Shown here piece after piece: positions 1 through 50,743 of a stretch of DNA of 50,743 nt. This DNA is from a virus (Duplodnaviria; Caudoviricetes): IMG/VR virus record IMGVR_UViG_3300025308_000004, positions 1 to 50,743 of that record; one strand, written 5' to 3'. The notes beneath the pieces are model-generated. The model saw only the letters and a program-made list of their open reading frames with translations. It was not told the origin of the DNA and did no database searches. How positions within the stretch are numbered: the first letter of the stretch is position 1; every line of letters starts with the position of its first letter. The translations under genes and the position numbers were made by a program.

Positions 1-436
1 ACAACCTGCCGCTGGTCACCGCGCTGCCTGATTTGCCAGCAGCGACTGATGTGCGCTTCTACAACCTGCCGCTGGTCACCGCGCTGCCTGATTTGCCCGC
101 CGCGACTTATGTGTACTTTGACAACCTGCCGCTGGTCACCGCGCTGCCTGATTTGCCAGCAGCGACTGATGTGCGCTTCTACAACCTGCCGCTGGTCACC
201 GCGCTGCCTGATTTGCCCGCCGCGACTTATGTGCGATTCTACAACCTGCCGCTGGTCTCCGCGCTGCCTGATTTGCCCGCCGCGACTTATGTGCGCTTCT
301 ACAACCTGCCGCTGGTCTCCGCGCTGCCTGATTTGCCCGCCGCGACTGATGTGCACTTCTACAACCTGCCGCTGGTCTCCGCGCTGCCTGATTTGCCCGC
401 CGCGACTTATGTGTACTTTGACAACCTGCCGCTGGT
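1..436 (+). repeat. 60-nt tandem repeat, 7 full units plus a partial unit; continues from 50664-50743
   Basis: Unit acaacctgccgctggtc(a/t)ccgcgctgcctgatttgcc...; the sequence lines 1-420 align in register; same unit at the window end. Confidence 0.98.
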
Positions 437-446
437 GAAAAAGTAA
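3..446 (+). CDS. Leucine-rich-repeat protein, C-terminal part (20-aa repeats LPAATxVxFxNLPLVxALPD)
   Basis: Open frame continuous with the ORF starting at 50582 across the junction; LRR-like periodic hydrophobic residues and Asn. Confidence 0.8.
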   Translation, partial: NLPLVTALPDLPAATDVRFYNLPLVTALPDLPAATYVYFDNLPLVTALPDLPAATDVRFYNLPLVTALPDLPAATYVRFYNLPLVSALPDLPAATYVRFYNLPLVSALPDLPAATDVHFYNLPLVSALPDLPAATYVYFDNLPLVKK

Positions 447-578
447 CCAAACACGCCGCGAACCGCTGGGCGTTAAACAGAGGCTGAGTTAAACAGGGGA
501 AACGACTACGTGCGCGGATACCGGGGACTCAGGATGCGAGCTGCGGCTTTAACAGCAGCCTAATCAACTAAGGGGGAT

Positions 579-854
579 GTGATGAAACGAACAATTGAAC
601 AATGGACAAATTGCAATCCGAAGGAAATGGCCTTCCACCAAAGCGAAGCTGCGATTATGTATGCGATTGAGGACGCTAAGTCTGACATACTTGAATTGCA
701 TCGAGAAAATATGCGGCTGCGCAACATTGCAAGAGCTATTGCATATCCACAACGCGGAACCCCAGAAGAATCATATGGCATTATTGATTTTGCCAAAATT
801 CTTCAATCGGCTTACACGGCAGATCAGCTTTGGGTAGAACAAACTGATCGTTAG
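579..854 (+). CDS. Hypothetical phage protein
   Basis: ORF with GGGGG RBS in the rightward gene cluster. Confidence 0.7.
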   Translation: MMKRTIEQWTNCNPKEMAFHQSEAAIMYAIEDAKSDILELHRENMRLRNIARAIAYPQRGTPEESYGIIDFAKILQSAYTADQLWVEQTDR

Positions 855-881
855 TCTCAAACAAACACCAAAAAGGCGGAC

Positions 882-1088
882 ATGGACGAAATCAAATCAC
901 TCTGCGCAGGCAATCAGGAGATGGGCCTGCCGCAATTTCTGGCGCAAGCAAATCCGATGATGGATGCGGTTGATGGTGCGATGGCGCACATGTTCGGCAA
1001 GCCGCAAACAGAGGAAGAGCGCCGATCTGATCTCGAAGCAAAAGAGGATGAATTCATCGCTCGCAAACAAATGGAGGCCGAAAAATGA
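882..1088 (+). CDS. Hypothetical protein
   Basis: ORF, ATGA overlap with next gene. Confidence 0.65.
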   Translation: MDEIKSLCAGNQEMGLPQFLAQANPMMDAVDGAMAHMFGKPQTEEERRSDLEAKEDEFIARKQMEAEK

Positions 1089-1297
1089 ACGATAAACTCT
1101 ACTCCGAATACGGAAATGCAGGCCACAAGTTCCCGCGATCTGTAAAAGAAGCATACGGGCGCGATGAGGCGATAATCGTTCATACAGAAATCGATGACGA
1201 CGAGGATGATGATATATCAAATTTCTACCTCAACTTCTCCTTGGCTGTGTACACCATGGCGGCGGTTGTTATTATGGCGTTGTGGTGGAGGCCATAA
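1085..1297 (+). CDS. Hypothetical protein with C-terminal TM segment
   Basis: ORF, coupled start/stop, hydrophobic C-terminus. Confidence 0.65.
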   Translation: MNDKLYSEYGNAGHKFPRSVKEAYGRDEAIIVHTEIDDDEDDDISNFYLNFSLAVYTMAAVVIMALWWRP

Positions 1298-1653
1298 TGG
1301 CAATGAATAAAGCAGAAAAGGAAGCAATGGAGTCGGCATTAACCGCTGCGGCCCTACGAACAACAAGCGACGTTTTCCCTGACGTAATTCCGCCAGACAA
1401 TACTAGCAACAGGCTATCTACCGGATTTATTACAGTAGGTTCTATGAGTGATTCGGCTAGGGTTGATACAGCTTGTTCTTCATCAATAGGTCACGGAATT
1501 GGTCGCACAGATAAAACTACTTCGCAAGGAAGTAGGCGCTTATATTCTTCGCGAATCCTTGCGCTTCGTGCGCTTCGTAGGGAAGTCGAAAATGATTGCG
1601 CAAACAGACTGCGCAGGATTGACCGCATGATTGAAGGGGAAATAAAGCCATGA
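1297..1653 (+). CDS. Hypothetical phage protein
   Basis: GGAGG RBS, TAATG overlap with upstream gene. Confidence 0.7.
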   Translation: MAMNKAEKEAMESALTAAALRTTSDVFPDVIPPDNTSNRLSTGFITVGSMSDSARVDTACSSSIGHGIGRTDKTTSQGSRRLYSSRILALRALRREVENDCANRLRRIDRMIEGEIKP

Positions 1654-1784
1654 AGCCGCAGCGCATGGGCAAGGTGGGCGAAGGCCGCCTGTCGGCAATC
1701 GAGGATGCGGCGGGGCCGCGCTACACCGCGCTGGTGCTGATCGTGCTGATGCTGGCTTATGGGATTGTTGGAACGCTGGAGTAA
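1650..1784 (+). CDS. Small membrane protein (44 aa), not in the ORF track
   Basis: ATGA overlap; MKPQRMG...LVLIVLMLAYGIVGTLE. Confidence 0.55.
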   Translation: MKPQRMGKVGEGRLSAIEDAAGPRYTALVLIVLMLAYGIVGTLE

Positions 1785-1793
1785 AAAAAGGAG

Positions 1794-1822
1794 TTGCGCA
1801 AATTGTTGAATGGCTTTATTGT
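1794..1822 (+). promoter_or_regulatory. Sigma70-like promoter TTGCGC-17-TATTGT
   Basis: Consensus similarity and 17-nt spacing, directly ahead of a structured leader. Confidence 0.5.
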
Positions 1823-1829
1823 TTCACCA

Positions 1830-1999
1830 GCAGCAATTGGATTTGGAACATCCAATGCAGCGGTAAATGATAGGAAAAGCATAAGGCCCGATTTAGTCGC
1901 GGCTCTGTGTCAACCAAGGCAAAAGTCTTTTCCTATCGAATTCCGCCTTGTTAGACGTTCCAACAGAGTCGCAACTAAACGGGCTTTTTCTATTGCTGC
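1830..1999 (+). ncRNA. c4-like structured regulatory RNA/attenuator
   Basis: Hairpin ATTGGAT-TTGGAAC-ATCCAAT (1836-1856); long hairpin 1883-1988 containing the complementary GTTCCAA (1957-1963) and ending in a T run. Confidence 0.55.
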
Positions 2000-2293
2000 C
2001 GTACTCCAGACGTACCAAGCGCGAAAGTCGGCGGCGTGGAGAACAGACGAACGAAAGCATTTCAGCATAGGCATGGCCTGTTGTGACGCGAGCCAACGCG
2101 CACAGAAGGCGACAGCAAACGGGGTTATATATGCGGATACTGGTTCGCATAGAAGGGCAGTAGCAGATTCTGATTAATCTGATGTTGCAGTAGAGTGAAA
2201 TGTAGGAACAGGCTAAAGAACTGGTAAGGCGTGAGAGGGATAACCCCAACACATGCATTAGGCATTGTATCGCCCAAAATAAAGGAGATTGAA

Positions 2294-2473
2294 ATGCGTT
2301 TTATCAAAATGATGGCATCTACATTTTTTGCTTGTGCGGGTGTTGCAGTTGGAGGATACATGGCTGGCAACACAGCAACTGAAATTATTGTCAAATGTTT
2401 CTTTCTGTCGATTGGCATGTTTTACATGTACTTTCTTTGCACTAAAGGAATTTTGAAACCGAAAGGAGATTGA
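2294..2473 (+). CDS. Small AT-rich membrane protein
   Basis: AAGGAG RBS, two hydrophobic segments, flanked by identical 16-nt repeats. Confidence 0.6.
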   Translation: MRFIKMMASTFFACAGVAVGGYMAGNTATEIIVKCFFLSIGMFYMYFLCTKGILKPKGD

Positions 2474-2474
2474 A

Positions 2475-3017
2475 ATGAACGCCAAACAACTATACCTCGA
2501 AGACGGCAAGCCTGCCGGCGTGTACTGGTGCGAGAAGTGCAAGCGCGTACACAGCACCGAGAATCAGGCGAACGAGTGCTGCCAGCCGTGGGTATGCAAG
2601 AGTTGCGGCGAGGCCTGCGCGGAGTTCCGCACAATCTGCGATGCATGTATTGATAAGCGCGAGGCAGAAAAAGAGCGCGATTTGTTCGACAAGGCCGAAA
2701 AACTAACGTCATGGGGAGGACCGATATTCTACTTCGATAAATACTACTGCGATGTAGATACTTTCCTAGATGATCTTCCGCCAGAATTTTTACCTGAATA
2801 CGTATGGGCGACTAATCCTGTTCAGTTCGTGCATCTGAATGCCGACTCGATAACAGAATCCGTGCTGGATGATGCCTACGAAGATTTCGACCTTCAAGAT
2901 TTGCGCGGGATGGTTGAATTGCAAAAGGCCGTCACCGCATTCAACGAAGCCAACGCGCACCATGTAGCATATTACCCAGACTACACTCTGGCCGTGTTAA
3001 TCGTCGAAGAGGATTAA
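2475..3017 (+). CDS. Hypothetical protein with N-terminal Cys (Zn-binding) motifs
   Basis: AAGGAG RBS; several CxxC motifs. Confidence 0.75.
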   Translation: MNAKQLYLEDGKPAGVYWCEKCKRVHSTENQANECCQPWVCKSCGEACAEFRTICDACIDKREAEKERDLFDKAEKLTSWGGPIFYFDKYYCDVDTFLDDLPPEFLPEYVWATNPVQFVHLNADSITESVLDDAYEDFDLQDLRGMVELQKAVTAFNEANAHHVAYYPDYTLAVLIVEED

Positions 3018-3018
3018 A

Positions 3019-3177
3019 ATGAACTGGCTGACCAACATCGACCGCATGGCTGACAACGCACAACGCGCACGCTGCCACATCGCCGGGCTGGTATCGCACC
3101 ACATCCGCAGCATGGCGCAACTCAGGCGTGATCGGGCGGCGGAGAAATTGAGTAAACAACAAGGGGAAAGAAAATGA
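3019..3177 (+). CDS. Hypothetical protein (52 aa), not in the ORF track
   Basis: GAGG RBS, stop overlaps the bet start (ATGA). Confidence 0.5.
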   Translation: MNWLTNIDRMADNAQRARCHIAGLVSHHIRSMAQLRRDRAAEKLSKQQGERK

Positions 3178-4046
3178 GCAAGCAAGAAAACAGTATGCAG
3201 CTTATCCGCAAGGAATCGGCGCTGCCAGCGATGACAATGAACGAGGATGAACTTATCAACATCCTGCGCAACAGCCTGTATCCAGGAGCGCAGACGGATT
3301 CAATCAAGATGGTTCTAGGGTATTGCCAAGCTGCCGGCCTAGACCCAATGCAGAAGCCCGTCCACATCGTTCCAATCTACGACGGCAAGCTGAAAGTGAT
3401 GCGCGACGTGGTGATGCCCGGCATCGGCCTGTACCGCACCCAGATGTCTCGCACCGGGCAATGCGCTGGAGTGACCGAGCCAGAGTTCGGAGAAGACAGA
3501 ACCGAAAAGCTTGGCGGGTTTGAGATTACCTATCCGGTATCTTGCAAGGTGATCGTCAAGCGCATATTACCGAACGGCGCTATCGCAGAATACGCGGCGA
3601 CCGAGCGATGGAAAGAAAACTACGCGATGAAAGGCGGCGCGGAAAAGAGCATCGCTCCAAACGCCATGTGGACAAAGCGCCCGTATGCCCAGCTTGCTAA
3701 GTGTGCAGAGGCACAGGCACTGCGCAAGGCATTCCCAGAACTTGGTTCAGCACCGACCGCCGACGAAATGGAAGGCAAGGAATTCGACACCCCGATGGTC
3801 GATACATGTTCTCGCGAAACGAAGCCAGAGCGACCTACCATAACCATCGAAGTATTGCTTGATAAGCACACAATCGACGTAATCAACGCGGATGGCGTAG
3901 TCACCAAGTTCAGCACCAAGAGCAAGGTACAGAACGGCGACGGCACGGCGCAGGGCGTAATCGACTTCCTTTCGGCGAAGTACATTTTGCCGACTGAGGT
4001 GATCGAGGAAATCCAATCTTGGGAACAGAAAGGCGGTGCGCAATGA
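3174..4046 (+). CDS. bet: Phage recombination (ssDNA annealing) protein, Bet/RecT family
   Basis: YCQAAGLDPMQKPVHIVP, GIGLYR and MWTKRPYAQLAKCAEAQALRKAFP motifs; adjacent exonuclease. Confidence 0.9.
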   Translation: MSKQENSMQLIRKESALPAMTMNEDELINILRNSLYPGAQTDSIKMVLGYCQAAGLDPMQKPVHIVPIYDGKLKVMRDVVMPGIGLYRTQMSRTGQCAGVTEPEFGEDRTEKLGGFEITYPVSCKVIVKRILPNGAIAEYAATERWKENYAMKGGAEKSIAPNAMWTKRPYAQLAKCAEAQALRKAFPELGSAPTADEMEGKEFDTPMVDTCSRETKPERPTITIEVLLDKHTIDVINADGVVTKFSTKSKVQNGDGTAQGVIDFLSAKYILPTEVIEEIQSWEQKGGAQ

Positions 4047-5713
4047 GAATCATCAGTGGATTGGTGCAGGGCAGCGATGAATGGATAAAGCTTCGCGCCG
4101 GATACTTCACGGCATCGGAAGCGCCGGCAATGCTGGGCCTGTCTAAATATAAGGCGAGGGCCGCTCTGGTGCGCGAGAAGGCAACCGGTATCGTGCCTGA
4201 AGTCGATTCCGCCACGCAGCGCCGTTTTGACGATGGGCATGCGGCCGAAGAGAAAATGCGCGCATGGGCCGAGAATTACATCTGTGACGACCTATATCCG
4301 GTGGTCGGCGTGTATACGATCAGCGGCCTGCCGCTGCTGAGCAGCTTCGACGGCCTGACGATGGACGGGAAAACAGCTTGGGAAAACAAGCTCTGGAATG
4401 AGGGATTCGCTGAACAGGTTCGCAACGGAATCGTCCCTGATACCCATTGGCCGCAACTCGAACAGCAATTGCTTATTTCCGGTGCAGACTATGTTCTGTT
4501 CACAGTCGGCGACGGCGAGAACGCTGAACCTCTGGAGTATCGAGGCTTGCCCGAGCGGCGCGAACGCTTGCTGGCCGGGTGGGCGCAGTTCGCTGCCGAT
4601 GTTCTGGAGTACCAGCGCAAGCTGGCCGCTGGCGAGATCGAACAGCCGAAGGAAGCGCCCAAGGCCGAGACAATCAAGGCGCTGCCGTCCGTGTTTGTTC
4701 AGGCGACCGGCATGGTGACTGCATCCAATCTGTCCGAGTTCAAGGAAGCGGCCACGACGTTCATCGCCGGGATCAAGACTGAGCTTGTTTGCGATCAGGA
4801 CTTCGCCGACGCCGAATCTACAGTTAAATTCTGCAAGGATGCCGAATCGAACTTGGAAGCCACCAAGGCCAGCGTACTCGCGCAGATGTCCACCGTTGAC
4901 GAAGTTGTGCGTACGCTTGACCACATCGCCGCTCAGCTTCGCGACAAGCGGCTGATGCTGGATAAGTTGGTGAAGTCGGAAAAGGAAACGCGCAAGCTGG
5001 CAATCGTCACCAAGGCCGGGAACGATTTCGCTGCGCATGTCGAATCGCTCGAAGCTGAAACAAAACCGATCCGGCTTGTTCTTGTGCGGCCTGATTTCGC
5101 CGGCGCGATCAAGGGAATGAAAAAGCTGTCGGCCATGCAAGAGGCGGTCGATACAGCGCTGCGTGATGGAAAATTTTCCGCCGACCAATCGGCAAAAGAC
5201 GTGCGCGAAAAGCTCGCATGGTGCAAAGAGTTATCGGTTGGTTACGGCTTCCTATTCTCCGACCTGTCGCAGCTCATTGCCAATAACGGCATGGAGGCAT
5301 TCCAAGCGATTGTTACCGGTCGAATCGACAAGCACAAGGTGGATGAAGCCGCGAAGGCTGAAGAGCAGCGGGCAGCAATACAGGCCGAGGAAGAGCGCAA
5401 AGCCACCGCCAAGGCGCAAGCGGAAGCCGAGGCTATCATTGCCGCAGAACGGGCAAAGCAGGCGGAGGAACAAGCCAAGGCGCGTGCCGAAGCCGTAGCG
5501 ATGGCGAACCGTGAGCAGCAAGCAGCGCAAGAGCGCACAGAGAACAACCCCAAGAGCGAAGCCGTCACGCATGACGGGGCGCGGCCTTCTGTTGTGCCGC
5601 AGCGCCCGACCGACAAAGAGATCATCGCCGCACTTGCCGAGACGTTCAACGTACCACGCGAAACGGTAGTTGATTGGCTGATGAATATCAGCTTCGCCTC
5701 AGTAGAACAATAA
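4043..5713 (+). CDS. YqaJ-like/lambda-Exo family nuclease with long coiled-coil C-terminus
   Basis: QGSDEW..LR...FTASEAPAMLG, SFDG, WENK, WPQLEQQL motifs; coupled to bet. Confidence 0.88.
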   Translation: MRIISGLVQGSDEWIKLRAGYFTASEAPAMLGLSKYKARAALVREKATGIVPEVDSATQRRFDDGHAAEEKMRAWAENYICDDLYPVVGVYTISGLPLLSSFDGLTMDGKTAWENKLWNEGFAEQVRNGIVPDTHWPQLEQQLLISGADYVLFTVGDGENAEPLEYRGLPERRERLLAGWAQFAADVLEYQRKLAAGEIEQPKEAPKAETIKALPSVFVQATGMVTASNLSEFKEAATTFIAGIKTELVCDQDFADAESTVKFCKDAESNLEATKASVLAQMSTVDEVVRTLDHIAAQLRDKRLMLDKLVKSEKETRKLAIVTKAGNDFAAHVESLEAETKPIRLVLVRPDFAGAIKGMKKLSAMQEAVDTALRDGKFSADQSAKDVREKLAWCKELSVGYGFLFSDLSQLIANNGMEAFQAIVTGRIDKHKVDEAAKAEEQRAAIQAEEERKATAKAQAEAEAIIAAERAKQAEEQAKARAEAVAMANREQQAAQERTENNPKSEAVTHDGARPSVVPQRPTDKEIIAALAETFNVPRETVVDWLMNISFASVEQ

Positions 5714-5741
5714 CCGCATCACATTCGCATAAGGAAAAACT

Positions 5742-6335
5742 ATGACTAACATCATCAAATCAGTTCGAGATTTTACGCAGGCAATTGGCTGTACTACTGA
5801 CAGCTTCAACGTGCGCCAGACTGCTTTATACACAGGACTGCAAACTGAGGAATTTTGCGAGAAGATTCAATCTTTGCTTGATGGGTTTGAAGTTAACTCT
5901 GAAACCTGTACTTCGACCATGCGCTTAATGCACTTGCGCGATGTTTTGTGCGATATACAGCACGGCATGAAGTCTGGTGAGTTTGATAATGCATTCAAAA
6001 CTGTAGACCGCGCAGCCATGCTAGATGCCGACGTTGATCTAGCTTGGGTAACTATCGGCTCCATGATTTCCCAAGGCGCAGACGTTGAAGGCGCATGTGG
6101 TGAAGTATCTCGGGCGAATATGAGCAAGCTGGTACGATGCCAATGTACAGACAATTGGCCTTTAAACTTCGATGGTGCGCAAGACAGGAATTGCCCAGCA
6201 TGCAACGGACTAGGCCTTGTCGCAATCAAGGATAATAACGGCAAGGTGAAGAAGCCGGAAGGCTGGATTCCGCCGAACATCGAGCCGTTCATCGCCGACC
6301 GAATGGCAGAGACAACAGATAGCGACAAGTATTAA
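5742..6335 (+). CDS. MazG-like/PRA-PH nucleoside triphosphate pyrophosphohydrolase with a Cys-rich insert
   Basis: EEFCE, LDADVDLAWV, EVSRANMSK and GKVKKPEGWIPP motifs. Confidence 0.8.
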   Translation: MTNIIKSVRDFTQAIGCTTDSFNVRQTALYTGLQTEEFCEKIQSLLDGFEVNSETCTSTMRLMHLRDVLCDIQHGMKSGEFDNAFKTVDRAAMLDADVDLAWVTIGSMISQGADVEGACGEVSRANMSKLVRCQCTDNWPLNFDGAQDRNCPACNGLGLVAIKDNNGKVKKPEGWIPPNIEPFIADRMAETTDSDKY

Positions 6336-6337
6336 CA

Positions 6338-6583
6338 ATGAGCCTCGCCGACGACCTTGCGCAAGCGTCCGGATTCAACCCAGCAGAGTTCTATCGGCCA
6401 ACCATTGCGAAAGTTGACCGTACGATTTGCACAAAATGTTGTAAGCATCCTCGCGCATATGGGCAAAGCCTCTGCAAATCATGCAACGCTGCTCGGGCAA
6501 AAGAATACTGGCATCGCAGAAAAATACCAGGAATGGTTCGCAAATACACGAAGAAAAAAGGTGAAGATAATGCCACTCTTTGA
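6338..6583 (+). CDS. Small basic Zn-finger protein
   Basis: Two CxxC pairs; tight operon packing. Confidence 0.6.
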   Translation: MSLADDLAQASGFNPAEFYRPTIAKVDRTICTKCCKHPRAYGQSLCKSCNAARAKEYWHRRKIPGMVRKYTKKKGEDNATL

Positions 6584-6719
6584 GTGCTTCACCAAAGGAA
6601 TACAATTGATCGAAGCCGACAACGCAGACGAAGCACGCAAGTTGTTTGCCGAACTTGTTTTGTCTGAGCCGACATCAGGCCATATCGCAGCAATTGAAAC
6701 CGAAGGAGACGAAGAATGA
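6570..6719 (+). CDS. Hypothetical protein (49 aa)
   Basis: AGGT RBS-like, ATGA overlap downstream. Confidence 0.5.
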   Translation: MPLFECFTKGIQLIEADNADEARKLFAELVLSEPTSGHIAAIETEGDEE

Positions 6720-6922
6720 ACGTACGCGAAATAGTGATAACGCACCTCAAGTCAGGCGGATTTGACGGGCTGTGCTGCGATGGATGCGACTGCGGGCTGG
6801 ATGACCTGATGGCGTGCGAATGCTTTGTTGATGTAATTGAGTGCGTACCAGCAAATCTTTGCGCTGGTGGCGTGTACAGACCAGCTGAAACACATCCAAA
6901 CGAAGAGGAAACGCATCTATGA
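6716..6922 (+). CDS. Small Cys-rich protein
   Basis: GFDGLCC..CDCGLDDL..C pattern; coupled start/stop. Confidence 0.65.
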   Translation: MNVREIVITHLKSGGFDGLCCDGCDCGLDDLMACECFVDVIECVPANLCAGGVYRPAETHPNEEETHL

Positions 6923-7104
6923 CCGACTACATCGAAGCCATGCTGGAAGCCAAACGACTCCTGAAAGTTGCAGAGGATTCCGCCATGAAGAAAGACTACG
7001 ACGGGGCATACAAGGCTATCAAGCTGATGGATACCCAGCAGCATCGGATGCTAAATTGGTTCTGGAAAGAAATGGCAGATGCCGAGCCTGTCAACACGAA
7101 ATAA
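6919..7104 (+). CDS. Hypothetical protein
   Basis: ORF with coupled start. Confidence 0.6.
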   Translation: MTDYIEAMLEAKRLLKVAEDSAMKKDYDGAYKAIKLMDTQQHRMLNWFWKEMADAEPVNTK

Positions 7105-7107
7105 CTA

Positions 7108-7308
7108 ATGGAGAAAATTATGGACGTAAGCAGGCAGGAAGAAATTATCGCAACACTCTGGATTATTGCTGCGGTAAATGCATTCGGCAACGGATTCACA
7201 GAATGGGGATTTGCCTTCGCAATCAAAGGTGCGCTAGATACAGCGATGTCGCTTTATTTTGCGGTAAAAGAAATTATCGAAGAGCACAAATTCGGCCAGA
7301 ATAAATAA
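7108..7308 (+). CDS. Hypothetical membrane protein
   Basis: ORF with hydrophobic segments. Confidence 0.55.
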   Translation: MEKIMDVSRQEEIIATLWIIAAVNAFGNGFTEWGFAFAIKGALDTAMSLYFAVKEIIEEHKFGQNK

Positions 7309-7416
7309 AGCGCATACACCTAAAGTGTTACGTGGTACCCACCCGAACGGGTTATAGCATGGCCGGTAAAACGCTGGCATGATTCGTACATCACCAACAA
7401 CATCGGAGACTAACAA

Positions 7417-7604
7417 ATGAAAACTGCCGCAATCTATGTAGTTCAATCTTAACGGCTGGTGCATTCCTGTTTGCTGTTATCTATGGAGTACGCCTATTCT
7501 CGAATGCAACTACGCCGCTTACTCTGCACACTCCGAAGCATGGGGTAACGTGCGCTGCTATGGTTACCAGTGACGGTGCAGCCATTAGCTGCTGGAAGGA
7601 TTAA
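7417..7604 (+). pseudogene. Frameshifted small membrane-anchored protein gene (or assembly indel)
   Basis: GGAG RBS and ATG at 7417; adding one base near 7441 gives a 62-aa ORF ending ...GVTCAAMVTSDGAAISCWKD just before the next gene. Confidence 0.55.
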
Positions 7605-7607
7605 CAA

Positions 7608-8036
7608 ATGAGTGAAATTAAAACACGCGCCGATATTCTTATCGAAGCCGGAAACAGTATTAAGATGCAGGATGCAATGGGCATTGATCCTGTTGTAAAA
7701 ATATATGGCGAAGAATGGCCTATAAGAGACTGCGACTTCAATATCCACGATATACAAGAGTCAACTTACGAATTTCCTCTCGCGGTTGTCGAAGGCAAGC
7801 CGGTGTTTACTGGCGATGAGCTGTACAATTCGGACGGATACGGCTCGTGCATTGTAGATTCGACTTGGGATCATAAAAGCAAATATTGGAGTAATCACTC
7901 ATGGAATCCGCCAAAGCCAGCGACCGTGATGGTGGAGATTCTGCGAGAGGATGCTGATGTTTTAGCTAATTTTTACGCCAAAGACATGACCGGAAAATTT
8001 GGAAGAATATTGGAGGCATGCCGCAAAGCTCTGTAG
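7608..8036 (+). CDS. Hypothetical phage protein
   Basis: AAGGA RBS; 142-aa ORF. Confidence 0.7.
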   Translation: MSEIKTRADILIEAGNSIKMQDAMGIDPVVKIYGEEWPIRDCDFNIHDIQESTYEFPLAVVEGKPVFTGDELYNSDGYGSCIVDSTWDHKSKYWSNHSWNPPKPATVMVEILREDADVLANFYAKDMTGKFGRILEACRKAL

Positions 8037-8044
8037 TCCGACAA

Positions 8045-8254
8045 ATGACCAACATATCTATCACAGACCATGCAATCCTAATGTGCCAGCTCGCAGAGTA
8101 CCAGGACGATCTCGACGCATCGGTTGACAATGCCACGATCGAATACCTACACGCTCAAGAGATAGCGCGAAACAAACTTGAAACTCTGCGGCAGGCTATA
8201 GACAAGCGCAATGTGATGACGGCTGCGCGGAAAATAGTGGGGAATCGTGAATGA
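8045..8254 (+). CDS. Hypothetical protein
   Basis: ORF in operon. Confidence 0.55.
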   Translation: MTNISITDHAILMCQLAEYQDDLDASVDNATIEYLHAQEIARNKLETLRQAIDKRNVMTAARKIVGNRE

Positions 8255-8544
8255 ACATTCTACGCAGAATGATGCTGCATCCGCTGCGCAGTCGCCACAA
8301 CCCGTTGACCCGGATTGCCCTTGGATTCACCCTGTTTGCGCTCGCTATGGGTGTGGGAGGTGTGATGTTGGAATTGCACGAGCGCGGGGAAAGGCTCGGA
8401 GAGCTGAGCATGAGCAGCGCAGCGGACAGGAAGATGATCGCTGAGCTCGGGAAGTTCGTCGAGGGGGAGGTGAAGCTGGTTGAGGTTACGGGGAAGTATG
8501 CCGTTGTGCGCTCGGTGGGTAGAATGACTTATGAGGTGAAATGA
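8251..8544 (+). CDS. Hypothetical membrane-anchored protein
   Basis: Coupled start/stop, one TM segment. Confidence 0.6.
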   Translation: MNILRRMMLHPLRSRHNPLTRIALGFTLFALAMGVGGVMLELHERGERLGELSMSSAADRKMIAELGKFVEGEVKLVEVTGKYAVVRSVGRMTYEVK

Positions 8545-8822
8545 TGAATATTATTTGTAGAACGATTCGTCGTTTGCGCGGTCTTGCCATTCCGAGTGAG
8601 GTAGTCTGTCGTCCGAAACGAATGAGGCTGAAAATCTTTCTTCGCGGAGACGCTATCCCGATTTCAAGATTGCAAATCGGAGAACACAGCATACAGGTCG
8701 CACGTGACTTTATTGCTGCCGTAAATTCTGGCACTCGTGAATGGTGGAAGGCGGAAAACGAACAGATACACTTAGCAGATGTGGTGTATATCTCGTTTGT
8801 TGAAGAAACTGTGACTGAGTGA
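8541..8822 (+). CDS. Hypothetical protein
   Basis: GAGG RBS, ATGA overlap. Confidence 0.55.
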   Translation: MMNIICRTIRRLRGLAIPSEVVCRPKRMRLKIFLRGDAIPISRLQIGEHSIQVARDFIAAVNSGTREWWKAENEQIHLADVVYISFVEETVTE

Positions 8823-8857
8823 ATGGCGCACCGACCGGTTGCGGAAGCAATACTTAA

Positions 8858-9250
8858 ATGAGAATGAAGATGGCTACTTACAAAACACCGAAAGAGGCGC
8901 TGGAGGCTTGTCTGGAGATATGGGAATGCATAGTGAACAATCCTGACATTATGGACAAGGAAGAAGCCTACAAGGAATTAGGGATTCCGGTTGACAGGGA
9001 TCTGTACCACTGCCCGGCTTGCGAGTATACAAGGGAGGGCGGGCGCCGGAATTGTGACAATTGCCCTATCTGGGCGGAGGATGTAACTGGCTATGGAATT
9101 CCTTGCGAGAGAGGCCACAGCCCTTACTACGCATGGGTGTATCCAAGTGGGGCGTGGACGAAAGATGAGGCCGCTGCGGGTATGGTGGAGCTGATTCGAC
9201 TGAGACTGAAAGAACTTACGATAAAGGGCCATGAAGATGGCTATCGATAA
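8858..9250 (+). CDS. Cys-rich hypothetical protein
   Basis: CPACEY and CDNCPIW motifs. Confidence 0.65.
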   Translation: MRMKMATYKTPKEALEACLEIWECIVNNPDIMDKEEAYKELGIPVDRDLYHCPACEYTREGGRRNCDNCPIWAEDVTGYGIPCERGHSPYYAWVYPSGAWTKDEAAAGMVELIRLRLKELTIKGHEDGYR

Positions 9251-9491
9251 AAGTTTAGTGAAGCGACTGGTGACTCAGTGCGGCGCGGATGAAGTTGGCG
9301 CTCCAGACAGATGCGTGACGGTAACGCTGAGCGGGCACTATGTTTTCGCGCCTGACGATTTGCAATCATTCGCCAACGCCATCGCAGCGCACCAGCGGGA
9401 GCAGAGCGCAAGTGTATTTACAGGTGAGCCGTCCAAGATGTGGATGGATCGGGATGTTGCTGAAGCGATACTTAAAGGTGGATGGAAATGA
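9231..9491 (+). CDS. Hypothetical protein
   Basis: ORF in operon. Confidence 0.55.
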   Translation: MKMAIDKSLVKRLVTQCGADEVGAPDRCVTVTLSGHYVFAPDDLQSFANAIAAHQREQSASVFTGEPSKMWMDRDVAEAILKGGWK

Positions 9492-10372
9492 ATGACTGCA
9501 ACCAATGCCCGCAGGATGCGAAGTGCGAATCCTGCTCGCTGATTGTGAACGTTGAAGGGCCGGTACCGGGGCGCTACAGGACTGCGCAGGAAAAGTTTGA
9601 GGCGTGGTACGTTGAAGAAGTGTCCGGCTGCAACGGCGAGTGGGTAGCAAAGGATGAAACGACAGCGAAATATATGGAGCGCGAGACTAGAGGTGCTTAT
9701 GATGCATGGCAAGCCTGCGCCGAGCGGAAAGACAAGGAGATTGCGGAACTGCGCGAGAAGCTGGTGAAACAGCAGGCCATAACACAGCAGATCATTTCCA
9801 CAATCACTGGAGCTTCGCCTATGGTCACAGCAAAACTTCAAGAACTTGCGCAGCAAGACGGCACAAAAGAACTCGAATCAATCAGAGCGGCGGAGCGGCA
9901 AGCTGGCCGAGACGAGGTGAAGGCTGAACGATTGAATGCCCTAGAAGAATATCATCGCGGCTATATGCTTGGCGAGAAGAATGGCAAGCAAGCCGGACGC
10001 GCAGAGCTTGAGCAGGAGGTCGCAGAACTCAAAGCCGAGATAGAGCGCCTGCGAGACTGCCTGCTTTCCGAGCGTAACATTATCGGACAACACGCTGAAA
10101 TTATTGACAGGCTGCAAGCGCACAATGCGATGCTGGTGGAGTTCGCTTCGCAAATGGCGCGACAGAAAATAGACAAATATTTTGCGCAACTTGCCGAGCA
10201 AGCACTAAACGCCACCTCCAAATCCATCCAGCAATGGCTCGACAAGCGCGATGCGGAGGTGAGGATGAATACGCTACTGGAAGCGGGCGAGGGATGGTGT
10301 ACGCTCAACAATCACTCTGCGCACACAATCAGGGCAGCGCTACGCCGCATGGCTGAAGAGGTGAAACGATGA
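9488..10372 (+). CDS. Coiled-coil hypothetical protein (mosaic early-region type)
   Basis: ATGA overlaps at both ends; heptad-rich. Confidence 0.7.
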   Translation: MNDCNQCPQDAKCESCSLIVNVEGPVPGRYRTAQEKFEAWYVEEVSGCNGEWVAKDETTAKYMERETRGAYDAWQACAERKDKEIAELREKLVKQQAITQQIISTITGASPMVTAKLQELAQQDGTKELESIRAAERQAGRDEVKAERLNALEEYHRGYMLGEKNGKQAGRAELEQEVAELKAEIERLRDCLLSERNIIGQHAEIIDRLQAHNAMLVEFASQMARQKIDKYFAQLAEQALNATSKSIQQWLDKRDAEVRMNTLLEAGEGWCTLNNHSAHTIRAALRRMAEEVKR

Positions 10373-10575
10373 CCAGAATGTGCAAAAACATAACCTGCCC
10401 GTCGCACAAAGAGTGCTACAGATTCAACCGAGAGCCGCATCCGTTAAGACAGGATTACGTAGCTTTCGCGCCAGCAGACGGAGAGATAGCCTGTGACATG
10501 TTCTTGCGTTTCGAGTTACAGCAGGCGATACAAGACACACAAGGTAACGTACTCAAGCCCAAGCCGAACTTATAG
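10369..10575 (+). CDS. Small Cys-rich protein
   Basis: MC....CP....CYRF...C pattern; last gene of the rightward arm. Confidence 0.6.
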   Translation: MTRMCKNITCPSHKECYRFNREPHPLRQDYVAFAPADGEIACDMFLRFELQQAIQDTQGNVLKPKPNL

Positions 10576-11016
10576 CACGAGCGTGCCGACATATCGCAGC
10601 CGTTCAGCCTCGCGGCGCAGGGTGAGTCCGCGCAGGACCCGTCCTCCGGATTTGTTCCACAGTAGGAATGAGTCCGCTGCGCCGGGGTAATCGAGGCGGG
10701 ATGTCTTGCGGCTGACGCTGGAGGCTGCGAACGCGCCGATGCCGATGTTGTAGGACAGCGAGGTGCAGCCGATCAGTCTGCCAGGTGGTTCTCGGTGCAG
10801 TTGCGGGCAGCGCTTGAGCGTGGCCAGCATGAACTGCCCTACCCTTGCGCGCAGGATGCGATCGGCCTGTTCCTGCGTCCACACGTCGCCCTCCTTTACG
10901 CCGCGCGTCTCTCCCCAGCCGATGGTCCAGATTCCGGCCGGGCACTTGTAGGCGGTGAGGCGGCAGCCCTCGAACCGTTTTACCAGCTCGATGATCTGCT
11001 CCAGCGTCTCGATCAC
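10570..11016 (-). CDS. Endolysin, T4-like/GH24 lysozyme
   Basis: FEGCRLTAYKCPAGIWTIGWGET, YNIG and GLTLRREAE motifs. Confidence 0.92.
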   Translation of the reverse strand: MIETLEQIIELVKRFEGCRLTAYKCPAGIWTIGWGETRGVKEGDVWTQEQADRILRARVGQFMLATLKRCPQLHREPPGRLIGCTSLSYNIGIGAFAASSVSRKTSRLDYPGAADSFLLWNKSGGRVLRGLTLRREAERLRYVGTLVL

Positions 11017-11489
11017 GATGCGCGCTTGTCGAACACGCGACCGACGAACCAGAACGCCAGAATACCGGCGAGGATGTCGCGGTCACTGGCGTCGTAGATT
11101 TTCAGGATCGCTTCCCATCCGCTGATGTCGGACTGGAGTGCCAACACAAACATAGCAACTTTGGCCAACCCGTACAGAATCAGGAAATAATAGGTCGTCA
11201 GGGGCCGCACCAAGAAATTTAATGCATCCACGGCCTTGATGCCGGTCTTCTGCATTTGCCCTTCCAGCGCCGACTTCTGCGCATCGAGCAGCTTCAGGAC
11301 CTGATCGATATCACCCTGCGTGGTGATCTCATCCATGCGCGCCGCGGCGCGGGTCTTTTCGAGTTGGAATTGCTTTTCGAGCATCGCCAACTCGTGTGCG
11401 TTGTCTGTCTTTTTGTTCCATAACCCGATCAGCTCTGGCAGCGAGCGCATGATTCCGCCGCCGAGCAGCGATAATAAAGTGGTCAGCAT
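11013..11489 (-). CDS. Membrane protein, holin candidate
   Basis: N-terminal hydrophobic helix, HELAML, VRP..TY, FWFVGR; immediately upstream of the endolysin. Confidence 0.6.
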   Translation of the reverse strand: MLTTLLSLLGGGIMRSLPELIGLWNKKTDNAHELAMLEKQFQLEKTRAAARMDEITTQGDIDQVLKLLDAQKSALEGQMQKTGIKAVDALNFLVRPLTTYYFLILYGLAKVAMFVLALQSDISGWEAILKIYDASDRDILAGILAFWFVGRVFDKRAS

Positions 11490-11578
11490 GATTTTCTCCT
11501 ATCAAAAATAACCCACCCGGCGACGCCGGGCAGTAACAGCAGCGGCGCGTGATGCAAAGTATGGTTAGAGTTGAGTCA

Positions 11579-11830
11579 TTAGTGTGCCTTTACCCACGCC
11601 CACAGGGCTACTACGCTTACAGCGATAGGGGTCAACCATATGATGAAAGTTCGGAATCCCTTTGCCGCTTTGAATATCTCCACTAGCTCTGCGGTGTTCT
11701 TTGCAGTTTCAGTGGACACCCTAACATTTTCTGCCAGCGCGCGCTCAAATTTAGAGTGCTCCTTTAGGTGCGTGTTCACGACCTTCTCCACAGAATCAAT
11801 GCGCTCATGCGCTCTACGATCTTCCATCAC
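11579..11830 (-). CDS. Small coiled-coil protein with C-terminal TM (holin/antiholin candidate)
   Basis: Lysis-region position, single TM. Confidence 0.55.
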   Translation of the reverse strand: MMEDRRAHERIDSVEKVVNTHLKEHSKFERALAENVRVSTETAKNTAELVEIFKAAKGFRTFIIWLTPIAVSVVALWAWVKAH

Positions 11831-12540
11831 AGCACCCTAATAACGTAAAAACCAGGGACATAATCAAGCCACGACTTGATCGCATATTTTCCGCCAATCA
11901 TATTTAACACATCCCGAATAGTCCATAGACATTTGCAGGGTATTGTGCCTCTAGGTTCTCCAACCAGACTATTGAGCATTCCAACCATATCAGCAGTTGC
12001 CGGAACACCTGTGTCTATGGCGATATGTGAGCCGCGAATTGCAAACGTGAGTGTAGATGTCTCAAACATTCCTGAACGCCTGCGGAAAGACCACACAGTA
12101 GAGTTTATGCAGACACATACGGACGGGACTGGAGCGCCAAACAATCCTTTTACCAAGTCAGGAATAGTATATGGCCGCTTAAGTAGAAGCGTTACGTTGC
12201 TCTGTGATATAGGGCTGTTTGGAATGTTGTATTTCCTTCGCACAAGGAACAGCAACCACACGACGAACATCAGCGCGAGTGGAACGGATAGATCAATGCG
12301 AGTGTCGCTGTACGACCACACCATAAACTTTGCTAAATCAGCCCATGCGCTAATAGCCCATAACACTAGCGCAGACCTTATTGATAAAGATGATGATCTG
12401 CACAAAAGGCTAACACCTGATACTAGCAATGCCGTGGTTAGGCACGACATACCTATCAGGAAAGTCCACTGGTCAGATACGAATGGAAGTGCCGCCCATT
12501 GAATCGCATAAAGCGAAAGAGCGGCCCATATCAGGTTCAT
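11827..12540 (-). CDS. Multi-TM membrane protein with soluble C-terminal domain
   Basis: About four hydrophobic segments; GAGG RBS. Confidence 0.65.
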   Translation of the reverse strand: MNLIWAALSLYAIQWAALPFVSDQWTFLIGMSCLTTALLVSGVSLLCRSSSLSIRSALVLWAISAWADLAKFMVWSYSDTRIDLSVPLALMFVVWLLFLVRRKYNIPNSPISQSNVTLLLKRPYTIPDLVKGLFGAPVPSVCVCINSTVWSFRRRSGMFETSTLTFAIRGSHIAIDTGVPATADMVGMLNSLVGEPRGTIPCKCLWTIRDVLNMIGGKYAIKSWLDYVPGFYVIRVL

Positions 12541-12619
12541 TTACCTCGCCTCTTTGGAGTGTCGTTATCACGATACGGATTTCGGCTCGGCTTGTTACCT
12601 TTTGGGAGTGGAGATATTT

Positions 12620-13714
12620 TCATTTTACGTTCCTTTCAATAAATTCAACGCTGTTCAAAAATCCATCGACTATTTCAGGCATAGCGAGTCCGCATCCAGC
12701 CCAATACGCCAATCCGTCCTGGTCTGGCTCACGGCCCAGAATGTCCCGATACAAACTCTCTACTGTAGTGTGAGTGTTCAAAAACTCCGCACTCATCGCT
12801 ATGTTTCGGCGCAGCTCAAGAACGGTCATTCCGGCGATCATGCACATCCGCCAGTAGTCCAGCCCGGACGGGTCTGGTTCGCGGTGCAGCATCTCGCGAT
12901 AGGCTTGCGTCACGGGGTCAAACACCAGGTTCTCGCCGACCGTCTCGTAACCGGCGAAGCCCTTGACTACCCACAGGTCTATCACGTTGTTCATCGCTAC
13001 ACGTGCTGGGCAGCGGAAGTATCCACGGTCACACCACTCCACGCCCCAGCTATTCTCGATGATGAGGTCGTCGCCGTCGTAGCCTACGATCAGCATCTCA
13101 TGCCCGCCTATTGATGGATTTGTGATGGGATGCACGAAGCTGTAAGTTTCATCCGGCTTGAGCGTGATAAGCCGCTGGCCGACAAACATGCCGATCAGCA
13201 CAGGGTAGCCCTGCGCGATGGCGTACTTGATTTGCCCGATAGGGTTCATGTCGCGGAACGTGCGCGGCTCTGTGACCATGATGCGGGCATACTCGCCCAG
13301 CTTCTTCAAGCTCGCTTCCATGTACGCGGAATCATCTGGCTTGGTGTTCCACAAGGCCGGAACGTAGGGCCATGTTGATTCAAAACATAGCCCTTGATTT
13401 CGCGCGGAACGTAACGACTCGCGGGCGATTGAACCGATGTCGTCAGTGGCGAACTGTCCGCCGATGTTGTGGCGGCTGTTGTAGTAGTTGAACAGTCTGG
13501 ACAGGTCGCCCGGTACGCCGTTGGCTTGCAGGAACATCTCGCAGGCGGACACCGTGGCGTTGGCCGTGCATGAGCCGATGTTCAGTTGGTTCTCGATTGT
13601 GCCGGCGTACTCGCGCAGATCGCGGCGAGGCGGAACGGTTGCGGTAGCGTCCCACTCGAAGACGTGATCGCGGGGGTCGAGTGGGTCTGGGGCGAGTGTC
13701 GTGGTGTAGTTCAT
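12620..13714 (-). CDS. Papain-like (C1) cysteine peptidase with C-terminal DUF4214-like repeats
   Basis: NQLNIGSCTANA (Gln/Cys), GGHEMLIVGY (His), ENSWG (Asn); repeats YREMLHREPDPSGLDYW and YRDILGREPDQDGLAYW. Confidence 0.85.
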   Translation of the reverse strand: MNYTTTLAPDPLDPRDHVFEWDATATVPPRRDLREYAGTIENQLNIGSCTANATVSACEMFLQANGVPGDLSRLFNYYNSRHNIGGQFATDDIGSIARESLRSARNQGLCFESTWPYVPALWNTKPDDSAYMEASLKKLGEYARIMVTEPRTFRDMNPIGQIKYAIAQGYPVLIGMFVGQRLITLKPDETYSFVHPITNPSIGGHEMLIVGYDGDDLIIENSWGVEWCDRGYFRCPARVAMNNVIDLWVVKGFAGYETVGENLVFDPVTQAYREMLHREPDPSGLDYWRMCMIAGMTVLELRRNIAMSAEFLNTHTTVESLYRDILGREPDQDGLAYWAGCGLAMPEIVDGFLNSVEFIERNVK

Positions 13715-14091
13715 GGCAGCGCCCATAGCCTTGAAATCTCCAGCCCCGATAGCGTCATCGCCTCTTTGATTTCGGCCAGAGTTACTTCTACCCGTGAGTT
13801 GTCGGCAAGTGTCCACGGTGTCGATGCGATGTTACTTTCCGTTCCCACCACATAAGCAGAAGTCATATTCTGCAACGCTGCCAAATTTCCATCGAACACC
13901 TTTCCGGTTGAGGTGGTCACGGTGATGGCATCGACTGCTGCGGCTCTGGCTTGCTTCGCGGCTTTGCGAGTAGCTGCAGCCTCCCTCTCCGGGGCTCCTG
14001 CTAAGTACGCCGCCTCGCGTGCGTCCCACTCCGCCTCTTCTTCCGGTGTGAATGGGATATTGCCTTCTGCTGTTGCGCGGTATCGTGTCAT
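13711..14091 (-). CDS. Tail-fibre-associated protein (DUF4376-like)
   Basis: Follows the tail fibre; ITVTTSTGKVFDG and WTLADN motifs. Confidence 0.7.
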   Translation of the reverse strand: MTRYRATAEGNIPFTPEEEAEWDAREAAYLAGAPEREAAATRKAAKQARAAAVDAITVTTSTGKVFDGNLAALQNMTSAYVVGTESNIASTPWTLADNSRVEVTLAEIKEAMTLSGLEISRLWALP

Positions 14092-14094
14092 GGT

Positions 14095-16236
14095 CTATGC
14101 CTTTGCTATGCCGTAGAGTTTGAAAGTGCCTGTTATATTTCCGGTGCTTGCTAGGAATCTTACTCCGCTTAACACGCCCGTGTTGGCGAAAACCCCGGGT
14201 CCATTTATGTTACTGAACGCCCCGCCTGAGAACCCATAAAAGAATCCAATCTTTTCATTCGTAGTCGAATTAACAGAGAACACTTGCAGACGAATTGCAC
14301 ATGCTCCGGACGCGCTTGTTGCGAGCGTATTGTCAACAACGATAGCCGCAACATTGTTTCCGTTTGTACCTGAATAGGTATTCGCTGACGTTGATTGGTG
14401 CGCCATGTGATAAAAATAGGCACTTGTCTGGTACGTTCCGCCAACTTTATAAAGACATTGCAGCGTGGCAGCACCAGATGCGAATATGTCTGTACCGATA
14501 ATCAGGTAGTCGTCATACGTCGCCCCAAACCCCGTCTCTACATCCACCGTTGCTGCCGCGCTGGCGGTCACGGTGGACAGGTAGATTAGCGCACCAGACG
14601 ATCCTGCGACTACCGGAGTCCCGTCCGCCTTCCTCGGATGCACTGTAAAGACGGTCGTACTCTTCGCCCGAATCTCTACGTTATCGCCAATTGTTGCGGT
14701 GTAATTCGCATTACCGTCTACCTCGAATACCGCACCGTCGGTGAACACGTGCGCCGCGTTCATGTACAGCCAAATACTCGCACCGGCCTGAGGCGCTGCC
14801 GCCATGTCTGTAAATGTCACCGCACCGCCCGTCAGCGTGACGTAGTTGCCGCCCAGCCAAGGGTTCATCGTCGTGGCGTGCGCGGCCACCGAGGCGTTGG
14901 CTTCGATGATGGATTTGCCGGACATGGTTTGCGTGCCGGAAAGCGTGTTGTCCGCATTCCGCCGCGCCAGTTGCGAGGTCGTCGCGTCATCGTCCACCGT
15001 CAGCGTCTTGGGAGTCGTGCCAGCCGTGCCAGTCCATCCAACAGCCTGCGCCGTGAGTCCAAGCCCGTCCGTTCCGTCCGTTCCCGCCGCACCTGTCGCA
15101 CCTGTCGCGCCACGTGCACCAACCCTACCAGCAATCGTCCAGTCTGCCTTTGCAGATGCCGTTCCGATCACGGTCGGAGTGAAGGTCAGCGTTGTTCCAA
15201 CGTAACTCGTCACCGGGCCGTACATGGTGACGGTCGGATCGCTGTCAGATACCATCTCGACATACGTTCCAGCGTCAAAGCTCTTCCCAGCCTGAGTAGT
15301 TACGATCTTTTCGGCCAAAGATGGGGTGAGGTTAGTAGTCGAGGTTCCAGTTAGCGCCGTTGCAGCAGCCAATGCCACGGCTTCGCTTGCTGCCGCGTTG
15401 CTCTCAGACGTTGCGGCGTTACCGGCGGAGGTTGCTGCATTGCCTGCCTGCGCGGTAGCTGTTGCTGCATCTGTACCGGTCGAAACTACGTCTGCCGCCG
15501 TTGCAATAACATCTAGCGCGGTCTGGGCAGCATCCGCAGCAGTTGCAATTACGTCTAATCCAGTTTGCACACGATCTGCCGCAGTCGCCACTGCGTCTAG
15601 TCCGGTCTGCACAACATCAGCAGCAGTAGAAACTACATCCGCAGCGGTCGAAATTACGTCAAGTCCGGTCTGTACCCGGTCGGCAGCGGTCGCCACGGCA
15701 TCCGCAGCGACATTCGCAGCCACTGTTTGATAAGCCACGCCAACTTCTAGGATAGACCAGTTGGAAACCGTCTGCGCCGGGGTATTGACAAGGGCGCGAA
15801 CAGCAGTCCCTACTGCTACACCATTTAGCGGGCCTGCCGTTGCGGCAACATCAATAATCCACAAATCGCCAGTTAATATCGCACCAGCTACACCCGAACC
15901 CCCGCCGGTCGGATATGTATTTACCGATGCGTCGAAATTTCCTTTGTCCGCCCAGATAAACACATTCGGAGCATTCACATTATCAACCGGCCATCCGGTA
16001 ACTTGGGTATCGTCAGATTGCAGAACGTTTACTTTGATGTACCCAGTAACCCAGATATTTGCCTCGCCTTTTGAGTCGAGAATAATCGGGTTAGTGTTGG
16101 CAACATTGCCAGTGCTTGTCGTGAATGTGCTTACCGGGGTAGTTGTTCCGGCGACGTAGGTGTAAACCTTCCCTCCGTCAGCAGGAGTGCCGTCGTTGTT
16201 CCAGAATCGATGCCTGAATTGAACTAATGATGCCAT
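14095..16236 (-). CDS. Tail fibre/tailspike-like protein
   Basis: N-terminal GGKVYTYVAGTTTP...NTNPIILDSKGEA anchor domain, heptad repeats (VATAADRVQTGLD), short collagen-like GxxGxx stretch. Confidence 0.8.
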   Translation of the reverse strand: MASLVQFRHRFWNNDGTPADGGKVYTYVAGTTTPVSTFTTSTGNVANTNPIILDSKGEANIWVTGYIKVNVLQSDDTQVTGWPVDNVNAPNVFIWADKGNFDASVNTYPTGGGSGVAGAILTGDLWIIDVAATAGPLNGVAVGTAVRALVNTPAQTVSNWSILEVGVAYQTVAANVAADAVATAADRVQTGLDVISTAADVVSTAADVVQTGLDAVATAADRVQTGLDVIATAADAAQTALDVIATAADVVSTGTDAATATAQAGNAATSAGNAATSESNAAASEAVALAAATALTGTSTTNLTPSLAEKIVTTQAGKSFDAGTYVEMVSDSDPTVTMYGPVTSYVGTTLTFTPTVIGTASAKADWTIAGRVGARGATGATGAAGTDGTDGLGLTAQAVGWTGTAGTTPKTLTVDDDATTSQLARRNADNTLSGTQTMSGKSIIEANASVAAHATTMNPWLGGNYVTLTGGAVTFTDMAAAPQAGASIWLYMNAAHVFTDGAVFEVDGNANYTATIGDNVEIRAKSTTVFTVHPRKADGTPVVAGSSGALIYLSTVTASAAATVDVETGFGATYDDYLIIGTDIFASGAATLQCLYKVGGTYQTSAYFYHMAHQSTSANTYSGTNGNNVAAIVVDNTLATSASGACAIRLQVFSVNSTTNEKIGFFYGFSGGAFSNINGPGVFANTGVLSGVRFLASTGNITGTFKLYGIAKA

Positions 16237-16292
16237 GCTGTTCTCACTTTCTTTATCGCTAATAAGTTTAGCAGGTTATGCGTATTCTTTCA

Positions 16293-17042
16293 TTATGTTG
16301 CATCTTCAATCCAGCCAAACCATGAACCGACTACGGTTGTTGCTTTGTCTGTAACGAATGACATTGCTACGGTTGAACCTTCGTCAAAAACAAGCGGTGG
16401 ACTAAAAGTAAGTCCGCCAGAACCATCTTGAAACCCAGCAGCACCTATGGGAAAAAATATACTGTCCGCCGTGTAATCGTGTCCGTCAAAGTGGCAACTT
16501 GCCATATAAATCTTTGTACCTGCTGCTGCCGCGCCACTGATTGACCCAGCATACATACTAGTAACCATCAGCCGCTTACCGGCTGGAACCATGCGCACAC
16601 TAGACGAGCAGCGCACACCCCCCGCTACAATCTGCGAGTAAACTTGCCCTCCGTTCGATGCTGTTATTATTCCCGCCGCAGCTTTTCCTGATCCGTAAGT
16701 CCGCATGTGCATGCATTCAACGAATCGGATGTTTGTCGCCACAGAAAGAACAGGGGTCAGTCCATTTGTCGTAATTGTCTCAATTTGCCGAGCAAGGTTT
16801 GCGTCGAGATAGTGTAGGTCAAACGTGCGAATTCCTGTTCCGGCAGCAGCGTCATTTGCGGATGTGCTGACTACGGATATTTGTATTCCGGCCGCTGGCG
16901 GAAGCGCATATACCCCATCCGGCCAAAGAATGTTTGTTTCTGCTCCTACCGTAACTCGTTCTCCATATGCTCCATACGGCTCTGCGCCGGTAATGTGCCC
17001 ACGCGCAACAGCAAGTTCATAATCACCAGGTACAAAACTCAT
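16293..17042 (-). CDS. Putative virion structural protein
   Basis: Beta-rich, SVVSTSANDAAAGTG motif, tail region, ATGA overlap. Confidence 0.6.
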   Translation of the reverse strand: MSFVPGDYELAVARGHITGAEPYGAYGERVTVGAETNILWPDGVYALPPAAGIQISVVSTSANDAAAGTGIRTFDLHYLDANLARQIETITTNGLTPVLSVATNIRFVECMHMRTYGSGKAAAGIITASNGGQVYSQIVAGGVRCSSSVRMVPAGKRLMVTSMYAGSISGAAAAGTKIYMASCHFDGHDYTADSIFFPIGAAGFQDGSGGLTFSPPLVFDEGSTVAMSFVTDKATTVVGSWFGWIEDAT

Positions 17043-17464
17043 ACGATTCCCCAAGTTGTAGATGTCAAGCATTTGAAGGTGATCGACTCTCCCCTGCTTG
17101 TCATGGTCAAAGATGTTTCAGTCGCGCTAGTTATTGCTGGGAATGTATCCGCCCCAGCGCAAGCAACAATACAAGTTCCGGCCGTGGAAAATATCACAGT
17201 CCAGATTTTCCCAATCCGTTCGGTCGAGGCAGCAGGAAGAGTTATCGTTAACCCGTCGGTACCTACTACAACAGTTCCGTGAGTGTCATCTAATGCGGTA
17301 CTGACAGAAACGCTCGTTACGGTGTGTTCTCTATCGAATTCAGAGATGACTACATTCGCACCAGCGCGCAGATTCTCGAACCATTTAAGCCACTGCCACG
17401 GCGCAACCGCACTCCCGTTTGATACGGGATAGTTTTCGCCTTTGGGAGATGGTGAGATTAGCAT
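17039..17464 (-). CDS. Putative virion (tail needle-like) protein
   Basis: N-terminal PWQWLKWF motif, beta-rich C-terminus, synteny. Confidence 0.55.
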   Translation of the reverse strand: MLISPSPKGENYPVSNGSAVAPWQWLKWFENLRAGANVVISEFDREHTVTSVSVSTALDDTHGTVVVGTDGLTITLPAASTERIGKIWTVIFSTAGTCIVACAGADTFPAITSATETSLTMTSRGESITFKCLTSTTWGIV

Positions 17465-17598
17465 TATCTTTTCTTGAGCAAAAATTCACTTACCGACGAT
17501 GGCAAAGTGCGCTTAATAATTATCAATAGCATCTTGTAACTAGCAAGAAATACTGCCATCACAATAGGCTTTAATACCATAGAGATTAAGGCTGTCAT
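17464..17598 (-). CDS. Small membrane protein (44 aa), not in the ORF track
   Basis: MTALISMVLKPIVMAVFLASY...; overlaps the flanking stop and start codons. Confidence 0.5.
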   Translation of the reverse strand: MTALISMVLKPIVMAVFLASYKMLLIIIKRTLPSSVSEFLLKKR

Positions 17599-19565
17599 TG
17601 CGCTAAATATGGGGCCGTATATCCAGCAGGAGCGAGCAAAGCCCTTGCTGGCGTTTGGAATCGTTCTAGTTCTCCTGGCAATAACTCAGCTAGGGTATTC
17701 GGAACGTTAGCCTGCACCGCCTTTTCTACATTCGACCTTTGCGCGCCGCGCTGTACTGCGCCACGAATTATGTTTGCGCCAGCTTGTGCGAATGGAATCT
17801 TCGAACCTAATATTCCCATAAGTGCATTCTGTACCGGAACTCCGCTATTCGAAGTGCTTACAGCGGACTTTGCAGGAGGCGCATTCATAAACGAACCTAC
17901 TCTGCTCAACTGCTTCAACTCTGCGATTTCTTGAGGCGTATAGAACGCTTTTAAGCGCTCTCCAAGAGAGTCAAGCCCTTTAGCGAATCCGGCGGGTCTA
18001 AATGCCGCATCCTCTGCCGTATTGATGCCATACGCGGCCCTGCGCAGATATTCTCCTATTTGCGCCTTAGCTTGTCTGTATGCTTCTTTATCAACTGAAT
18101 TAAGCACTTTCGCCATGGACTGAACAGACTCAGGTCGCGCTGCTACGATATGGCGTAATACGAATTTATCAGCATCTAAATCGCCATGAGCTGCATCCTT
18201 TAGTGCAGGCAACATATCGTGCATCTTAAATCGCTGTGCAGCAGCTTTAACCGCTGGCGCAAATGCGCCACCTGATGCGTCTGTTTCAGTTACCGTTGTT
18301 TTTACTGCATTGCGCAACTGAGCAAGCGCAGCATTAACAGCTGGGTCGTTACTTTGATTTGCATTGATTACCTTCAATAGCCTGTCAGCCTCTTCAACAG
18401 TGAATAGCTTATTCTGTTTCCCTGTTATAAGACCCAAATCTTCGAAGTTATTGCGAACACCGCTTGGTATTTTGTCTCCAAAATCTCGAAGGACTGTTGC
18501 ATAATCTTGCGCTAATCCTTGCAGCGGAAGTTCCAAATCTTTTCCGGCCGATTGTCTAGCTTGCTGATAAAGACTAGACACCTGTTTACTCATAGCTGTG
18601 TCTGCTGCCTCTAATGCGCCGCCAATCTGCGCGCCAGCCTGATACCTTTCGCCTGCTCCTGTAGCGAATTTACCGATGTTTGCGCGAAGTGCGTTTTCTT
18701 GCTCTGTCATTAGTGCAGATATAGGCTCCCCTACTCCTGCTACACCGCGCAGATTCTGTTCTGTTGCGTATTGTATAGGGTCTCTGGTAATCTGCCCTAG
18801 CGTCGGCTTAATTCCTGCGCTTTCAAATTCTCTAGCCCTCATTGCAGCTTTAACGTCAAGGTTCTTCCCTTGTTCCAACGATGCAGAAACTTGATTTCGT
18901 AATTGCTGCGCATAATCACTCGGCAAGTCTGCAATTGACTGACCAGAATCTCTTAGAGTGGAATTAATCGCCTCATCAATTTGTTCTGGAGTGGTTGCAA
19001 CTCCACGCGAACCAAATTTGTTAGCCAGATATGTTCCAGCTGCGCTTGCTATCTTTTGACCAATTGCGCCAAGCCCTGCGCCTAGTACGCCTTGAAATGC
19101 GCGCTCAGGAATACCAGAAGCCCTATCTTCCCCGACAGGTTGAAGAGCCATATATCCACCACCAACTGCGGCAGCTTGTTTAGCCGTTGAAGGTGCTATT
19201 AGTGCCTTTGCTCCTGTTAGCCCTGCCCGAACCATACCAGCGCCGCCTAATGCTAAAGGAGCTATATTCCCAGCAATCGTAGCCGCTATAGGGGCTTGCT
19301 CTTCCATTTGCTGCCATGACTGAAGATTTGATCGTTCGTCAGGAGAAAGCCCGGCGATAAGTTCTTTCGCGCCGTAATATGTTTTCACCATTGGCGCGGC
19401 AAAACCTACCAAGCTTCTGTCAATAGTGTCAGCAGTATCCATCTGACTTCCAGGAGTAGCTTGAATTGACTGAATTTTCGGCTTTTGCGATTCAGCCAAG
19501 TAAGCATCTGGGTCGAATGTCACAGATTGTGATGTTGCAAGATATTCGTCAGGATCAAAGGCCAT
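17595..19565 (-). CDS. DNA ejection (internal virion) protein
   Basis: Ala/Gly-rich helical protein, N-terminal FDPDEYL repeats, P22-like synteny. Confidence 0.7.
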   Translation of the reverse strand: MAFDPDEYLATSQSVTFDPDAYLAESQKPKIQSIQATPGSQMDTADTIDRSLVGFAAPMVKTYYGAKELIAGLSPDERSNLQSWQQMEEQAPIAATIAGNIAPLALGGAGMVRAGLTGAKALIAPSTAKQAAAVGGGYMALQPVGEDRASGIPERAFQGVLGAGLGAIGQKIASAAGTYLANKFGSRGVATTPEQIDEAINSTLRDSGQSIADLPSDYAQQLRNQVSASLEQGKNLDVKAAMRAREFESAGIKPTLGQITRDPIQYATEQNLRGVAGVGEPISALMTEQENALRANIGKFATGAGERYQAGAQIGGALEAADTAMSKQVSSLYQQARQSAGKDLELPLQGLAQDYATVLRDFGDKIPSGVRNNFEDLGLITGKQNKLFTVEEADRLLKVINANQSNDPAVNAALAQLRNAVKTTVTETDASGGAFAPAVKAAAQRFKMHDMLPALKDAAHGDLDADKFVLRHIVAARPESVQSMAKVLNSVDKEAYRQAKAQIGEYLRRAAYGINTAEDAAFRPAGFAKGLDSLGERLKAFYTPQEIAELKQLSRVGSFMNAPPAKSAVSTSNSGVPVQNALMGILGSKIPFAQAGANIIRGAVQRGAQRSNVEKAVQANVPNTLAELLPGELERFQTPARALLAPAGYTAPYLAQ

Positions 19566-19567
19566 GA

Positions 19568-20752
19568 TTACATCCCATGCAAAGAAAGTATTTTTGCTGC
19601 ACGCGGATCATTCGGATTTGCTCTTGCCCATGCAATAGCCTCGGCATCGCGTCCGGCAGGTTGTTTAGGTTTTGCTATTTCTCTCTGCGTATTGATATAG
19701 TCCTGACCTTCTGTTCCTGCCAATTTACCAAGTCCGGCTATAGCACGTTCCCTGTTTTGTGCTTTCTGTGCTATTACTTCTTCACTATCTCCGGGCTGAG
19801 GGAAATATTGCTGAGTAGCATTCTCGAATTCATCCTGACCGATGACAGCACCAGACTCTAATCGCAGCACAGCGTTAACAAAATCACGCTGCGCTTGTGC
19901 AAGCTTCTGCTCTTGCGAGCCTGACATCATATTTGCCACTCGGCCAGCAATAGGAACGCTCTGCCAGTATTGCAATGTCTTTGCGCCGCCTGCCATCTCA
20001 GGGCTTATACCTCCAATAATGTCACTAGCCGCTGCTGCGCGACTGCCGAACAATGCAGATTTACCTTGAAACTCCGTTAATGGTTTATCTGCCTTAGGTA
20101 GAGACGATGCAGGTACTTTCCCATAAGCCTGAGATGCAGGGACATAAATAGGTTGACCATTAGGCCCTACAACTTGCACAGGTGTTTCAGGTGCGCGAGG
20201 CCTAATCTGCTGCGGAGTCTCAGTAGCTTTCAGAACTGCATTAGCAAGCGCACGTTTTCCTTCCGGAGAATCTAACGGAATACCGCTCGCAATAAGCAAC
20301 CTCTCAATCTCTGTTTTTTGTTCTGGCTTTACCGGAGTCGTCCATCCTTCAACCTGCTGGAGAACCAACTTCCCTGACTTATCACGCAGCACTGCCTGCC
20401 CGGTAGTTTCATCGAATGCGATCTTTTCGGGGGCTTGGTCTTGCTGATACTTTTGCGCAGCAATGGCGAATTCTGGGCTTACTGCGGCCCGCTTCTGGTG
20501 ATAAAGTTCGATAGGACTCTTGCCAGTCGCCGCAGCCTCTTCGTTCGCCTGTTTCCATAGTTGCATGCCTAGCTCTTTTTCTTGCTCGGCCTGCTGCAAC
20601 TGTTTCAGCTTCATTTCCTGCTCTTGCTGCCCGATCTGGATATTCCGTCGAGCTGCGCGCTTTTCTTCCTGAAAGGCAGGGTCGAAAACTTGTCCGAGCT
20701 GCTGCCCGAAATTTGTATTGAGTCTATTCACGATTCCAGTATCAATCGGCAT
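19568..20752 (-). CDS. DNA ejection (internal virion) protein
   Basis: Helical Q/A-rich, AQRDFVNAVLRLESGAVIG motif, synteny. Confidence 0.7.
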   Translation of the reverse strand: MPIDTGIVNRLNTNFGQQLGQVFDPAFQEEKRAARRNIQIGQQEQEMKLKQLQQAEQEKELGMQLWKQANEEAAATGKSPIELYHQKRAAVSPEFAIAAQKYQQDQAPEKIAFDETTGQAVLRDKSGKLVLQQVEGWTTPVKPEQKTEIERLLIASGIPLDSPEGKRALANAVLKATETPQQIRPRAPETPVQVVGPNGQPIYVPASQAYGKVPASSLPKADKPLTEFQGKSALFGSRAAAASDIIGGISPEMAGGAKTLQYWQSVPIAGRVANMMSGSQEQKLAQAQRDFVNAVLRLESGAVIGQDEFENATQQYFPQPGDSEEVIAQKAQNRERAIAGLGKLAGTEGQDYINTQREIAKPKQPAGRDAEAIAWARANPNDPRAAKILSLHGM

Positions 20753-20754
20753 GA

Positions 20755-22656
20755 TTAAGCCCTCGTTTGTTGAGGTGGATTAAACAAATTTGCAAGCGCA
20801 TTACCGGCCCCGAGTATACCGCTTTGCCATGCATTCGCAGAACCAACCGTTCCAGCTGCCTGAGCGTTTCCGATGCCGGTCGTTAGATTCCCGAAATTCG
20901 CGGCATAGTTGGCCCCTTGGTTTGCCATCCCGGATGCGGCAGATTGTCCCGTCTCAGATAAAGAGCCAAGCTGGTTTAGTCGATTGCCATATTCGTTTGT
21001 AGCAAAGTTCTGGCCGTATTCATTAAGCGCCTTTCCTGTAGCTCCGCTGAACAATCCGCCTTTTGCAGCAGCGGAGCGATCGATCGTCTTTTGTCCCTCT
21101 CCGAGCCTGAACTGATATCCGGGGGAATCCATGAGCGCTTGCAGTTGATTTGTAGACGATCCGGTAGTCCCTCCGGGCAATCCCATTAGGTCGAGTTGCG
21201 CGCCTAACGCATTCCTTCCAGCCGTCATCCATGGTTGCTGATTGGCTTGTCCAGTGTCGAACTGCCGACGAAGTTCGGCAAGAGAATTCGCGCCAGATTG
21301 CGCTTGCTGATCTGCGGCATATTGGGCCGCTGCTGCCGCTTCAGACCCGCCATACAGCGATGCCGCCCCAGAAAGCAGGGAGCCGAGCGTATTCGGTGTT
21401 AGCCAACTTCCCCAATCGAAAGACGAATTAGGAGTTACTACTGGAGGAGTTGTCCCGCTTGGTAACGTGGTTCCTGTCGGTGTCGGCGTGCCGGTCGGCG
21501 TAGGAGTCCCGGGCGGAGTTGTTACGTTTGGAGTCGTTACTCCGTTCGGTATGGTGGGTACGTTCGGAAGTGTAAATGGAGTAAGTCCGCCACCTACTGT
21601 GGCTGTAGTTCCCACTACGTTGCCAGTTATAGGATCAAACATCGGCATTGAACCATTAATTAGCGTAGAACCGGCCGCATTTGCTGTCCCAACCCAGTTT
21701 GCCAAATCGCCACCAGCATGAAGTGCCATATCAGTTATTGCACTAGTTCCGCCTAAACCGGCATTTATTGCGGTCTGTGTTAGCCCGGTTCCTGTTCCGC
21801 CTGCGATACCACCGAGTCCCCCTGTTGCTGTAGGCAAGCCAGTCACAGGGTCAAGCAGTGTAAATGGCTGCGTTGCTGCCGAGCCCGCGCCAGCGGGTGA
21901 ATTAATTCCCGTGCCGGCAGTATAAACAAGTGCCGCATCAACCAGCATCGGCGCAATCTCGCGCATGAAAGCCTCGCCGAACGAGGTTCGTCCATACTTT
22001 GCTGTTAAGTCGGCATGAATCTGTGCTGTTGCTGGGTCAGATTGAATCTGCCGTTCCATTGCATCTAGAGCCGCTTGCCCGCCAGCTTGGTTGAATCGCT
22101 GCGCACCGATCTGCGCACCGAGTCGGCTAGTATCATTCTCGGCAGCAGATTTCTTTGCAGCAAGGTCGGCAAAATCGGTAAATAGTTTTTGCGTTTCAAT
22201 CGGTAACTGAGCAAGCGCGGCAGCTTGATCGCCACCCCCTGCACCAGACGCATAAGTTCGCTGTTTCTGGGATTGAATCTGGTCTGGGGTCATCGCCAAG
22301 TTAGACAGGGTATTTGCCGCCGGAGACGTAGCCGAAGCTTGCCCAACCAAGCGCCCATCTTGATATATGTTGCCTGTATTGGGGTCTACAAAATGGCCCA
22401 TTGGAATAAGCGATCCACCAGCCAATCCAGACAGGGTATTTGTTGCAGGAGATGATGACGAAGTAACAGTAGGAGCGACTGCGGTATTAGTAACCGCTTG
22501 ACGCGCAGCCAGTTCAGGTGCAGCCGCCTGCTGGAACATGGCAATTTCTGACGGGTCAATCTCTGCCCCGAACATCTGCGTCCAAGCGTCAATTACTGCC
22601 TGACTTTCAGGGGCGCGGCCTAGATACGTTTGATACAATTCTGCTACTGTTGGCAT
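20755..22656 (-). CDS. DNA transfer/pilot protein (P22 gp7-like C-terminus)
   Basis: SPGYQFRLGEG..IDRSAAAKGGLFSGATGKAL motif; Pro/Thr linker; N-terminal DUF4214-like helix. Confidence 0.7.
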   Translation of the reverse strand: MPTVAELYQTYLGRAPESQAVIDAWTQMFGAEIDPSEIAMFQQAAAPELAARQAVTNTAVAPTVTSSSSPATNTLSGLAGGSLIPMGHFVDPNTGNIYQDGRLVGQASATSPAANTLSNLAMTPDQIQSQKQRTYASGAGGGDQAAALAQLPIETQKLFTDFADLAAKKSAAENDTSRLGAQIGAQRFNQAGGQAALDAMERQIQSDPATAQIHADLTAKYGRTSFGEAFMREIAPMLVDAALVYTAGTGINSPAGAGSAATQPFTLLDPVTGLPTATGGLGGIAGGTGTGLTQTAINAGLGGTSAITDMALHAGGDLANWVGTANAAGSTLINGSMPMFDPITGNVVGTTATVGGGLTPFTLPNVPTIPNGVTTPNVTTPPGTPTPTGTPTPTGTTLPSGTTPPVVTPNSSFDWGSWLTPNTLGSLLSGAASLYGGSEAAAAAQYAADQQAQSGANSLAELRRQFDTGQANQQPWMTAGRNALGAQLDLMGLPGGTTGSSTNQLQALMDSPGYQFRLGEGQKTIDRSAAAKGGLFSGATGKALNEYGQNFATNEYGNRLNQLGSLSETGQSAASGMANQGANYAANFGNLTTGIGNAQAAGTVGSANAWQSGILGAGNALANLFNPPQQTRA

Positions 22657-22668
22657 GTCTAAACTCCT

Positions 22669-24078
22669 TTATTCTACGTCAACGCCTGTAAGCACTATCT
22701 TTACAGGATCAGTTCCAGACAATTCCCATATTCTTCCGCAAGTATCAGAGTTTTTATTCATCCCCAATCTGCGCCATTCGCAATGAATCCCGTAATTGCC
22801 AATCTGACCAAGTGACCGCCATACTTCATTGCTCCACGTTTTCCCTCGATCATCCGACCATCTAAGCATCACCTGCGGATCGGAACCTTGCCCAGACGAA
22901 AGGCCGACCCCCATCTCTCCGTTAAGGGTTAATCTTGAGTATCGTCTGTATGCTTTGCTTGTCTTATCCTGCCATGATCTGAGCCACTTTCTAGGCTCAG
23001 TTCCGTTCGAATACTTGTCCAGAGACATCGAATAAATCCGACCCTCTGAGTAGTCGCAAACTAGATGCTTTCCGGCAAAGAAAGCGTATTCCTGCGCCTC
23101 CCATCTTGTGTATTCACCATCAACAAAATTCGATGCCTGATGCCACAAGTTAGTTACGAAGTTGTAAACCCACGTTTGCTGCCCTGTCGGGAAGGTTATG
23201 ACGTAAAAATAATTTCCTTCCATCTGGAAAGTGAATGCAATCGCATCAGAAATATCCGTCATTTTCTGAATGTGATAATTTACCTCGTGCGTCGATATTG
23301 GCTCTGCCGTGTATCCGTTTAGTCGGTAAACGATCCCGCTTCCTGATTCGTCTTTTCCCAGCCAGCACACTACACCGCGAACCTTCGCGATTGAATATGT
23401 AGCCGCACAGCCAACATCGAACGTCCCTGACTGATTCCTTGCAAGCGGGAAAGTCGCATTACCAGAGTTGTAAAATACCTCTCCGGAGGTCTCCCCGAAT
23501 ACGATCAATTCGCGATGCGTAACAATCGTTCCGACGTTGAAATCCGGGTCTCCTTCTGCGCTAGAGAATTCCAGCGCATCCCACGTTGAACCCGCATAAA
23601 GACCGGAGATATAGAATTTCTGTGTCAGCGGGTCGTAGCAGATAAAATATCCATCCAGAAACGAAACCGTTTTAGTCCCATTCGGGAAAGCAGGAGCTGC
23701 TATCTGAACCAGCGCATTCGTCGCAAACGTGAAAATCCATCCATCAGTTCCGTTCACGATAATCAGTTCAAAACCGTTATCCGTCATCCTCGATACGGTT
23801 GCTGATGTAATCGATCCTCGGCTAGTCAGACTCAAAATACCTAACGTGTTGATAACCTCGTAAAGAACAGCCCCCACGACAGTGAAGCATCGCCCATTTG
23901 CAGCGGTGTAAATACCTGATGCTATCTGAGCCGGGAACAGTTCTGGTGTAAGCCCAACCCAGCCATAAAATGCGCTTACCCCGCCTTGCGATTTCATCAG
24001 GAATAGATTTATCAGGCGATTGGCCGCTACTGCGCTCGATCTGCCTGAATCACTACCGCCGAGGAATGGAGATTTCAC
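22669..24078 (-). CDS. Tail hub / packaged-DNA stabilization protein (P22 gp10-like)
   Basis: Beta-rich 469 aa; SAEGDPD and PQVMLRWSDDRGKTWSNE motifs. Confidence 0.85.
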   Translation of the reverse strand: MKSPFLGGSDSGRSSAVAANRLINLFLMKSQGGVSAFYGWVGLTPELFPAQIASGIYTAANGRCFTVVGAVLYEVINTLGILSLTSRGSITSATVSRMTDNGFELIIVNGTDGWIFTFATNALVQIAAPAFPNGTKTVSFLDGYFICYDPLTQKFYISGLYAGSTWDALEFSSAEGDPDFNVGTIVTHRELIVFGETSGEVFYNSGNATFPLARNQSGTFDVGCAATYSIAKVRGVVCWLGKDESGSGIVYRLNGYTAEPISTHEVNYHIQKMTDISDAIAFTFQMEGNYFYVITFPTGQQTWVYNFVTNLWHQASNFVDGEYTRWEAQEYAFFAGKHLVCDYSEGRIYSMSLDKYSNGTEPRKWLRSWQDKTSKAYRRYSRLTLNGEMGVGLSSGQGSDPQVMLRWSDDRGKTWSNEVWRSLGQIGNYGIHCEWRRLGMNKNSDTCGRIWELSGTDPVKIVLTGVDVE

Positions 24079-24090
24079 TTCGCGCCCTTA

Positions 24091-24582
24091 TTAGCGAGCG
24101 CGTCTGGCGCGCAGTGTGCCAAATACGCCAACAGTGCCGGCGGAAAAAACATCACCAGCGACAAGATGAATAGTTGCATTCGCGGCGAGACTCACACGCA
24201 CCGGGCCGACGATGGTTACGTAGTTTCCGGTTACGGTAGTTCCGAATGTCGCATTCTGCGTAACCGACGAATCAGCCGATACCCCAGACCCGCCAGCTTG
24301 TGCCGGGAAAGTGTCGGCAGTCGGAGAAATCGCTGCGCCGTAAGCCGTTGCAGTTGTTCCAGTCAGCACGCGATTGATTACACCGGACACTTCCCAGTCG
24401 CCGGGAGTCAATGCCAATGTGGTAACGTCAACCGGGGTCGCGGTCGTTTCAGCTACCGCATCACCGATTGCGACGGTAGAGGTCTTTACCTCACCGATGA
24501 TGCCTGCGGCGGCGTTGTCATTGGTCGTTGTTCCTTCAACAAGGTTGGATGCAACTTGTGGAAATACATTTGGGAATGCCAT
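24091..24582 (-). CDS. Putative structural protein
   Basis: GTTTNDNAAAGIIGE and LTPGDWEV motifs; structural cluster. Confidence 0.6.
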   Translation of the reverse strand: MAFPNVFPQVASNLVEGTTTNDNAAAGIIGEVKTSTVAIGDAVAETTATPVDVTTLALTPGDWEVSGVINRVLTGTTATAYGAAISPTADTFPAQAGGSGVSADSSVTQNATFGTTVTGNYVTIVGPVRVSLAANATIHLVAGDVFSAGTVGVFGTLRARRAR

Positions 24583-24584
24583 GA

Positions 24585-24863
24585 TTAGCTCACCAAGTAA
24601 ATGTCGTTAGCGGCTCCCGTGAGCCGGATATGGGATATTGGTGCGTTGACTACCAGAATCTGCATCGTCGCAGATTGAACATCTACAGCAGGAGTAAAGT
24701 ATTCAACTCCGTTATCAGTGGACAGTTCAATCAACCGACCGGCATCACTAGATTTCAGTGTGATACTTCCTGGAATCTGCATGTCTTTTGGAACAGGGAT
24801 TACCAGCGGATCAGTTGATACAAGTGCCGATTTGATTACCGGCATGGTTTGGTTTTGTGCCAT
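24585..24863 (-). CDS. Hypothetical structural-region protein
   Basis: AAGGA RBS, tight packing. Confidence 0.6.
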   Translation of the reverse strand: MAQNQTMPVIKSALVSTDPLVIPVPKDMQIPGSITLKSSDAGRLIELSTDNGVEYFTPAVDVQSATMQILVVNAPISHIRLTGAANDIYLVS

Positions 24864-24878
24864 CGTGCTTCCTTTCGT

Positions 24879-25805
24879 TTAGACGGTGTAAGCGTTATTT
24901 CGGTAGCCCCCAACTCCGGTCGGCATGCCTAGGACTCCAACCTTGAGATTGGCGCGTTTCCACGTTCTAAGGGAGTTATTCGCTTTAACTCTGATCCTGC
25001 TATATTCAGGTTCTTGTACGCCGAAAATATCCATCAACTCCGCAGCGAGACAATCTACTAGAACCTTTTGCATCCCCATCGGTAAAGTAAGAGTGCTTGT
25101 AAGTGTCATAGAAGCAAACCCATTAACCGGAGTTTCCCTAACCAACAAATGCAATTCCGCTCCATTAGATGCAGGCCACAAATACAGAGTCCCGATATTT
25201 GTATTCGATTGGAGATAAAAACACTTCGATGGATATCCTTCTGTCGTCTTCACCGATTGTCCGCTGTATTCTTCAAAAGATGGAGCGAACCCAATCAGGA
25301 AGTCAGTGCCTCCAAACCTACAGAACGAACCTTCTTCGATGCGTTGCGGCATAGGAGCTGTGATCTGCGCGCCTGCAAGGATAGTTCCTGTAGCCGGCGT
25401 AGTAAGCCCAGCAGTGGACTCAAAAGTAAACGCCGTATCAGAGGTAACGGTTATTGTTTGCAGCCCGTTGTAACCTGACTCAACAGCTCCAGAAATAACT
25501 ATCTTGCTTCCTGTTGAGAACCCATGCGAAGTGGTGAACGTAACAGTTACCGTCGTCCCTGTTTGCGTCATAGTCAAAACAGCGTGACTAGAACCAATCG
25601 TTACGAATTGATCTCCGACTGATGGAGTATAGACGTACTCTCTAAGCCCTACGGTATCTTGTGGGCTTAGTTGGAAGTAATCCAGAAGGTTAATAAACGC
25701 AGTAAGCCCTGCATTCATGTCTTCTGAGGGCGGAGATGTGCCGCCGGAGTCAATGCTCAGAGTCTGCTGTAACGCTTGGATGATGATTGATTGCGCGGTT
25801 GCCAT
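24879..25805 (-). CDS. Head-tail adaptor (P22 gp4-like) with inserted beta domain
   Basis: MATAQSIIIQAL start, LYLWP, LAAEL; inserted HGFSTGSKIVISGAVESGYNG module; synteny. Confidence 0.65.
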   Translation of the reverse strand: MATAQSIIIQALQQTLSIDSGGTSPPSEDMNAGLTAFINLLDYFQLSPQDTVGLREYVYTPSVGDQFVTIGSSHAVLTMTQTGTTVTVTFTTSHGFSTGSKIVISGAVESGYNGLQTITVTSDTAFTFESTAGLTTPATGTILAGAQITAPMPQRIEEGSFCRFGGTDFLIGFAPSFEEYSGQSVKTTEGYPSKCFYLQSNTNIGTLYLWPASNGAELHLLVRETPVNGFASMTLTSTLTLPMGMQKVLVDCLAAELMDIFGVQEPEYSRIRVKANNSLRTWKRANLKVGVLGMPTGVGGYRNNAYTV

Positions 25806-25858
25806 TAGCAAGCCTCCTTAATGCTGCGCCCTTGTTAGAAGGCGCAGGTTAAACAGGC

Positions 25859-26563
25859 TTACTTGTATAGTTGGACTATACAACCCACCGCAGTAGTGAA
25901 AGTGCTAGGCGGCGTCAGCGCAGGCAACGTGCCAAACACGCCGACAGTTGCCGAAGTACAATTGCTTGCACCGTTAGCAGCCAACAAGTGACGCAGTGTC
26001 GCAGTAGTACCATTCGACTGTACGCCGATAAAGTAACGGCCCGGAGCAAGCAAGACAGGCGCGGTGAAGGCGATATTCTGGAACGCAGACGCACCAGCGG
26101 ACAGAGTGCCAGCCAGAGCCGAGTTGGCAATCAGCGCACCATCTGAGCCATACAGCGCAACGATCAGATTGTCAGTGCCGACAGTCGTACCATTCAGCAC
26201 ACCGGCACCAGTCCAAGTCTGCCAGAACGGGACATAGATTTCTGTCAGGTTGATCGTGCCAGCTACAGGAGCCGTGCCGTTGGTTTCAAAGCCGGTAAGT
26301 GCGACAGCACCCATCGAGATACATGGCAGGGTAGTCGGGCCTTGGTTGTAGGTATGCGCACCTTGACCAGTGGTTTTGGCAATAGCTTCATTGCCGCCCA
26401 TTGTGACAACTTGCAACGCGCCGCCAGGGAGTGCGGTTTCGGTAGTGGTCGGGCCGGCAGTTGCCACGCCAGCACTAACCAGCGATGTTTCGGTTGCATC
26501 AGGCAGAATAATTTTTGCGCCTGTAGCAAAGTTTCCGTACGGGGAATTGAGGGTAACGCTCAT
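25859..26563 (-). CDS. Putative capsid decoration/accessory protein
   Basis: Immediately downstream of the coat gene; Ala/Gly/Thr-rich beta protein. Confidence 0.55.
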   Translation of the reverse strand: MSVTLNSPYGNFATGAKIILPDATETSLVSAGVATAGPTTTETALPGGALQVVTMGGNEAIAKTTGQGAHTYNQGPTTLPCISMGAVALTGFETNGTAPVAGTINLTEIYVPFWQTWTGAGVLNGTTVGTDNLIVALYGSDGALIANSALAGTLSAGASAFQNIAFTAPVLLAPGRYFIGVQSNGTTATLRHLLAANGASNCTSATVGVFGTLPALTPPSTFTTAVGCIVQLYK

Positions 26564-26618
26564 GATATATTTCCTTTCGAGTGAGTTTCACCCGCCGATT
26601 AGACGGGGTATTTATTGC

Positions 26619-27839
26619 TTAGACGTTGTGAATCCGGACCCCTAGTTCCGGATACATCGCCGCGTATCCGTACAGCACATCGAGGCGGGTAAATGGCACG
26701 TCGTTCATGAAGTCGTAAGCGGTCGTAACCTTCACGCTGAAACCGTCTGCCGTTTCCTGCGCAACGTCCAGCACGCCCTTGTTACCGTAAGGCATGGCGA
26801 ACGGTACGCACGCCAAGCTGATTGCTTCCTTGTGGAAAGCATAGCTCGCGCCATAGGCAGTAGAGGCCGCACCCTGAATAACGAACGGCTGGCCGGTAGT
26901 CGGCGAGCCTGTCACGTTCTGGAATGCGCCTGACGTTACCAGTGCTGGGCTGATCGGAAGGCTGGTAGAACCCTGTGCAACGTCCGCAGTGATGATAACG
27001 CTCATCAGCTGGCCGGTAGACTGGCGGGATTGCGGGTTGACCGAATACACACCCGGCAACGTGATGATTGTTCCCTTGGTGATCGTGCCAGCGCCGGTCG
27101 CTGCTACTGTCAATGTTGCGCCGGTCTGGCCCGCGCCGTTGATGTTGGATGCAGTACCTGCGCCGTTGGTATGACCGACAGCGTTCTGATCCATCGCTAC
27201 GATGTATCCCAGCGAGTCAACCATCATGCCGCGACCGTACTGCTTATCCAACTTTTCTTGATTGTTGAACAAACCAGCAAGACCGGAAACAGATGCGCCG
27301 TTCATCGTCGGATTCAGGATGATCGCACGCCGTCCGTCACGAGGAGCGGCGGCGTAATCGAGTTTCGTCCCGGAATCGGTAAAGATGTTCATCGCGCCGA
27401 TTGAAGTCGTCGGGATAGCGCCGGCAGCATTAACGACCTGATGGAACGAATCGTGCGCCAACTGCAAGCCACGGCGATCCATTTCGTTAACCACCGTCAT
27501 AGTGGCAGCATATACCGACTCTTCGAAGGATTTCTTGGAGATCGACAGGCTGCGCTGCGCGATGGTGAACGACAGGTCAGCGCCGCCCTGATTCACGGTC
27601 AGCGGGACGGTCGAATGGATGGTTGCTTGTGGATTTGCAGCAGCACCGTCACGATACACATAGCGCGGCGGTTTGCGCTTGTTGAAGGTCGTGCCGGGAG
27701 CGTAGCCTTGCGCAAAGGTGGACTTAAATTCATCCTCCAGCGAGCGGTCTACGTTGGCAGCGAAAGAGCACATGTTCTTAAGAACCATGAGCGCCTCTTT
27801 CGCTACCATCGAGTTTGTTGCCAAGATGTTGTTAGACAT
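26619..27839 (-). CDS. Major capsid protein (P22 coat family)
   Basis: KEALMVLKN, AFHKEAISL, RLDVLYGYAAMYPE motifs; follows scaffold. Confidence 0.9.
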   Translation of the reverse strand: MSNNILATNSMVAKEALMVLKNMCSFAANVDRSLEDEFKSTFAQGYAPGTTFNKRKPPRYVYRDGAAANPQATIHSTVPLTVNQGGADLSFTIAQRSLSISKKSFEESVYAATMTVVNEMDRRGLQLAHDSFHQVVNAAGAIPTTSIGAMNIFTDSGTKLDYAAAPRDGRRAIILNPTMNGASVSGLAGLFNNQEKLDKQYGRGMMVDSLGYIVAMDQNAVGHTNGAGTASNINGAGQTGATLTVAATGAGTITKGTIITLPGVYSVNPQSRQSTGQLMSVIITADVAQGSTSLPISPALVTSGAFQNVTGSPTTGQPFVIQGAASTAYGASYAFHKEAISLACVPFAMPYGNKGVLDVAQETADGFSVKVTTAYDFMNDVPFTRLDVLYGYAAMYPELGVRIHNV

Positions 27840-27864
27840 GCTTTATTTCCTTTCTTGATATTGA

Positions 27865-28743
27865 TTAACGGTACGCCCAGAGCGGTTTATCCTTGAGCCT
27901 TGCTTTCTCGTATTCAGAGGCATTGGCTGTTTCAAGATTTACGCTACCCGGTACGCGGCCCTTGCCGACTAACTCGGCTGGCTTCGGTGCTTGCGACACC
28001 TTTGGTATTGGTGCGGGGGATGTCAGCTTCTTTTCCAGACGTTCAATCGCCTTAATCTGCTGCACGATTGTCATGCCTGCGATTGCGGCGGATTCGTCAG
28101 TATGCGTTCCGAGGTAGTAGGCAATGTCCTCGCTGATTTCGCTGTCGCCAATAGCATCACGCATAGCGACGGTTACTTGCAGCTTCGGATTCGTCCTTAC
28201 AACTTCATCGAAATCGTCATACTTTTCGTCTCCCTTACTCAGTTTTTCAGCGATGGTCGCTTCATGGCTGGCCTGAGCCGTTTGCTGTTTGCGTTGCTGC
28301 GATTGCTCTTGCAAGCTTTGCAGTTTTGCATTCAACTTAGCTTCAACCTTCCAATCGGTTACGGCCTCGATGTAATCTTCGTAAGTCTGGAAATTCTCTG
28401 GCTTCGGCTCACCGCTTGCTTCCTGAACGGGTTGGGCGACTTGTGGTTGTGGTTGAGCTTGCTGCTTACGCAGATACTCATTTTCAACTTCAAGCCGTGC
28501 TTGTCGTTCAAGTTTGCGATGTTCTTTGGCTAATCGTTTCTGCAAAATATCGTCCAGCTCAGATTGAGTGAACGTCTTCTCTACAGGTTTCGATTCCGGC
28601 GATTTTTCGTCCGCTGTTGATGCCGTGTCATCAGCTGGAGACGCTGCGCTTTCTGGTGTTTCTGCGGGGGCAGCTTCCGCGTTTACAACTTCCTCGCTAG
28701 GAGTATGGTCAACTACAGGCGAATCATTGACTTGTTCAGTCAT
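27865..28743 (-). CDS. Capsid scaffolding protein
   Basis: Acidic/coiled-coil; KTFTQSELD, DFDEVV, IAYYLG; upstream of coat. Confidence 0.8.
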   Translation of the reverse strand: MTEQVNDSPVVDHTPSEEVVNAEAAPAETPESAASPADDTASTADEKSPESKPVEKTFTQSELDDILQKRLAKEHRKLERQARLEVENEYLRKQQAQPQPQVAQPVQEASGEPKPENFQTYEDYIEAVTDWKVEAKLNAKLQSLQEQSQQRKQQTAQASHEATIAEKLSKGDEKYDDFDEVVRTNPKLQVTVAMRDAIGDSEISEDIAYYLGTHTDESAAIAGMTIVQQIKAIERLEKKLTSPAPIPKVSQAPKPAELVGKGRVPGSVNLETANASEYEKARLKDKPLWAYR

Positions 28744-28922
28744 GGTAAAGCTCCTTCGGCCTTTCGGCACTGTGGGAATGCGACATCATCACGACGTTGC
28801 GTTCTAACCCGTACAAGCGGTACGGTGCGCGTACACTACTACTACAGAAACCCTATGTCAACAACAATGTGAATGCTTACTTACAGTGATGTTAGTGAGT
28901 GCTAGCGCACATTATAAAATAG

Positions 28923-30941
28923 CTATTTCAAGCCCTTAATTATATCAATTAAGGTATTTACATCTCCGCCATATCTGAATTCATAGTCCGCGCCTTCATA
29001 TGAAGAAGGCAAATCATGATCTGACATTCGCACCTTGTCACCATTTGGCAACGTGGCGTACTTTGATTTGCTTTGCGTGGAGCTTGCAAAATTGACATCG
29101 CCGAATTCGTCGATTAGATTCTTGGCAACTTTCTTTGCCTCGCCAGTCCATGTATTCGGGATGGATGCGTATTTCTGTTGTCCGTCCATCGCGCCAGTGC
29201 TTTTTTGCACTCGCGACATTGCCATATTCATCAGCTCTTGCGGATCATCTCCGATTGCACTAAATGGCTTCCCGCCTCCGAACATTGGGCTGTAGTCGGC
29301 TTGGAACTTTCCGCCCGGAAGCGTGCGCATCGTAAGATCGTTAGTTACGGCCACAACGGCAGGGTTTGGCCGTCTTTCGACTCCGCTAATTTCAGGGAAT
29401 GCACCGCCCAGTTCTTTAGGAGGATTGTATTTTCCAAATTTGACCGGAACACTCATAGCCGTGCCGTCGCCACCCTTGCGCACGATCAAGCTATTCAACG
29501 GAACCCCTGTGGCCTTCTCGAAATACTCCGGTTCGTATGGATACTGCGCCAGTCTTTGTTCTGGTGTTAGGTTCATGCGGGATTGAGTTAGGCGAGATTC
29601 GGCTTCTCCGGCTAGGCGTTGGTATGCTTCATGCGGGTCTGTTTTCTCGATGATATAGTTTTTTGCATATTGCAAGTCTTTATCCGGTCTATTCTCGAAG
29701 TTTTTAGCTATTGCAATATGATTTTGTGTCACCCATCGCGGGGGATTTTTCATTAACTCATCAACAGATTTACCATTATCTTTTGCCATTTTCAGTATCT
29801 GCTCTGCATGCGCCATATCATCGTATGAATGCAAACCTTCCAATGACGAAGAAGATGATTTAAACATCTCAGGACTCCCGCCCCTAGCAAACCCCTCGCG
29901 CTGCTGGATGGCGTGCTGGAGTTCGTGTAGAACGGTTGACTTAACCGAACTGTCTGCACTGGGCCATAATGCACCGGCCTTCATTTCGTCACGCGCTTTT
30001 CTGGCGTCAATCATTGCCGATCTTGTGTCTTGTACGGCAATGTCTCGCGGGATTCCTTCCGCTGTTGATTCGTCGATCAAGTCTCGCCAATAAAGCCCAT
30101 ACGGTTCTTCTTTTTTGAAAAACCTACCCGCAGTTTCTGCCTCGTTCGCAAATCGTGCATCACGATCAAGCCCAAGCTGCATATATTCACCAAGTCCTAT
30201 ATCTGATCTAGGAGCGTGGTATTCGCCCCTTGTAAACCCGATATTCTTGTTATTGACTATATCCATGCCTGGAATTGATGGGTATGCGTCATATAGCCCA
30301 TCATGGGCCATTGCATCGCCAAGTTTTGCCTGAGTGGCACTTAAATCTGCCTCATACGGACGATTCCATTTTGTCGGAACAAATCTCGCGGAATCATCCG
30401 GTATCTCAAACCTCGGCATCTTGTCCGGCGTGTCCAGCGCCCAGCCGGTTTGTGCCCAAATATCCGCATCCGGCACACCCTGCGCGGCGAGCTGCTTTGC
30501 TTCGTCCAGCTTCGCCATATCCGCCGTCTTCGCGTTTACCCCGGCGAATATCCCGCGCTCTTTGCGCATCAGGTTAGCCAGTGCATTCAGTTTCGCCCCT
30601 TGGCTTGCCTTCGATGCGATTGCCGTTCCACCTAGCGCCGCTGCAAGCGGTGCAGCGAACATCTTCGCGCCCATTGCCAGCTTGGAGGGTATGCCCGTGC
30701 CGATGAAGTCAGTTGCATTGATTGGGATGCCGCCAATTTCAGCAATGTCCAGCCCACCAGCCAGCGGCTTCTCGCCATAGGCTACATCTGGAGACATACG
30801 CCCCATGCCGACATTAATCGCCGTGTCAATATCTTCCTGACTAGGCGGATTAAGCGCGGATTCATAGGCGCGCAATCGCTCATCCGCGCTCATGCGGTGC
30901 GACATTTCCCTTGCTAGCTTTGCTCGCCTATCTTCCGCCAT
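28923..30941 (-). CDS. Polyvalent-type protein with LPD23-like domain and zincin-like metallopeptidase motif
   Basis: IWAQTGW...PRFEIPDD, VLHELQHAIQQREGFARGGSP (HExxH), YQRLAGEAESR. Confidence 0.7.
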   Translation of the reverse strand: MAEDRRAKLAREMSHRMSADERLRAYESALNPPSQEDIDTAINVGMGRMSPDVAYGEKPLAGGLDIAEIGGIPINATDFIGTGIPSKLAMGAKMFAAPLAAALGGTAIASKASQGAKLNALANLMRKERGIFAGVNAKTADMAKLDEAKQLAAQGVPDADIWAQTGWALDTPDKMPRFEIPDDSARFVPTKWNRPYEADLSATQAKLGDAMAHDGLYDAYPSIPGMDIVNNKNIGFTRGEYHAPRSDIGLGEYMQLGLDRDARFANEAETAGRFFKKEEPYGLYWRDLIDESTAEGIPRDIAVQDTRSAMIDARKARDEMKAGALWPSADSSVKSTVLHELQHAIQQREGFARGGSPEMFKSSSSSLEGLHSYDDMAHAEQILKMAKDNGKSVDELMKNPPRWVTQNHIAIAKNFENRPDKDLQYAKNYIIEKTDPHEAYQRLAGEAESRLTQSRMNLTPEQRLAQYPYEPEYFEKATGVPLNSLIVRKGGDGTAMSVPVKFGKYNPPKELGGAFPEISGVERRPNPAVVAVTNDLTMRTLPGGKFQADYSPMFGGGKPFSAIGDDPQELMNMAMSRVQKSTGAMDGQQKYASIPNTWTGEAKKVAKNLIDEFGDVNFASSTQSKSKYATLPNGDKVRMSDHDLPSSYEGADYEFRYGGDVNTLIDIIKGLK

Positions 30942-30943
30942 AA

Positions 30944-31894
30944 CTATGCAGCTTGCCGAATGTAGCTGATTACCACTGTCCCGTTCAGAACTCCATCTGC
31001 ATCAGTATTCGCGCCCCAGCCGTCGGCCATATTGACATATATGGTATGCGCGCCGCCAGTTGTGATTTCAAGTGGGACATTTGCAGTAGGCGCAGTGCCT
31101 TTCACCGTAGCAGTACCATTCGTATCAGCAGCCACTTGACCGGTGATAATGTCCTCGAATGTAGCCGTTCCACTCAAAACAGCAACTGCGCCGGAAGCAA
31201 TCACAGTTCCGAGGCCGATTTCAGGCGTATCATTTGTGATGGTAACGCCACTTAGACCGACAGACATATATGCATCGCGGATAAGGCACGCGCCAGCAGG
31301 CAACGTGAAAATCAGCGCACCTACGCCCAAATTCTCACTCACTCCAACAGTTAGCGGTAAATTGGTAATCGTCAGCACGGCGGTTACATTAACGCCGTCT
31401 CCGTAATGTACTGCCGTTACTCCGGCCTCTGCCGTCCCGTTCGATATCGTACTTTTGACGATGGTAAACGTGCCAGAATTAGGAGTTGTTGCGCCAATAG
31501 CGCCAGGTGCTGCAAAAGTCGCTCCACCAATAGCCGAAGCGTTCAGGTTTGTGACTTGTGTAGTTGAAGCAATTACCATAGGAGGCGTGCCAGTTGTTAC
31601 CGTGGACGTGATTTGTCCAGAAGCACCCAGTGTAGTAACACTTGCAGCCGCTGGCGTAGTTGCGCCCAATGTGCCGTTAAACGCATTTGCTCCGGTCATT
31701 GTCTTTGCCCCGGTGATGGTTTGCGTTGTGTTGGTAGTTACTTGGTTTGCATCGCTACCCAACAGACTTTCAGTACCTGCATCGTCTTTGTAGTAAAGCT
31801 GTTTGTCCGATTTCGCATACAGCGCCACGTTGCCGCCTTGCGGGGTTGGTTGTGCGGCTACTTCAGGAATCAAAAACGTAGAATCATGTGCCAT
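30944..31894 (-). CDS. Putative virion structural protein
   Basis: Thr/Gly/Ala-rich fibre-like sequence next to portal; AAGGAG RBS. Confidence 0.6.
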   Translation of the reverse strand: MAHDSTFLIPEVAAQPTPQGGNVALYAKSDKQLYYKDDAGTESLLGSDANQVTTNTTQTITGAKTMTGANAFNGTLGATTPAAASVTTLGASGQITSTVTTGTPPMVIASTTQVTNLNASAIGGATFAAPGAIGATTPNSGTFTIVKSTISNGTAEAGVTAVHYGDGVNVTAVLTITNLPLTVGVSENLGVGALIFTLPAGACLIRDAYMSVGLSGVTITNDTPEIGLGTVIASGAVAVLSGTATFEDIITGQVAADTNGTATVKGTAPTANVPLEITTGGAHTIYVNMADGWGANTDADGVLNGTVVISYIRQAA

Positions 31895-31906
31895 TTTGTT
31901 TCTCCT

Positions 31907-34267
31907 TTATTCTTCAGTTGAGTTGCTTGCTTCGCCTTCGCCAATCATGGTATTGGCCTCGATCATCATTCCATGCGCGTGTTCCATCATCGCCGGAGCT
32001 GTGCGGATATGCTCTTGCTGCACCTCTGAGCGGCTTTGCATCTCTGCTATTGCCATCTTTGTCTCCGCGTCAAGCCTAGCTTTCCATCGCTCTGTTTCAG
32101 CCTGCAATTCTGCCTTGTATTGCTCAAAAGCTAGTTTCTGCGTTTCGTCATGTTCTTCACTTGCTACCGACTCTTGCATGCTTTGCTGCGCCATAGCGAC
32201 TCTGGCTTCGTACTCCATTTTCGCTCGTTCAGTCTCTGCCTTGAATCTGTCAATCTGGAGTTTCGCTTGGTCAATCTGCAATCTAGCCTGCGCTACTTGA
32301 GCTTCTGCCTGTGCCTTTTGCGCTTCCAATGCTGCGCGCTGTTGCTCTGTCTGGCTCTTCTGCAATTCACCCTGCATTTGCTGGATAACCTGATCCTGTT
32401 GCTGGATGTGCTGCTGCGCTTGTTGGATTGCCTGCTGAACTTGCGGCGGAATCTGCGGCTGTCCTTTTTCGTCTTTCATTCCGGGTGGTAGCGATTTCTC
32501 AAAACGCTTTGCAAACTGATCTGCAAGCGGGAAGTCCAGCGAGCGGAATACCAAGTCGCCGGCCAGTTGCATAACTTGCGGATTACGTGCAGCGATCTCG
32601 GTCACGTTTGCAGCTGTTTCCTGCCGCTGCGTCATGTAGCTAGGGCCGGTGTCGATAGTTACGTCATAGCGCCCGATAGTCGGGTTGAATATGCGTGTTA
32701 CATCCTCTTCAGTCAGCCCGTCTACTTCCTGATGGGCCACTTGTGCAGATGGGTCTAGCACCGCGCTGCTTTCCTTCCCGTCAATCCCTAATACTCGCAT
32801 CACCCGCTTGGTATCCATCACCCTTCCGCCGGTTATCAGGTCAACCAGAATCTGAGCCTCATACTTCAAAGCACGGGCGAAATTATCCGGGAAGTGGAAC
32901 GTAGCGACCTCAGATTGCGATTTAAGCCGCTGAATACCGATTCCGCTGGAAGCCTCGGACTTGATCCCCATTGATGCGTTATGCTGGCCTGACGCACCGC
33001 GCATTTGCTCGGTAGCAACTTGCAGCATCTGGATTTGAGCGGTCGCAAGCTGCGTGCCTTGCTGGCGTTGCGGTTGCGGTATCTGGTTTCCAGCTTCATC
33101 AACGTGGTTATAAGGAAGATACGAACGGTTCTCGATATTGGCAGAGTCCCATATATCCTCATGGCCTTCAATCGCCGCTGCCGGGGCCATGTACGGGATT
33201 TTGTTCTGCAATGCGATAGATTCAATCGCGGCGGAAAATGTGTAGTTCACCATCCGCGCAGAGTCTTTAATTGGGCGAACTAACCCGAATCTAACCAACT
33301 CGCCGTCTACTATTAGCTCTTTCCCTACCACCGTCACGATAGGCAGCATAGAACCCGGCCAATCGGTCACATCTACCGGCTCAGACTCCCCGCCGATCAG
33401 CTTGCAAATTTTCCACTCTCTGCGCTTGGTCGGGCGAGTTTCAAGTAACTTTGCGGCAACCATTTCATCCAGTTGCGCCAATATCTCCGGCGGGATTTTG
33501 CTCTTAAGTTCCGCGTCCCCTGTAGGTAGCTGATATAGGATGTCATCTACATATTCGCAATAGTAATAGTCGGCGATTCTCACCGATTCCTTTTTAACCC
33601 ATCCATGCGGGTCTTCGTCCCATGATGCAATGTCCACATCTGGATATTTTCGCTCCACGAATTCCCGCGATACATCCTCAAACACAAAACACCAATCCGC
33701 ATCAGAACGGTCGATATTCTTTGTGAATGGGTCAATGTAGACCATTGCCGGGTCGGGTATCTGGGTGATCTTGATGATCTGGTTGAAACTCTTGTCTGAT
33801 TCGTAGCAGGTACTAACCGCCCAATAACCCTCACCACCGACGATAGCATGCTCTGCGGCCAAATCATGCGCGTCGTCGGCGCTGCTGTAGTTATGGATAT
33901 TGCGAATCAGACCTTCCAGAATCTCGGCGGTCTTTTTGTCCGAATGATCGTCAACAGGGCGCACTTTTGCGGCGGGTCGGTTTTGCCTAATTGAGTTGAT
34001 TACCTGGTTGCAATGTTGTGCCACCAAATTTATCGTGAGGCACGGCTTGCGGTCTATCTCGGCGCGATTACGCCTGATACCCTCATCCCATTGCCAGCCG
34101 TTTTCCGAGTCTCCGAGGTAAAACTTCGTATCCTCTTGAGCGGATGCGCGCAGTTTCGAATATGCGTCCTTCGCGAGTTCGTACCGCTTTTTCGCCTCGG
34201 TCACGATGTCCGTGCGGTCTTCGGCTTTCGACTCTTTAGGCTCTTCTGCCTCGTTCTCATAATCCAT
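31907..34267 (-). CDS. Portal protein (P22-like, long Gln-rich C-terminal barrel)
   Basis: PCLTIN, RQNRP, GLVRPIKDSARMVNY, GRYDVTIDTGPSYMTQRQE motifs. Confidence 0.92.
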   Translation of the reverse strand: MDYENEAEEPKESKAEDRTDIVTEAKKRYELAKDAYSKLRASAQEDTKFYLGDSENGWQWDEGIRRNRAEIDRKPCLTINLVAQHCNQVINSIRQNRPAAKVRPVDDHSDKKTAEILEGLIRNIHNYSSADDAHDLAAEHAIVGGEGYWAVSTCYESDKSFNQIIKITQIPDPAMVYIDPFTKNIDRSDADWCFVFEDVSREFVERKYPDVDIASWDEDPHGWVKKESVRIADYYYCEYVDDILYQLPTGDAELKSKIPPEILAQLDEMVAAKLLETRPTKRREWKICKLIGGESEPVDVTDWPGSMLPIVTVVGKELIVDGELVRFGLVRPIKDSARMVNYTFSAAIESIALQNKIPYMAPAAAIEGHEDIWDSANIENRSYLPYNHVDEAGNQIPQPQRQQGTQLATAQIQMLQVATEQMRGASGQHNASMGIKSEASSGIGIQRLKSQSEVATFHFPDNFARALKYEAQILVDLITGGRVMDTKRVMRVLGIDGKESSAVLDPSAQVAHQEVDGLTEEDVTRIFNPTIGRYDVTIDTGPSYMTQRQETAANVTEIAARNPQVMQLAGDLVFRSLDFPLADQFAKRFEKSLPPGMKDEKGQPQIPPQVQQAIQQAQQHIQQQDQVIQQMQGELQKSQTEQQRAALEAQKAQAEAQVAQARLQIDQAKLQIDRFKAETERAKMEYEARVAMAQQSMQESVASEEHDETQKLAFEQYKAELQAETERWKARLDAETKMAIAEMQSRSEVQQEHIRTAPAMMEHAHGMMIEANTMIGEGEASNSTEE

Positions 34268-34459
34268 AATCACCTCTTGCCATCATCTCGACGGGGGGAA
34301 TGTTCGGCTATCGTGGTTATTTACTTCGCTGCCGATTGCGAAGATGTGGAGGACAGCAAAGCGCAAACAGTTTTTACGAATCGAAACGCTTTGCTGATTA
34401 TCTTCGCCGGCTTGACCACGCGCAACCACCGAACCAGATAATTATGAGTTACATTCGAT

Positions 34460-34780
34460 TCAACCTTGCGGAGTTACTTTTCTAGCCATAATCATTTTAG
34501 GCTCTTGCTGGATAAGCTCGAATCCAAACTTCTGATACCACGCCGCGAGCTTTTCATCATCCGGCAACAATATCATAACTTTACCACACTTGTCGGCCTC
34601 TTCGCATACCTGTTTCAGCAGCTTGGTTGCCATGCCTTTGCCGCGCATTCCTGGCTCAGTGTGCAAGCTGTGAACCTCGCGGATCGTGACGCGCATTTCT
34701 ACGGGCAATGCTGTTGTGTAGCCAACTTTGCAGGTTGCGCCTTCGTGGGTGCGCTTTCCTAGCATATTTAGATTGGTCAC
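34460..34780 (-). CDS. GNAT-family acetyltransferase
   Basis: MRGKGMATKLL acetyl-CoA motif and WYQKFGF. Confidence 0.8.
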   Translation of the reverse strand: MTNLNMLGKRTHEGATCKVGYTTALPVEMRVTIREVHSLHTEPGMRGKGMATKLLKQVCEEADKCGKVMILLPDDEKLAAWYQKFGFELIQQEPKMIMARKVTPQG

Positions 34781-35043
34781 TTCGCCCTCTTCGTGTACTT
34801 GCGCTTAGTCGCCGGCTTTGCTGGCTTCGTCGCCGCTGGCGGCACAATATCCGGCTGGTGCTCTGGATTTAACTCATCAAACGAAACATTTGCACCGCTT
34901 CGGTGATATTCAGCCAGCATAATCCCGCTTGTCTCGCTGGACTCTTGCGCGATTGGCTGCTGCTCTTCAATCTCCGAACCATACCCGCACATCATCGCCC
35001 CGATGCCGAACTGCTCTGGCCCTACTCCGAATCGTCCGCTCAT
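34777..35043 (-). CDS. Hypothetical protein with basic C-terminal tail
   Basis: Coupled start/stop; KRKYTKRAK. Confidence 0.55.
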   Translation of the reverse strand: MSGRFGVGPEQFGIGAMMCGYGSEIEEQQPIAQESSETSGIMLAEYHRSGANVSFDELNPEHQPDIVPPAATKPAKPATKRKYTKRAK

Positions 35044-35399
35044 TTTGCATCCCTTTTAATTCTAGTCAACTTGAAAGAACATCCCGCAAAAAATGATTGT
35101 CCCCACTCGTCAAACCAGAAACAATTAGAGATGTCGCCCTCTCTCGGGTCTCCATTCATGTACCTTTTAATTCCTAGCCACGACCTCATTGTAATGAATT
35201 TACTAACTCCATTTACCGTCGCCTCGGCTCTAAATTCGCCTTCTTTAATTATTTCAAACTCATACCCTGTAAGTCTTTCGTCTCCTGATGCAAAAACGGC
35301 GCACCTTACCTGTCCGATTTTCAGCTTTAATTTGCCAGTTTTGTGAACCGCACTCTTGCGGAACTTTATGTATTCATCCATCGTCGCTAATTCATCCAT
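35040..35399 (-). CDS. Hypothetical protein
   Basis: AT-richer ORF downstream of terL; start uncertain. Confidence 0.55.
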   Translation of the reverse strand: MDELATMDEYIKFRKSAVHKTGKLKLKIGQVRCAVFASGDERLTGYEFEIIKEGEFRAEATVNGVSKFITMRSWLGIKRYMNGDPREGDISNCFWFDEWGQSFFAGCSFKLTRIKRDAK

Positions 35400-37009
35400 C
35401 CCAGCCCCCCAGAGTTTCCACCTGTTAATATGCGCTTCGTCTTGGCTTCTGTTTTGGCCTTCACCAGCGGCCCAGAATCTGCGTATGCAATCATAACCGA
35501 ATCGGCTAGGTTTGGGGATTTAGTGTTGTCCGGCGCTTTGTCGATGATAATTTTGCCCGCCGTATTGATCGAGTATGTCGGCTGCGACAGTTCGGCAGTT
35601 AGTTTGTTCAGACTCTCAAGTTTGCTTGAAATTGAAATGATGTTGTCCGGGTCTTCCGGCATCACGCCTTCGACCACCGCTCGATAGGTATTCTGGAACC
35701 TGATACGCAACGCCCACCATGCCTGTGCCTTGGCATTGGCAAAGAAATCTTTATTTTTGCGCCCCTTGACCATCATGGCATCGGGCTTCAATACCGCACC
35801 AGAGCCACGGAATGCCGATACCTCTAGCTGCGCTTGCTTGTTCTCGTCCCTGCGCGCATTGATTATCCTGGCATCGCCCCTCACTCCGGCCCCTAAACCG
35901 TCAGCATCGTAGGAAAATGCTAAATACCCGCCATCGTCGCACAGCATAAAAGCCTTCTCGACTGTTCCGAATATGTCCGACCCTACGCCCTTCCAGCTTT
36001 CTACGGTCTCAAGCAATACGCCATGACGACCAGCAAAGGCATTCGCATCCTTGCCCTCATCAGCTACGTCTAACGCGCCTTTACGCACCCCTGACGGGAC
36101 TATATCCAGCTTTTCGTCGGCATCAATGGCAGCCTGCACCCACTCGGACGGAATCAGCACGCCCTCAACCGATGCGGAGTAGTCGATATCGATCTCTTGG
36201 GCCAGTGTTATCGGGTCTAGCTCGTTCTTTTTCTTCTGATACCACGCCCCATCCTTGCGAGGATCATCGCGCCAGTGCATCGTGAAGACGGATATTTTCC
36301 CGCCGAACCGCTTGATAGCGAACGGGTTAGCCATGCCGTTTGCGCTGGATATGTCGATACGGCAGTTGGTTGTAGCTGACAGGGAAGCGTCCACAAGCTG
36401 CGGCCTCTCGATATGCGCGGCTTCGTCAACGAAGTAAAAGCTGGTGCGGTCGCCGCGACCAATGTTGTCGCCAGCCTCGCCGGTCATCGCCGATCCAGTT
36501 CCGTTAAACGAAATCCTCATGTGCGCGTCCGACCATGATCCGGTAAACTCGTTCGGCAATAATCGCAGAAACTCGCGAGCCTTCCAGAATAGGCTTTTCG
36601 GGTCTCCGATCTTGTCCACGTAGTCTTCCTTGCGCGAACCAAACCCGGCGACGATGCCATCATTGAACATGCACACCGTTGCGGCAGTACACACAGCAAG
36701 CCACGACAATCCCATGTCGCGGGATTTATCCGTTAGCCCAGGCTCCCGATTCTTCCACCTGGCAACGAACCAATCCACCCACTCAACTTGCTTATCGAAC
36801 AAGATAAACGGGATTACCGAAGGCTGTCCGATCTCAGGGCCGCGTGGGTCAACGGTGCAAGCCCAATCCGTGAGAAACTGGGCGATGTTGTCTCGGTAGT
36901 ACAGTTTCAGGGCAGGGACTAACTGCGGGTTAGCACGCATGCGCTTTAACCGTTCGGAGCGATCAACGTAAACGGCGGTGTAGTCTGGATTGCGATAGTC
37001 TAGGGACAT
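35387..37009 (-). CDS. terL: Terminase large subunit
   Basis: KSRDMGLSW (Walker A variant), FYFVDEAAH (Walker B), LDVADEGKD and SPNLAD (nuclease). Confidence 0.92.
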   Translation of the reverse strand: MSLDYRNPDYTAVYVDRSERLKRMRANPQLVPALKLYYRDNIAQFLTDWACTVDPRGPEIGQPSVIPFILFDKQVEWVDWFVARWKNREPGLTDKSRDMGLSWLAVCTAATVCMFNDGIVAGFGSRKEDYVDKIGDPKSLFWKAREFLRLLPNEFTGSWSDAHMRISFNGTGSAMTGEAGDNIGRGDRTSFYFVDEAAHIERPQLVDASLSATTNCRIDISSANGMANPFAIKRFGGKISVFTMHWRDDPRKDGAWYQKKKNELDPITLAQEIDIDYSASVEGVLIPSEWVQAAIDADEKLDIVPSGVRKGALDVADEGKDANAFAGRHGVLLETVESWKGVGSDIFGTVEKAFMLCDDGGYLAFSYDADGLGAGVRGDARIINARRDENKQAQLEVSAFRGSGAVLKPDAMMVKGRKNKDFFANAKAQAWWALRIRFQNTYRAVVEGVMPEDPDNIISISSKLESLNKLTAELSQPTYSINTAGKIIIDKAPDNTKSPNLADSVMIAYADSGPLVKAKTEAKTKRILTGGNSGGLGWMN

Positions 37010-37187
37010 CTAATAATGGCGTCCAAAATTTTAGGTATTTTATAGGCGTTCCGGTAACAGATTCACAAAACTCATTGTAAAAACCACTCCAAAAAATTAC
37101 TACCTGACCTTTAAGGCGCTGTTTCTGAGCATATCCAATAAATACCGAACCATCGCGCGGCGCTGACCTTATTGGACGCCACATCAT
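36963..37187 (-). CDS. Small protein (DUF551-like)
   Basis: WRPIRSAPRDGS...FWTPL motif. Confidence 0.55.
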   Translation of the reverse strand: MMWRPIRSAPRDGSVFIGYAQKQRLKGQVVIFWSGFYNEFCESVTGTPIKYLKFWTPLLDVPRLSQSRLHRRLR

Positions 37188-37660
37188 TTCCCCCTCATCA
37201 GGTCGGCATAAGCCCTTGCTGCGTCCTGCTGGGTCATCGCGGCGGTGATCTCTTGCTGGACTGGCGGCAAGTCATCAGCACCGCCGATAGCCAGCTTATC
37301 GCCGTACTTGCGCGGAGACATGCGCGCCAGCATCCACTTGATATTATCCGCCTTGAGCCTCAACCCAGCGACTTCAACAGCTGTTTCAGCCATAACAGCT
37401 TGATCGCTTACCGTTCCAAGCGACTCAAAATAGGCATCCGATCTTTCATCCCTCGCGCGCGCGTACTTTACGGCACGGTCTTTGTCAGCATTTATCCAGT
37501 CCGTAACCGTCATGTTCTTCATGCCATTTTCAAGGCACCAAGCATGCAGACTCTTGCCTTGTGCAATCTCATCGCAAATAGCGTCTATGCCGATTTCGGT
37601 TAGGCGCTGTGATGGCGTTAAAGGCTTTGCTGCTTTAGTGATTTTGCTAGGCCGTCCCAT
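37184..37660 (-). CDS. terS: Terminase small subunit (Sf6-like)
   Basis: MGRPSK, ICDEIAQGKSL, YARAR, DNIKWMLARMSPRKYGD. Confidence 0.88.
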   Translation of the reverse strand: MGRPSKITKAAKPLTPSQRLTEIGIDAICDEIAQGKSLHAWCLENGMKNMTVTDWINADKDRAVKYARARDERSDAYFESLGTVSDQAVMAETAVEVAGLRLKADNIKWMLARMSPRKYGDKLAIGGADDLPPVQQEITAAMTQQDAARAYADLMRGK

Positions 37661-37711
37661 TTGCCTTCACTTCCCTGATGTAGATATTATCGATTCCGTC
37701 GTAGTTGGACA

Positions 37712-37894
37712 TTATTGTCTGAACCTCTTGCGCTGCTCCCAGTCATCCAGGCATTCAGGCTGGCAGAAAACCCCGTGTGTCTCTTCCCCACAATTCCAAC
37801 AGTATCCGGTTGCCTTTAGCTCTGGCTTTCGGTGCTTTAGCGCGATTTCGCGGTCTTTCTCTTCGCGCTCTGTAGCTTGGTCGTCTAAAGACAA
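37712..37894 (-). CDS. TraR/DksA-like C4 zinc-finger protein
   Basis: DDQATERE N-terminal helix plus CWNC and C...C. Confidence 0.7.
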   Translation of the reverse strand: MSLDDQATEREEKDREIALKHRKPELKATGYCWNCGEETHGVFCQPECLDDWEQRKRFRQ

Positions 37895-37902
37895 AATATC
37901 AC

Positions 37903-38148
37903 CTATTCAGTTGTTTTCTCTATTGTATAGAGGTTTTGCGGTGCGCAGGCGATGATAGTCCGTATCCCCACCCATGTGCAATAGCTTGGGCGGGTATCCC
38001 CAGACTCCCACCGTTGCCAACTGCGCAGGTTTGTTTTGCATAGCTTGGCACAAGCATCCTGCGTGAGTCCTGCCGCCACGCGCAGAGCGATGATTTTCTC
38101 TGGCGTTGCTGCGGTTTTGGCGGATCGGTTTGGGTGGTTGTTGCTCAT
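37903..38148 (-). CDS. XRE-family HTH regulator (Aca-like)
   Basis: LRVAAGLTQDACAKL...RSWQRWESG; last gene of a small operon with a palindromic operator. Confidence 0.8.
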   Translation of the reverse strand: MSNNHPNRSAKTAATPEKIIALRVAAGLTQDACAKLCKTNLRSWQRWESGDTRPSYCTWVGIRTIIACAPQNLYTIEKTTE

Positions 38149-38357
38149 TTGATACCCATCTGTTCGCGATATGCCGCCTCTGAGGCGTACTGTTTCGCCA
38201 CCAGAGCATCCAGGTCAATTCCGTGACGATCCGCCATTTCGTGCGCAACCTCGCATGCTAGATCATGTTCGGATGGCGTTATTTCGTGGTCGCTAGGCTC
38301 GTCCGTGCGATAGTCGGTATATCCTGCGATATGTGAGGCTGTTTTCATATTCAGCAT
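38145..38357 (-). CDS. Small acidic hypothetical protein
   Basis: GGAG RBS; coupled to the HTH gene. Confidence 0.65.
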   Translation of the reverse strand: MLNMKTASHIAGYTDYRTDEPSDHEITPSEHDLACEVAHEMADRHGIDLDALVAKQYASEAAYREQMGIK

Positions 38358-38515
38358 GATGCGTCTCCAATCATGAACATTTCAGCAGTTTCAGCATCGA
38401 AACCGGAAGCAACAGCCAAACGAATAAATTCCTCATCAATTTGGTCGCACGATTTAGCCAGAATAAATGATTTCGGGATTGAATCCAAAATTGCATTGAG
38501 TTTTGCGTTTTTCAT
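38351..38515 (-). CDS. Small hypothetical protein (54 aa), not in the ORF track
   Basis: AGGAG RBS; MKNAKLNAILDSIPKSFILAKSC...; first gene after the promoter. Confidence 0.6.
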   Translation of the reverse strand: MKNAKLNAILDSIPKSFILAKSCDQIDEEFIRLAVASGFDAETAEMFMIGDASC

Positions 38516-38579
38516 TTTCATCTCCTATGCCCCGATTCCATGAGGCGCTGGCCGTTTCCGTGTTTGGATTCGATGGCTC

Positions 38580-38607
38580 ATTATACCGACATTACGCCGT
38601 AATGCAA
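38580..38607 (-). promoter_or_regulatory. Promoter TTGCAT-16-TATAAT with overlapping palindromic operator CATTACG-C-CGTAATG (38590-38604)
   Basis: Perfect -10 box and perfect 7-bp inverted repeat. Confidence 0.7.
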
Positions 38608-38765
38608 GAACTTTCGCAACTATTTTTTGCGCCCCTTTTGCGCCTTCTACGCACAAGCCCTGCACCTTGCCTGCCTAGCCCTGTTCTGTAGCCTGAAAAT
38701 AACCTCTGCGGGCGCGGAACAGCCTAGATTCTGGCATTTGCGCTTTGACTCTGGTGGGGTTGGTG

Positions 38766-38960
38766 TCATTTCGGCTCAATCCTATATTCGCACTCAAAAA
38801 CGACAATCTCTGGCGGACTCATCATCCAAACGCGCATCGGGTCTGGCGGAGGTGATGTTCTGCGCAGGCAATCATCGCAGCCCTCGCGCCAATACCATAC
38901 GCCATCCTCTTCGCTTCCGACTCCGGGGCATCGGGCTACGTCATTCGGAAGATTTGCCAT
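38766..38960 (-). CDS. Small Cys-containing phage protein
   Basis: GGAGG RBS; LPNDVARCPG...CDDCLRR. Confidence 0.6.
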   Translation of the reverse strand: MANLPNDVARCPGVGSEEDGVWYWREGCDDCLRRTSPPPDPMRVWMMSPPEIVVFECEYRIEPK

Positions 38961-39351
38961 AATACTCAATCGCCTCCTCTGCAAGAATCCTAACCTCGGT
39001 CGCGCCCAGCGTTCTTTTGGCAGATTCACGCAGGCTATCAACAAAATCGCGGCCATACAGATCGATCATTTTCAGCGTGTATTCTCTGATATGAAACTCT
39101 TTTCGGAACGTGTTGCACCCGCAACAGGCCGGTTTCAAGTTCTCTTCAAGCCATCGCGATGCCTTTTTCCCGCGCTCGATATAGTGCGCGCAATGTGCGT
39201 CTTTCCAGTGCAATCCGGTATCGCATGATATGCAGGTCACATATCCGGCGTGGTCTGCGTATTTCTGCCTGATGTATAGGCTCGCCAGTCGGTCTGCCTT
39301 TTCGATCAGCGTAGACAGTTTTACGCGCTTTGATTTGGTCTTTTGTTTCAC
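38941..39351 (-). CDS. ninG: NinG/Rap-like endonuclease
   Basis: YIR...CISC...AHYI.RG...N....C..CN pattern, nin-region position. Confidence 0.8.
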   Translation of the reverse strand: MKQKTKSKRVKLSTLIEKADRLASLYIRQKYADHAGYVTCISCDTGLHWKDAHCAHYIERGKKASRWLEENLKPACCGCNTFRKEFHIREYTLKMIDLYGRDFVDSLRESAKRTLGATEVRILAEEAIEYYGKSSE

Positions 39352-39548
39352 TCTATTTCCTTCGCCATGAATCTATCAGAATACACACATACAGTCACGC
39401 CAGAAACATACCGCGCGCGCTCAACTGGAGTTTTTGCGGCTCTGCATGATCTATATCCTTGGCGTGCCATTTCCTTTTCTACCTTCGAATCGCCAATGTA
39501 TGCGTTGAGGCAGTTTCGGCAGATTTTATCCTGTGAGCTTGCGGTCAT
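39348..39548 (-). CDS. Small Cys-containing protein
   Basis: CRNC motif; overlaps the ninG start. Confidence 0.55.
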   Translation of the reverse strand: MTASSQDKICRNCLNAYIGDSKVEKEMARQGYRSCRAAKTPVERARYVSGVTVCVYSDRFMAKEIE

Positions 39549-39621
39549 TTTTATGTGTAAAACTCGACTATAGCCAGATTAGGCACCTGCGCAGGTGCAT
39601 ATCACACGTTAGGAGACTTAT

Positions 39622-39945
39622 ATGGACGATATGAAGGTTCTCGAAAAGGATGGCGTAATCGACCATGACGCAATAGAAACAATAGTTCGCGTACAGGTGT
39701 TAGAAGCCATCGTTTCGTTGCAGTCCAACGCGTTGGTGGCGGCCCTATCTCTTTTTGAAGACGCAGAGCGAACTCGGCAGCTGAAGGGAATGGAAGATCG
39801 GCTAAAAGAGATTGAGGCTGATTACAAGACGATTTACATGACATCGCTATCTCCAATGGATTCTGATTATTCGGCAGAGTTGATTCAAGAAGTTCTCTCT
39901 GGTTATTTTGCTCAAATGCGTCGATCACTTGGCATCCACTCCTAA
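39622..39945 (+). CDS. Cassette A1 ORF (canonical orientation), hypothetical
   Basis: AGGAG RBS within the core site; stop TAA lies in the R'' box TCCTAAC. Confidence 0.7.
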   Translation: MDDMKVLEKDGVIDHDAIETIVRVQVLEAIVSLQSNALVAALSLFEDAERTRQLKGMEDRLKEIEADYKTIYMTSLSPMDSDYSAELIQEVLSGYFAQMRRSLGIHS

Positions 39946-39999
39946 CCTTACGTTCAACCCGGACCCCGCGAAGCGGGGCCGGTTACTTCCACGTTATGC
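39940..39999 (+). other. attC site A1 (60 nt)
   Basis: TCCTAAC-CTTAC-GTTCAACC...GGTTACT-TCCAC-GTTATGC with GC-rich central hairpin. Confidence 0.88.
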
Positions 40000-40003
40000 G
40001 TCT

Positions 40004-40240
40004 TCATGCCGCGCGCCCCTGCATGAATTCCTGAATGGTGCTCGGCTCCATGTATTCCAACGCGTGTGTCGGGTGGTACAGCCCTGACCTGCGACGGCCC
40101 GCTATGCGGATGCGCAAATACTTCCCCTTTGACCCCGTGATTGTTCCTGGAATGCCGACACCATCGTCCAGCATCACCCTCACATCACCGCCGCGCTTTG
40201 CTGGCACGCCATAGGTCTTGCGTATATATTCCATGCTCAT
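40004..40240 (-). CDS. Cassette A2 ORF (antisense), phage-type hypothetical
   Basis: GGAG RBS; MEYIRKTYGVPAKRGG...YHPT. Confidence 0.75.
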   Translation of the reverse strand: MSMEYIRKTYGVPAKRGGDVRVMLDDGVGIPGTITGSKGKYLRIRIAGRRRSGLYHPTHALEYMEPSTIQEFMQGRAA

Positions 40241-40264
40241 TATTGTTTCTCCGTATCACCGGCC

Positions 40265-40436
40265 GCCGAACCCGACACTCCAAGCGCCCTCCGGCATCTG
40301 CACTCTATTCGCCTGTCTTGGAGTGCAGCATCCGCACTGCCCTGCTATTTGAGGGTGAGGCTACCAATTTCTCCACCACTGCCATTGTTCAACCAATGCC
40401 TAAAGCCGCGCAAGGCACCTTAGCTACACGTTAGAA
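40265..40436 (+). other. Degenerate or composite attC A2
   Basis: GCCGAAC-CCGAC-ACTCCAAG left half and CCTTAGC-TACAC-GTTAGAA right half, 172 nt overall with poor pairing. Confidence 0.45.
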
Positions 40437-40604
40437 CGCATCGTATCGCGTCATGTACAGCACGCCATTATACAGATACCAGACCGCAGTTATTTGGCCG
40501 TGTCGCTCAGTGATCTTCTTTCCGAACAACCGAAGTTTCAGCATGAACCAGAAACTTGGATCGAATGTGCTCTTGCACGGAAACTGGAAATATTGTTCGT
40601 TCAT
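40431..40604 (-). CDS. Cassette A3 ORF (antisense), hypothetical
   Basis: GGAGG RBS; stop codon is the TTA of core site GTTAGAA. Confidence 0.6.
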   Translation of the reverse strand: MNEQYFQFPCKSTFDPSFWFMLKLRLFGKKITERHGQITAVWYLYNGVLYMTRYDAF

Positions 40605-40623
40605 TTCTTCCTCCACAAATGCG

Positions 40624-40683
40624 CCCTAACCATACGGTCAAGGCGGACTCCGCTACTCTCCGCCGCTTACCTTTTCGTTAGCC
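40624..40683 (+). other. attC site A3 (60 nt)
   Basis: CCCTAAC-CATAC-GGTCAAGG...GCTTACC-TTTTC-GTTAGCC. Confidence 0.8.
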
Positions 40684-40973
40684 GGCAACACTCCGAGCGC
40701 CTGCGCTTGCTCAACCGTCACCAACATTTGAGGGGGGCTTCGGCTGTGCAACGCCACAAGTCTGTCCACGTAGGGCTTCGCCGCCTTGGCGTAGCTCTCT
40801 TGCAGCATCGCCAAGGTTTCTCGCAGGTAGCGTTCCTCAGATGCGTCCGCGCAATCGCGGAAGGCATAGCGGCGCTCGCACGGCGTCGGCGGGCTGTCGT
40901 CCGGGTGGCAGGTGCATTGCCGGCTAACAGTTACGTCAACCGGACCTTGCGCCGGAATCAGCGTTTCACTCAT
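40653..40973 (-). CDS. Cassette A4 ORF (antisense), starts in attC A4 and stops in attC A3
   Basis: AGGAGG RBS and ATG in the attC loop; CTCHPDD.P.PC motif. Confidence 0.7.
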   Translation of the reverse strand: MSETLIPAQGPVDVTVSRQCTCHPDDSPPTPCERRYAFRDCADASEERYLRETLAMLQESYAKAAKPYVDRLVALHSRSPPQMLVTVEQAQALGVLPANEKVSGGE

Positions 40974-41020
40974 GATTTACCTCCTGTGCCGGCGCAAGGC
41001 CGGTTACGTCAGCGTTGGGC
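40922..41020 (+). other. attC site A4 (99 nt)
   Basis: GGCTAAC-AGTTA-CGTCAACC-GGACCTTGCGCCGG...CCGGCGCAAGGCC-GGTTACG-TCAGC-GTTGGGC; 12-nt perfect complementarity between cassette start and R'' flank. Confidence 0.88.
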
Positions 41021-41271
41021 GTCAGGGCATCGCGAGCAAATTGATTCCGCTGCGCTCCTGTCATGTATTCGCTATCCTCTGTTTCGCACAATTGCACCAG
41101 GACGGCTTCGCGCAGCCGGTATATTTCTTCTCTCGCATCTTTCAGTAACACCACACCATCGCGCTGCAACATGTGCGGCGATAGTTGGCGAAGATGCGCT
41201 TCGATTCTTTCGAGCACGCCCAACCCTACGGTCGAGCCGGACTCCTCACTACGCTTCGCTTCGTTCGTCAC
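40966..41271 (-). CDS. Cassette A5 ORF (antisense), starts in attC A5 and stops in attC A4
   Basis: GGAGG RBS from the attC L'/R' spacer, GTG start. Confidence 0.65.
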   Translation of the reverse strand: MTNEAKRSEESGSTVGLGVLERIEAHLRQLSPHMLQRDGVVLLKDAREEIYRLREAVLVQLCETEDSEYMTGAQRNQFARDALTPNADVTGLAPAQEVNHE

Positions 41272-41292
41272 CGCTCACCTCCATCGTTCGGC
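41218..41292 (+). other. attC site A5 (75 nt)
   Basis: GCCCAAC-CCTAC-GGTCGAGC...GCTCACC-TCCATC-GTTCGGC. Confidence 0.82.
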
Positions 41293-41294
41293 AC

Positions 41295-41323
41295 GTGTTC
41301 CCCACTCGCGTGGGGATGAACCG
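41295..41323 (+). CRISPR. Solitary type I-E-like CRISPR repeat (not an array)
   Basis: GTGTTCCCCACTCGCGTGGGGATGAACCG: 29 nt, 7-bp stem, 4-nt loop, ATGAACCG handle; 23/29 identical to the E. coli I-E repeat as I recall it; no second copy seen. Confidence 0.75.
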
Positions 41324-41329
41324 TTTTGC

Positions 41330-41878
41330 TTATAGTTGTATACTTTCTTTCAGCCAATCCGAATATGGTATGCGGATATTCTGGTGAAATTTATCGGCAG
41401 CATCTTCGTTATTGTCCAATTCTGCGCGGCTTTCAATGTCGCAAAATACTAGGATGGCATGGCGGCAGAATTCCTGCCAGTTCGCCACCGTGATTCCGAT
41501 TTCCATATCGCCATGCCCCAGCCCGTTCCCGCCTAATTCTCGGTCGTAGATTGGCCTGATCCATTGGTAAAACGATAAATCATTGCACCACATGCCGGCC
41601 AGCTTCGCCAGCGCGCCGCCTTTGGCTGAATGCTCGACTTTCTGCGCGACTGGCTCTATCGGCTGGTCATCGTCTCCCACTTCGATCAGCACCGCCATAA
41701 AGCGTTGCCCTGCCGTGTTCCCCTTCTTCGCGGTCATGCCCTTGAATGGCTCAAGCGCAGCCGAATCAGGTAGCCAGAAGGTAATCTTCGCCCCTGCCGT
41801 GTGGCTCTCCTGCCAGCCGGCCAGCATGATTTCACCCTGAAAACTCGGTTTTATACTCACTGCAATTTCCTCCACCAA
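41330..41878 (-). CDS. Conserved-looking phage hypothetical protein
   Basis: LAGMWCND..F and IESRAELDN motifs; nin-like region; start uncertain. Confidence 0.7.
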   Translation of the reverse strand: MVEEIAVSIKPSFQGEIMLAGWQESHTAGAKITFWLPDSAALEPFKGMTAKKGNTAGQRFMAVLIEVGDDDQPIEPVAQKVEHSAKGGALAKLAGMWCNDLSFYQWIRPIYDRELGGNGLGHGDMEIGITVANWQEFCRHAILVFCDIESRAELDNNEDAADKFHQNIRIPYSDWLKESIQL

Positions 41879-42066
41879 GCCCGAAACGCCGCAGGGTCGT
41901 AATATGCTTTCCCCCTGTGCCTTAATTTCGGCTCTGGCGCACCGTGAGCAGCCAATCGTCCGCGAAGCTGCGCCATCGTTACACCAAACTCTGCGGCGAA
42001 CTCTAGCGCGGTTCTGAGCGGCTTGTTGCCGCGCTCTCGGGGTGCGTTGTAGTGGGATAAATTCAT
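41857..42066 (-). CDS. Small HTH (excisionase/AlpA-like) protein
   Basis: EFAAEFGVT...PEP...YYDP pattern. Confidence 0.55.
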   Translation of the reverse strand: MNLSHYNAPRERGNKPLRTALEFAAEFGVTMAQLRGRLAAHGAPEPKLRHRGKAYYDPAAFRAWWRKLQ

Positions 42067-42338
42067 TGTGCCGCTCCTGGTTGTATTTCCTTCGCTTCCT
42101 CTATCAGCCTAACCTGCTCCCGCAATCGCTCGATATCACGGTCAATATCGGTAGTGTTCTTTCCGCCTGCTATGTATAGCTCGCGTATCCAGATTAGGTT
42201 AGTTAGCATTCTGGACTTTAGGCAGGCTGGTTTGTTTTGCACAGCTTCCTCAATTAGTGCCGCGTTTAGCACATTAACTTGCGCGGCTTCAAGCTTCAAC
42301 AGGTGATGCAGTCGGCTAAAAAATACTGCACCAAGCAT
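42063..42338 (-). CDS. Hypothetical protein
   Basis: ORF coupled to next gene; start uncertain. Confidence 0.45.
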   Translation of the reverse strand: MLGAVFFSRLHHLLKLEAAQVNVLNAALIEEAVQNKPACLKSRMLTNLIWIRELYIAGGKNTTDIDRDIERLREQVRLIEEAKEIQPGAAQ

Positions 42339-42349
42339 GTGTAATACTG

Positions 42350-43954
42350 TTATTCGAGCATGGATAAAATATCGGTCTGCCGGTAAGAGCGCGAGCCTTT
42401 ATGCGAGCCAAACAATGATCCTTGACTTAGTTCTCGTTCAATCCTCGCGCTTGCTGCCTTGAAAAAATCTTTCTTGATCTCAAAACCATAGGCTTCACGC
42501 TCAGACCTGATGGCAGCGATTATTGTTGATGCGCTACCAGCGCACGGGTCGATAATAACATCGCCTGGATCGGTGAATATTGAAATCAATCGCTCGATCA
42601 ATCGAACAGGTTTTTGAGTGTTGTGCGATACGCCAATTTCAGTGTCAAACGCAGGAATGCCATCAATTGTCAGATTGTAAACTCGCGTTTTTTGATGGAT
42701 AATTTTTACGCTTCCAACCTTTTGCAGTAAGAACTTTTCTTGTTTCAATGCTTTTTTGACAGAAGCATTTTTTGCATAGCTTCCCGTTAATCCAGCCTCT
42801 TGAAAAGTACCAATGTTCTTTTGTTGCTGGCTTGAACTCGCCACAGACTGAACACGGCTTTTCCCATTCTCCATCGACAAGTCTGCAACCAGAGTGCAGC
42901 CGCTTATGTTCAAGGGGCGTGACAAGTTGCAAATTGGAAATATTGTTGTTTGTTTTGTCGAAATCCTTGTGATGAACCTGCATACCGAGCGGTAATTTAC
43001 CATTATGCCGCTCCCAAACAAGGCAATGTTCGAGGCGAAGCTTTCCTTCTTCGTCTTTTTCAAATCGCAAATATCCCTTGGGGGTTTTTTTGTATTCTTT
43101 TCGCATGTAATCTCCGTTTTGTGTAATTGCTTAGGCTTCTGCGTATTATACACAGAAACGTTACTCAATACAAAATCGGATGTCTTTATTTGATCGGCAT
43201 TTACCCAAAATATGCCACCACCTCTTTTTATTAAAAACGGATGGTTCCATGTTGCTACGGTTTTATACTCGCCGCATTTTATTTCAACTAGTTTTTCGGC
43301 GTCATGCTGCGTGATGTGTGAGACAGTTCCGTATCTATTTGAATCTCCAACTTTTACGTCTTCGATTTTTACCCATAAGCCATTAAAAAATACCATTTCT
43401 CCTGCTGGAAGGCACGGATGGATCTTCTCGCTGTTGGTATCGTTCTCCCATGGTATTGCATTAAAAATCATCTTCCCGTGATTGTTGAATTTTGGGAGCT
43501 TGTCGCGGTACAGAATCAGCCCGTATTCGCAGTTTCCGACGACACGCATATTTGCCTTGAGCACCTGCGCGCTTGAATTCTTTACGAACACAAGATTGAT
43601 GTAATTATTCAGGCCATGCTTCTTCGCCTCTTCGATCAACTGGAATTGCTGATCGAACGCACAGAACACAATCATGCATGGAGCCTTGCCTGTTTCTTTT
43701 GGCTCAGGTATCAGCATCTTCGAGCAAAAATGCAAAAATTCTGGTATGCGAAAATCTTTATCGGTGTCGAAGAATTCTTTGTTTGCCAATGCGCTTTCGC
43801 CGTTTTTTATGTCGCCGCCCTCATACCACTCAACCGACGAACCGTAGGCTTTTTTCCCAACGTTATACGGAATGTCCGCAATAATGAGCTGCGCCTTTTT
43901 AATGGCGTAACGCTTCGAGTTTTGGAAGTGATCGTTAAAAAGTTCGTGCTTCAT
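42350..43954 (-). CDS. Beta-class N6-A/N4-C DNA methyltransferase interrupted by an intein
   Basis: DIPY (motif IV), HP|TQKP split by the insert, IIDPCAGSAST (motif I), YGFEI. Confidence 0.88.
   Translation of the reverse strand: MKHELFNDHFQNSKRYAIKKAQLIIADIPYNVGKKAYGSSVEWYEGGDIKNGESALANKEFFDTDKDFRIPEFLHFCSKMLIPEPKETGKAPCMIVFCAFDQQFQLIEEAKKHGLNNYINLVFVKNSSAQVLKANMRVVGNCEYGLILYRDKLPKFNNHGKMIFNAIPWENDTNSEKIHPCLPAGEMVFFNGLWVKIEDVKVGDSNRYGTVSHITQHDAEKLVEIKCGEYKTVATWNHPFLIKRGGGIFWVNADQIKTSDFVLSNVSVYNTQKPKQLHKTEITCEKNTKKPPRDICDLKKTKKESFASNIALFGSGIMVNYRSVCRFITRISTKQTTIFPICNLSRPLNISGCTLVADLSMENGKSRVQSVASSSQQQKNIGTFQEAGLTGSYAKNASVKKALKQEKFLLQKVGSVKIIHQKTRVYNLTIDGIPAFDTEIGVSHNTQKPVRLIERLISIFTDPGDVIIDPCAGSASTIIAAIRSEREAYGFEIKKDFFKAASARIERELSQGSLFGSHKGSRSYRQTDILSMLE
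42620..43414 (-). mobile_element. Intein (265 aa, residues 181-445)
   Basis: Starts CLPAGEMV, block B VATWNHPFL, ends VYNLTIDG...VSHN followed by Thr. Confidence 0.88.
42663..43106 (-). CDS. HNH endonuclease nested out of frame within the intein
   Basis: EHCLVWERHNG...VHHKDFDKTNNNISNLQLVT..EH; own GGAG RBS; C-terminal CxxC pairs. Confidence 0.85.
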   Translation of the reverse strand: MRKEYKKTPKGYLRFEKDEEGKLRLEHCLVWERHNGKLPLGMQVHHKDFDKTNNNISNLQLVTPLEHKRLHSGCRLVDGEWEKPCSVCGEFKPATKEHWYFSRGWINGKLCKKCFCQKSIETRKVLTAKGWKRKNYPSKNASLQSDN

Positions 43955-44009
43955 GTTATCCCCTACTATCGTTCCGACACTCTACACTAAGCAACAATTT
44001 TATGCTGAT

Positions 44010-44180
44010 TTATTTTGCAGATTTCTTAATAAACATATCCGCCGCAGATAGCGCCTTGCGCAGCACCTCAATCGGCAAATCAATATCGGCTTCCTTGTGC
44101 GGTACACCGTTCCAAATCAGCACCCGTCCGCCGACAAGTTGGATGGTTACGTCCTCAACTTCGAATGTTATGCTGCCCAT
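44010..44180 (-). CDS. Hypothetical protein (56 aa), not in the ORF track
   Basis: GGAGG RBS, TAATG overlap. Confidence 0.55.
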   Translation of the reverse strand: MGSITFEVEDVTIQLVGGRVLIWNGVPHKEADIDLPIEVLRKALSAADMFIKKSAK

Positions 44181-44635
44181 TATTTCCTCCGTTGCGCTAC
44201 TGATTCCAGCTCATTGTAAAAAGCGCGATACTTTGCTGTGCGCTCGAAGTCTTTAATCCCTGGATCTTTGATACGCCTAATATCGCTGTTGTGTCGAAGG
44301 TCTGCCATCTTTACGATAACTGCGTCAGGGTTTGCCTTCACCGCTGATTTATATTCTTCGTAGCTCTGGCCGCGATGCTTTGTCATCGCCATAATCCCTG
44401 AAATAACTCGTTCACTAAATCCGAGTTCGCGCAAATGCTGTGCTGTGACATCGGTATCTTCAAACAAATCATGCCCGATTGCTATCTGACCGAGTTCGTC
44501 ATCGCTATCTCTTGGCAAATAGTGTAGCACCTTCATGCAATGAAGGATGTACGGACGGCCAGATTTATCCAGAATGTTTTTAAATTTATCGGCTGCAATC
44601 GCAATCATCATCGCGAGCTGTTTACTTTGTTCCAT
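44180..44635 (-). CDS. HD-domain hydrolase, SpoT/Mesh1-like (small alarmone hydrolase-like)
   Basis: DKSGRPYILH, HDLFEDT, VKMADLRHN. Confidence 0.8.
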   Translation of the reverse strand: MEQSKQLAMMIAIAADKFKNILDKSGRPYILHCMKVLHYLPRDSDDELGQIAIGHDLFEDTDVTAQHLRELGFSERVISGIMAMTKHRGQSYEEYKSAVKANPDAVIVKMADLRHNSDIRRIKDPGIKDFERTAKYRAFYNELESVAQRRK

Positions 44636-44789
44636 TTTTCATTCTCCGTTGCGCTGCGATGATGTCCTTTACCCTTGATTCAGATAGGCCGTAGATCAAT
44701 GCGATGCTTTTCTGGCGCATTTCGTCCTCGGTGAATAGGCGGTGTATTTCGGCGTTTCTGGCGGCGTAGGATTGGCGTATGGTTTTCAT
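44622..44789 (-). CDS. Small HTH (Mor-like) protein, 55 aa, not in the ORF track
   Basis: RNAEI...IALIYGLSESRVKDII; ATGA overlap. Confidence 0.5.
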   Translation of the reverse strand: MKTIRQSYAARNAEIHRLFTEDEMRQKSIALIYGLSESRVKDIIAAQRRMKNGTK

Positions 44790-45604
44790 TCTGCCGAACC
44801 CCTGTAGCTATCCCAATTAAACGGCACACAAGCCCCACCATCCTCTCGCAATCGGTCGAACACGCGCTCGCCTAGAAAAACTTTTACCTCGCTTGGCGAT
44901 AGGTTAGAAAGCAGTAAAGTCGGCAACCTGTTTTCGTATCGCTCGTTCAAAACGTCGAACATCGCATTACGCTCAAAATCGCTACCGAACTGCACCCCGA
45001 TCTCGTCGATAATCAGCAAATCAGGCGACGAAAACAGCGACACAACATCGCTTTCAGATTCGTCTGAATCTTTGCGCCATGCGTCCTTGATTCTGCGCAT
45101 CATGCGTTGCACAGTGGTAAACAGCACGATCCCGCCGCGATTCATTACCGACAAGCCGATTCCTACTGACAAGTGCGTTTTCCCAGTACCCGGCTTTCCG
45201 CAAAATATCGCGCTTCGCCCGGTCTTTGAAACTTCGCTGAACTTTTCCGCGTACTCAGTCGCGAAAGCATGCGCGCTTTTCTGGCCTTCGTTCTTTGCTT
45301 CGAATTTTTCCAGTGTGCGATCAGTGAATCGAACAGGAATACCGGATTCACCAAGCCTTCGTTCCCATTGCCGCTGCTTTTCGGCGGCATCTCTGTCCCG
45401 CTCTGCGCGATCAGCATTTTCCATTTCAATCGCAGTGCATGCAGGGCATTTCGTCCACACTGAACCGAACACGTTTCGGCTATCAAACTCCCCATGCGTT
45501 TCGCAGGTTGCTTTGCGTGGTATCGGGTCGATCATCATCAACTTCAATTTACCCAACGATACCGGCTCTTCGTCTTCAATTTCAAAACTGTTTGCGTTGT
45601 TCAT
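44786..45604 (-). CDS. DnaC/IstB-like AAA+ helicase loader
   Basis: GKPGTGKT, LLIIDEIG, NERYEN.LPT...SNL, GERVFDRL. Confidence 0.9.
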   Translation of the reverse strand: MNNANSFEIEDEEPVSLGKLKLMMIDPIPRKATCETHGEFDSRNVFGSVWTKCPACTAIEMENADRAERDRDAAEKQRQWERRLGESGIPVRFTDRTLEKFEAKNEGQKSAHAFATEYAEKFSEVSKTGRSAIFCGKPGTGKTHLSVGIGLSVMNRGGIVLFTTVQRMMRRIKDAWRKDSDESESDVVSLFSSPDLLIIDEIGVQFGSDFERNAMFDVLNERYENRLPTLLLSNLSPSEVKVFLGERVFDRLREDGGACVPFNWDSYRGSAE

Positions 45605-46269
45605 AGCTTGGTAACTCCTTCGCCGTAGTCGCGATCATTAAAGTTTTCTGGTGATGCAGTTCGTTTTTGTCCAGCTGTCTTCGGCTCAAACAATCCCTGC
45701 CATCCATTTGACGCAGAATCAGCAAGCGACTGCGCGTATGGTAAACCTGCATCCTTCCACTTTCGCAGCTTATCGACTTGTGCCTGCATTTGCTCAGGAA
45801 GCATCTTTTTTCCCTTTCTGGTTTTTATCCACAATTCCCAATGACTACGATCAACCCAGTCCGGCAAGGCGAAAGCCGCGCTAGGTTTCTTCTGCTTCTT
45901 CTCTGTCTCTGTCTCTGTCTCTGTCTCTTCTCTTCTCTTCTCTGGTGCGTCATCTTGGCAACAAATTGACGCCACCTTGACGCCATCTTGCGGAGCATCT
46001 ATAAATCCATGTTCTATAAACAAGTTTAAATCTGGCTCAGTATCAAGATGGCAAAGTTTTTGAATGGCGCGAGGTGACGCCGGGATGACGCCATTGTGGT
46101 CAGCAGCAAGCAACCAGATGGCGACAAGTTGACCGCGCTGTGAGTCAGTCAGCGTTACCCACCCTATGTGGCGCATGCACTCGCGATGGATTTTTATCCA
46201 CGGCGGCTGTCCACGATCTTTCCGGTAGGATTGCCACTTGTCCCAGTTGTGAATGGTAAGGTTACTCAT
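45601..46269 (-). CDS. Phage replication initiator
   Basis: IHNWDKWQSY...PPWIK, ETETETETE linker, NGWQGLF C-terminus; upstream of the DnaC-like gene. Confidence 0.75.
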   Translation of the reverse strand: MSNLTIHNWDKWQSYRKDRGQPPWIKIHRECMRHIGWVTLTDSQRGQLVAIWLLAADHNGVIPASPRAIQKLCHLDTEPDLNLFIEHGFIDAPQDGVKVASICCQDDAPEKRREETETETETEKKQKKPSAAFALPDWVDRSHWELWIKTRKGKKMLPEQMQAQVDKLRKWKDAGLPYAQSLADSASNGWQGLFEPKTAGQKRTASPENFNDRDYGEGVTKL

Positions 46270-46270
46270 C

Positions 46271-46957
46271 TTACATGTCCTTCCCGTACCGCTTTGCCAG
46301 CCAGACAATACCCTCCGGCTCAACCTTCGTCTGAACGAATGCATGGCCGTTTGATTCGCCAGTGTGCAGGGTGAATAAGCCGCGATCAATGTAGTCTTGA
46401 AACGCCACCCAGTTACCGCCGCGCTTGAAAATCACCTTGTCGGCGGATAGTTCCGCGATGAACTCTTGCGGCTTGCGTTGCAGGATTTTTGCTACATCGG
46501 ATAGGCACTTGCTGGAACGAGCCTCAACGTAACGCTCTACGAAGGCAACGGCGGGCTTTTGTTGCTCTATCTGGGCTTGCTGTGCTTCGATGATTTCGGC
46601 TTGCTCTGCGGCTAGTCTAAGCGCGCCGGATAGCGTGGTAGGAATAGCGAACTGTTGCTGGGCTTCCAGTTCTTGCCATCGGTCGATTATTTTTGCGCGC
46701 TGGGCGATTGAGTAACCAGAGGTAAGAATCAAGGCTTCACGCTTCGGGAGGTCAACATGGCTAACCAATCCATTGCCCATGTTGTTCCATACGCGAATGC
46801 CTTTAAAATCAGGACTATCCAATTTTGGATACCCGTCTGGATAAAGTTCATCCAGCATCTTGCGAATATCTCGCAAAACATGTCCGTGTTCTTTGTCTGT
46901 TATTTCCGCAATGTCCTTGCTGGACATGGTTTGCTGGTTGCTGTGTATATGTAGCAT
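46271..46957 (-). CDS. Rha-family / antirepressor (Rha N-terminus plus KilA-C/ANT)
   Basis: [53 protein letters not shown]. Confidence 0.85.
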
Positions 46958-46971
46958 TTTGCGATCCAATG

Positions 46972-47080
46972 CAAAAAAGCCTTGAGGGAATCTCCAACCA
47001 GCTAGCTGGCTTTGGTCGCGTGGAGAGTATCCACCGGAGATTCCTTCAAGGCTTACTCAAGCGTCCGACCAAGGACGACG
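46972..47080 (-). ncRNA. c4-like attenuator leader upstream of the antirepressor
   Basis: Minus strand: hairpin CGTCC-TTGGTC-GGACG, then long hairpin AAGCCTTGA.GGAATCTCC/GGAGATTCC.TCAAGGCTT containing GACCAA, then a T run. Confidence 0.6.
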
Positions 47081-47101
47081 CCGAAAGTTCAGCGCAAAAG
47101 G

Positions 47102-47129
47102 ATTATAGCGATAGCTGCGACATTTGCAA
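47102..47129 (-). promoter_or_regulatory. Promoter TTGCAA-16-TATAAT
   Basis: Perfect -10 directly upstream of the leader. Confidence 0.6.
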
Positions 47130-47130
47130 C

Positions 47131-47159
47131 AAAAAAAAGACCTGCCACTAGGACAGGTC
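47131..47159 (-). terminator. Rho-independent terminator
   Basis: GACCTG(T)CC-TAGT-GGCAGGTC followed by T8. Confidence 0.7.
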
Positions 47160-47379
47160 AAAGCCTCGGGGGAGGAGTGTAGGCTGCTGGAATAGTGGCG
47201 CGGTAGGCAAATGCCGTTCGACGTACCTTCCACTTATAGCCAGCTTGGCTTGCTGTTTTAGGCCGGGAGCCACCCCTAATACGCCTGCTATTATTCCAAC
47301 AAGGAAGGGATTGCACAACTCGCCCGCTGCAACGGCTTATAAGTACTAAGCGCAGCAATCCCTATCTTGTTAGCCCTGA

Positions 47380-47408
47380 TTGCTCAGGGGTGTTTTATGG
47401 ATTATAAG
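47380..47408 (+). promoter_or_regulatory. Pc-like promoter facing cassette array B (TTGCTC-17-TATAAG)
   Basis: Consensus similarity; 22 nt upstream of the first core site. Confidence 0.45.
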
Positions 47409-47421
47409 ACAGATTTGGGGT

Positions 47422-47775
47422 CTAACTTACGTTAGATTTTTCAACCAAGGAGGTTTTATGAGTGATTCCAATATCAAAACAATCCACGGCCTTGTTCTCG
47501 TTCAGGGCGCTTTGCTTCAAGCTATGGCGTGGAAAGAAACGAGAAAATCTGATCTTCTTTACGAATTCTCTCAGCAGTACATACCACTTATTCAAGGTCT
47601 CAATAAGAACAAAGAGCCAGATAAAGAACTTATAGCAGCGGTCGAATTGGCGTATAAATCTATATCCGCACAACTCCCCAAAAACCACAGATCGAGCATT
47701 TCTTAAATAACACCATGCCGCAGCTCTATCTGCCGCCGCTTGGTTTCTTAAAAACTGTTCTCTCGTATAAGTCAT
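47422..47775 (-). CDS. Antisense overlapping ORF in B1 (MTYTREQFLRNQAAA...)
   Basis: RBS-like GAAGGGG; first 15 codons differ from the paralogue only synonymously. Confidence 0.5.
   Translation of the reverse strand: MTYTREQFLRNQAAADRAAAWCYLRNARSVVFGELCGYRFIRQFDRCYKFFIWLFVLIETLNKWYVLLREFVKKIRFSRFFPRHSLKQSALNENKAVDCFDIGITHKTSLVEKSNVS
47458..47706 (+). CDS. Cassette B1 ORF, paralogue of 48091-48318
   Basis: AAGGAGG RBS; synonymous differences versus the paralogue. Confidence 0.75.
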   Translation: MSDSNIKTIHGLVLVQGALLQAMAWKETRKSDLLYEFSQQYIPLIQGLNKNKEPDKELIAAVELAYKSISAQLPKNHRSSIS

Positions 47776-47804
47776 GGCGTTCACCCCTTCAAAAGGAAAA
47801 TAAA

Positions 47805-48005
47805 ATGAAAAAATATATCGTAGTAATTGCGCTCTTGTTGTCTTCTACTTCTGCATTCGCTGCTTCCGCCTTCTGGACGGGTCGCCAAGAACAAGTACAA
47901 ACCGTAACTTATCAATGGGCATGGAACTGTCAGTACAACTACAACGGCCAAATATTCTGGCGCATATTCAAAATGTCTTGCCCGTCTAGTGTCGAGGTTG
48001 AATAA
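47805..48005 (+). CDS. Small secreted protein (signal peptide, two Cys)
   Basis: MKKYIVVIALLLSSTSAFA signal; AAGGA RBS; ends just before attC B1. Confidence 0.75.
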   Translation: MKKYIVVIALLLSSTSAFAASAFWTGRQEQVQTVTYQWAWNCQYNYNGQIFWRIFKMSCPSSVEVE

Positions 48006-48007
48006 AA

Positions 48008-48070
48008 ATCTAACCCGCCGTTCAACCCGGACTCCGCAAGAGCGCGGAGCCGGTTAACTCTACGTTAGAT
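48008..48070 (+). other. attC site B1 (63 nt)
   Basis: ATCTAAC-CCGCC-GTTCAACC...GGTTAAC-TCTAC-GTTAGAT. Confidence 0.92.
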
Positions 48071-48405
48071 TTTTCAACCAAGGAGGTATCATGGAATCCA
48101 GCATCAAAACAATCCACGGTCTTGTTCTCGTTCAGGGTGCATTGCTTCAAGCTATTGCTTGGTCTAAAGCGAAAAATACTGAAATTGCTTTTGAGTTTTC
48201 GCAACAGTACATGCCAATTATTCAGGGTCTCAATAAGGAAAAAGAGCCAGATAAAGAACTTATATCCGCTGTGGAAAGGGCGCACAAAACCATCTCCGCA
48301 CAACTTCCTAAAAGATAAATATCTTGTGTCTCTCACATAACACCAAGATGAGGCCTTTTCTGCTGCTGCTTGATTTCTTAAAAACTGTTCGCGTGTGTAT
48401 GTCAT
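48022..48405 (-). CDS. Antisense overlapping ORF in B2, ends within attC B1
   Basis: AAGGA RBS; N-terminus conserved with the B1 copy. Confidence 0.5.
   Translation of the reverse strand: MTYTREQFLRNQAAAEKASSWCYVRDTRYLSFRKLCGDGFVRPFHSGYKFFIWLFFLIETLNNWHVLLRKLKSNFSIFRFRPSNSLKQCTLNENKTVDCFDAGFHDTSLVEKSNVELTGSALLRSPG
48091..48318 (+). CDS. Cassette B2 ORF, paralogue of 47458-47706
   Basis: AAGGAGG RBS; IKTIHGLVLVQGALLQA shared. Confidence 0.75.
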   Translation: MESSIKTIHGLVLVQGALLQAIAWSKAKNTEIAFEFSQQYMPIIQGLNKEKEPDKELISAVERAHKTISAQLPKR

Positions 48406-48426
48406 AGTGTTTAGTCCTTTCAAAAA

Positions 48427-48489
48427 ATCTAACCTGCCGTTCAACCAGACCGCCCAACAGCGGGGCGGCTGGTTAACTCTACGTTAGGC
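48427..48489 (+). other. attC site B2 (63 nt)
   Basis: ATCTAAC-CTGCC-GTTCAACC...GGTTAAC-TCTAC-GTTAGGC. Confidence 0.92.
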
Positions 48490-48825
48490 ACATGCGCGCC
48501 CGGTCTCTAATGCTTCGGCATGACCTCTGTATGTCGCAGCCGTGGCTTCGTAGTGACTTTGCAAATTACGCAGTGCCTGTGCAAGCGTCCTTCCGTTTGC
48601 AGTGTGCAGCCACACTGCGCGCTTACCGAACCCGGCGCTTTTTGCCTCGTACCGGTCAAAATCGTTTTGTTCCCGCCTTACAATTTGTAAAGTCGAAAGG
48701 CGATTAAACCCGCTCGATTGAATCCCCGTCGCGGACAGGTAATCTGGATTACTAGATTTATGGAGTGTCCAGTTATAGCCTGGCATTATTTTTTCAATCT
48801 CTGCTCTAAATTCTGTTGCCTTCAT
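48484..48825 (-). CDS. Cassette B3 ORF (antisense), phage-type hypothetical
   Basis: GAGG RBS; stop is the TTA of the core site. Confidence 0.75.
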   Translation of the reverse strand: MKATEFRAEIEKIMPGYNWTLHKSSNPDYLSATGIQSSGFNRLSTLQIVRREQNDFDRYEAKSAGFGKRAVWLHTANGRTLAQALRNLQSHYEATAATYRGHAEALETGRACA

Positions 48826-48855
48826 GGCCTACCTCTCTGTTATTTAGTAAATACA

Positions 48856-48921
48856 GCCTAACCCAACGGTGAAGAGGGATTGAACGATAAGGCCGTTCAA
48901 CCCCTTACCTCTACGTTGGGC
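48856..48921 (+). other. attC site B3 (66 nt)
   Basis: GCCTAAC-CCAAC-GGTGAAGA...CCTTACC-TCTAC-GTTGGGC. Confidence 0.88.
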
Positions 48922-49475
48922 ACCCACCCCGGAATGTTCAGGCGTACCAGAGTGCGCTTGCAATCCTTCGCCACTGGCACGGCTTCGTGCAAGAAGGTGA
49001 GCGTATGCCCCGCCCATACCTTGCTTGGTTCAATGTCAGTGCAAAGCATCCCGCTCACGTCAATGTGCGCGCAGTCCCCTCCGCTTCTTGGCGCATCGTC
49101 GTACTCTCCGAGGTATGCATAGCTTGCCATCACGTCCGTCGCCAATATCAGCGCCTCTGGCTCGTAGGCTTCGCCTATTACATGCCTGCCGCCTCTGTGT
49201 CCGCCGCCGTGTGCGTGTAGCGCCTTATTCCAATATCCGTCCACATGCACGCCGCCCCTGCGGTGCGATGCGCCAGCCTTTACTTCAGCCTGATCTATCA
49301 TCAAGAAAATCGAACCGGGCGCATCTATCCCATCAAGCATTTGGTCAATCGTTCCCTGCCACCGCTCAAGGTCGTTTGGCAATCCGCCGCTCTTCGTAAA
49401 TTCGCGCATGTAAACGCGCTCGCCGAGGAATTGCGGAAATTTAACTGCCCCGCGCTGTTGTACGTTGCTTTGCAT
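48897..49475 (-). CDS. Cassette B4 ORF (antisense), putative 2OG-Fe(II) oxygenase-like protein
   Basis: AAGGAG RBS; HVD...HEA...RTLVR metal/2OG-like motif; stops within attC B3. Confidence 0.6.
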   Translation of the reverse strand: MQSNVQQRGAVKFPQFLGERVYMREFTKSGGLPNDLERWQGTIDQMLDGIDAPGSIFLMIDQAEVKAGASHRRGGVHVDGYWNKALHAHGGGHRGGRHVIGEAYEPEALILATDVMASYAYLGEYDDAPRSGGDCAHIDVSGMLCTDIEPSKVWAGHTLTFLHEAVPVAKDCKRTLVRLNIPGWVPNVEVRG

Positions 49476-49501
49476 TTGATTCTCCTTTTCAAAGTTTGGT
49501 T

Positions 49502-49564
49502 GCCCAACCCATCGGTGAAGCGGAGCCGCCAAAAGCGGCGTCCCGCTTACCTCAAGCGTTAGAT
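49502..49564 (+). other. attC site B4 (63 nt)
   Basis: GCCCAAC-CCATC-GGTGAAGC...GCTTACC-TCAAGC-GTTAGAT. Confidence 0.9.
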
Positions 49565-49857
49565 GACTCGCGCTCAAGCCGTGCCCGCGCTTCCCATGCT
49601 AGCCCGTCGTCAGTCAAGCTTGCCGCCATCGCTGCGCAACATTCAGAGCACCAGCGGTAGCTCATCAGTTCCCCGTCAAACACCGCCGCCAGCAGTCGCA
49701 CGCGCTCGCCTGGCACAATCTCTTGCCGACACATGCCACAGGTTCCGCCCTTGCGCGCCGTGCCGATCTTGTCCTTCAGTACCTTGTCGCTTGGGCTGCC
49801 AAAGTCGCCCTCGAATGGGTTGGTTTTCAGGCACTCGGCTTCGTCAAACGTCGTCAT
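49552..49857 (-). CDS. Cassette B5 ORF (antisense), Zn-finger protein
   Basis: ARKGGTCGMCRQEI.PGE...CSEC; coupled to the cro-like stop; ends in attC B4. Confidence 0.7.
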   Translation of the reverse strand: MTTFDEAECLKTNPFEGDFGSPSDKVLKDKIGTARKGGTCGMCRQEIVPGERVRLLAAVFDGELMSYRWCSECCAAMAASLTDDGLAWEARARLERESSNA

Positions 49858-50060
49858 CTAACCCTCCATTCTTTCGGGATTGGAATCCGCGCAGCCTTCA
49901 TGCGCCTGATGATGTTAGCCGATTGCTTATCTGTAAGCTCTTCCGGCAGATACCAGATTGCATTGTCTGCGCGCTCGCCAGCCCATCCCAATTTTTTAGC
50001 AGCTTGGCGCAATGATACTCCGTCAGCCGTTAGGTGTTTAATCAAGTCTGCTTTTTTCAT
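49854..50060 (-). CDS. Cro-like HTH regulator
   Basis: MKKADLI...SLRQAAKKLG...IWYLPEEL; first gene after the divergent promoter. Confidence 0.7.
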   Translation of the reverse strand: MKKADLIKHLTADGVSLRQAAKKLGWAGERADNAIWYLPEELTDKQSANIIRRMKAARIPIPKEWRVR

Positions 50061-50066
50061 TGGCTT

Positions 50067-50095
50067 ATTATAAGCAAAGAATAAGTGCCTTGCAA
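50067..50095 (-). promoter_or_regulatory. Leftward early promoter TTGCAA-17-TATAAT (predicts leaderless mRNA)
   Basis: Near-consensus; -10 ends 6 nt before the ATG at 50060. Confidence 0.75.
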
Positions 50096-50124
50096 TTTAT
50101 TTTTAACCAGCACGAAAAAAGTGC

Positions 50125-50152
50125 TTGCATTATTCAAAATTGCTGGCACAAT
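50125..50152 (+). promoter_or_regulatory. Possible rightward early promoter TTGCAT-16-CACAAT
   Basis: Back-to-back with the leftward promoter; weaker match. Confidence 0.4.
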
Positions 50153-50581
50153 TGGAACCACTCCAGCAGCAATGCGAAGAGTGAAACGAACCGGAGCGCA
50201 AACGCAGTGCAGACTACCGCACCTTATCTACAGATCATCGTAGATCGGACAAACGTAAACCCTTAAGCGCAGACGTTACGAGATACACATTGCCGAAACC
50301 AAATCAACGGTGGAGAGCTGAATAGAATCTCTGTTCGCAGGGGATTGAATGTAGTGGATAGCAGTGGATGTTGCAATCGGCGTTGCCAAGATTCTGTTTG
50401 CTGGCGCTATTGGCGGAATCAGCGCAATGGTATTCGTAATTCCAGGTATCGCATTTTTGAAAAGCTGACGATTGAGTAATACGGATGGCGGCCACCCGAA
50501 CCAAACCGCCCGACCAAAGGATGTTCGACAGATTCCTTTCCAGCCTTGGACGGCACTTATTAACCAAATTGGAGATAGCAA

Positions 50582-50743
50582 ATGATACTGATAGACGGAG
50601 TTTGTTTCAAAACAATCGAAAGCGCAGCAAGTGCGCTTGTCGTGGCAAAGAAAGTTGAAATCTACAACCTGCCGCTGGTCACCGCGCTGCCTGATTTGCC
50701 AGCAGCGACTGATGTGCGCTTCTACAACATGCCGCTGGTCACC
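50582..50743 (+). CDS. LRR protein, N-terminal part (continues at nt 1)
   Basis: GGAG RBS; MILIDGVCFKTIESAASALVVAKKVEIYNLPLVTALPDLPAATDVRFYNMPLVT. Confidence 0.8.
   Translation, partial: MILIDGVCFKTIESAASALVVAKKVEIYNLPLVTALPDLPAATDVRFYNMPLVT

Follow-up and report, generated by a model that had tools for sequence, protein, structure and literature searches.

Phage genome and integrase search

The analysed stretch of DNA (50.7 kb, hereafter the window) is the complete or nearly complete genome of an uncultivated tailed phage from groundwater. Terminase, portal, a RecE/RecT-like pair, replication genes, and an anti-repressor are present, CheckV gave the record a completeness of 100%, and the two ends of the window are separated by about 440 bases in the relative G001. 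The first-pass annotation had recognised no tyrosine recombinase, and this was borne out, as neither PF00589 nor TIGR02249 (integron integrase) matched anywhere in the 50.7-kb record, while both detected their targets in 14/14 control genomes. Among ten attC-bearing viral records, none held a match above the TIGR02249 cut-off; nine had no integrase match whatsoever, and in the tenth (G002) weak matches of 22 and 16 bits resembled an ordinary integrase. Since nine of the ten show no tyrosine recombinase, these phages may be virulent.

A cluster of attC sites lacking an integrase is termed a CALIN, which IntegronFinder defines as at least two neighbouring attC sites with no integron integrase nearby. 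With four attC sites within 1.4 kb, four more within 1.6 kb, and no intI in the record, both phage arrays are CALINs. A complete integron would have intI, attI, and the Pc promoter beside the array.

attC sites

Two covariance models were used: R2, trained solely on 30 bacterial attC sites adjoining integron-integrase genes in four genomes, and R1, trained on the window's own eight sites. The sites are 60 to 99 bases long, lie on the + strand throughout, and are grouped into the arrays A and B:

39940..39999, + strand: attC A1 (R2 54.3 bits, E 3.3e-11)
40624..40683, + strand: attC A2 (R2 51.7 bits)
40922..41020, + strand: attC A3, with a long loop (R2 25.6 bits, R1 50.1 bits)
41218..41292, + strand: attC A4, final site of array A (R2 58.3 bits)
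48008..48070, + strand: attC B1, near-identical to the bacterial integron consensus (R2 80.2 bits, E 1.3e-17)
48427..48489, + strand: attC B2, bottom-strand fold with T and G bulges (R2 52.1 bits)
48856..48921, + strand: attC B3 (R2 49.5 bits)
49502..49564, + strand: attC B4 (R2 48.4 bits)

The proposal of eight well-formed sites in a single orientation held under the covariance-model check, as the bacterially trained R2 recovered all eight (25.6 to 80.2 bits) at E values from 3.8e-4 down to 1.3e-17, with the next-best match in the window reaching only 14.5 bits. On the - strand of the same sites, R1 gave at most 12.7 bits, a strong strand asymmetry. The terminal AAC of R'' (RYYYAAC) and the initial GTT of R' (GTTRRRY) are present in every site, and the complete R' motif in seven of eight, the exception being GTTCGGC at 41286-41292. 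Pairing in the R and L helices reached 80% of cells, compared with 72% after shuffling and 22-44% with partners slid. Half of the pairs (11/22) changed on both sides; column pair 19/82 of the L helix, for example, is CG in four sites and GC in four. The - (bottom) strand folds into the textbook attC hairpin, the L'' arm of which shows single-base bulges, most cleanly at 48427-48489, and the extra L'' base, taken from the alignment and read as bottom strand, would be G in six sites and C in two. With inverse R''/R' cores, an L''/L' helix with unpaired L'' bases, and covariance-model matches, the eight sites are genuine integron attC sites that form two integrase-less arrays.

Array layout and cassette junctions

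The arrays and their incomplete sites are as follows:

39608..41292, + strand: array A, composed of five or six cassette units between a bare R' core (left) and a complete attC (right)
39601..39614, + strand: left insertion point of array A; no attC lies upstream of its CGTTAGG core, G of GTT at 39608
40387..40436, + strand: degenerate attC remnant, ending in GTTAGAA, the start of the next unit (R2 14.5 bits, E 0.21)
47431..49880, + strand: array B, five cassette units with a truncated attC at the end
47420..47437, + strand: mini-site GTCTAAC-TTAC-GTTAGAT marking the left end of array B, in which R'' and R' are separated by 4 bases and the inner part is missing (weak, R1 11.1 bits, E 1.5)
49856..49880, + strand: truncated attC, with R'', a CCTCC spacer, and an L''-like stretch left, by comparison with the full attC of L174-L180

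The remainder of the truncated site was replaced by the 3' end of the gene at 49854-50060. As array B ends in a truncated attC on the right and in a mini-site on the left, parts of the arrays may be frozen. The remnant, the mini-site, and the truncated attC had been overlooked by the earlier reader.

Opening of a circular cassette at G|TT leaves as its footprint a unit start (TTRRRY...) that is complementary to the unit's own R''. This signature had been claimed for nine of ten cassettes, and the same count was obtained here. In eight of ten units, the start is the exact reverse complement of the unit's own R'' flank over 7-12 bases, one further unit (starting at the GTTAGAA of the remnant) matches at 10 of 12 bases, and the signature fails in unit 39993-40393. 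The background is 8 of 90 non-cognate pairs with at least 7 bases. R' boxes pair with the R'' of the following site rather than with that of their own site, within-site pairing amounting to just 4-7 of 7 positions, and this arrangement is in turn the footprint of G|TT exchange.

Cassette genes and translation signals

The following open reading frames and flanking signals were assigned to the arrays (sense and antisense refer to attC):

39622..39945, + strand: 107 aa, sense, no known family and no Pfam or PHROG match (coding score +22.9, opposite strand -16.3)
40004..40240, - strand: 78 aa, antisense, phrog_2730 (PHROG E 1.4e-12; coding score +7.4)
40431..40616, - strand: 61 aa, antisense (coding score +6.6)
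40653..40973, - strand: 106 aa, antisense, start in the attC A3 loop and end in attC A2 (coding score +9.6)
40966..41271, - strand: 101 aa, antisense, GTG start in the attC A4 loop (coding score +13.8)
47458..47706, + strand: 82 aa, sense, 72% identical over 74 aa to its paralogue 48091-48318 (DNA repeat D1, 77%)
47805..48005, + strand: 66 aa, sense, second frame in the cassette of 47458-47706, hydrophobic N-terminus judged by eye to be a putative signal peptide (coding score +6.2)
48091..48318, + strand: 75 aa, sense (coding score +11.6)
48484..48825, - strand: 113 aa, antisense, its stop being the TAA of the reverse-complemented R' box (coding score +11.1)
48897..49475, - strand: 192 aa, antisense, phrog_8970, protein widespread among phages (PHROG E 1e-50; 45 phage records)
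49552..49857, - strand: 101 aa, antisense, phrog_19515, weak DUF7576 match
50067..50095, - strand: promoter-like sequence directed into array B, weakly supported (10/12 consensus matches, regional site counts not above chance)
47139..47159, - strand: hairpin with T-run resembling a terminator, far end of array B (weak evidence)

Toxin-antitoxin families were absent from the window's cassettes in Pfam and PHROG searches. Several attC sites contain translation signals: the spacer between R'' and L'' carries the ribosome-binding site, and start codons are found either in enlarged loops or in the extension of R''. For the frame at 49552-49857, the ATG lies within the R'' extension and the attC spacer provides the ribosome-binding site. 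The loop of attC A3 holds the GGAGG and ATG of 40653-40973 together with the stop of 40966-41271, which overlaps the start of the next frame (ATGA).

Because such sites affect expression, they lend some weight to the view that the hairpins are phage regulatory or structural elements (terminators, intergenic repeats) that merely resemble attC and do not recombine. The intergenic location and the lack of a matching Rfam family fit this view as well. Nevertheless, it is extremely improbable, given that a model built from intI-adjacent sites matches down to E 1e-17, that 48008-48070 is almost the bacterial consensus, and that the R'-to-next-R'' pairing bears the mark of G|TT exchange.

Gene direction in phage and bacterial arrays

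The canonical cassette, a promoterless top-strand frame followed by its own attC, does not describe the window, where seven of ten units are antisense to attC and three are sense. Read along the gene, an antisense cassette presents attC first and the gene second, and its genes are co-directional with the surrounding phage genes. With direction in other loci called by a codon model trained on this window's genes, and with some of the compared IMG/VR contigs possibly not being phage, 38 of 51 intervals in phage arrays were antisense, 3 sense, and 10 unclear, compared with 40 sense, 6 antisense, and 13 unclear among 59 intervals in bacterial arrays.

Cassette mobility among phages

Cassettes are mobile at G|TT among phages. 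The cassette at 49558-49862 was found in 11 viral loci with 70-93% protein identity, and all attC matches there (26/26) lie on the strand opposite the gene. GTTAGATGAC forms its start, preceded by a different attC site in each of L174, L176, L178, L179, and L180, so that similarity sets in at G|TT in all five viral contexts with a readable left neighbour. In L174 and L180, the cassette's own attC is common to both, and the following cassettes differ. The content of 48914-49508 recurs at 93.4% identity over 595 bases in the viral contig L147, and a fragment of 48915-49508 lies behind a third attC in L156, both with the left boundary at G|TT. The related phage G009 has the left flank of array A in common with the window; identity stops after CGTTAGG, and six different cassettes follow. 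The predicted gain and loss of genes at the G|TT crossover point was thus supported by all these contexts. No recombination event was seen, and contigs from two public runs over the region contained no joints.

The window is a phage genome with two genuine attC clusters, the mobile cassettes of which are probably exchanged at G|TT by the IntI of the infected cell. Each unit would be a cassette whose boundary is the G|TT within an R' box. Once the bottom strand (- strand of the window) becomes single-stranded, attC would fold into its hairpin, a host integron integrase would exchange strands at G|TT with another attC or a bare GTT site, and replication would resolve the product, whereby cassettes could be excised, inserted, and swapped between phage genomes. 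We infer host IntI as the agent, as well as its timing, the transcripts that express the cassettes, and the roles of the cassette proteins.

Some comparisons count against this explanation. Between the window and L147, and between L007 and L167, similarity ends at R'' and the interior of the next attC is unrelated, which exchange at R' alone does not predict. These two pairs, together with a 120-base attC that L110 and L167 have in common without common flanks, would suit attC-derived sites moved mainly by an agent other than IntI, for which RecE/RecT-like recombination and a switch of template at the hairpin base are candidates, crossovers then falling at both hairpin ends. The phage does encode a RecT-like annealing protein and a RecE-like exonuclease, and IntI was not found in the ten viral records. 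Even so, we consider such movement very unlikely, as G|TT is the left boundary in the five contexts of 49558-49862 with a readable left neighbour and in both other contexts of 48915-49508, the cassette's own attC moves along in both L174 and L180, in accord with the IntI model, and the unpaired bases and strand asymmetry that serve the strand choice of IntI are kept (50-80 bits vs at most 12.7). To our knowledge, no hairpin-based mechanism of this kind has been described.

A passive origin, in which a piece of a bacterial chromosomal integron was caught once by illegitimate recombination and is now inert, would account for a phage without integrase and for the decay seen in three places (a degenerate site, a mini-site, and a truncated attC). 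Integron fragments caught by temperate phages, such as the Vibrio prophages, are indeed described in the available part of Qi et al. (PMC9892861). This origin has little probability here, since the two arrays occupy separate places, each between phage genes, and cassette genes belong to the phage families phrog_2730, phrog_8970, and phrog_19515. Furthermore, gene direction is opposite to that of bacterial cassettes, none of the 317 frames of the sampled bacterial arrays matched, the same cassettes occur in other phage arrays with different neighbours, and G009 carries different cassettes at the same insertion point.

Bacterial integrons and candidate hosts

The R1 search yielded 91 attC sites in 27 bacterial loci, organised as co-oriented arrays. 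Four of the five such bacterial genomes tested encode an integron integrase above the curated TIGR02249 cut-off, with intact intI beside the arrays. In three arrays, intI is adjacent and divergent, so the forward strand of the model equals the canonical top strand. The occurrence of the same attC type beside intact intI makes the use of a host integrase, as originally suggested, plausible, with action in trans being the inferred part of that suggestion. Judging from attC similarity alone, the most likely host would be a betaproteobacterium of groundwater, for instance Gallionella or one of its relatives.

The sedentary chromosomal integrons of Gallionella, Methylobacillus arboreus, and relatives (L112, L117/L140, L122, L134) have the same attC type as the phages, and models trained on either set find the other. 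Unit sizes are similar (approximately 200-1500 bases), the junction rule is alike, and one bacterial pair shares its content and the entire downstream attC. Unlike the phage arrays, however, these integrons have an adjacent divergent intI and mostly sense genes, and their cargo, which includes SEFIR/TIR and racemase genes, has no protein in common with the phage arrays. Between 269 phage-array and 317 bacterial-array frames, no cassette protein was common, the sole matches being attC-encoded stretches of 14-22 residues. With gene direction also opposite, the earlier suggestion of cassette exchange with host integrons found no support.

Comparison with known systems

The article of Qi, Rajabal, Ghaly, Tetu, and Gillings (Front Microbiol 2023, PMC9892861), in its available part, reports 17 integrase-less attC clusters from a screen of 10,705 genomes of cultured phages, in arrays of 'typical structure' with a boundary noted at inverted GTTRRRY motifs; IntI1 recombined five of six phage attC sites in their assays. 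The kind has therefore been known since 2023, and the first-pass placement of integrase-less clusters mainly on chromosomes and plasmids finds no support in view of these 17 phage clusters. As far as that part shows, their CALINs, for example in Tetrasphaera phage TJE1, resemble the present arrays in having no integrase and small cassettes mostly of unknown function. Methyltransferase cargo occurs five times there, and here once in L162, with one candidate, identified by eye, in the next unit of L147. A covariance-model scan of TJE1 gave three weak matches (12.7-19.5 bits) just after the + strand orf1-3, which is a sense arrangement. In contrast to the CALINs of Qi et al., so far as described in that part, genes are mostly antisense here with translation signals in attC, two arrays with eight sites are present, and a given cassette can be followed through many uncultivated phages.

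Loot et al. (bioRxiv 10.1101/2022.09.11.507474, available part) described IntI-mediated cassette insertion outside att sites, at attG sites, in bacterial genomes. The shape of array A, with a bare R' on the left, a complete attC on the right, and phage flanks, is the one expected for insertion at a plain GTT of that kind, and the site at 39601-39614 would be a candidate attG or attI-like site.

The genes of inverted cassettes in chromosomal integrons are likewise antisense to the attC top strand in an otherwise ordinary array. Such cassettes were reportedly described by Richard et al. in Sci Adv in 2024, mostly as toxin-antitoxin pairs with their own promoters. They are a minority in bacteria (6/59 here), whereas inversion is the rule in these phages, where the cargo consists of phage genes. 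The reversed direction, the ribosome-binding sites and start codons in attC, and the absence of proteins common with the sampled bacterial arrays look new.

Tentatively, the phages could maintain a pool of inverted cassettes for themselves, in which attC precedes the gene and carries translation signals; the pool would circulate by parasitising host IntI, as a phage-side counterpart of the integron rather than a by-product; we regard this as a real possibility that falls somewhat short of an even chance. With inversion, the bottom strand, which recombines, would coincide with the coding (non-template) strand, and phage transcription could read the cassette genes. Phage cassettes would then be silent if captured by a host integron, and host cassettes silent in the phage.

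Implications

Integrons are usually regarded as a bacterial device, and recent work has presented their cassettes as stores of anti-phage defence. Integrase-less phages with well-formed arrays suggest that integron machinery also serves phages, with cassette units traceable from phage to phage and breakpoints at the integrase cleavage point. Given real cassette arrays of mostly reversed phage genes in a phage without integrase, phages seem to swap small genes via host IntI. If the reversed direction is general, it would mark a separate, phage-adapted cassette pool, provide a simple sequence rule that separates phage from bacterial arrays, and, because ordinary phage gene families occur here as cassettes, offer a tractable system for how cassettes are born. 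The finding also adds a modular gene-exchange route to the known causes of phage mosaicism.

Identity of the attC sites and absence of an integrase

The window is a linear IMG/VR virus record of 50,743 bases with a CheckV completeness of 100%, and PHROG matches assign it a portal and a large terminase, an anti-repressor, an O-like replication protein and a DnaC-like loader, as well as a methyltransferase-like protein, a RecE-like exonuclease and a RecT-like annealing protein. The features relevant here are:

39608-41292, + strand: array A, an attC cassette array
47431-49880, + strand: array B, an attC cassette array
42350-43954, − strand: 534-aa protein with a methyltransferase-like C-terminus, with 209 relatives in viral contigs
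3174-5713, + strand: adjacent genes for the RecT-like annealing protein and the RecE-like exonuclease
41295-41323, + strand: one copy of a 29-base repeat of CRISPR type, separated by 2 bases from the final attC of array A and occurring nowhere else in the window
50661-50683 and 50721-50743: at the extreme end of the record, a direct repeat of 23 bases whose copies are 60 bases apart and 96% identical

The first-pass annotation had recognised no tyrosine recombinase in this apparently complete genome. Profile searches agreed, as neither a tyrosine recombinase (PF00589) nor an integron integrase (TIGR02249) was detected in the window, with both profiles positive in all 14 control genomes. In the related viral record G001, the two window ends lie approximately 440 bases apart, so that a missing integrase gene would have no space. 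The integron integrase was also absent from 10 of 10 attC-bearing viral records. Speculatively, single-stranded DNA made by the RecE/RecT-like pair could help attC folding.

When the eight candidate attC sites were aligned, the R and L helices paired in 80% of cells, compared to 72% after shuffling and 22-44% with slid partners, and double-sided changes occurred in 11 of the 22 helix pairs. A covariance model built from these sites (R1) returned only the same eight in the window, with 50-77 bits on the + strand and a maximum of 12.7 bits on the − strand. Since R1 matches its own training sites by construction, independent attC sites were sought. Searching a genome collection with an exact pattern from three window sites yielded 27 stretches, six of them from Gallionella and the others from Methylobacillus arboreus, Methylophilaceae, Nitrosospira, Nitrosomonadales, Burkholderiales, Sulfurifustaceae, Nitrospirota, Desulfobacteraceae and several more taxa. 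Within these 27 bacterial loci, R1 found 91 sites in co-oriented arrays with a spacing of a few hundred bases, and an integron integrase scored above the NCBI curated cut-off in four of the five genomes tested. At three loci (L134, L122 and L112), intI adjoins the array and points away from it; these arrays are complete integrons, and the forward strand of the model is the canonical top strand.

A second model (R2) was trained solely on 30 of these bacterial sites. It detected each of the eight window sites on the + strand (E 1.3e-17 to 3.8e-4), and its next match (40387-40436) was weak. The eight well-formed attC sites initially noticed were thereby confirmed with purely bacterial training data. 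The site at 48008-48070 nearly equals the bacterial consensus, and by folding, the − strand of the window is the bottom strand, with the bulged bases on the L'' arm. Cassette recombination works via the attC bottom strand, intI is under SOS control, and clusters of attC sites lacking an integrase (CALINs) are a recognised class. Rfam returned nothing in the window at gathering thresholds, and an E-value search of 41200-41420 gave a chance hit only.

Cassette junctions and array ends

In integron arrays, the final six bases of an R' box are part of the following cassette and pair with the R'' of that same cassette. This signature had been claimed for nine of the ten units in the window, and the recount came to the same number: cognate starts and R'' were perfectly complementary over 7-12 bases in eight units and at 10 of 12 positions in one, while the remaining unit failed. 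Non-cognate pairs reached at least 7 bases in 8 of 90 cases, and R'' and R' inside one and the same site paired at only 4-7 of 7 positions. Array A opens on a bare R' core (39608) and closes with a complete attC, as would be expected of an insertion at a plain GTT. The left end of array B is a mini-site (R'', four bases, R'), and its right end is a truncated attC that runs into the 3' end of the gene at 49854-50060.

Cassette mobility among viral relatives

The 38-kb phage G009 has its DnaC-like gene in common with the window at 91%. The left flank of array A is 80.5% identical between the two, and this identity stops right after CGTTAGG, beyond which G009 carries six attC sites and unrelated cassettes. 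Where array B begins on the left, no clean alignment with G009 was obtained. Scanning viral contigs with the conserved left flank of array A returned G009 only, and no empty site was found. Relatives of the 49558-49862 cassette were found in 11 viral loci. The left neighbour is readable in five, and in each of these the similarity starts with GTTAGATGAC, preceded by a different attC. The viral locus L147 holds the content at 48914-49508 with 93.4% identity across 595 bases, flanked by two unrelated attC sites, and a fragment of this content stands behind a third attC in a metagenome contig. The first-pass annotation had staked its reading on boundaries in relatives coinciding with G|TT, the crossover point of the integron integrase inside the R' box, and it passed this test.

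With regards to the breakpoints, the cassette content in a bacterial pair moves together with the downstream attC, as an exchange at R' only predicts. Likewise, the 49558-49862 cassette keeps its own attC in L174 and L180, after which the two viral loci continue with different cassettes. In two phage pairs, the similarity extends no further than R'', and the interior of the attC is unrelated; moreover, one attC is common to two phages, with flanks that are not shared. The proposal that every phage cassette breaks at R' as well as at R'' is true of these two content pairs, but was downgraded in view of the 49558-49862 family. For the pairs ending at R'', occasional top-strand exchange, a fast compensatory change of the L boxes (compare L174 with L175) or another recombination route are possible.

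Arrays are located elsewhere in other relatives, with seven sites in two clusters in G001, three in G002 and three or four in G003. A pattern scan added 11 viral contigs with this attC type, and R2 gave 73 hits in the 19 phage loci scanned (these 11 contigs and eight other loci). The large phage genome G414, a record of 194,269 bases with direct terminal repeats that is rated complete, has approximately six attC sites of this type at locus L166. The genes there are antisense, and no integrase match was obtained in this record.

The 534-aa methyltransferase-like protein is a mosaic module, because it is found in otherwise unrelated phages. At locus L001, an attC array lies immediately upstream of a relative of its gene. 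Used as a marker, it led to 80 loci, only two of which had attC sites; as these two share little other DNA with the window, they are poor for locus comparison. No relatives were found via the 181-aa protein adjoining array A, and none of 50,697 phage records matched 39000-50743 by megablast.

Four runs of a single groundwater-metagenome study contained 12-18% of the sampled words. Two of them were mapped and yielded short exact contigs at low depth and without joints, which do not bear on excision circles or deletions either way. In run X1, the summed contig depth was 123.6 in the window bin 40960-41351 compared to 0-4 elsewhere, probably from abundant contigs that are otherwise unrelated but contain the attC or the CRISPR-type repeat.

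Gene direction and translation signals inside attC

According to coding scores and PHROG matches, seven genes of the window cassettes lie on the − strand and hence run antisense to the top strand of attC, and three units lie on the + strand. The same codon model was applied to the intervals between neighbouring attC sites, omitting intervals below 120 or above 2500 bases as well as the loci L163, with hits that mirror the bit scores of L162, and L108, with no hits. The bacterial arrays (27 loci) contained 40 sense, 6 antisense and 13 unclear intervals, and the phage arrays (17 loci) 3 sense, 38 antisense and 10 unclear. Six records linked to the window by phage genes or a common cassette (L147) gave 21 antisense, 2 sense and 3 unclear, and the separately counted L158 gave 9, 1 and 1, respectively. 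Long sense ORFs of bacterial arrays match SEFIR/TIR and racemase, and long antisense ORFs of phage arrays match N6/N4 methylase, HNH endonuclease and Sak annealing protein. In the published phage TJE1, three weak model hits follow + strand genes, a sense arrangement unlike the majority in the window. Top-strand insertion was considered as the cause of the antisense genes and rejected; by reasoning, it would invert the attC as well, yet all eight sites are on one strand.

The antisense arrangement is built into the attC. The CCTCC spacer after R'' is the ribosome binding site of the ORF at 49552-49857, the ATG of which lies within the R'' extension. Two attC sites, at 40922-41020 and 41218-41292, have enlarged loops that contain the start codons of the ORFs at 40653-40973 and 40966-41271, respectively, and the loop of the former site additionally contains GGAGG. 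Similar long-loop sites are present in G009, one of them at 1844-1967 of its locus L146 (read on the − strand), where an antisense ORF takes its start and its signal peptide from the loop and the R''/L'' arm. Read by eye, this ORF (…LGGC) would be a lipoprotein with attC sequence translated as its signal peptide.

The two paralogous cassettes are open on both strands. Their minus-strand frames, at 47422-47784 (120 aa) and 48022-48405 (127 aa), have a conserved MTYTREQFLRNQAAA at the start and are 64% identical. With weak coding scores (+2.1 and +2.2), they may represent either a short convergent gene or a frame that is open by chance. For the protein at 48897-49475, no relative was found in the PDB by sequence, and it matched only viral hypothetical clusters in the Atlas, the nearest named one being a PhyH dioxygenase cluster at 0.84, below the trusted level.

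Exchange with bacteria

The proposed cassette exchange with host integrons was not borne out. Between 269 phage-array ORFs and 317 bacterial-array ORFs, the latter from a small sample of approximately 190 kb, only eight matches of 14-22 residues were found, all attC-encoded, and the same comparison showed three cassette proteins common to different phages. A tblastn search of 16 window ORFs against the collected loci gave one match of 16 residues, again attC-encoded.

With up to 3 mismatches, the 29-base repeat next to array A was found in arrays with 61-base spacing in 28 of 401 genomes from the order to which the Gallionella genome G006 belongs, and its best published matches differ by 1 base. 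It was absent from five integron-bearing genomes and from every other phage locus examined. The repeat may be a mini-array leftover or a decoy directed against host CRISPR.

Comparison with previous work

Taken together, the first-pass observation of two integrase-less arrays was confirmed, and its interpretation was partly supported. In Qi et al. 2023 (PMC9892861), a screen of 10,705 phage genomes resulted in 3 complete integrons, 1 In0 element and 17 CALINs, and IntI1 recombined 5 of 6 phage attC sites. Loot et al. (bioRxiv 10.1101/2022.09.11.507474) describe cassette insertion at non-att genomic sites. Phage arrays with reversed gene direction or attC-embedded translation signals were not reported in the literature surveyed, mostly at abstract level, which does not prove their absence. 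The reversed cassette architecture seems undescribed. The kind of element is already known, and the window is a clear and unusually traceable example of it.

What the first reader, a model, noticed from the sequence alone, without database searches (positions are those of the whole stretch)
40431..41292. Inverted cassette genes with translation signals built into the attC hairpins
Seen: 7 of 10 cassettes carry ORFs only on the bottom strand, co-directional with the phage leftward operon. The 33-nt loop of attC A4 reads AGGAGG-taaatc-ATG-agTGA on that strand: RBS, start of the next gene and stop of the previous gene. attC A5 supplies GGAGG and GTG. Other ORFs stop in an attC or at the TTA of the core site (40431, 40653, 48484, 48897, 49552), so protein ends are attC-encoded (PNADVTG, PNVEVRG, ANEKVSG). 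Known: canonical cassettes have the ORF on the top strand ending near R''. Inference: a phage-adapted cassette class where attC doubles as a translational coupler, and reshuffling swaps protein termini.
Basis: partly seen in the sequence, partly recalled or inferred. Interest (0 to 1): 0.82.

Follow-up and report, generated by a model that had tools for sequence, protein, structure and literature searches.

The report
Phage gene cassettes read backwards through attC
A phage genome carries two arrays of integron-type recombination hairpins whose genes are read on the unusual strand, and one recurring hairpin type holds the ribosome-binding site, start codon and stop codon that join neighbouring genes.

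Summary
The window is a complete 50.7-kb lambdoid-like phage record with no integron integrase. It has two arrays of attC-type hairpins (39.6-41.3 kb and 47.4-49.6 kb). Eight sites are supported by a covariance model, all with the + strand as canonical top strand. That polarity was checked against a class 1 integron and against chromosomal cassette arrays of a candidate host, where genes lie on the top strand.

All seven minus-strand ORFs are real conserved proteins and run with the phage early operon.

attC A4 has a 33-nt loop reading AGGAGG-N6-ATGAGTGA. Near-identical hairpins occur at 16 distinct sites in other viral and Betaproteobacteria-labelled contigs, between unrelated genes, and the loop ATG is in frame with the downstream gene each time.

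Homologue families keep a conserved core but carry different hairpin-encoded N-terminal leaders and C-terminal tails.

Inter-hairpin segments are flanked by perfectly complementary R boxes in 17 of 27 cases, the integron cassette signature.

Translation, coupling and IntI-mediated movement are inferred, not shown. Only 2 of the 8 window sites carry start signals. Phage CALINs are published; this inverted, translation-integrated form was not found in the papers searched.

The parts
39608..39614 (+). Left boundary of array A. A lone R' box (GTTAGGA) with no attC hairpin before it. It is perfectly complementary to R'' of A1 (TCCTAAC).
39622..39945 (+). Cassette C1 gene on the top strand (107 aa). 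Its stop lies in the R'' TAA of A1.
   Evidence: one homologue cluster, 49% identity, E 6.6e-19
39940..39999 (+). attC A1 (R'' 39940-39946, R' 39993-39999)
   Evidence: 69 bits (seed); bottom-strand fold z -2.46
40004..40240 (-). Cassette C2 gene on the bottom strand (78 aa)
   Evidence: phrog_2730, E 1.4e-12; codon score 19.6 against 0.6 for the top strand
40430..40436 (+). Its TTA is the stop of the C3 gene.
   Evidence: not found by R1; fold z -0.95
40431..40604 (-). Cassette C3 gene on the bottom strand (57 aa from the ATG at 40604, after GGAGGA)
   Evidence: 12 homologues, mostly 57 aa; alignment
40624..40683 (+). attC A3. Its loop holds the TAG stop (40653-40655) of the C4 gene.
   Evidence: 57.7 bits (seed)
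40653..40973 (-). Cassette C4 gene on the bottom strand (106 aa). It starts at the ATG in the A4 loop. Its first 16 residues are encoded by the A4 3' arm and R'' box.
   Evidence: (L004 homologue, 83% over residues 14-59, lacking the 3'-arm leader)
40922..41020 (+). attC A4, long-loop class. On the - strand its 33-nt loop (40956-40988) carries SD AGGAGG (40985-40980) and ATGAGTGA (40973-40966), which is the start of C4 and the stop of C5.
   Evidence: z -4.88; 29.7 bits; recurrence
40966..41271 (-). Cassette C5 gene on the bottom strand (101 aa). Its GTG start lies in the A5 loop and its C-terminal tail PNADVTGLAPAQEVNHE is encoded by A4.
   Evidence: 10 homologues, conserved core, variable termini
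41218..41292 (+). attC A5, with a long loop and a weak stem. On the - strand it carries GGAGG-N6-GTG (41282-41269).
   Evidence: 40.6 bits, not a seed; fold z +1.47 (poor)
47420..47437 (+). Mini-site GTCTAAC-TTAC-GTTAGAT: R'' and R' boxes with no hairpin core. It is the left boundary of array B.
   Evidence: (10.8 bits, E 1.1)
47458..48005 (+). Cassette B1 with two top-strand ORFs (47458-47706 and 47805-48005, the latter with a signal-peptide-like start)
   Evidence: called TOP; no family match
48008..48070 (+). attC B2 site
   Evidence: 77.5 bits (seed); z -4.49
48091..48318 (+). Cassette B2 top-strand ORF (75 aa), a paralogue of the B1 ORF
   Evidence: D1: 77% over 300 nt; called TOP
48427..48489 (+). 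attC B3 site. Its R' TTA is the stop of the B3 gene.
   Evidence: (66.7 bits)
48484..48825 (-). Cassette B3 gene on the bottom strand (113 aa)
   Evidence: 344 homologues; variable tails after the conserved ...GR
48856..48921 (+). attC B4 site. It encodes the tail PNVEVRG and the stop of the B4 gene.
   Evidence: 70.2 bits; z -5.73
48897..49475 (-). Cassette B4 gene on the bottom strand (192 aa from the ATG at 49475)
   Evidence: phrog_8970, E 1.9e-50; 93% identical copy in L001, bounded exactly by the two R boxes (48914-49508)
49502..49564 (+). attC B5 site, the right end of array B
   Evidence: 59.1 bits; z -3.09
49552..49857 (-). Backbone gene after the cro-like gene. Its last codons and stop lie in the R' box and spacer of B5.
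   Evidence: phrog_19515, E 6.9e-19
50067..50095 (-). Promoter-like site (TTGCAA-17-TATAAT) upstream of the cro-like gene 49854-50060. Candidate early promoter driving the bottom-strand genes of array B.
   Evidence: consensus match only; overall counts not above shuffles

Best explanation
These are genuine integron-type cassette arrays lacking an integrase (CALINs), sitting in the two plastic early regions of a lambdoid-like phage.

The attC sites have canonical polarity, with the window + strand as top strand. Most cassettes carry their gene on the attC bottom strand, co-directional with the phage early operon, so they are read as part of the phage polycistronic mRNA and not from an integron Pc promoter.

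In an inverted cassette the attC lies 5' of its own gene. In one attC class (long loop, 88-104 nt; A4, and more loosely A5) the loop has become the gene's translation initiation region:
- the SD and start codon are displayed in the loop;
- the 3' arm and R'' box are translated as a 15-20 residue N-terminal leader;
- the upstream gene either stops at a TAA in the R' box or reads through the 5' arm and stops at a TGA overlapping or just after the ATG (ATGA or ATGAGTGA).

This geometry is expected to give termination-reinitiation coupling, and to let the upstream ribosome open the stem.

A cassette ends at RYYYAA|C. A gene with no stop before that point therefore takes its C-terminal tail from whichever hairpin comes next.

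Shown: site identity, polarity, coding strand, recurrence of the loop motif in frame, and swapped termini. Inferred: use of the loop start, coupling, and movement by a host IntI.
For: attC identity:
- R1 hits.
- Covariation on 44 sites: 88.1% paired cells against 69.7% in shuffles, 26-44% when slid, and AAC/GTT invariant in 44 of 44.
- R''(i) is perfectly complementary to R'(i-1) in 17 of 27 adjacent pairs, against 1 of 27 for a site's own R'. Random pairing gave a mean of 2.1 and a maximum of 8 in 2000 trials.

Polarity:
- In the bottom-strand folds the bulged bases sit on the 3' arm only in 4 of the 6 well-folding window sites (A1, A4, B2, B3). The predicted folds of B4 and B5 also place unpaired bases on the 5' arm.
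- R1 hits the aac(6')-Ib4 attC of a class 1 integron on the gene's strand (27.4 bits, E 1.1e-5).
- In a Rhodocyclaceae MAG that has a true IntI (484.6 bits), R1-type attCs (up to 56.8 bits) sit in arrays whose ORFs are on the modelled strand.
- The A4-type hairpin travels with the same downstream gene (GRLRTHAEAH...) behind 6 different upstream genes.

Coding strand:
- PHROG matches.
- Homologue counts of 10, 12 and 344.
- Many synonymous differences against L004.
- Codon model: window 6 bottom and 2 top of 8 bounded cassettes; relatives 19 bottom, 1 top, 2 uncalled of 22.

Loop signals:
- 16 distinct A4-type sites. The loop ATG opens an in-frame ORF in all 16: 10 complete ORFs of 56-213 aa, 1 complete of 32 aa, and 5 cut by the end of the locus. 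These run into at least 9 unrelated genes.
- The upstream stop is at the loop TGA in 9 sites, at the R-box TAA in 6, and elsewhere in 1.
- An SD plus start inside the hairpin opening an ORF of at least 50 aa was found at 14 of 41 sites on the bottom strand and 1 of 41 on the top strand.
- Predicted unpaired probability is 0.85 for the AUG, 0.51 for the SD and 0.05 for the arm (n=14).

Swapped termini.

Module boundaries at the R boxes: and loose ends.
Against: - There is no expression or translation data. No RNA holder could be used.
- Only 2 of the 8 window attCs carry start signals.
- A5 folds poorly (z +1.47), as does A3 (z -0.94).
- 10 of the 14 'start inside' sites were selected by a search pattern that itself contains the SD and ATG. 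Among the 31 unselected sites the count is 5.
- The phage has no IntI.
- The B4 cassette and its L001 copy share neither flanking hairpin core. Bottom-strand-only IntI recombination does not predict this.
- The phage encodes RecT/RecE, an alternative way to exchange modules.
- The class 1 control was significant for only 1 of 3 attCs.
- All related sequences are metagenome assemblies. Abundant hairpins of about 100 nt could cause chimeric joins, so which gene neighbours which is less certain than the design of each junction half.
Confidence: 0.7

Rival explanations
1. The hairpins are attC-derived but work mainly as conserved 'linker' sequences. Modules are exchanged by the phage's own RecT/RecE recombination, or by template switching at hairpin bases, and not by an integron integrase. 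The translation signals simply keep the operon readable.
For: - RecT-like and RecE-like genes lie at 3174-5713.
- The phage has no IntI.
- Homology between the window and L001 breaks at both R boxes, with both hairpin cores replaced.
- Hairpin variants look mosaic: the same inner stem occurs with different loops and outer stems.
Against: - Gene-flanking R boxes are perfectly complementary in 17 of 27 cases, against 1 of 27 for a site's own boxes. This is the specific product of crossover in the R box. Seven base pairs is very short for homologous recombination.
- AAC/GTT triplets are invariant and extrahelical bases are conserved.
- Both Betaproteobacteria-labelled genomes that hold these hairpins encode a true IntI.
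- Published phage attCs recombine with IntI1 (PMC9892861, section 3.4 read).
Confidence: 0.2
2. The signals in the loops are neutral by-products. After cassettes landed in the operon, genes simply acquired whichever in-frame start and stop lay nearby. The hairpin is not adapted as a coupler and may even hinder translation.
For: - Six of the 8 window sites have no start signal.
- Stops in attC are usual in ordinary cassettes (passage in PMC11511950) and do not discriminate strands here (33 against 31 of 41).
- attC hairpins are reported to lower downstream translation (passages in PMC8876359 and PMC11511950).
Against: - The SD-spacer-ATG arrangement is kept across at least four loop variants while other loop bases differ.
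- The ATG is in frame at 16 of 16 sites with at least 9 unrelated genes.
- The strand asymmetry is 14 against 1.
Confidence: 0.08
3. Polarity is the reverse of what is stated here. The - strand would be the top strand, and the minus ORFs would be ordinary canonical cassette genes.
For: The R boxes are palindromic. The R''(i)/R'(i-1) complementarity test is symmetric and says nothing about polarity. Polarity was not tested biochemically.
Against: - R1 scores 30-77 bits on the + strand and under 11 bits on the - strand at the same sites.
- The same model strand coincides with the gene strand in a class 1 integron and in host chromosomal arrays.
- Bulged bases sit on the same arm as in the aac(6')-Ib attC.
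- The hairpin co-travels with the gene on its R'' side.
Confidence: 0.03

Closest known systems
Clusters of attC sites lacking an integrase (CALINs) in phage genomes (Qi et al. 2023, PMC9892861; abstract, section 3.4 and term passages read)
   Same: Arrays of attC sites without IntI inside phage genomes. That paper shows phage attCs are recombined by IntI1, with bottom strands better than top strands.
   Different: In the parts read, that paper does not describe genes coded on the attC bottom strand, translation signals inside attC loops, or hairpin-encoded protein termini. Its supplements could not be seen. No match to the window was found among 50,697 GenBank phage records.
Canonical integron cassette arrays, including sedentary chromosomal integrons with near-identical attCs attached to unrelated genes (the latter point is recalled)
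   Same: R''/L''/L'/R' architecture, extrahelical bases, one gene per cassette, complementary R boxes flanking each cassette, and one attC family attached to many unrelated genes.
   Different: Here there is no IntI, attI or Pc. The gene is on the bottom strand, so the attC is 5' of its gene. Expression would come from phage promoters. The candidate host's own arrays are top-strand coded.
ORF-11 of attI1 and attC effects on translation in class 1 integrons (review PMC8876359 and PMC11511950, passages read)
   Same: A recombination site carries an SD and start, and a stop lies in the GTTRRRY core, giving translational coupling to the adjacent cassette. attC hairpins influence translation of the next cassette.
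   Different: Here the signals sit in the loop of an attC, not in attI. They are read on the bottom strand, start the cassette's own protein (not a leader ORF), and recur between many cassette pairs.
PeSL (promoter-early stem-loop) mobile regulatory cassettes of T4-type phages (PMC2839356, PMC4122927; search listing only, content recalled)
   Same: Conserved stem-loop motifs flank small accessory genes in hyperplastic phage regions and mark the breakpoints of modular shuffling.
   Different: PeSLs combine a promoter and a terminator-like stem-loop and have no integron R/L boxes. Here no promoter-like site lies inside a hairpin, and the motif carries translation signals, not transcription signals.
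Overlapping stop/start (ATGA) coupling in the lambda nin region (recalled)
   Same: Array A lies in the corresponding position, between the replication genes and NinG. Its small genes are joined by overlapping stop and start codons.
   Different: In lambda the overlap is not embedded in a conserved, recombinogenic hairpin.

Membership tests
integron attC site | Inverted core sites R'' (RYYYAAC) and R' (GTTRRRY) with conserved AAC/GTT triplets | tested here: met
   AAC/GTT pairs standard in 42, 44 and 44 of 44 sites; boxes listed
integron attC site | Imperfect inner inverted repeat (L''/L') forming a hairpin kept by structure, not by sequence | tested here: met
   helices 2 and 3 are 93.8% and 87.7% paired, and 13 of their 15 pairs show changes on both sides. 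The alignment was fitted to the model, which leans towards it. Slide controls gave 26-44%.
integron attC site | Extrahelical bases on the 3' arm of the folded bottom strand, which set polarity | tested here: met
   A1, A4, B2 and B3 have bulges on the 3' arm only, while B4 and B5 also have unpaired bases on the 5' arm. The arm matches the aac(6')-Ib attC in the alignment. A3 and A5 fold poorly.
integron attC site | In arrays, each cassette is flanked by its own complementary R' (6 nt) and R'' | tested here: met
   17 of 27 perfect, against 1 of 27 for a site's own boxes; random mean 2.1
integron attC site | Strand-specific recombination by an integron integrase at G|TT | not testable with these tools
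   Indirect evidence only: homology breaks at the R boxes
complete integron | Adjacent intI gene with attI and Pc | tested here: not met
   no TIGR02249 match in the whole record at E<=1e-5
CALIN (cluster of attC sites lacking an integrase) | At least two attC sites on one strand less than 4 kb apart with no IntI nearby (definition in PMC4889954 and PMC9892861, passages read) | tested here: met
   array A has 4 sites (A1, A3, A4, A5) and array B has 4, all on the + strand. IntegronFinder itself was not available.
canonical cassette orientation | CDS on the attC top strand, ending near R'' | tested here: not met
   6 of 9 bounded window cassettes code on the bottom strand. The host arrays do meet this feature.
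PeSL regulatory cassette | Early promoter joined to a stem-loop | tested here: not met
   none of the 10 promoter-like sites in 39300-50743 lies inside a hairpin

The most novel reading that the evidence does not exclude
Phages of Betaproteobacteria maintain their own pool of 'inverted' integron cassettes, in which the attC is a portable 5' translation-initiation module. Any gene can then be dropped into a polycistronic phage operon and still be translated.

Because the recombinogenic bottom strand is the non-template strand of the early operon, transcription (or RecE resection) would expose it as single-stranded DNA. Expression and cassette shuffling would thereby be linked.

This phage pool would exchange with host integrons through the host IntI. 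It could be one place where new gene-attC combinations arise, which bears on the open question of how cassettes originate.
Probability: 0.2. Interest if true: 0.88.

Novelty: new variant of a known kind. Interest (0 to 1): 0.72.

Why it matters
Integron cassettes are normally described as promoterless genes read on the top strand, with the attC at their 3' end. Phages have only recently been recognised as attC carriers.

Here a whole family of phage arrays uses the opposite arrangement, and the recombination site has taken on a second job as the gene's ribosome-binding site and start codon. That offers a concrete answer to how small accessory genes can be shuffled inside tightly packed phage operons without losing translation.

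It also shows that recombination context rewrites protein N- and C-termini. It further links phage mosaicism to the integron system of hosts whose IntI is about 60% identical to IntI1.

Practically, gene callers and IntegronFinder-type pipelines that expect top-strand CDS will mis-annotate such cassettes.

Tried and rejected
Searches that gave nothing:
- Rfam at gathering thresholds found nothing in the window. A permissive scan around 41200-41420 gave only a chance-level match.
- blastn of both arrays against GenBank phages gave no match for array A and one weak 224-nt match for array B.
- The search for related loci found no IMG/VR relatives for 41330-41878 or 40966-41271.
- Pfam found nothing for the cassette proteins except a sub-threshold DUF7576 match.

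Controls that failed or were weak:
- The candidate host's IntI contig has its cassette side cut by the contig end (L033). The Rhodoferax MAG IntI contig gave only weak attC hits of 15.5 and 12.5 bits. I therefore used a class 1 integron and other host contigs as polarity controls.
- The recombinases next to attCs on G001 C115 and C87 turned out to be IS91-associated tyrosine recombinases, not IntI.

Statistics dropped:
- GC by codon position did not separate real ORFs from shadow ORFs. It was replaced by a codon model.
- 'A stop inside the attC' does not discriminate strands (33 against 31 of 41), so it is dropped as evidence.
- I considered claiming that the hairpin stops all three reading frames by design. 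I rejected this because, by my own estimate, roughly a quarter of random 60-nt stretches would do the same.

Expression and population data:
- No RNA holder was listed. The two runs labelled RNA-Seq are flagged as probably DNA and are kept as contigs, so nothing can be said on expression.
- No cassette-excision joints were seen in the laid contigs. Coverage of the phage itself was only about 1-3.

Tools and files not available:
- Supplementary tables of PMC9892861, which list the phage CALINs and their boundaries, could not be seen and may bear on orientation.

Literature searched: searches for prior description of inverted cassettes or attC-borne start signals were. Nothing matching was found in the listings and passages read.
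Full report
**What the window is.** The 50,743-base window is a whole IMG/VR virus record rated 100% complete, and it has no match to the integron-integrase model at E<=1e-5. PHROG matches give a lambdoid-like layout, mostly on the - strand:
- a cro-like gene at 49854-50060;
- anti-repressor, O-like and DnaC-like replication genes at 44.8-47.0 kb;
- a DNA methyltransferase;
- NinG/Rap at 38941-39351;
- small and large terminase, portal and other late genes.

RecT-like and RecE-like genes lie on the + strand at 3174-5713. A promoter-like site (TTGCAA-17-TATAAT, - strand, 50095-50067) sits just upstream of the cro-like gene. A - strand terminator-like hairpin lies at 47159-47139. Both are consensus matches only.

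**The hairpins are attC sites.** Direct repeats and reading of the sequence show units with RYYYAAC ... GTTCAAC-type ... GTTAAC-type ... GTTRRRY on the + strand. A covariance model was built from six window sites and two L001 sites.
- It recovers the non-seed A5 at 40.6 bits and A4 at 29.7 bits full length.
- It finds nothing else in the phage below E 1.
- All eight sites are on the + strand.
I treat it as a remnant GTTAGAA box.

On 44 sites from the window, related loci and host contigs:
- 88.1% of cells pair, against 69.7% in shuffles and 26-44% when the partner is slid;
- there are 164 double-sided changes against 56.7;
- the AAC/GTT triplets are essentially invariant.

This alignment is fitted to the model, so these figures lean towards the structure.

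An independent signature comes from the R boxes. The R'' box of a site is perfectly complementary to the R' box of the previous site in 17 of 27 adjacent pairs, but to its own R' in only 1 of 27. Random pairing gave a mean of 2.1 and a maximum of 8 in 2000 trials. That is what crossover in the R box produces in integron arrays. Some of the 10 imperfect pairs probably have an undetected site between them.

**Polarity.** Four lines of evidence agree that the + strand is the canonical top strand.
1. Bottom-strand DNA folds put the bulged bases on the 3' arm only in A1, A4, B2 and B3. The predicted folds of B4 and B5 also leave bases unpaired on the 5' arm.
2. I fetched a class 1 integron from plasmid pJF-786, found by using a host IntI as query. 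There R1 hits the aac(6')-Ib4 attC on the strand of the resistance genes (27.4 bits, E 1.1e-5), with the extra bases on the same arm. The GES-5 attC scored only 4.7 bits and the dfrA14 attC was not found, so this control counts 1 of 3.
3. A native control is stronger. The A4 motif occurs in a Rhodocyclaceae MAG and a Rhodoferax MAG, and both encode a true IntI (484.6 and 392.1 bits against a cut-off of 265). In the Rhodocyclaceae MAG, R1-type attCs scoring up to 56.8 bits form arrays on other contigs. All ORFs between or just after those sites lie on the modelled strand: L042 with four sites, plus L036 and L043. L046, from the Rhodoferax MAG, shows the same. A phage-like region of the Rhodocyclaceae MAG (L045) is bottom-coded.
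4. The A4-type hairpin travels with the same downstream gene behind six different upstream genes. This is expected if hairpin and gene form one canonical cassette.

The minus ORFs are therefore truly inverted.

**The minus ORFs are genes.** Each has homology support:

| ORF | Support |
|---|---|
| 40004-40240 | phrog_2730 |
| 40431-40616 | 12 homologues, mostly 57 aa, consistent with the ATG at 40604 |
| 40653-40973 | relative in L004 with 83% identity and many synonymous differences |
| 40966-41271 | 10 homologues |
| 48484-48825 | 344 homologues |
| 48897-49475 | phrog_8970 |
| 49552-49857 | phrog_19515 |

A codon model trained on 55 long ORFs bottom and 2 top among the 8 bounded window cassettes it could test. 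Among 22 cassettes of related arrays it bottom, 1 top and 2 uncalled. The top-strand cassettes C1, B1 and B2 also look real. C1 has one homologue cluster, and B1 and B2 are paralogues with strong SD sequences.

**Translation signals in the loop.** On the - strand the 33-nt loop of A4 reads ..AGGAGGTAAATCATGAGTGA... An exact-pattern scan found 11 IMG/VR stretches and 5 stretches in genome contigs. Together with the window these make 16 distinct sites.
- At all 16 the loop ATG opens an ORF that runs in frame through the 3' arm and the R'' box, giving leaders of the form MSE..IPAQGPVDV.V or MST..IAQGPVDV.V. These run into at least nine unrelated genes.
- Ten of these ORFs are complete at 56-213 aa, one is complete at 32 aa, and five are cut by the end of the locus.
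- The best upstream frame stops at the loop TGA (1 or 5 nt after the A of ATG) at 9 sites, at a TAA in the R' box at 6, and elsewhere at 1.
- Other long-loop variants keep SD-spacer-ATG(A) while the rest of the loop differs.

Over 41 sites, an SD plus start inside the hairpin that opens an ORF of at least 50 aa occurs 14 times on the bottom strand and once on the top strand. Ten of the 14 were selected by the search pattern, which leaves 5 of 31 unselected sites. In predicted RNA ensembles the AUG is unpaired with probability 0.85, the SD 0.51 and the stem 0.05 (n=14).

In the window, only A4 and A5 carry starts. At A3, B3, B4 and B5 the next gene's SD and ATG lie 20-30 nt beyond the hairpin.

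**Hairpin-encoded termini.**
- In the family of 40966-41271 the conserved core runs from GLG (the R'' box GTTGGGC) to ..FARDAL-x-PN (the R' box CCCAAC). The leaders and tails differ: PNADVTGLAPAQEVNHE, PNVELRG.., PNAEVIR, PNDKLRGAL, PNA.
- The 48484-48825 family ends variably after ..GR, including PNVKLRG and ..VTGLAP tails.
- The L001 copy of the B4 gene ends ..WVPNGTELTGTP, against ..WVPNVEVRG in the window.
- L004 lacks the 39-nt 3' arm in frame, and its protein starts MNVSRQC...

**Module boundaries.**
- blastn of the window against all loci shows that the only shared pieces in 39-50.7 kb are cassette-sized. These are 48914-49508 with L001 (93.4% identity, exactly from R' to R''), the A4 hairpin itself (40919/40926 to 41016/41024) in many contexts, and the start of C4 with L004.
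- Contigs of four metagenome runs break at 40676, 40917-40922 and 41016-41024. The A4 region reaches summed depths of 1800-2957 in two wastewater runs, so the hairpin is abundant in many contexts.

**Unexplained.** The B4 module and its L001 copy share neither flanking hairpin core. A canonical cassette should carry its own attC. Possible causes are top-strand recombination, reported at lower frequency for phage attCs in PMC9892861, or exchange by RecT/RecE. Neither was tested.

**Literature.**
- Phage CALINs, and their recombination by IntI1, are published (PMC9892861; abstract, section 3.4 and passages read).
- IntI can also insert cassettes at non-att genome sites, and folded attCs are easily lost by slippage (bioRxiv 10.1101/2022.09.11.507474, passages read). 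This fits the lone R' box at 39608, the mini-site at 47420-47437 and the half hairpin in L004.
- Stops overlapping attC, attC effects on downstream translation, and ORF-11 coupling at attI1 are all known (PMC11511950 and PMC8876359, passages read).
- Five searches found no description of bottom-strand cassette genes with start signals in attC loops. Supplements were closed, and papers in subscription journals are not covered by the search.

**Caveats.**
- There is no expression, translation or recombination data.
- All relatives are metagenome assemblies, in which abundant repeats of about 100 nt can cause chimeric joins. This weakens claims about which genes are neighbours, but not the design of each half-junction.
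- Host assignment rests on MAG record titles. Two of the four genomes holding the motif lack IntI and may be binning noise.

**Verdict.** This is a new variant of a known kind.

Noticed in passing
window 41295-41323 (+): A single 29-nt repeat that looks like a type I-E CRISPR repeat (the type is recalled). It lies 2 nt after the R' box of A5 and is the only copy in the window. Contigs of two wastewater runs carry the same repeat with 24-36 other letters between copies, that is, as CRISPR arrays (table 5c). It may be a phage-borne solitary repeat.
   Followed up: partly
window 42350-43954 (-): An N6/N4 DNA methyltransferase whose Pfam match spans residues 22-501, interrupted by an intein-like segment (Intein_splicing 33.5 bits, just under the 35.8 cut-off).
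   Followed up: partly
window 47433-48484: Two paralogous top-strand cassettes (77% identity over 300 nt). Each has a strong AAGGAGGT SD and a 75-82 aa ORF with no family match. Each also has a conserved stretch on the opposite strand beginning MTYTREQFLRNQAAA. B1 additionally carries a 66-aa ORF with a signal-peptide-like start.
   Followed up: no
window 47420-47437: The mini-site GTCTAAC-TTAC-GTTAGAT: both R boxes with the hairpin core missing. A similar mini-site lies inside the class 1 integron control (L035 3791-3815). It may be a scar left by loss of a hairpin.
   Followed up: partly
L007 about 4310-4460, compared with L006 about 500-530: The same gene diverges right after CCGCCCAAC. In L007 the frame runs on into a further Cys-rich segment with no hairpin, an apparent protein fusion at a cassette boundary.
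   Followed up: no
L036 (G001 C115) 3-1182 and L043 (G001 C87) 2277-3184: An IS91-type transposase fragment and its accessory tyrosine recombinase lie directly beside canonical attC arrays in the candidate host. They can be mistaken for a weak IntI match of about 94 bits.
   Followed up: partly
window 3174-5713 (+): A RecT-like annealing protein and a RecE-like exonuclease. This is a phage recombination system that could also shuffle hairpin-bounded modules.
   Followed up: no
window 50661-50743: A 23-nt direct repeat (TCTACAAC.TGCCGCTGGTCACC) occurs twice, 60 nt apart, and runs to the end of the record (D18). It may be iterons, or a repeat cut by the contig end.
   Followed up: no
L034 842-870 and 1820-1849: A 29-bp perfect inverted repeat flanks an inverted two-gene unit that looks like a PIN-type toxin-antitoxin pair (the PIN label is my reading of the sequence, with no family search). 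The unit lies next to the IntI gene of the Rhodoferax MAG.
   Followed up: no
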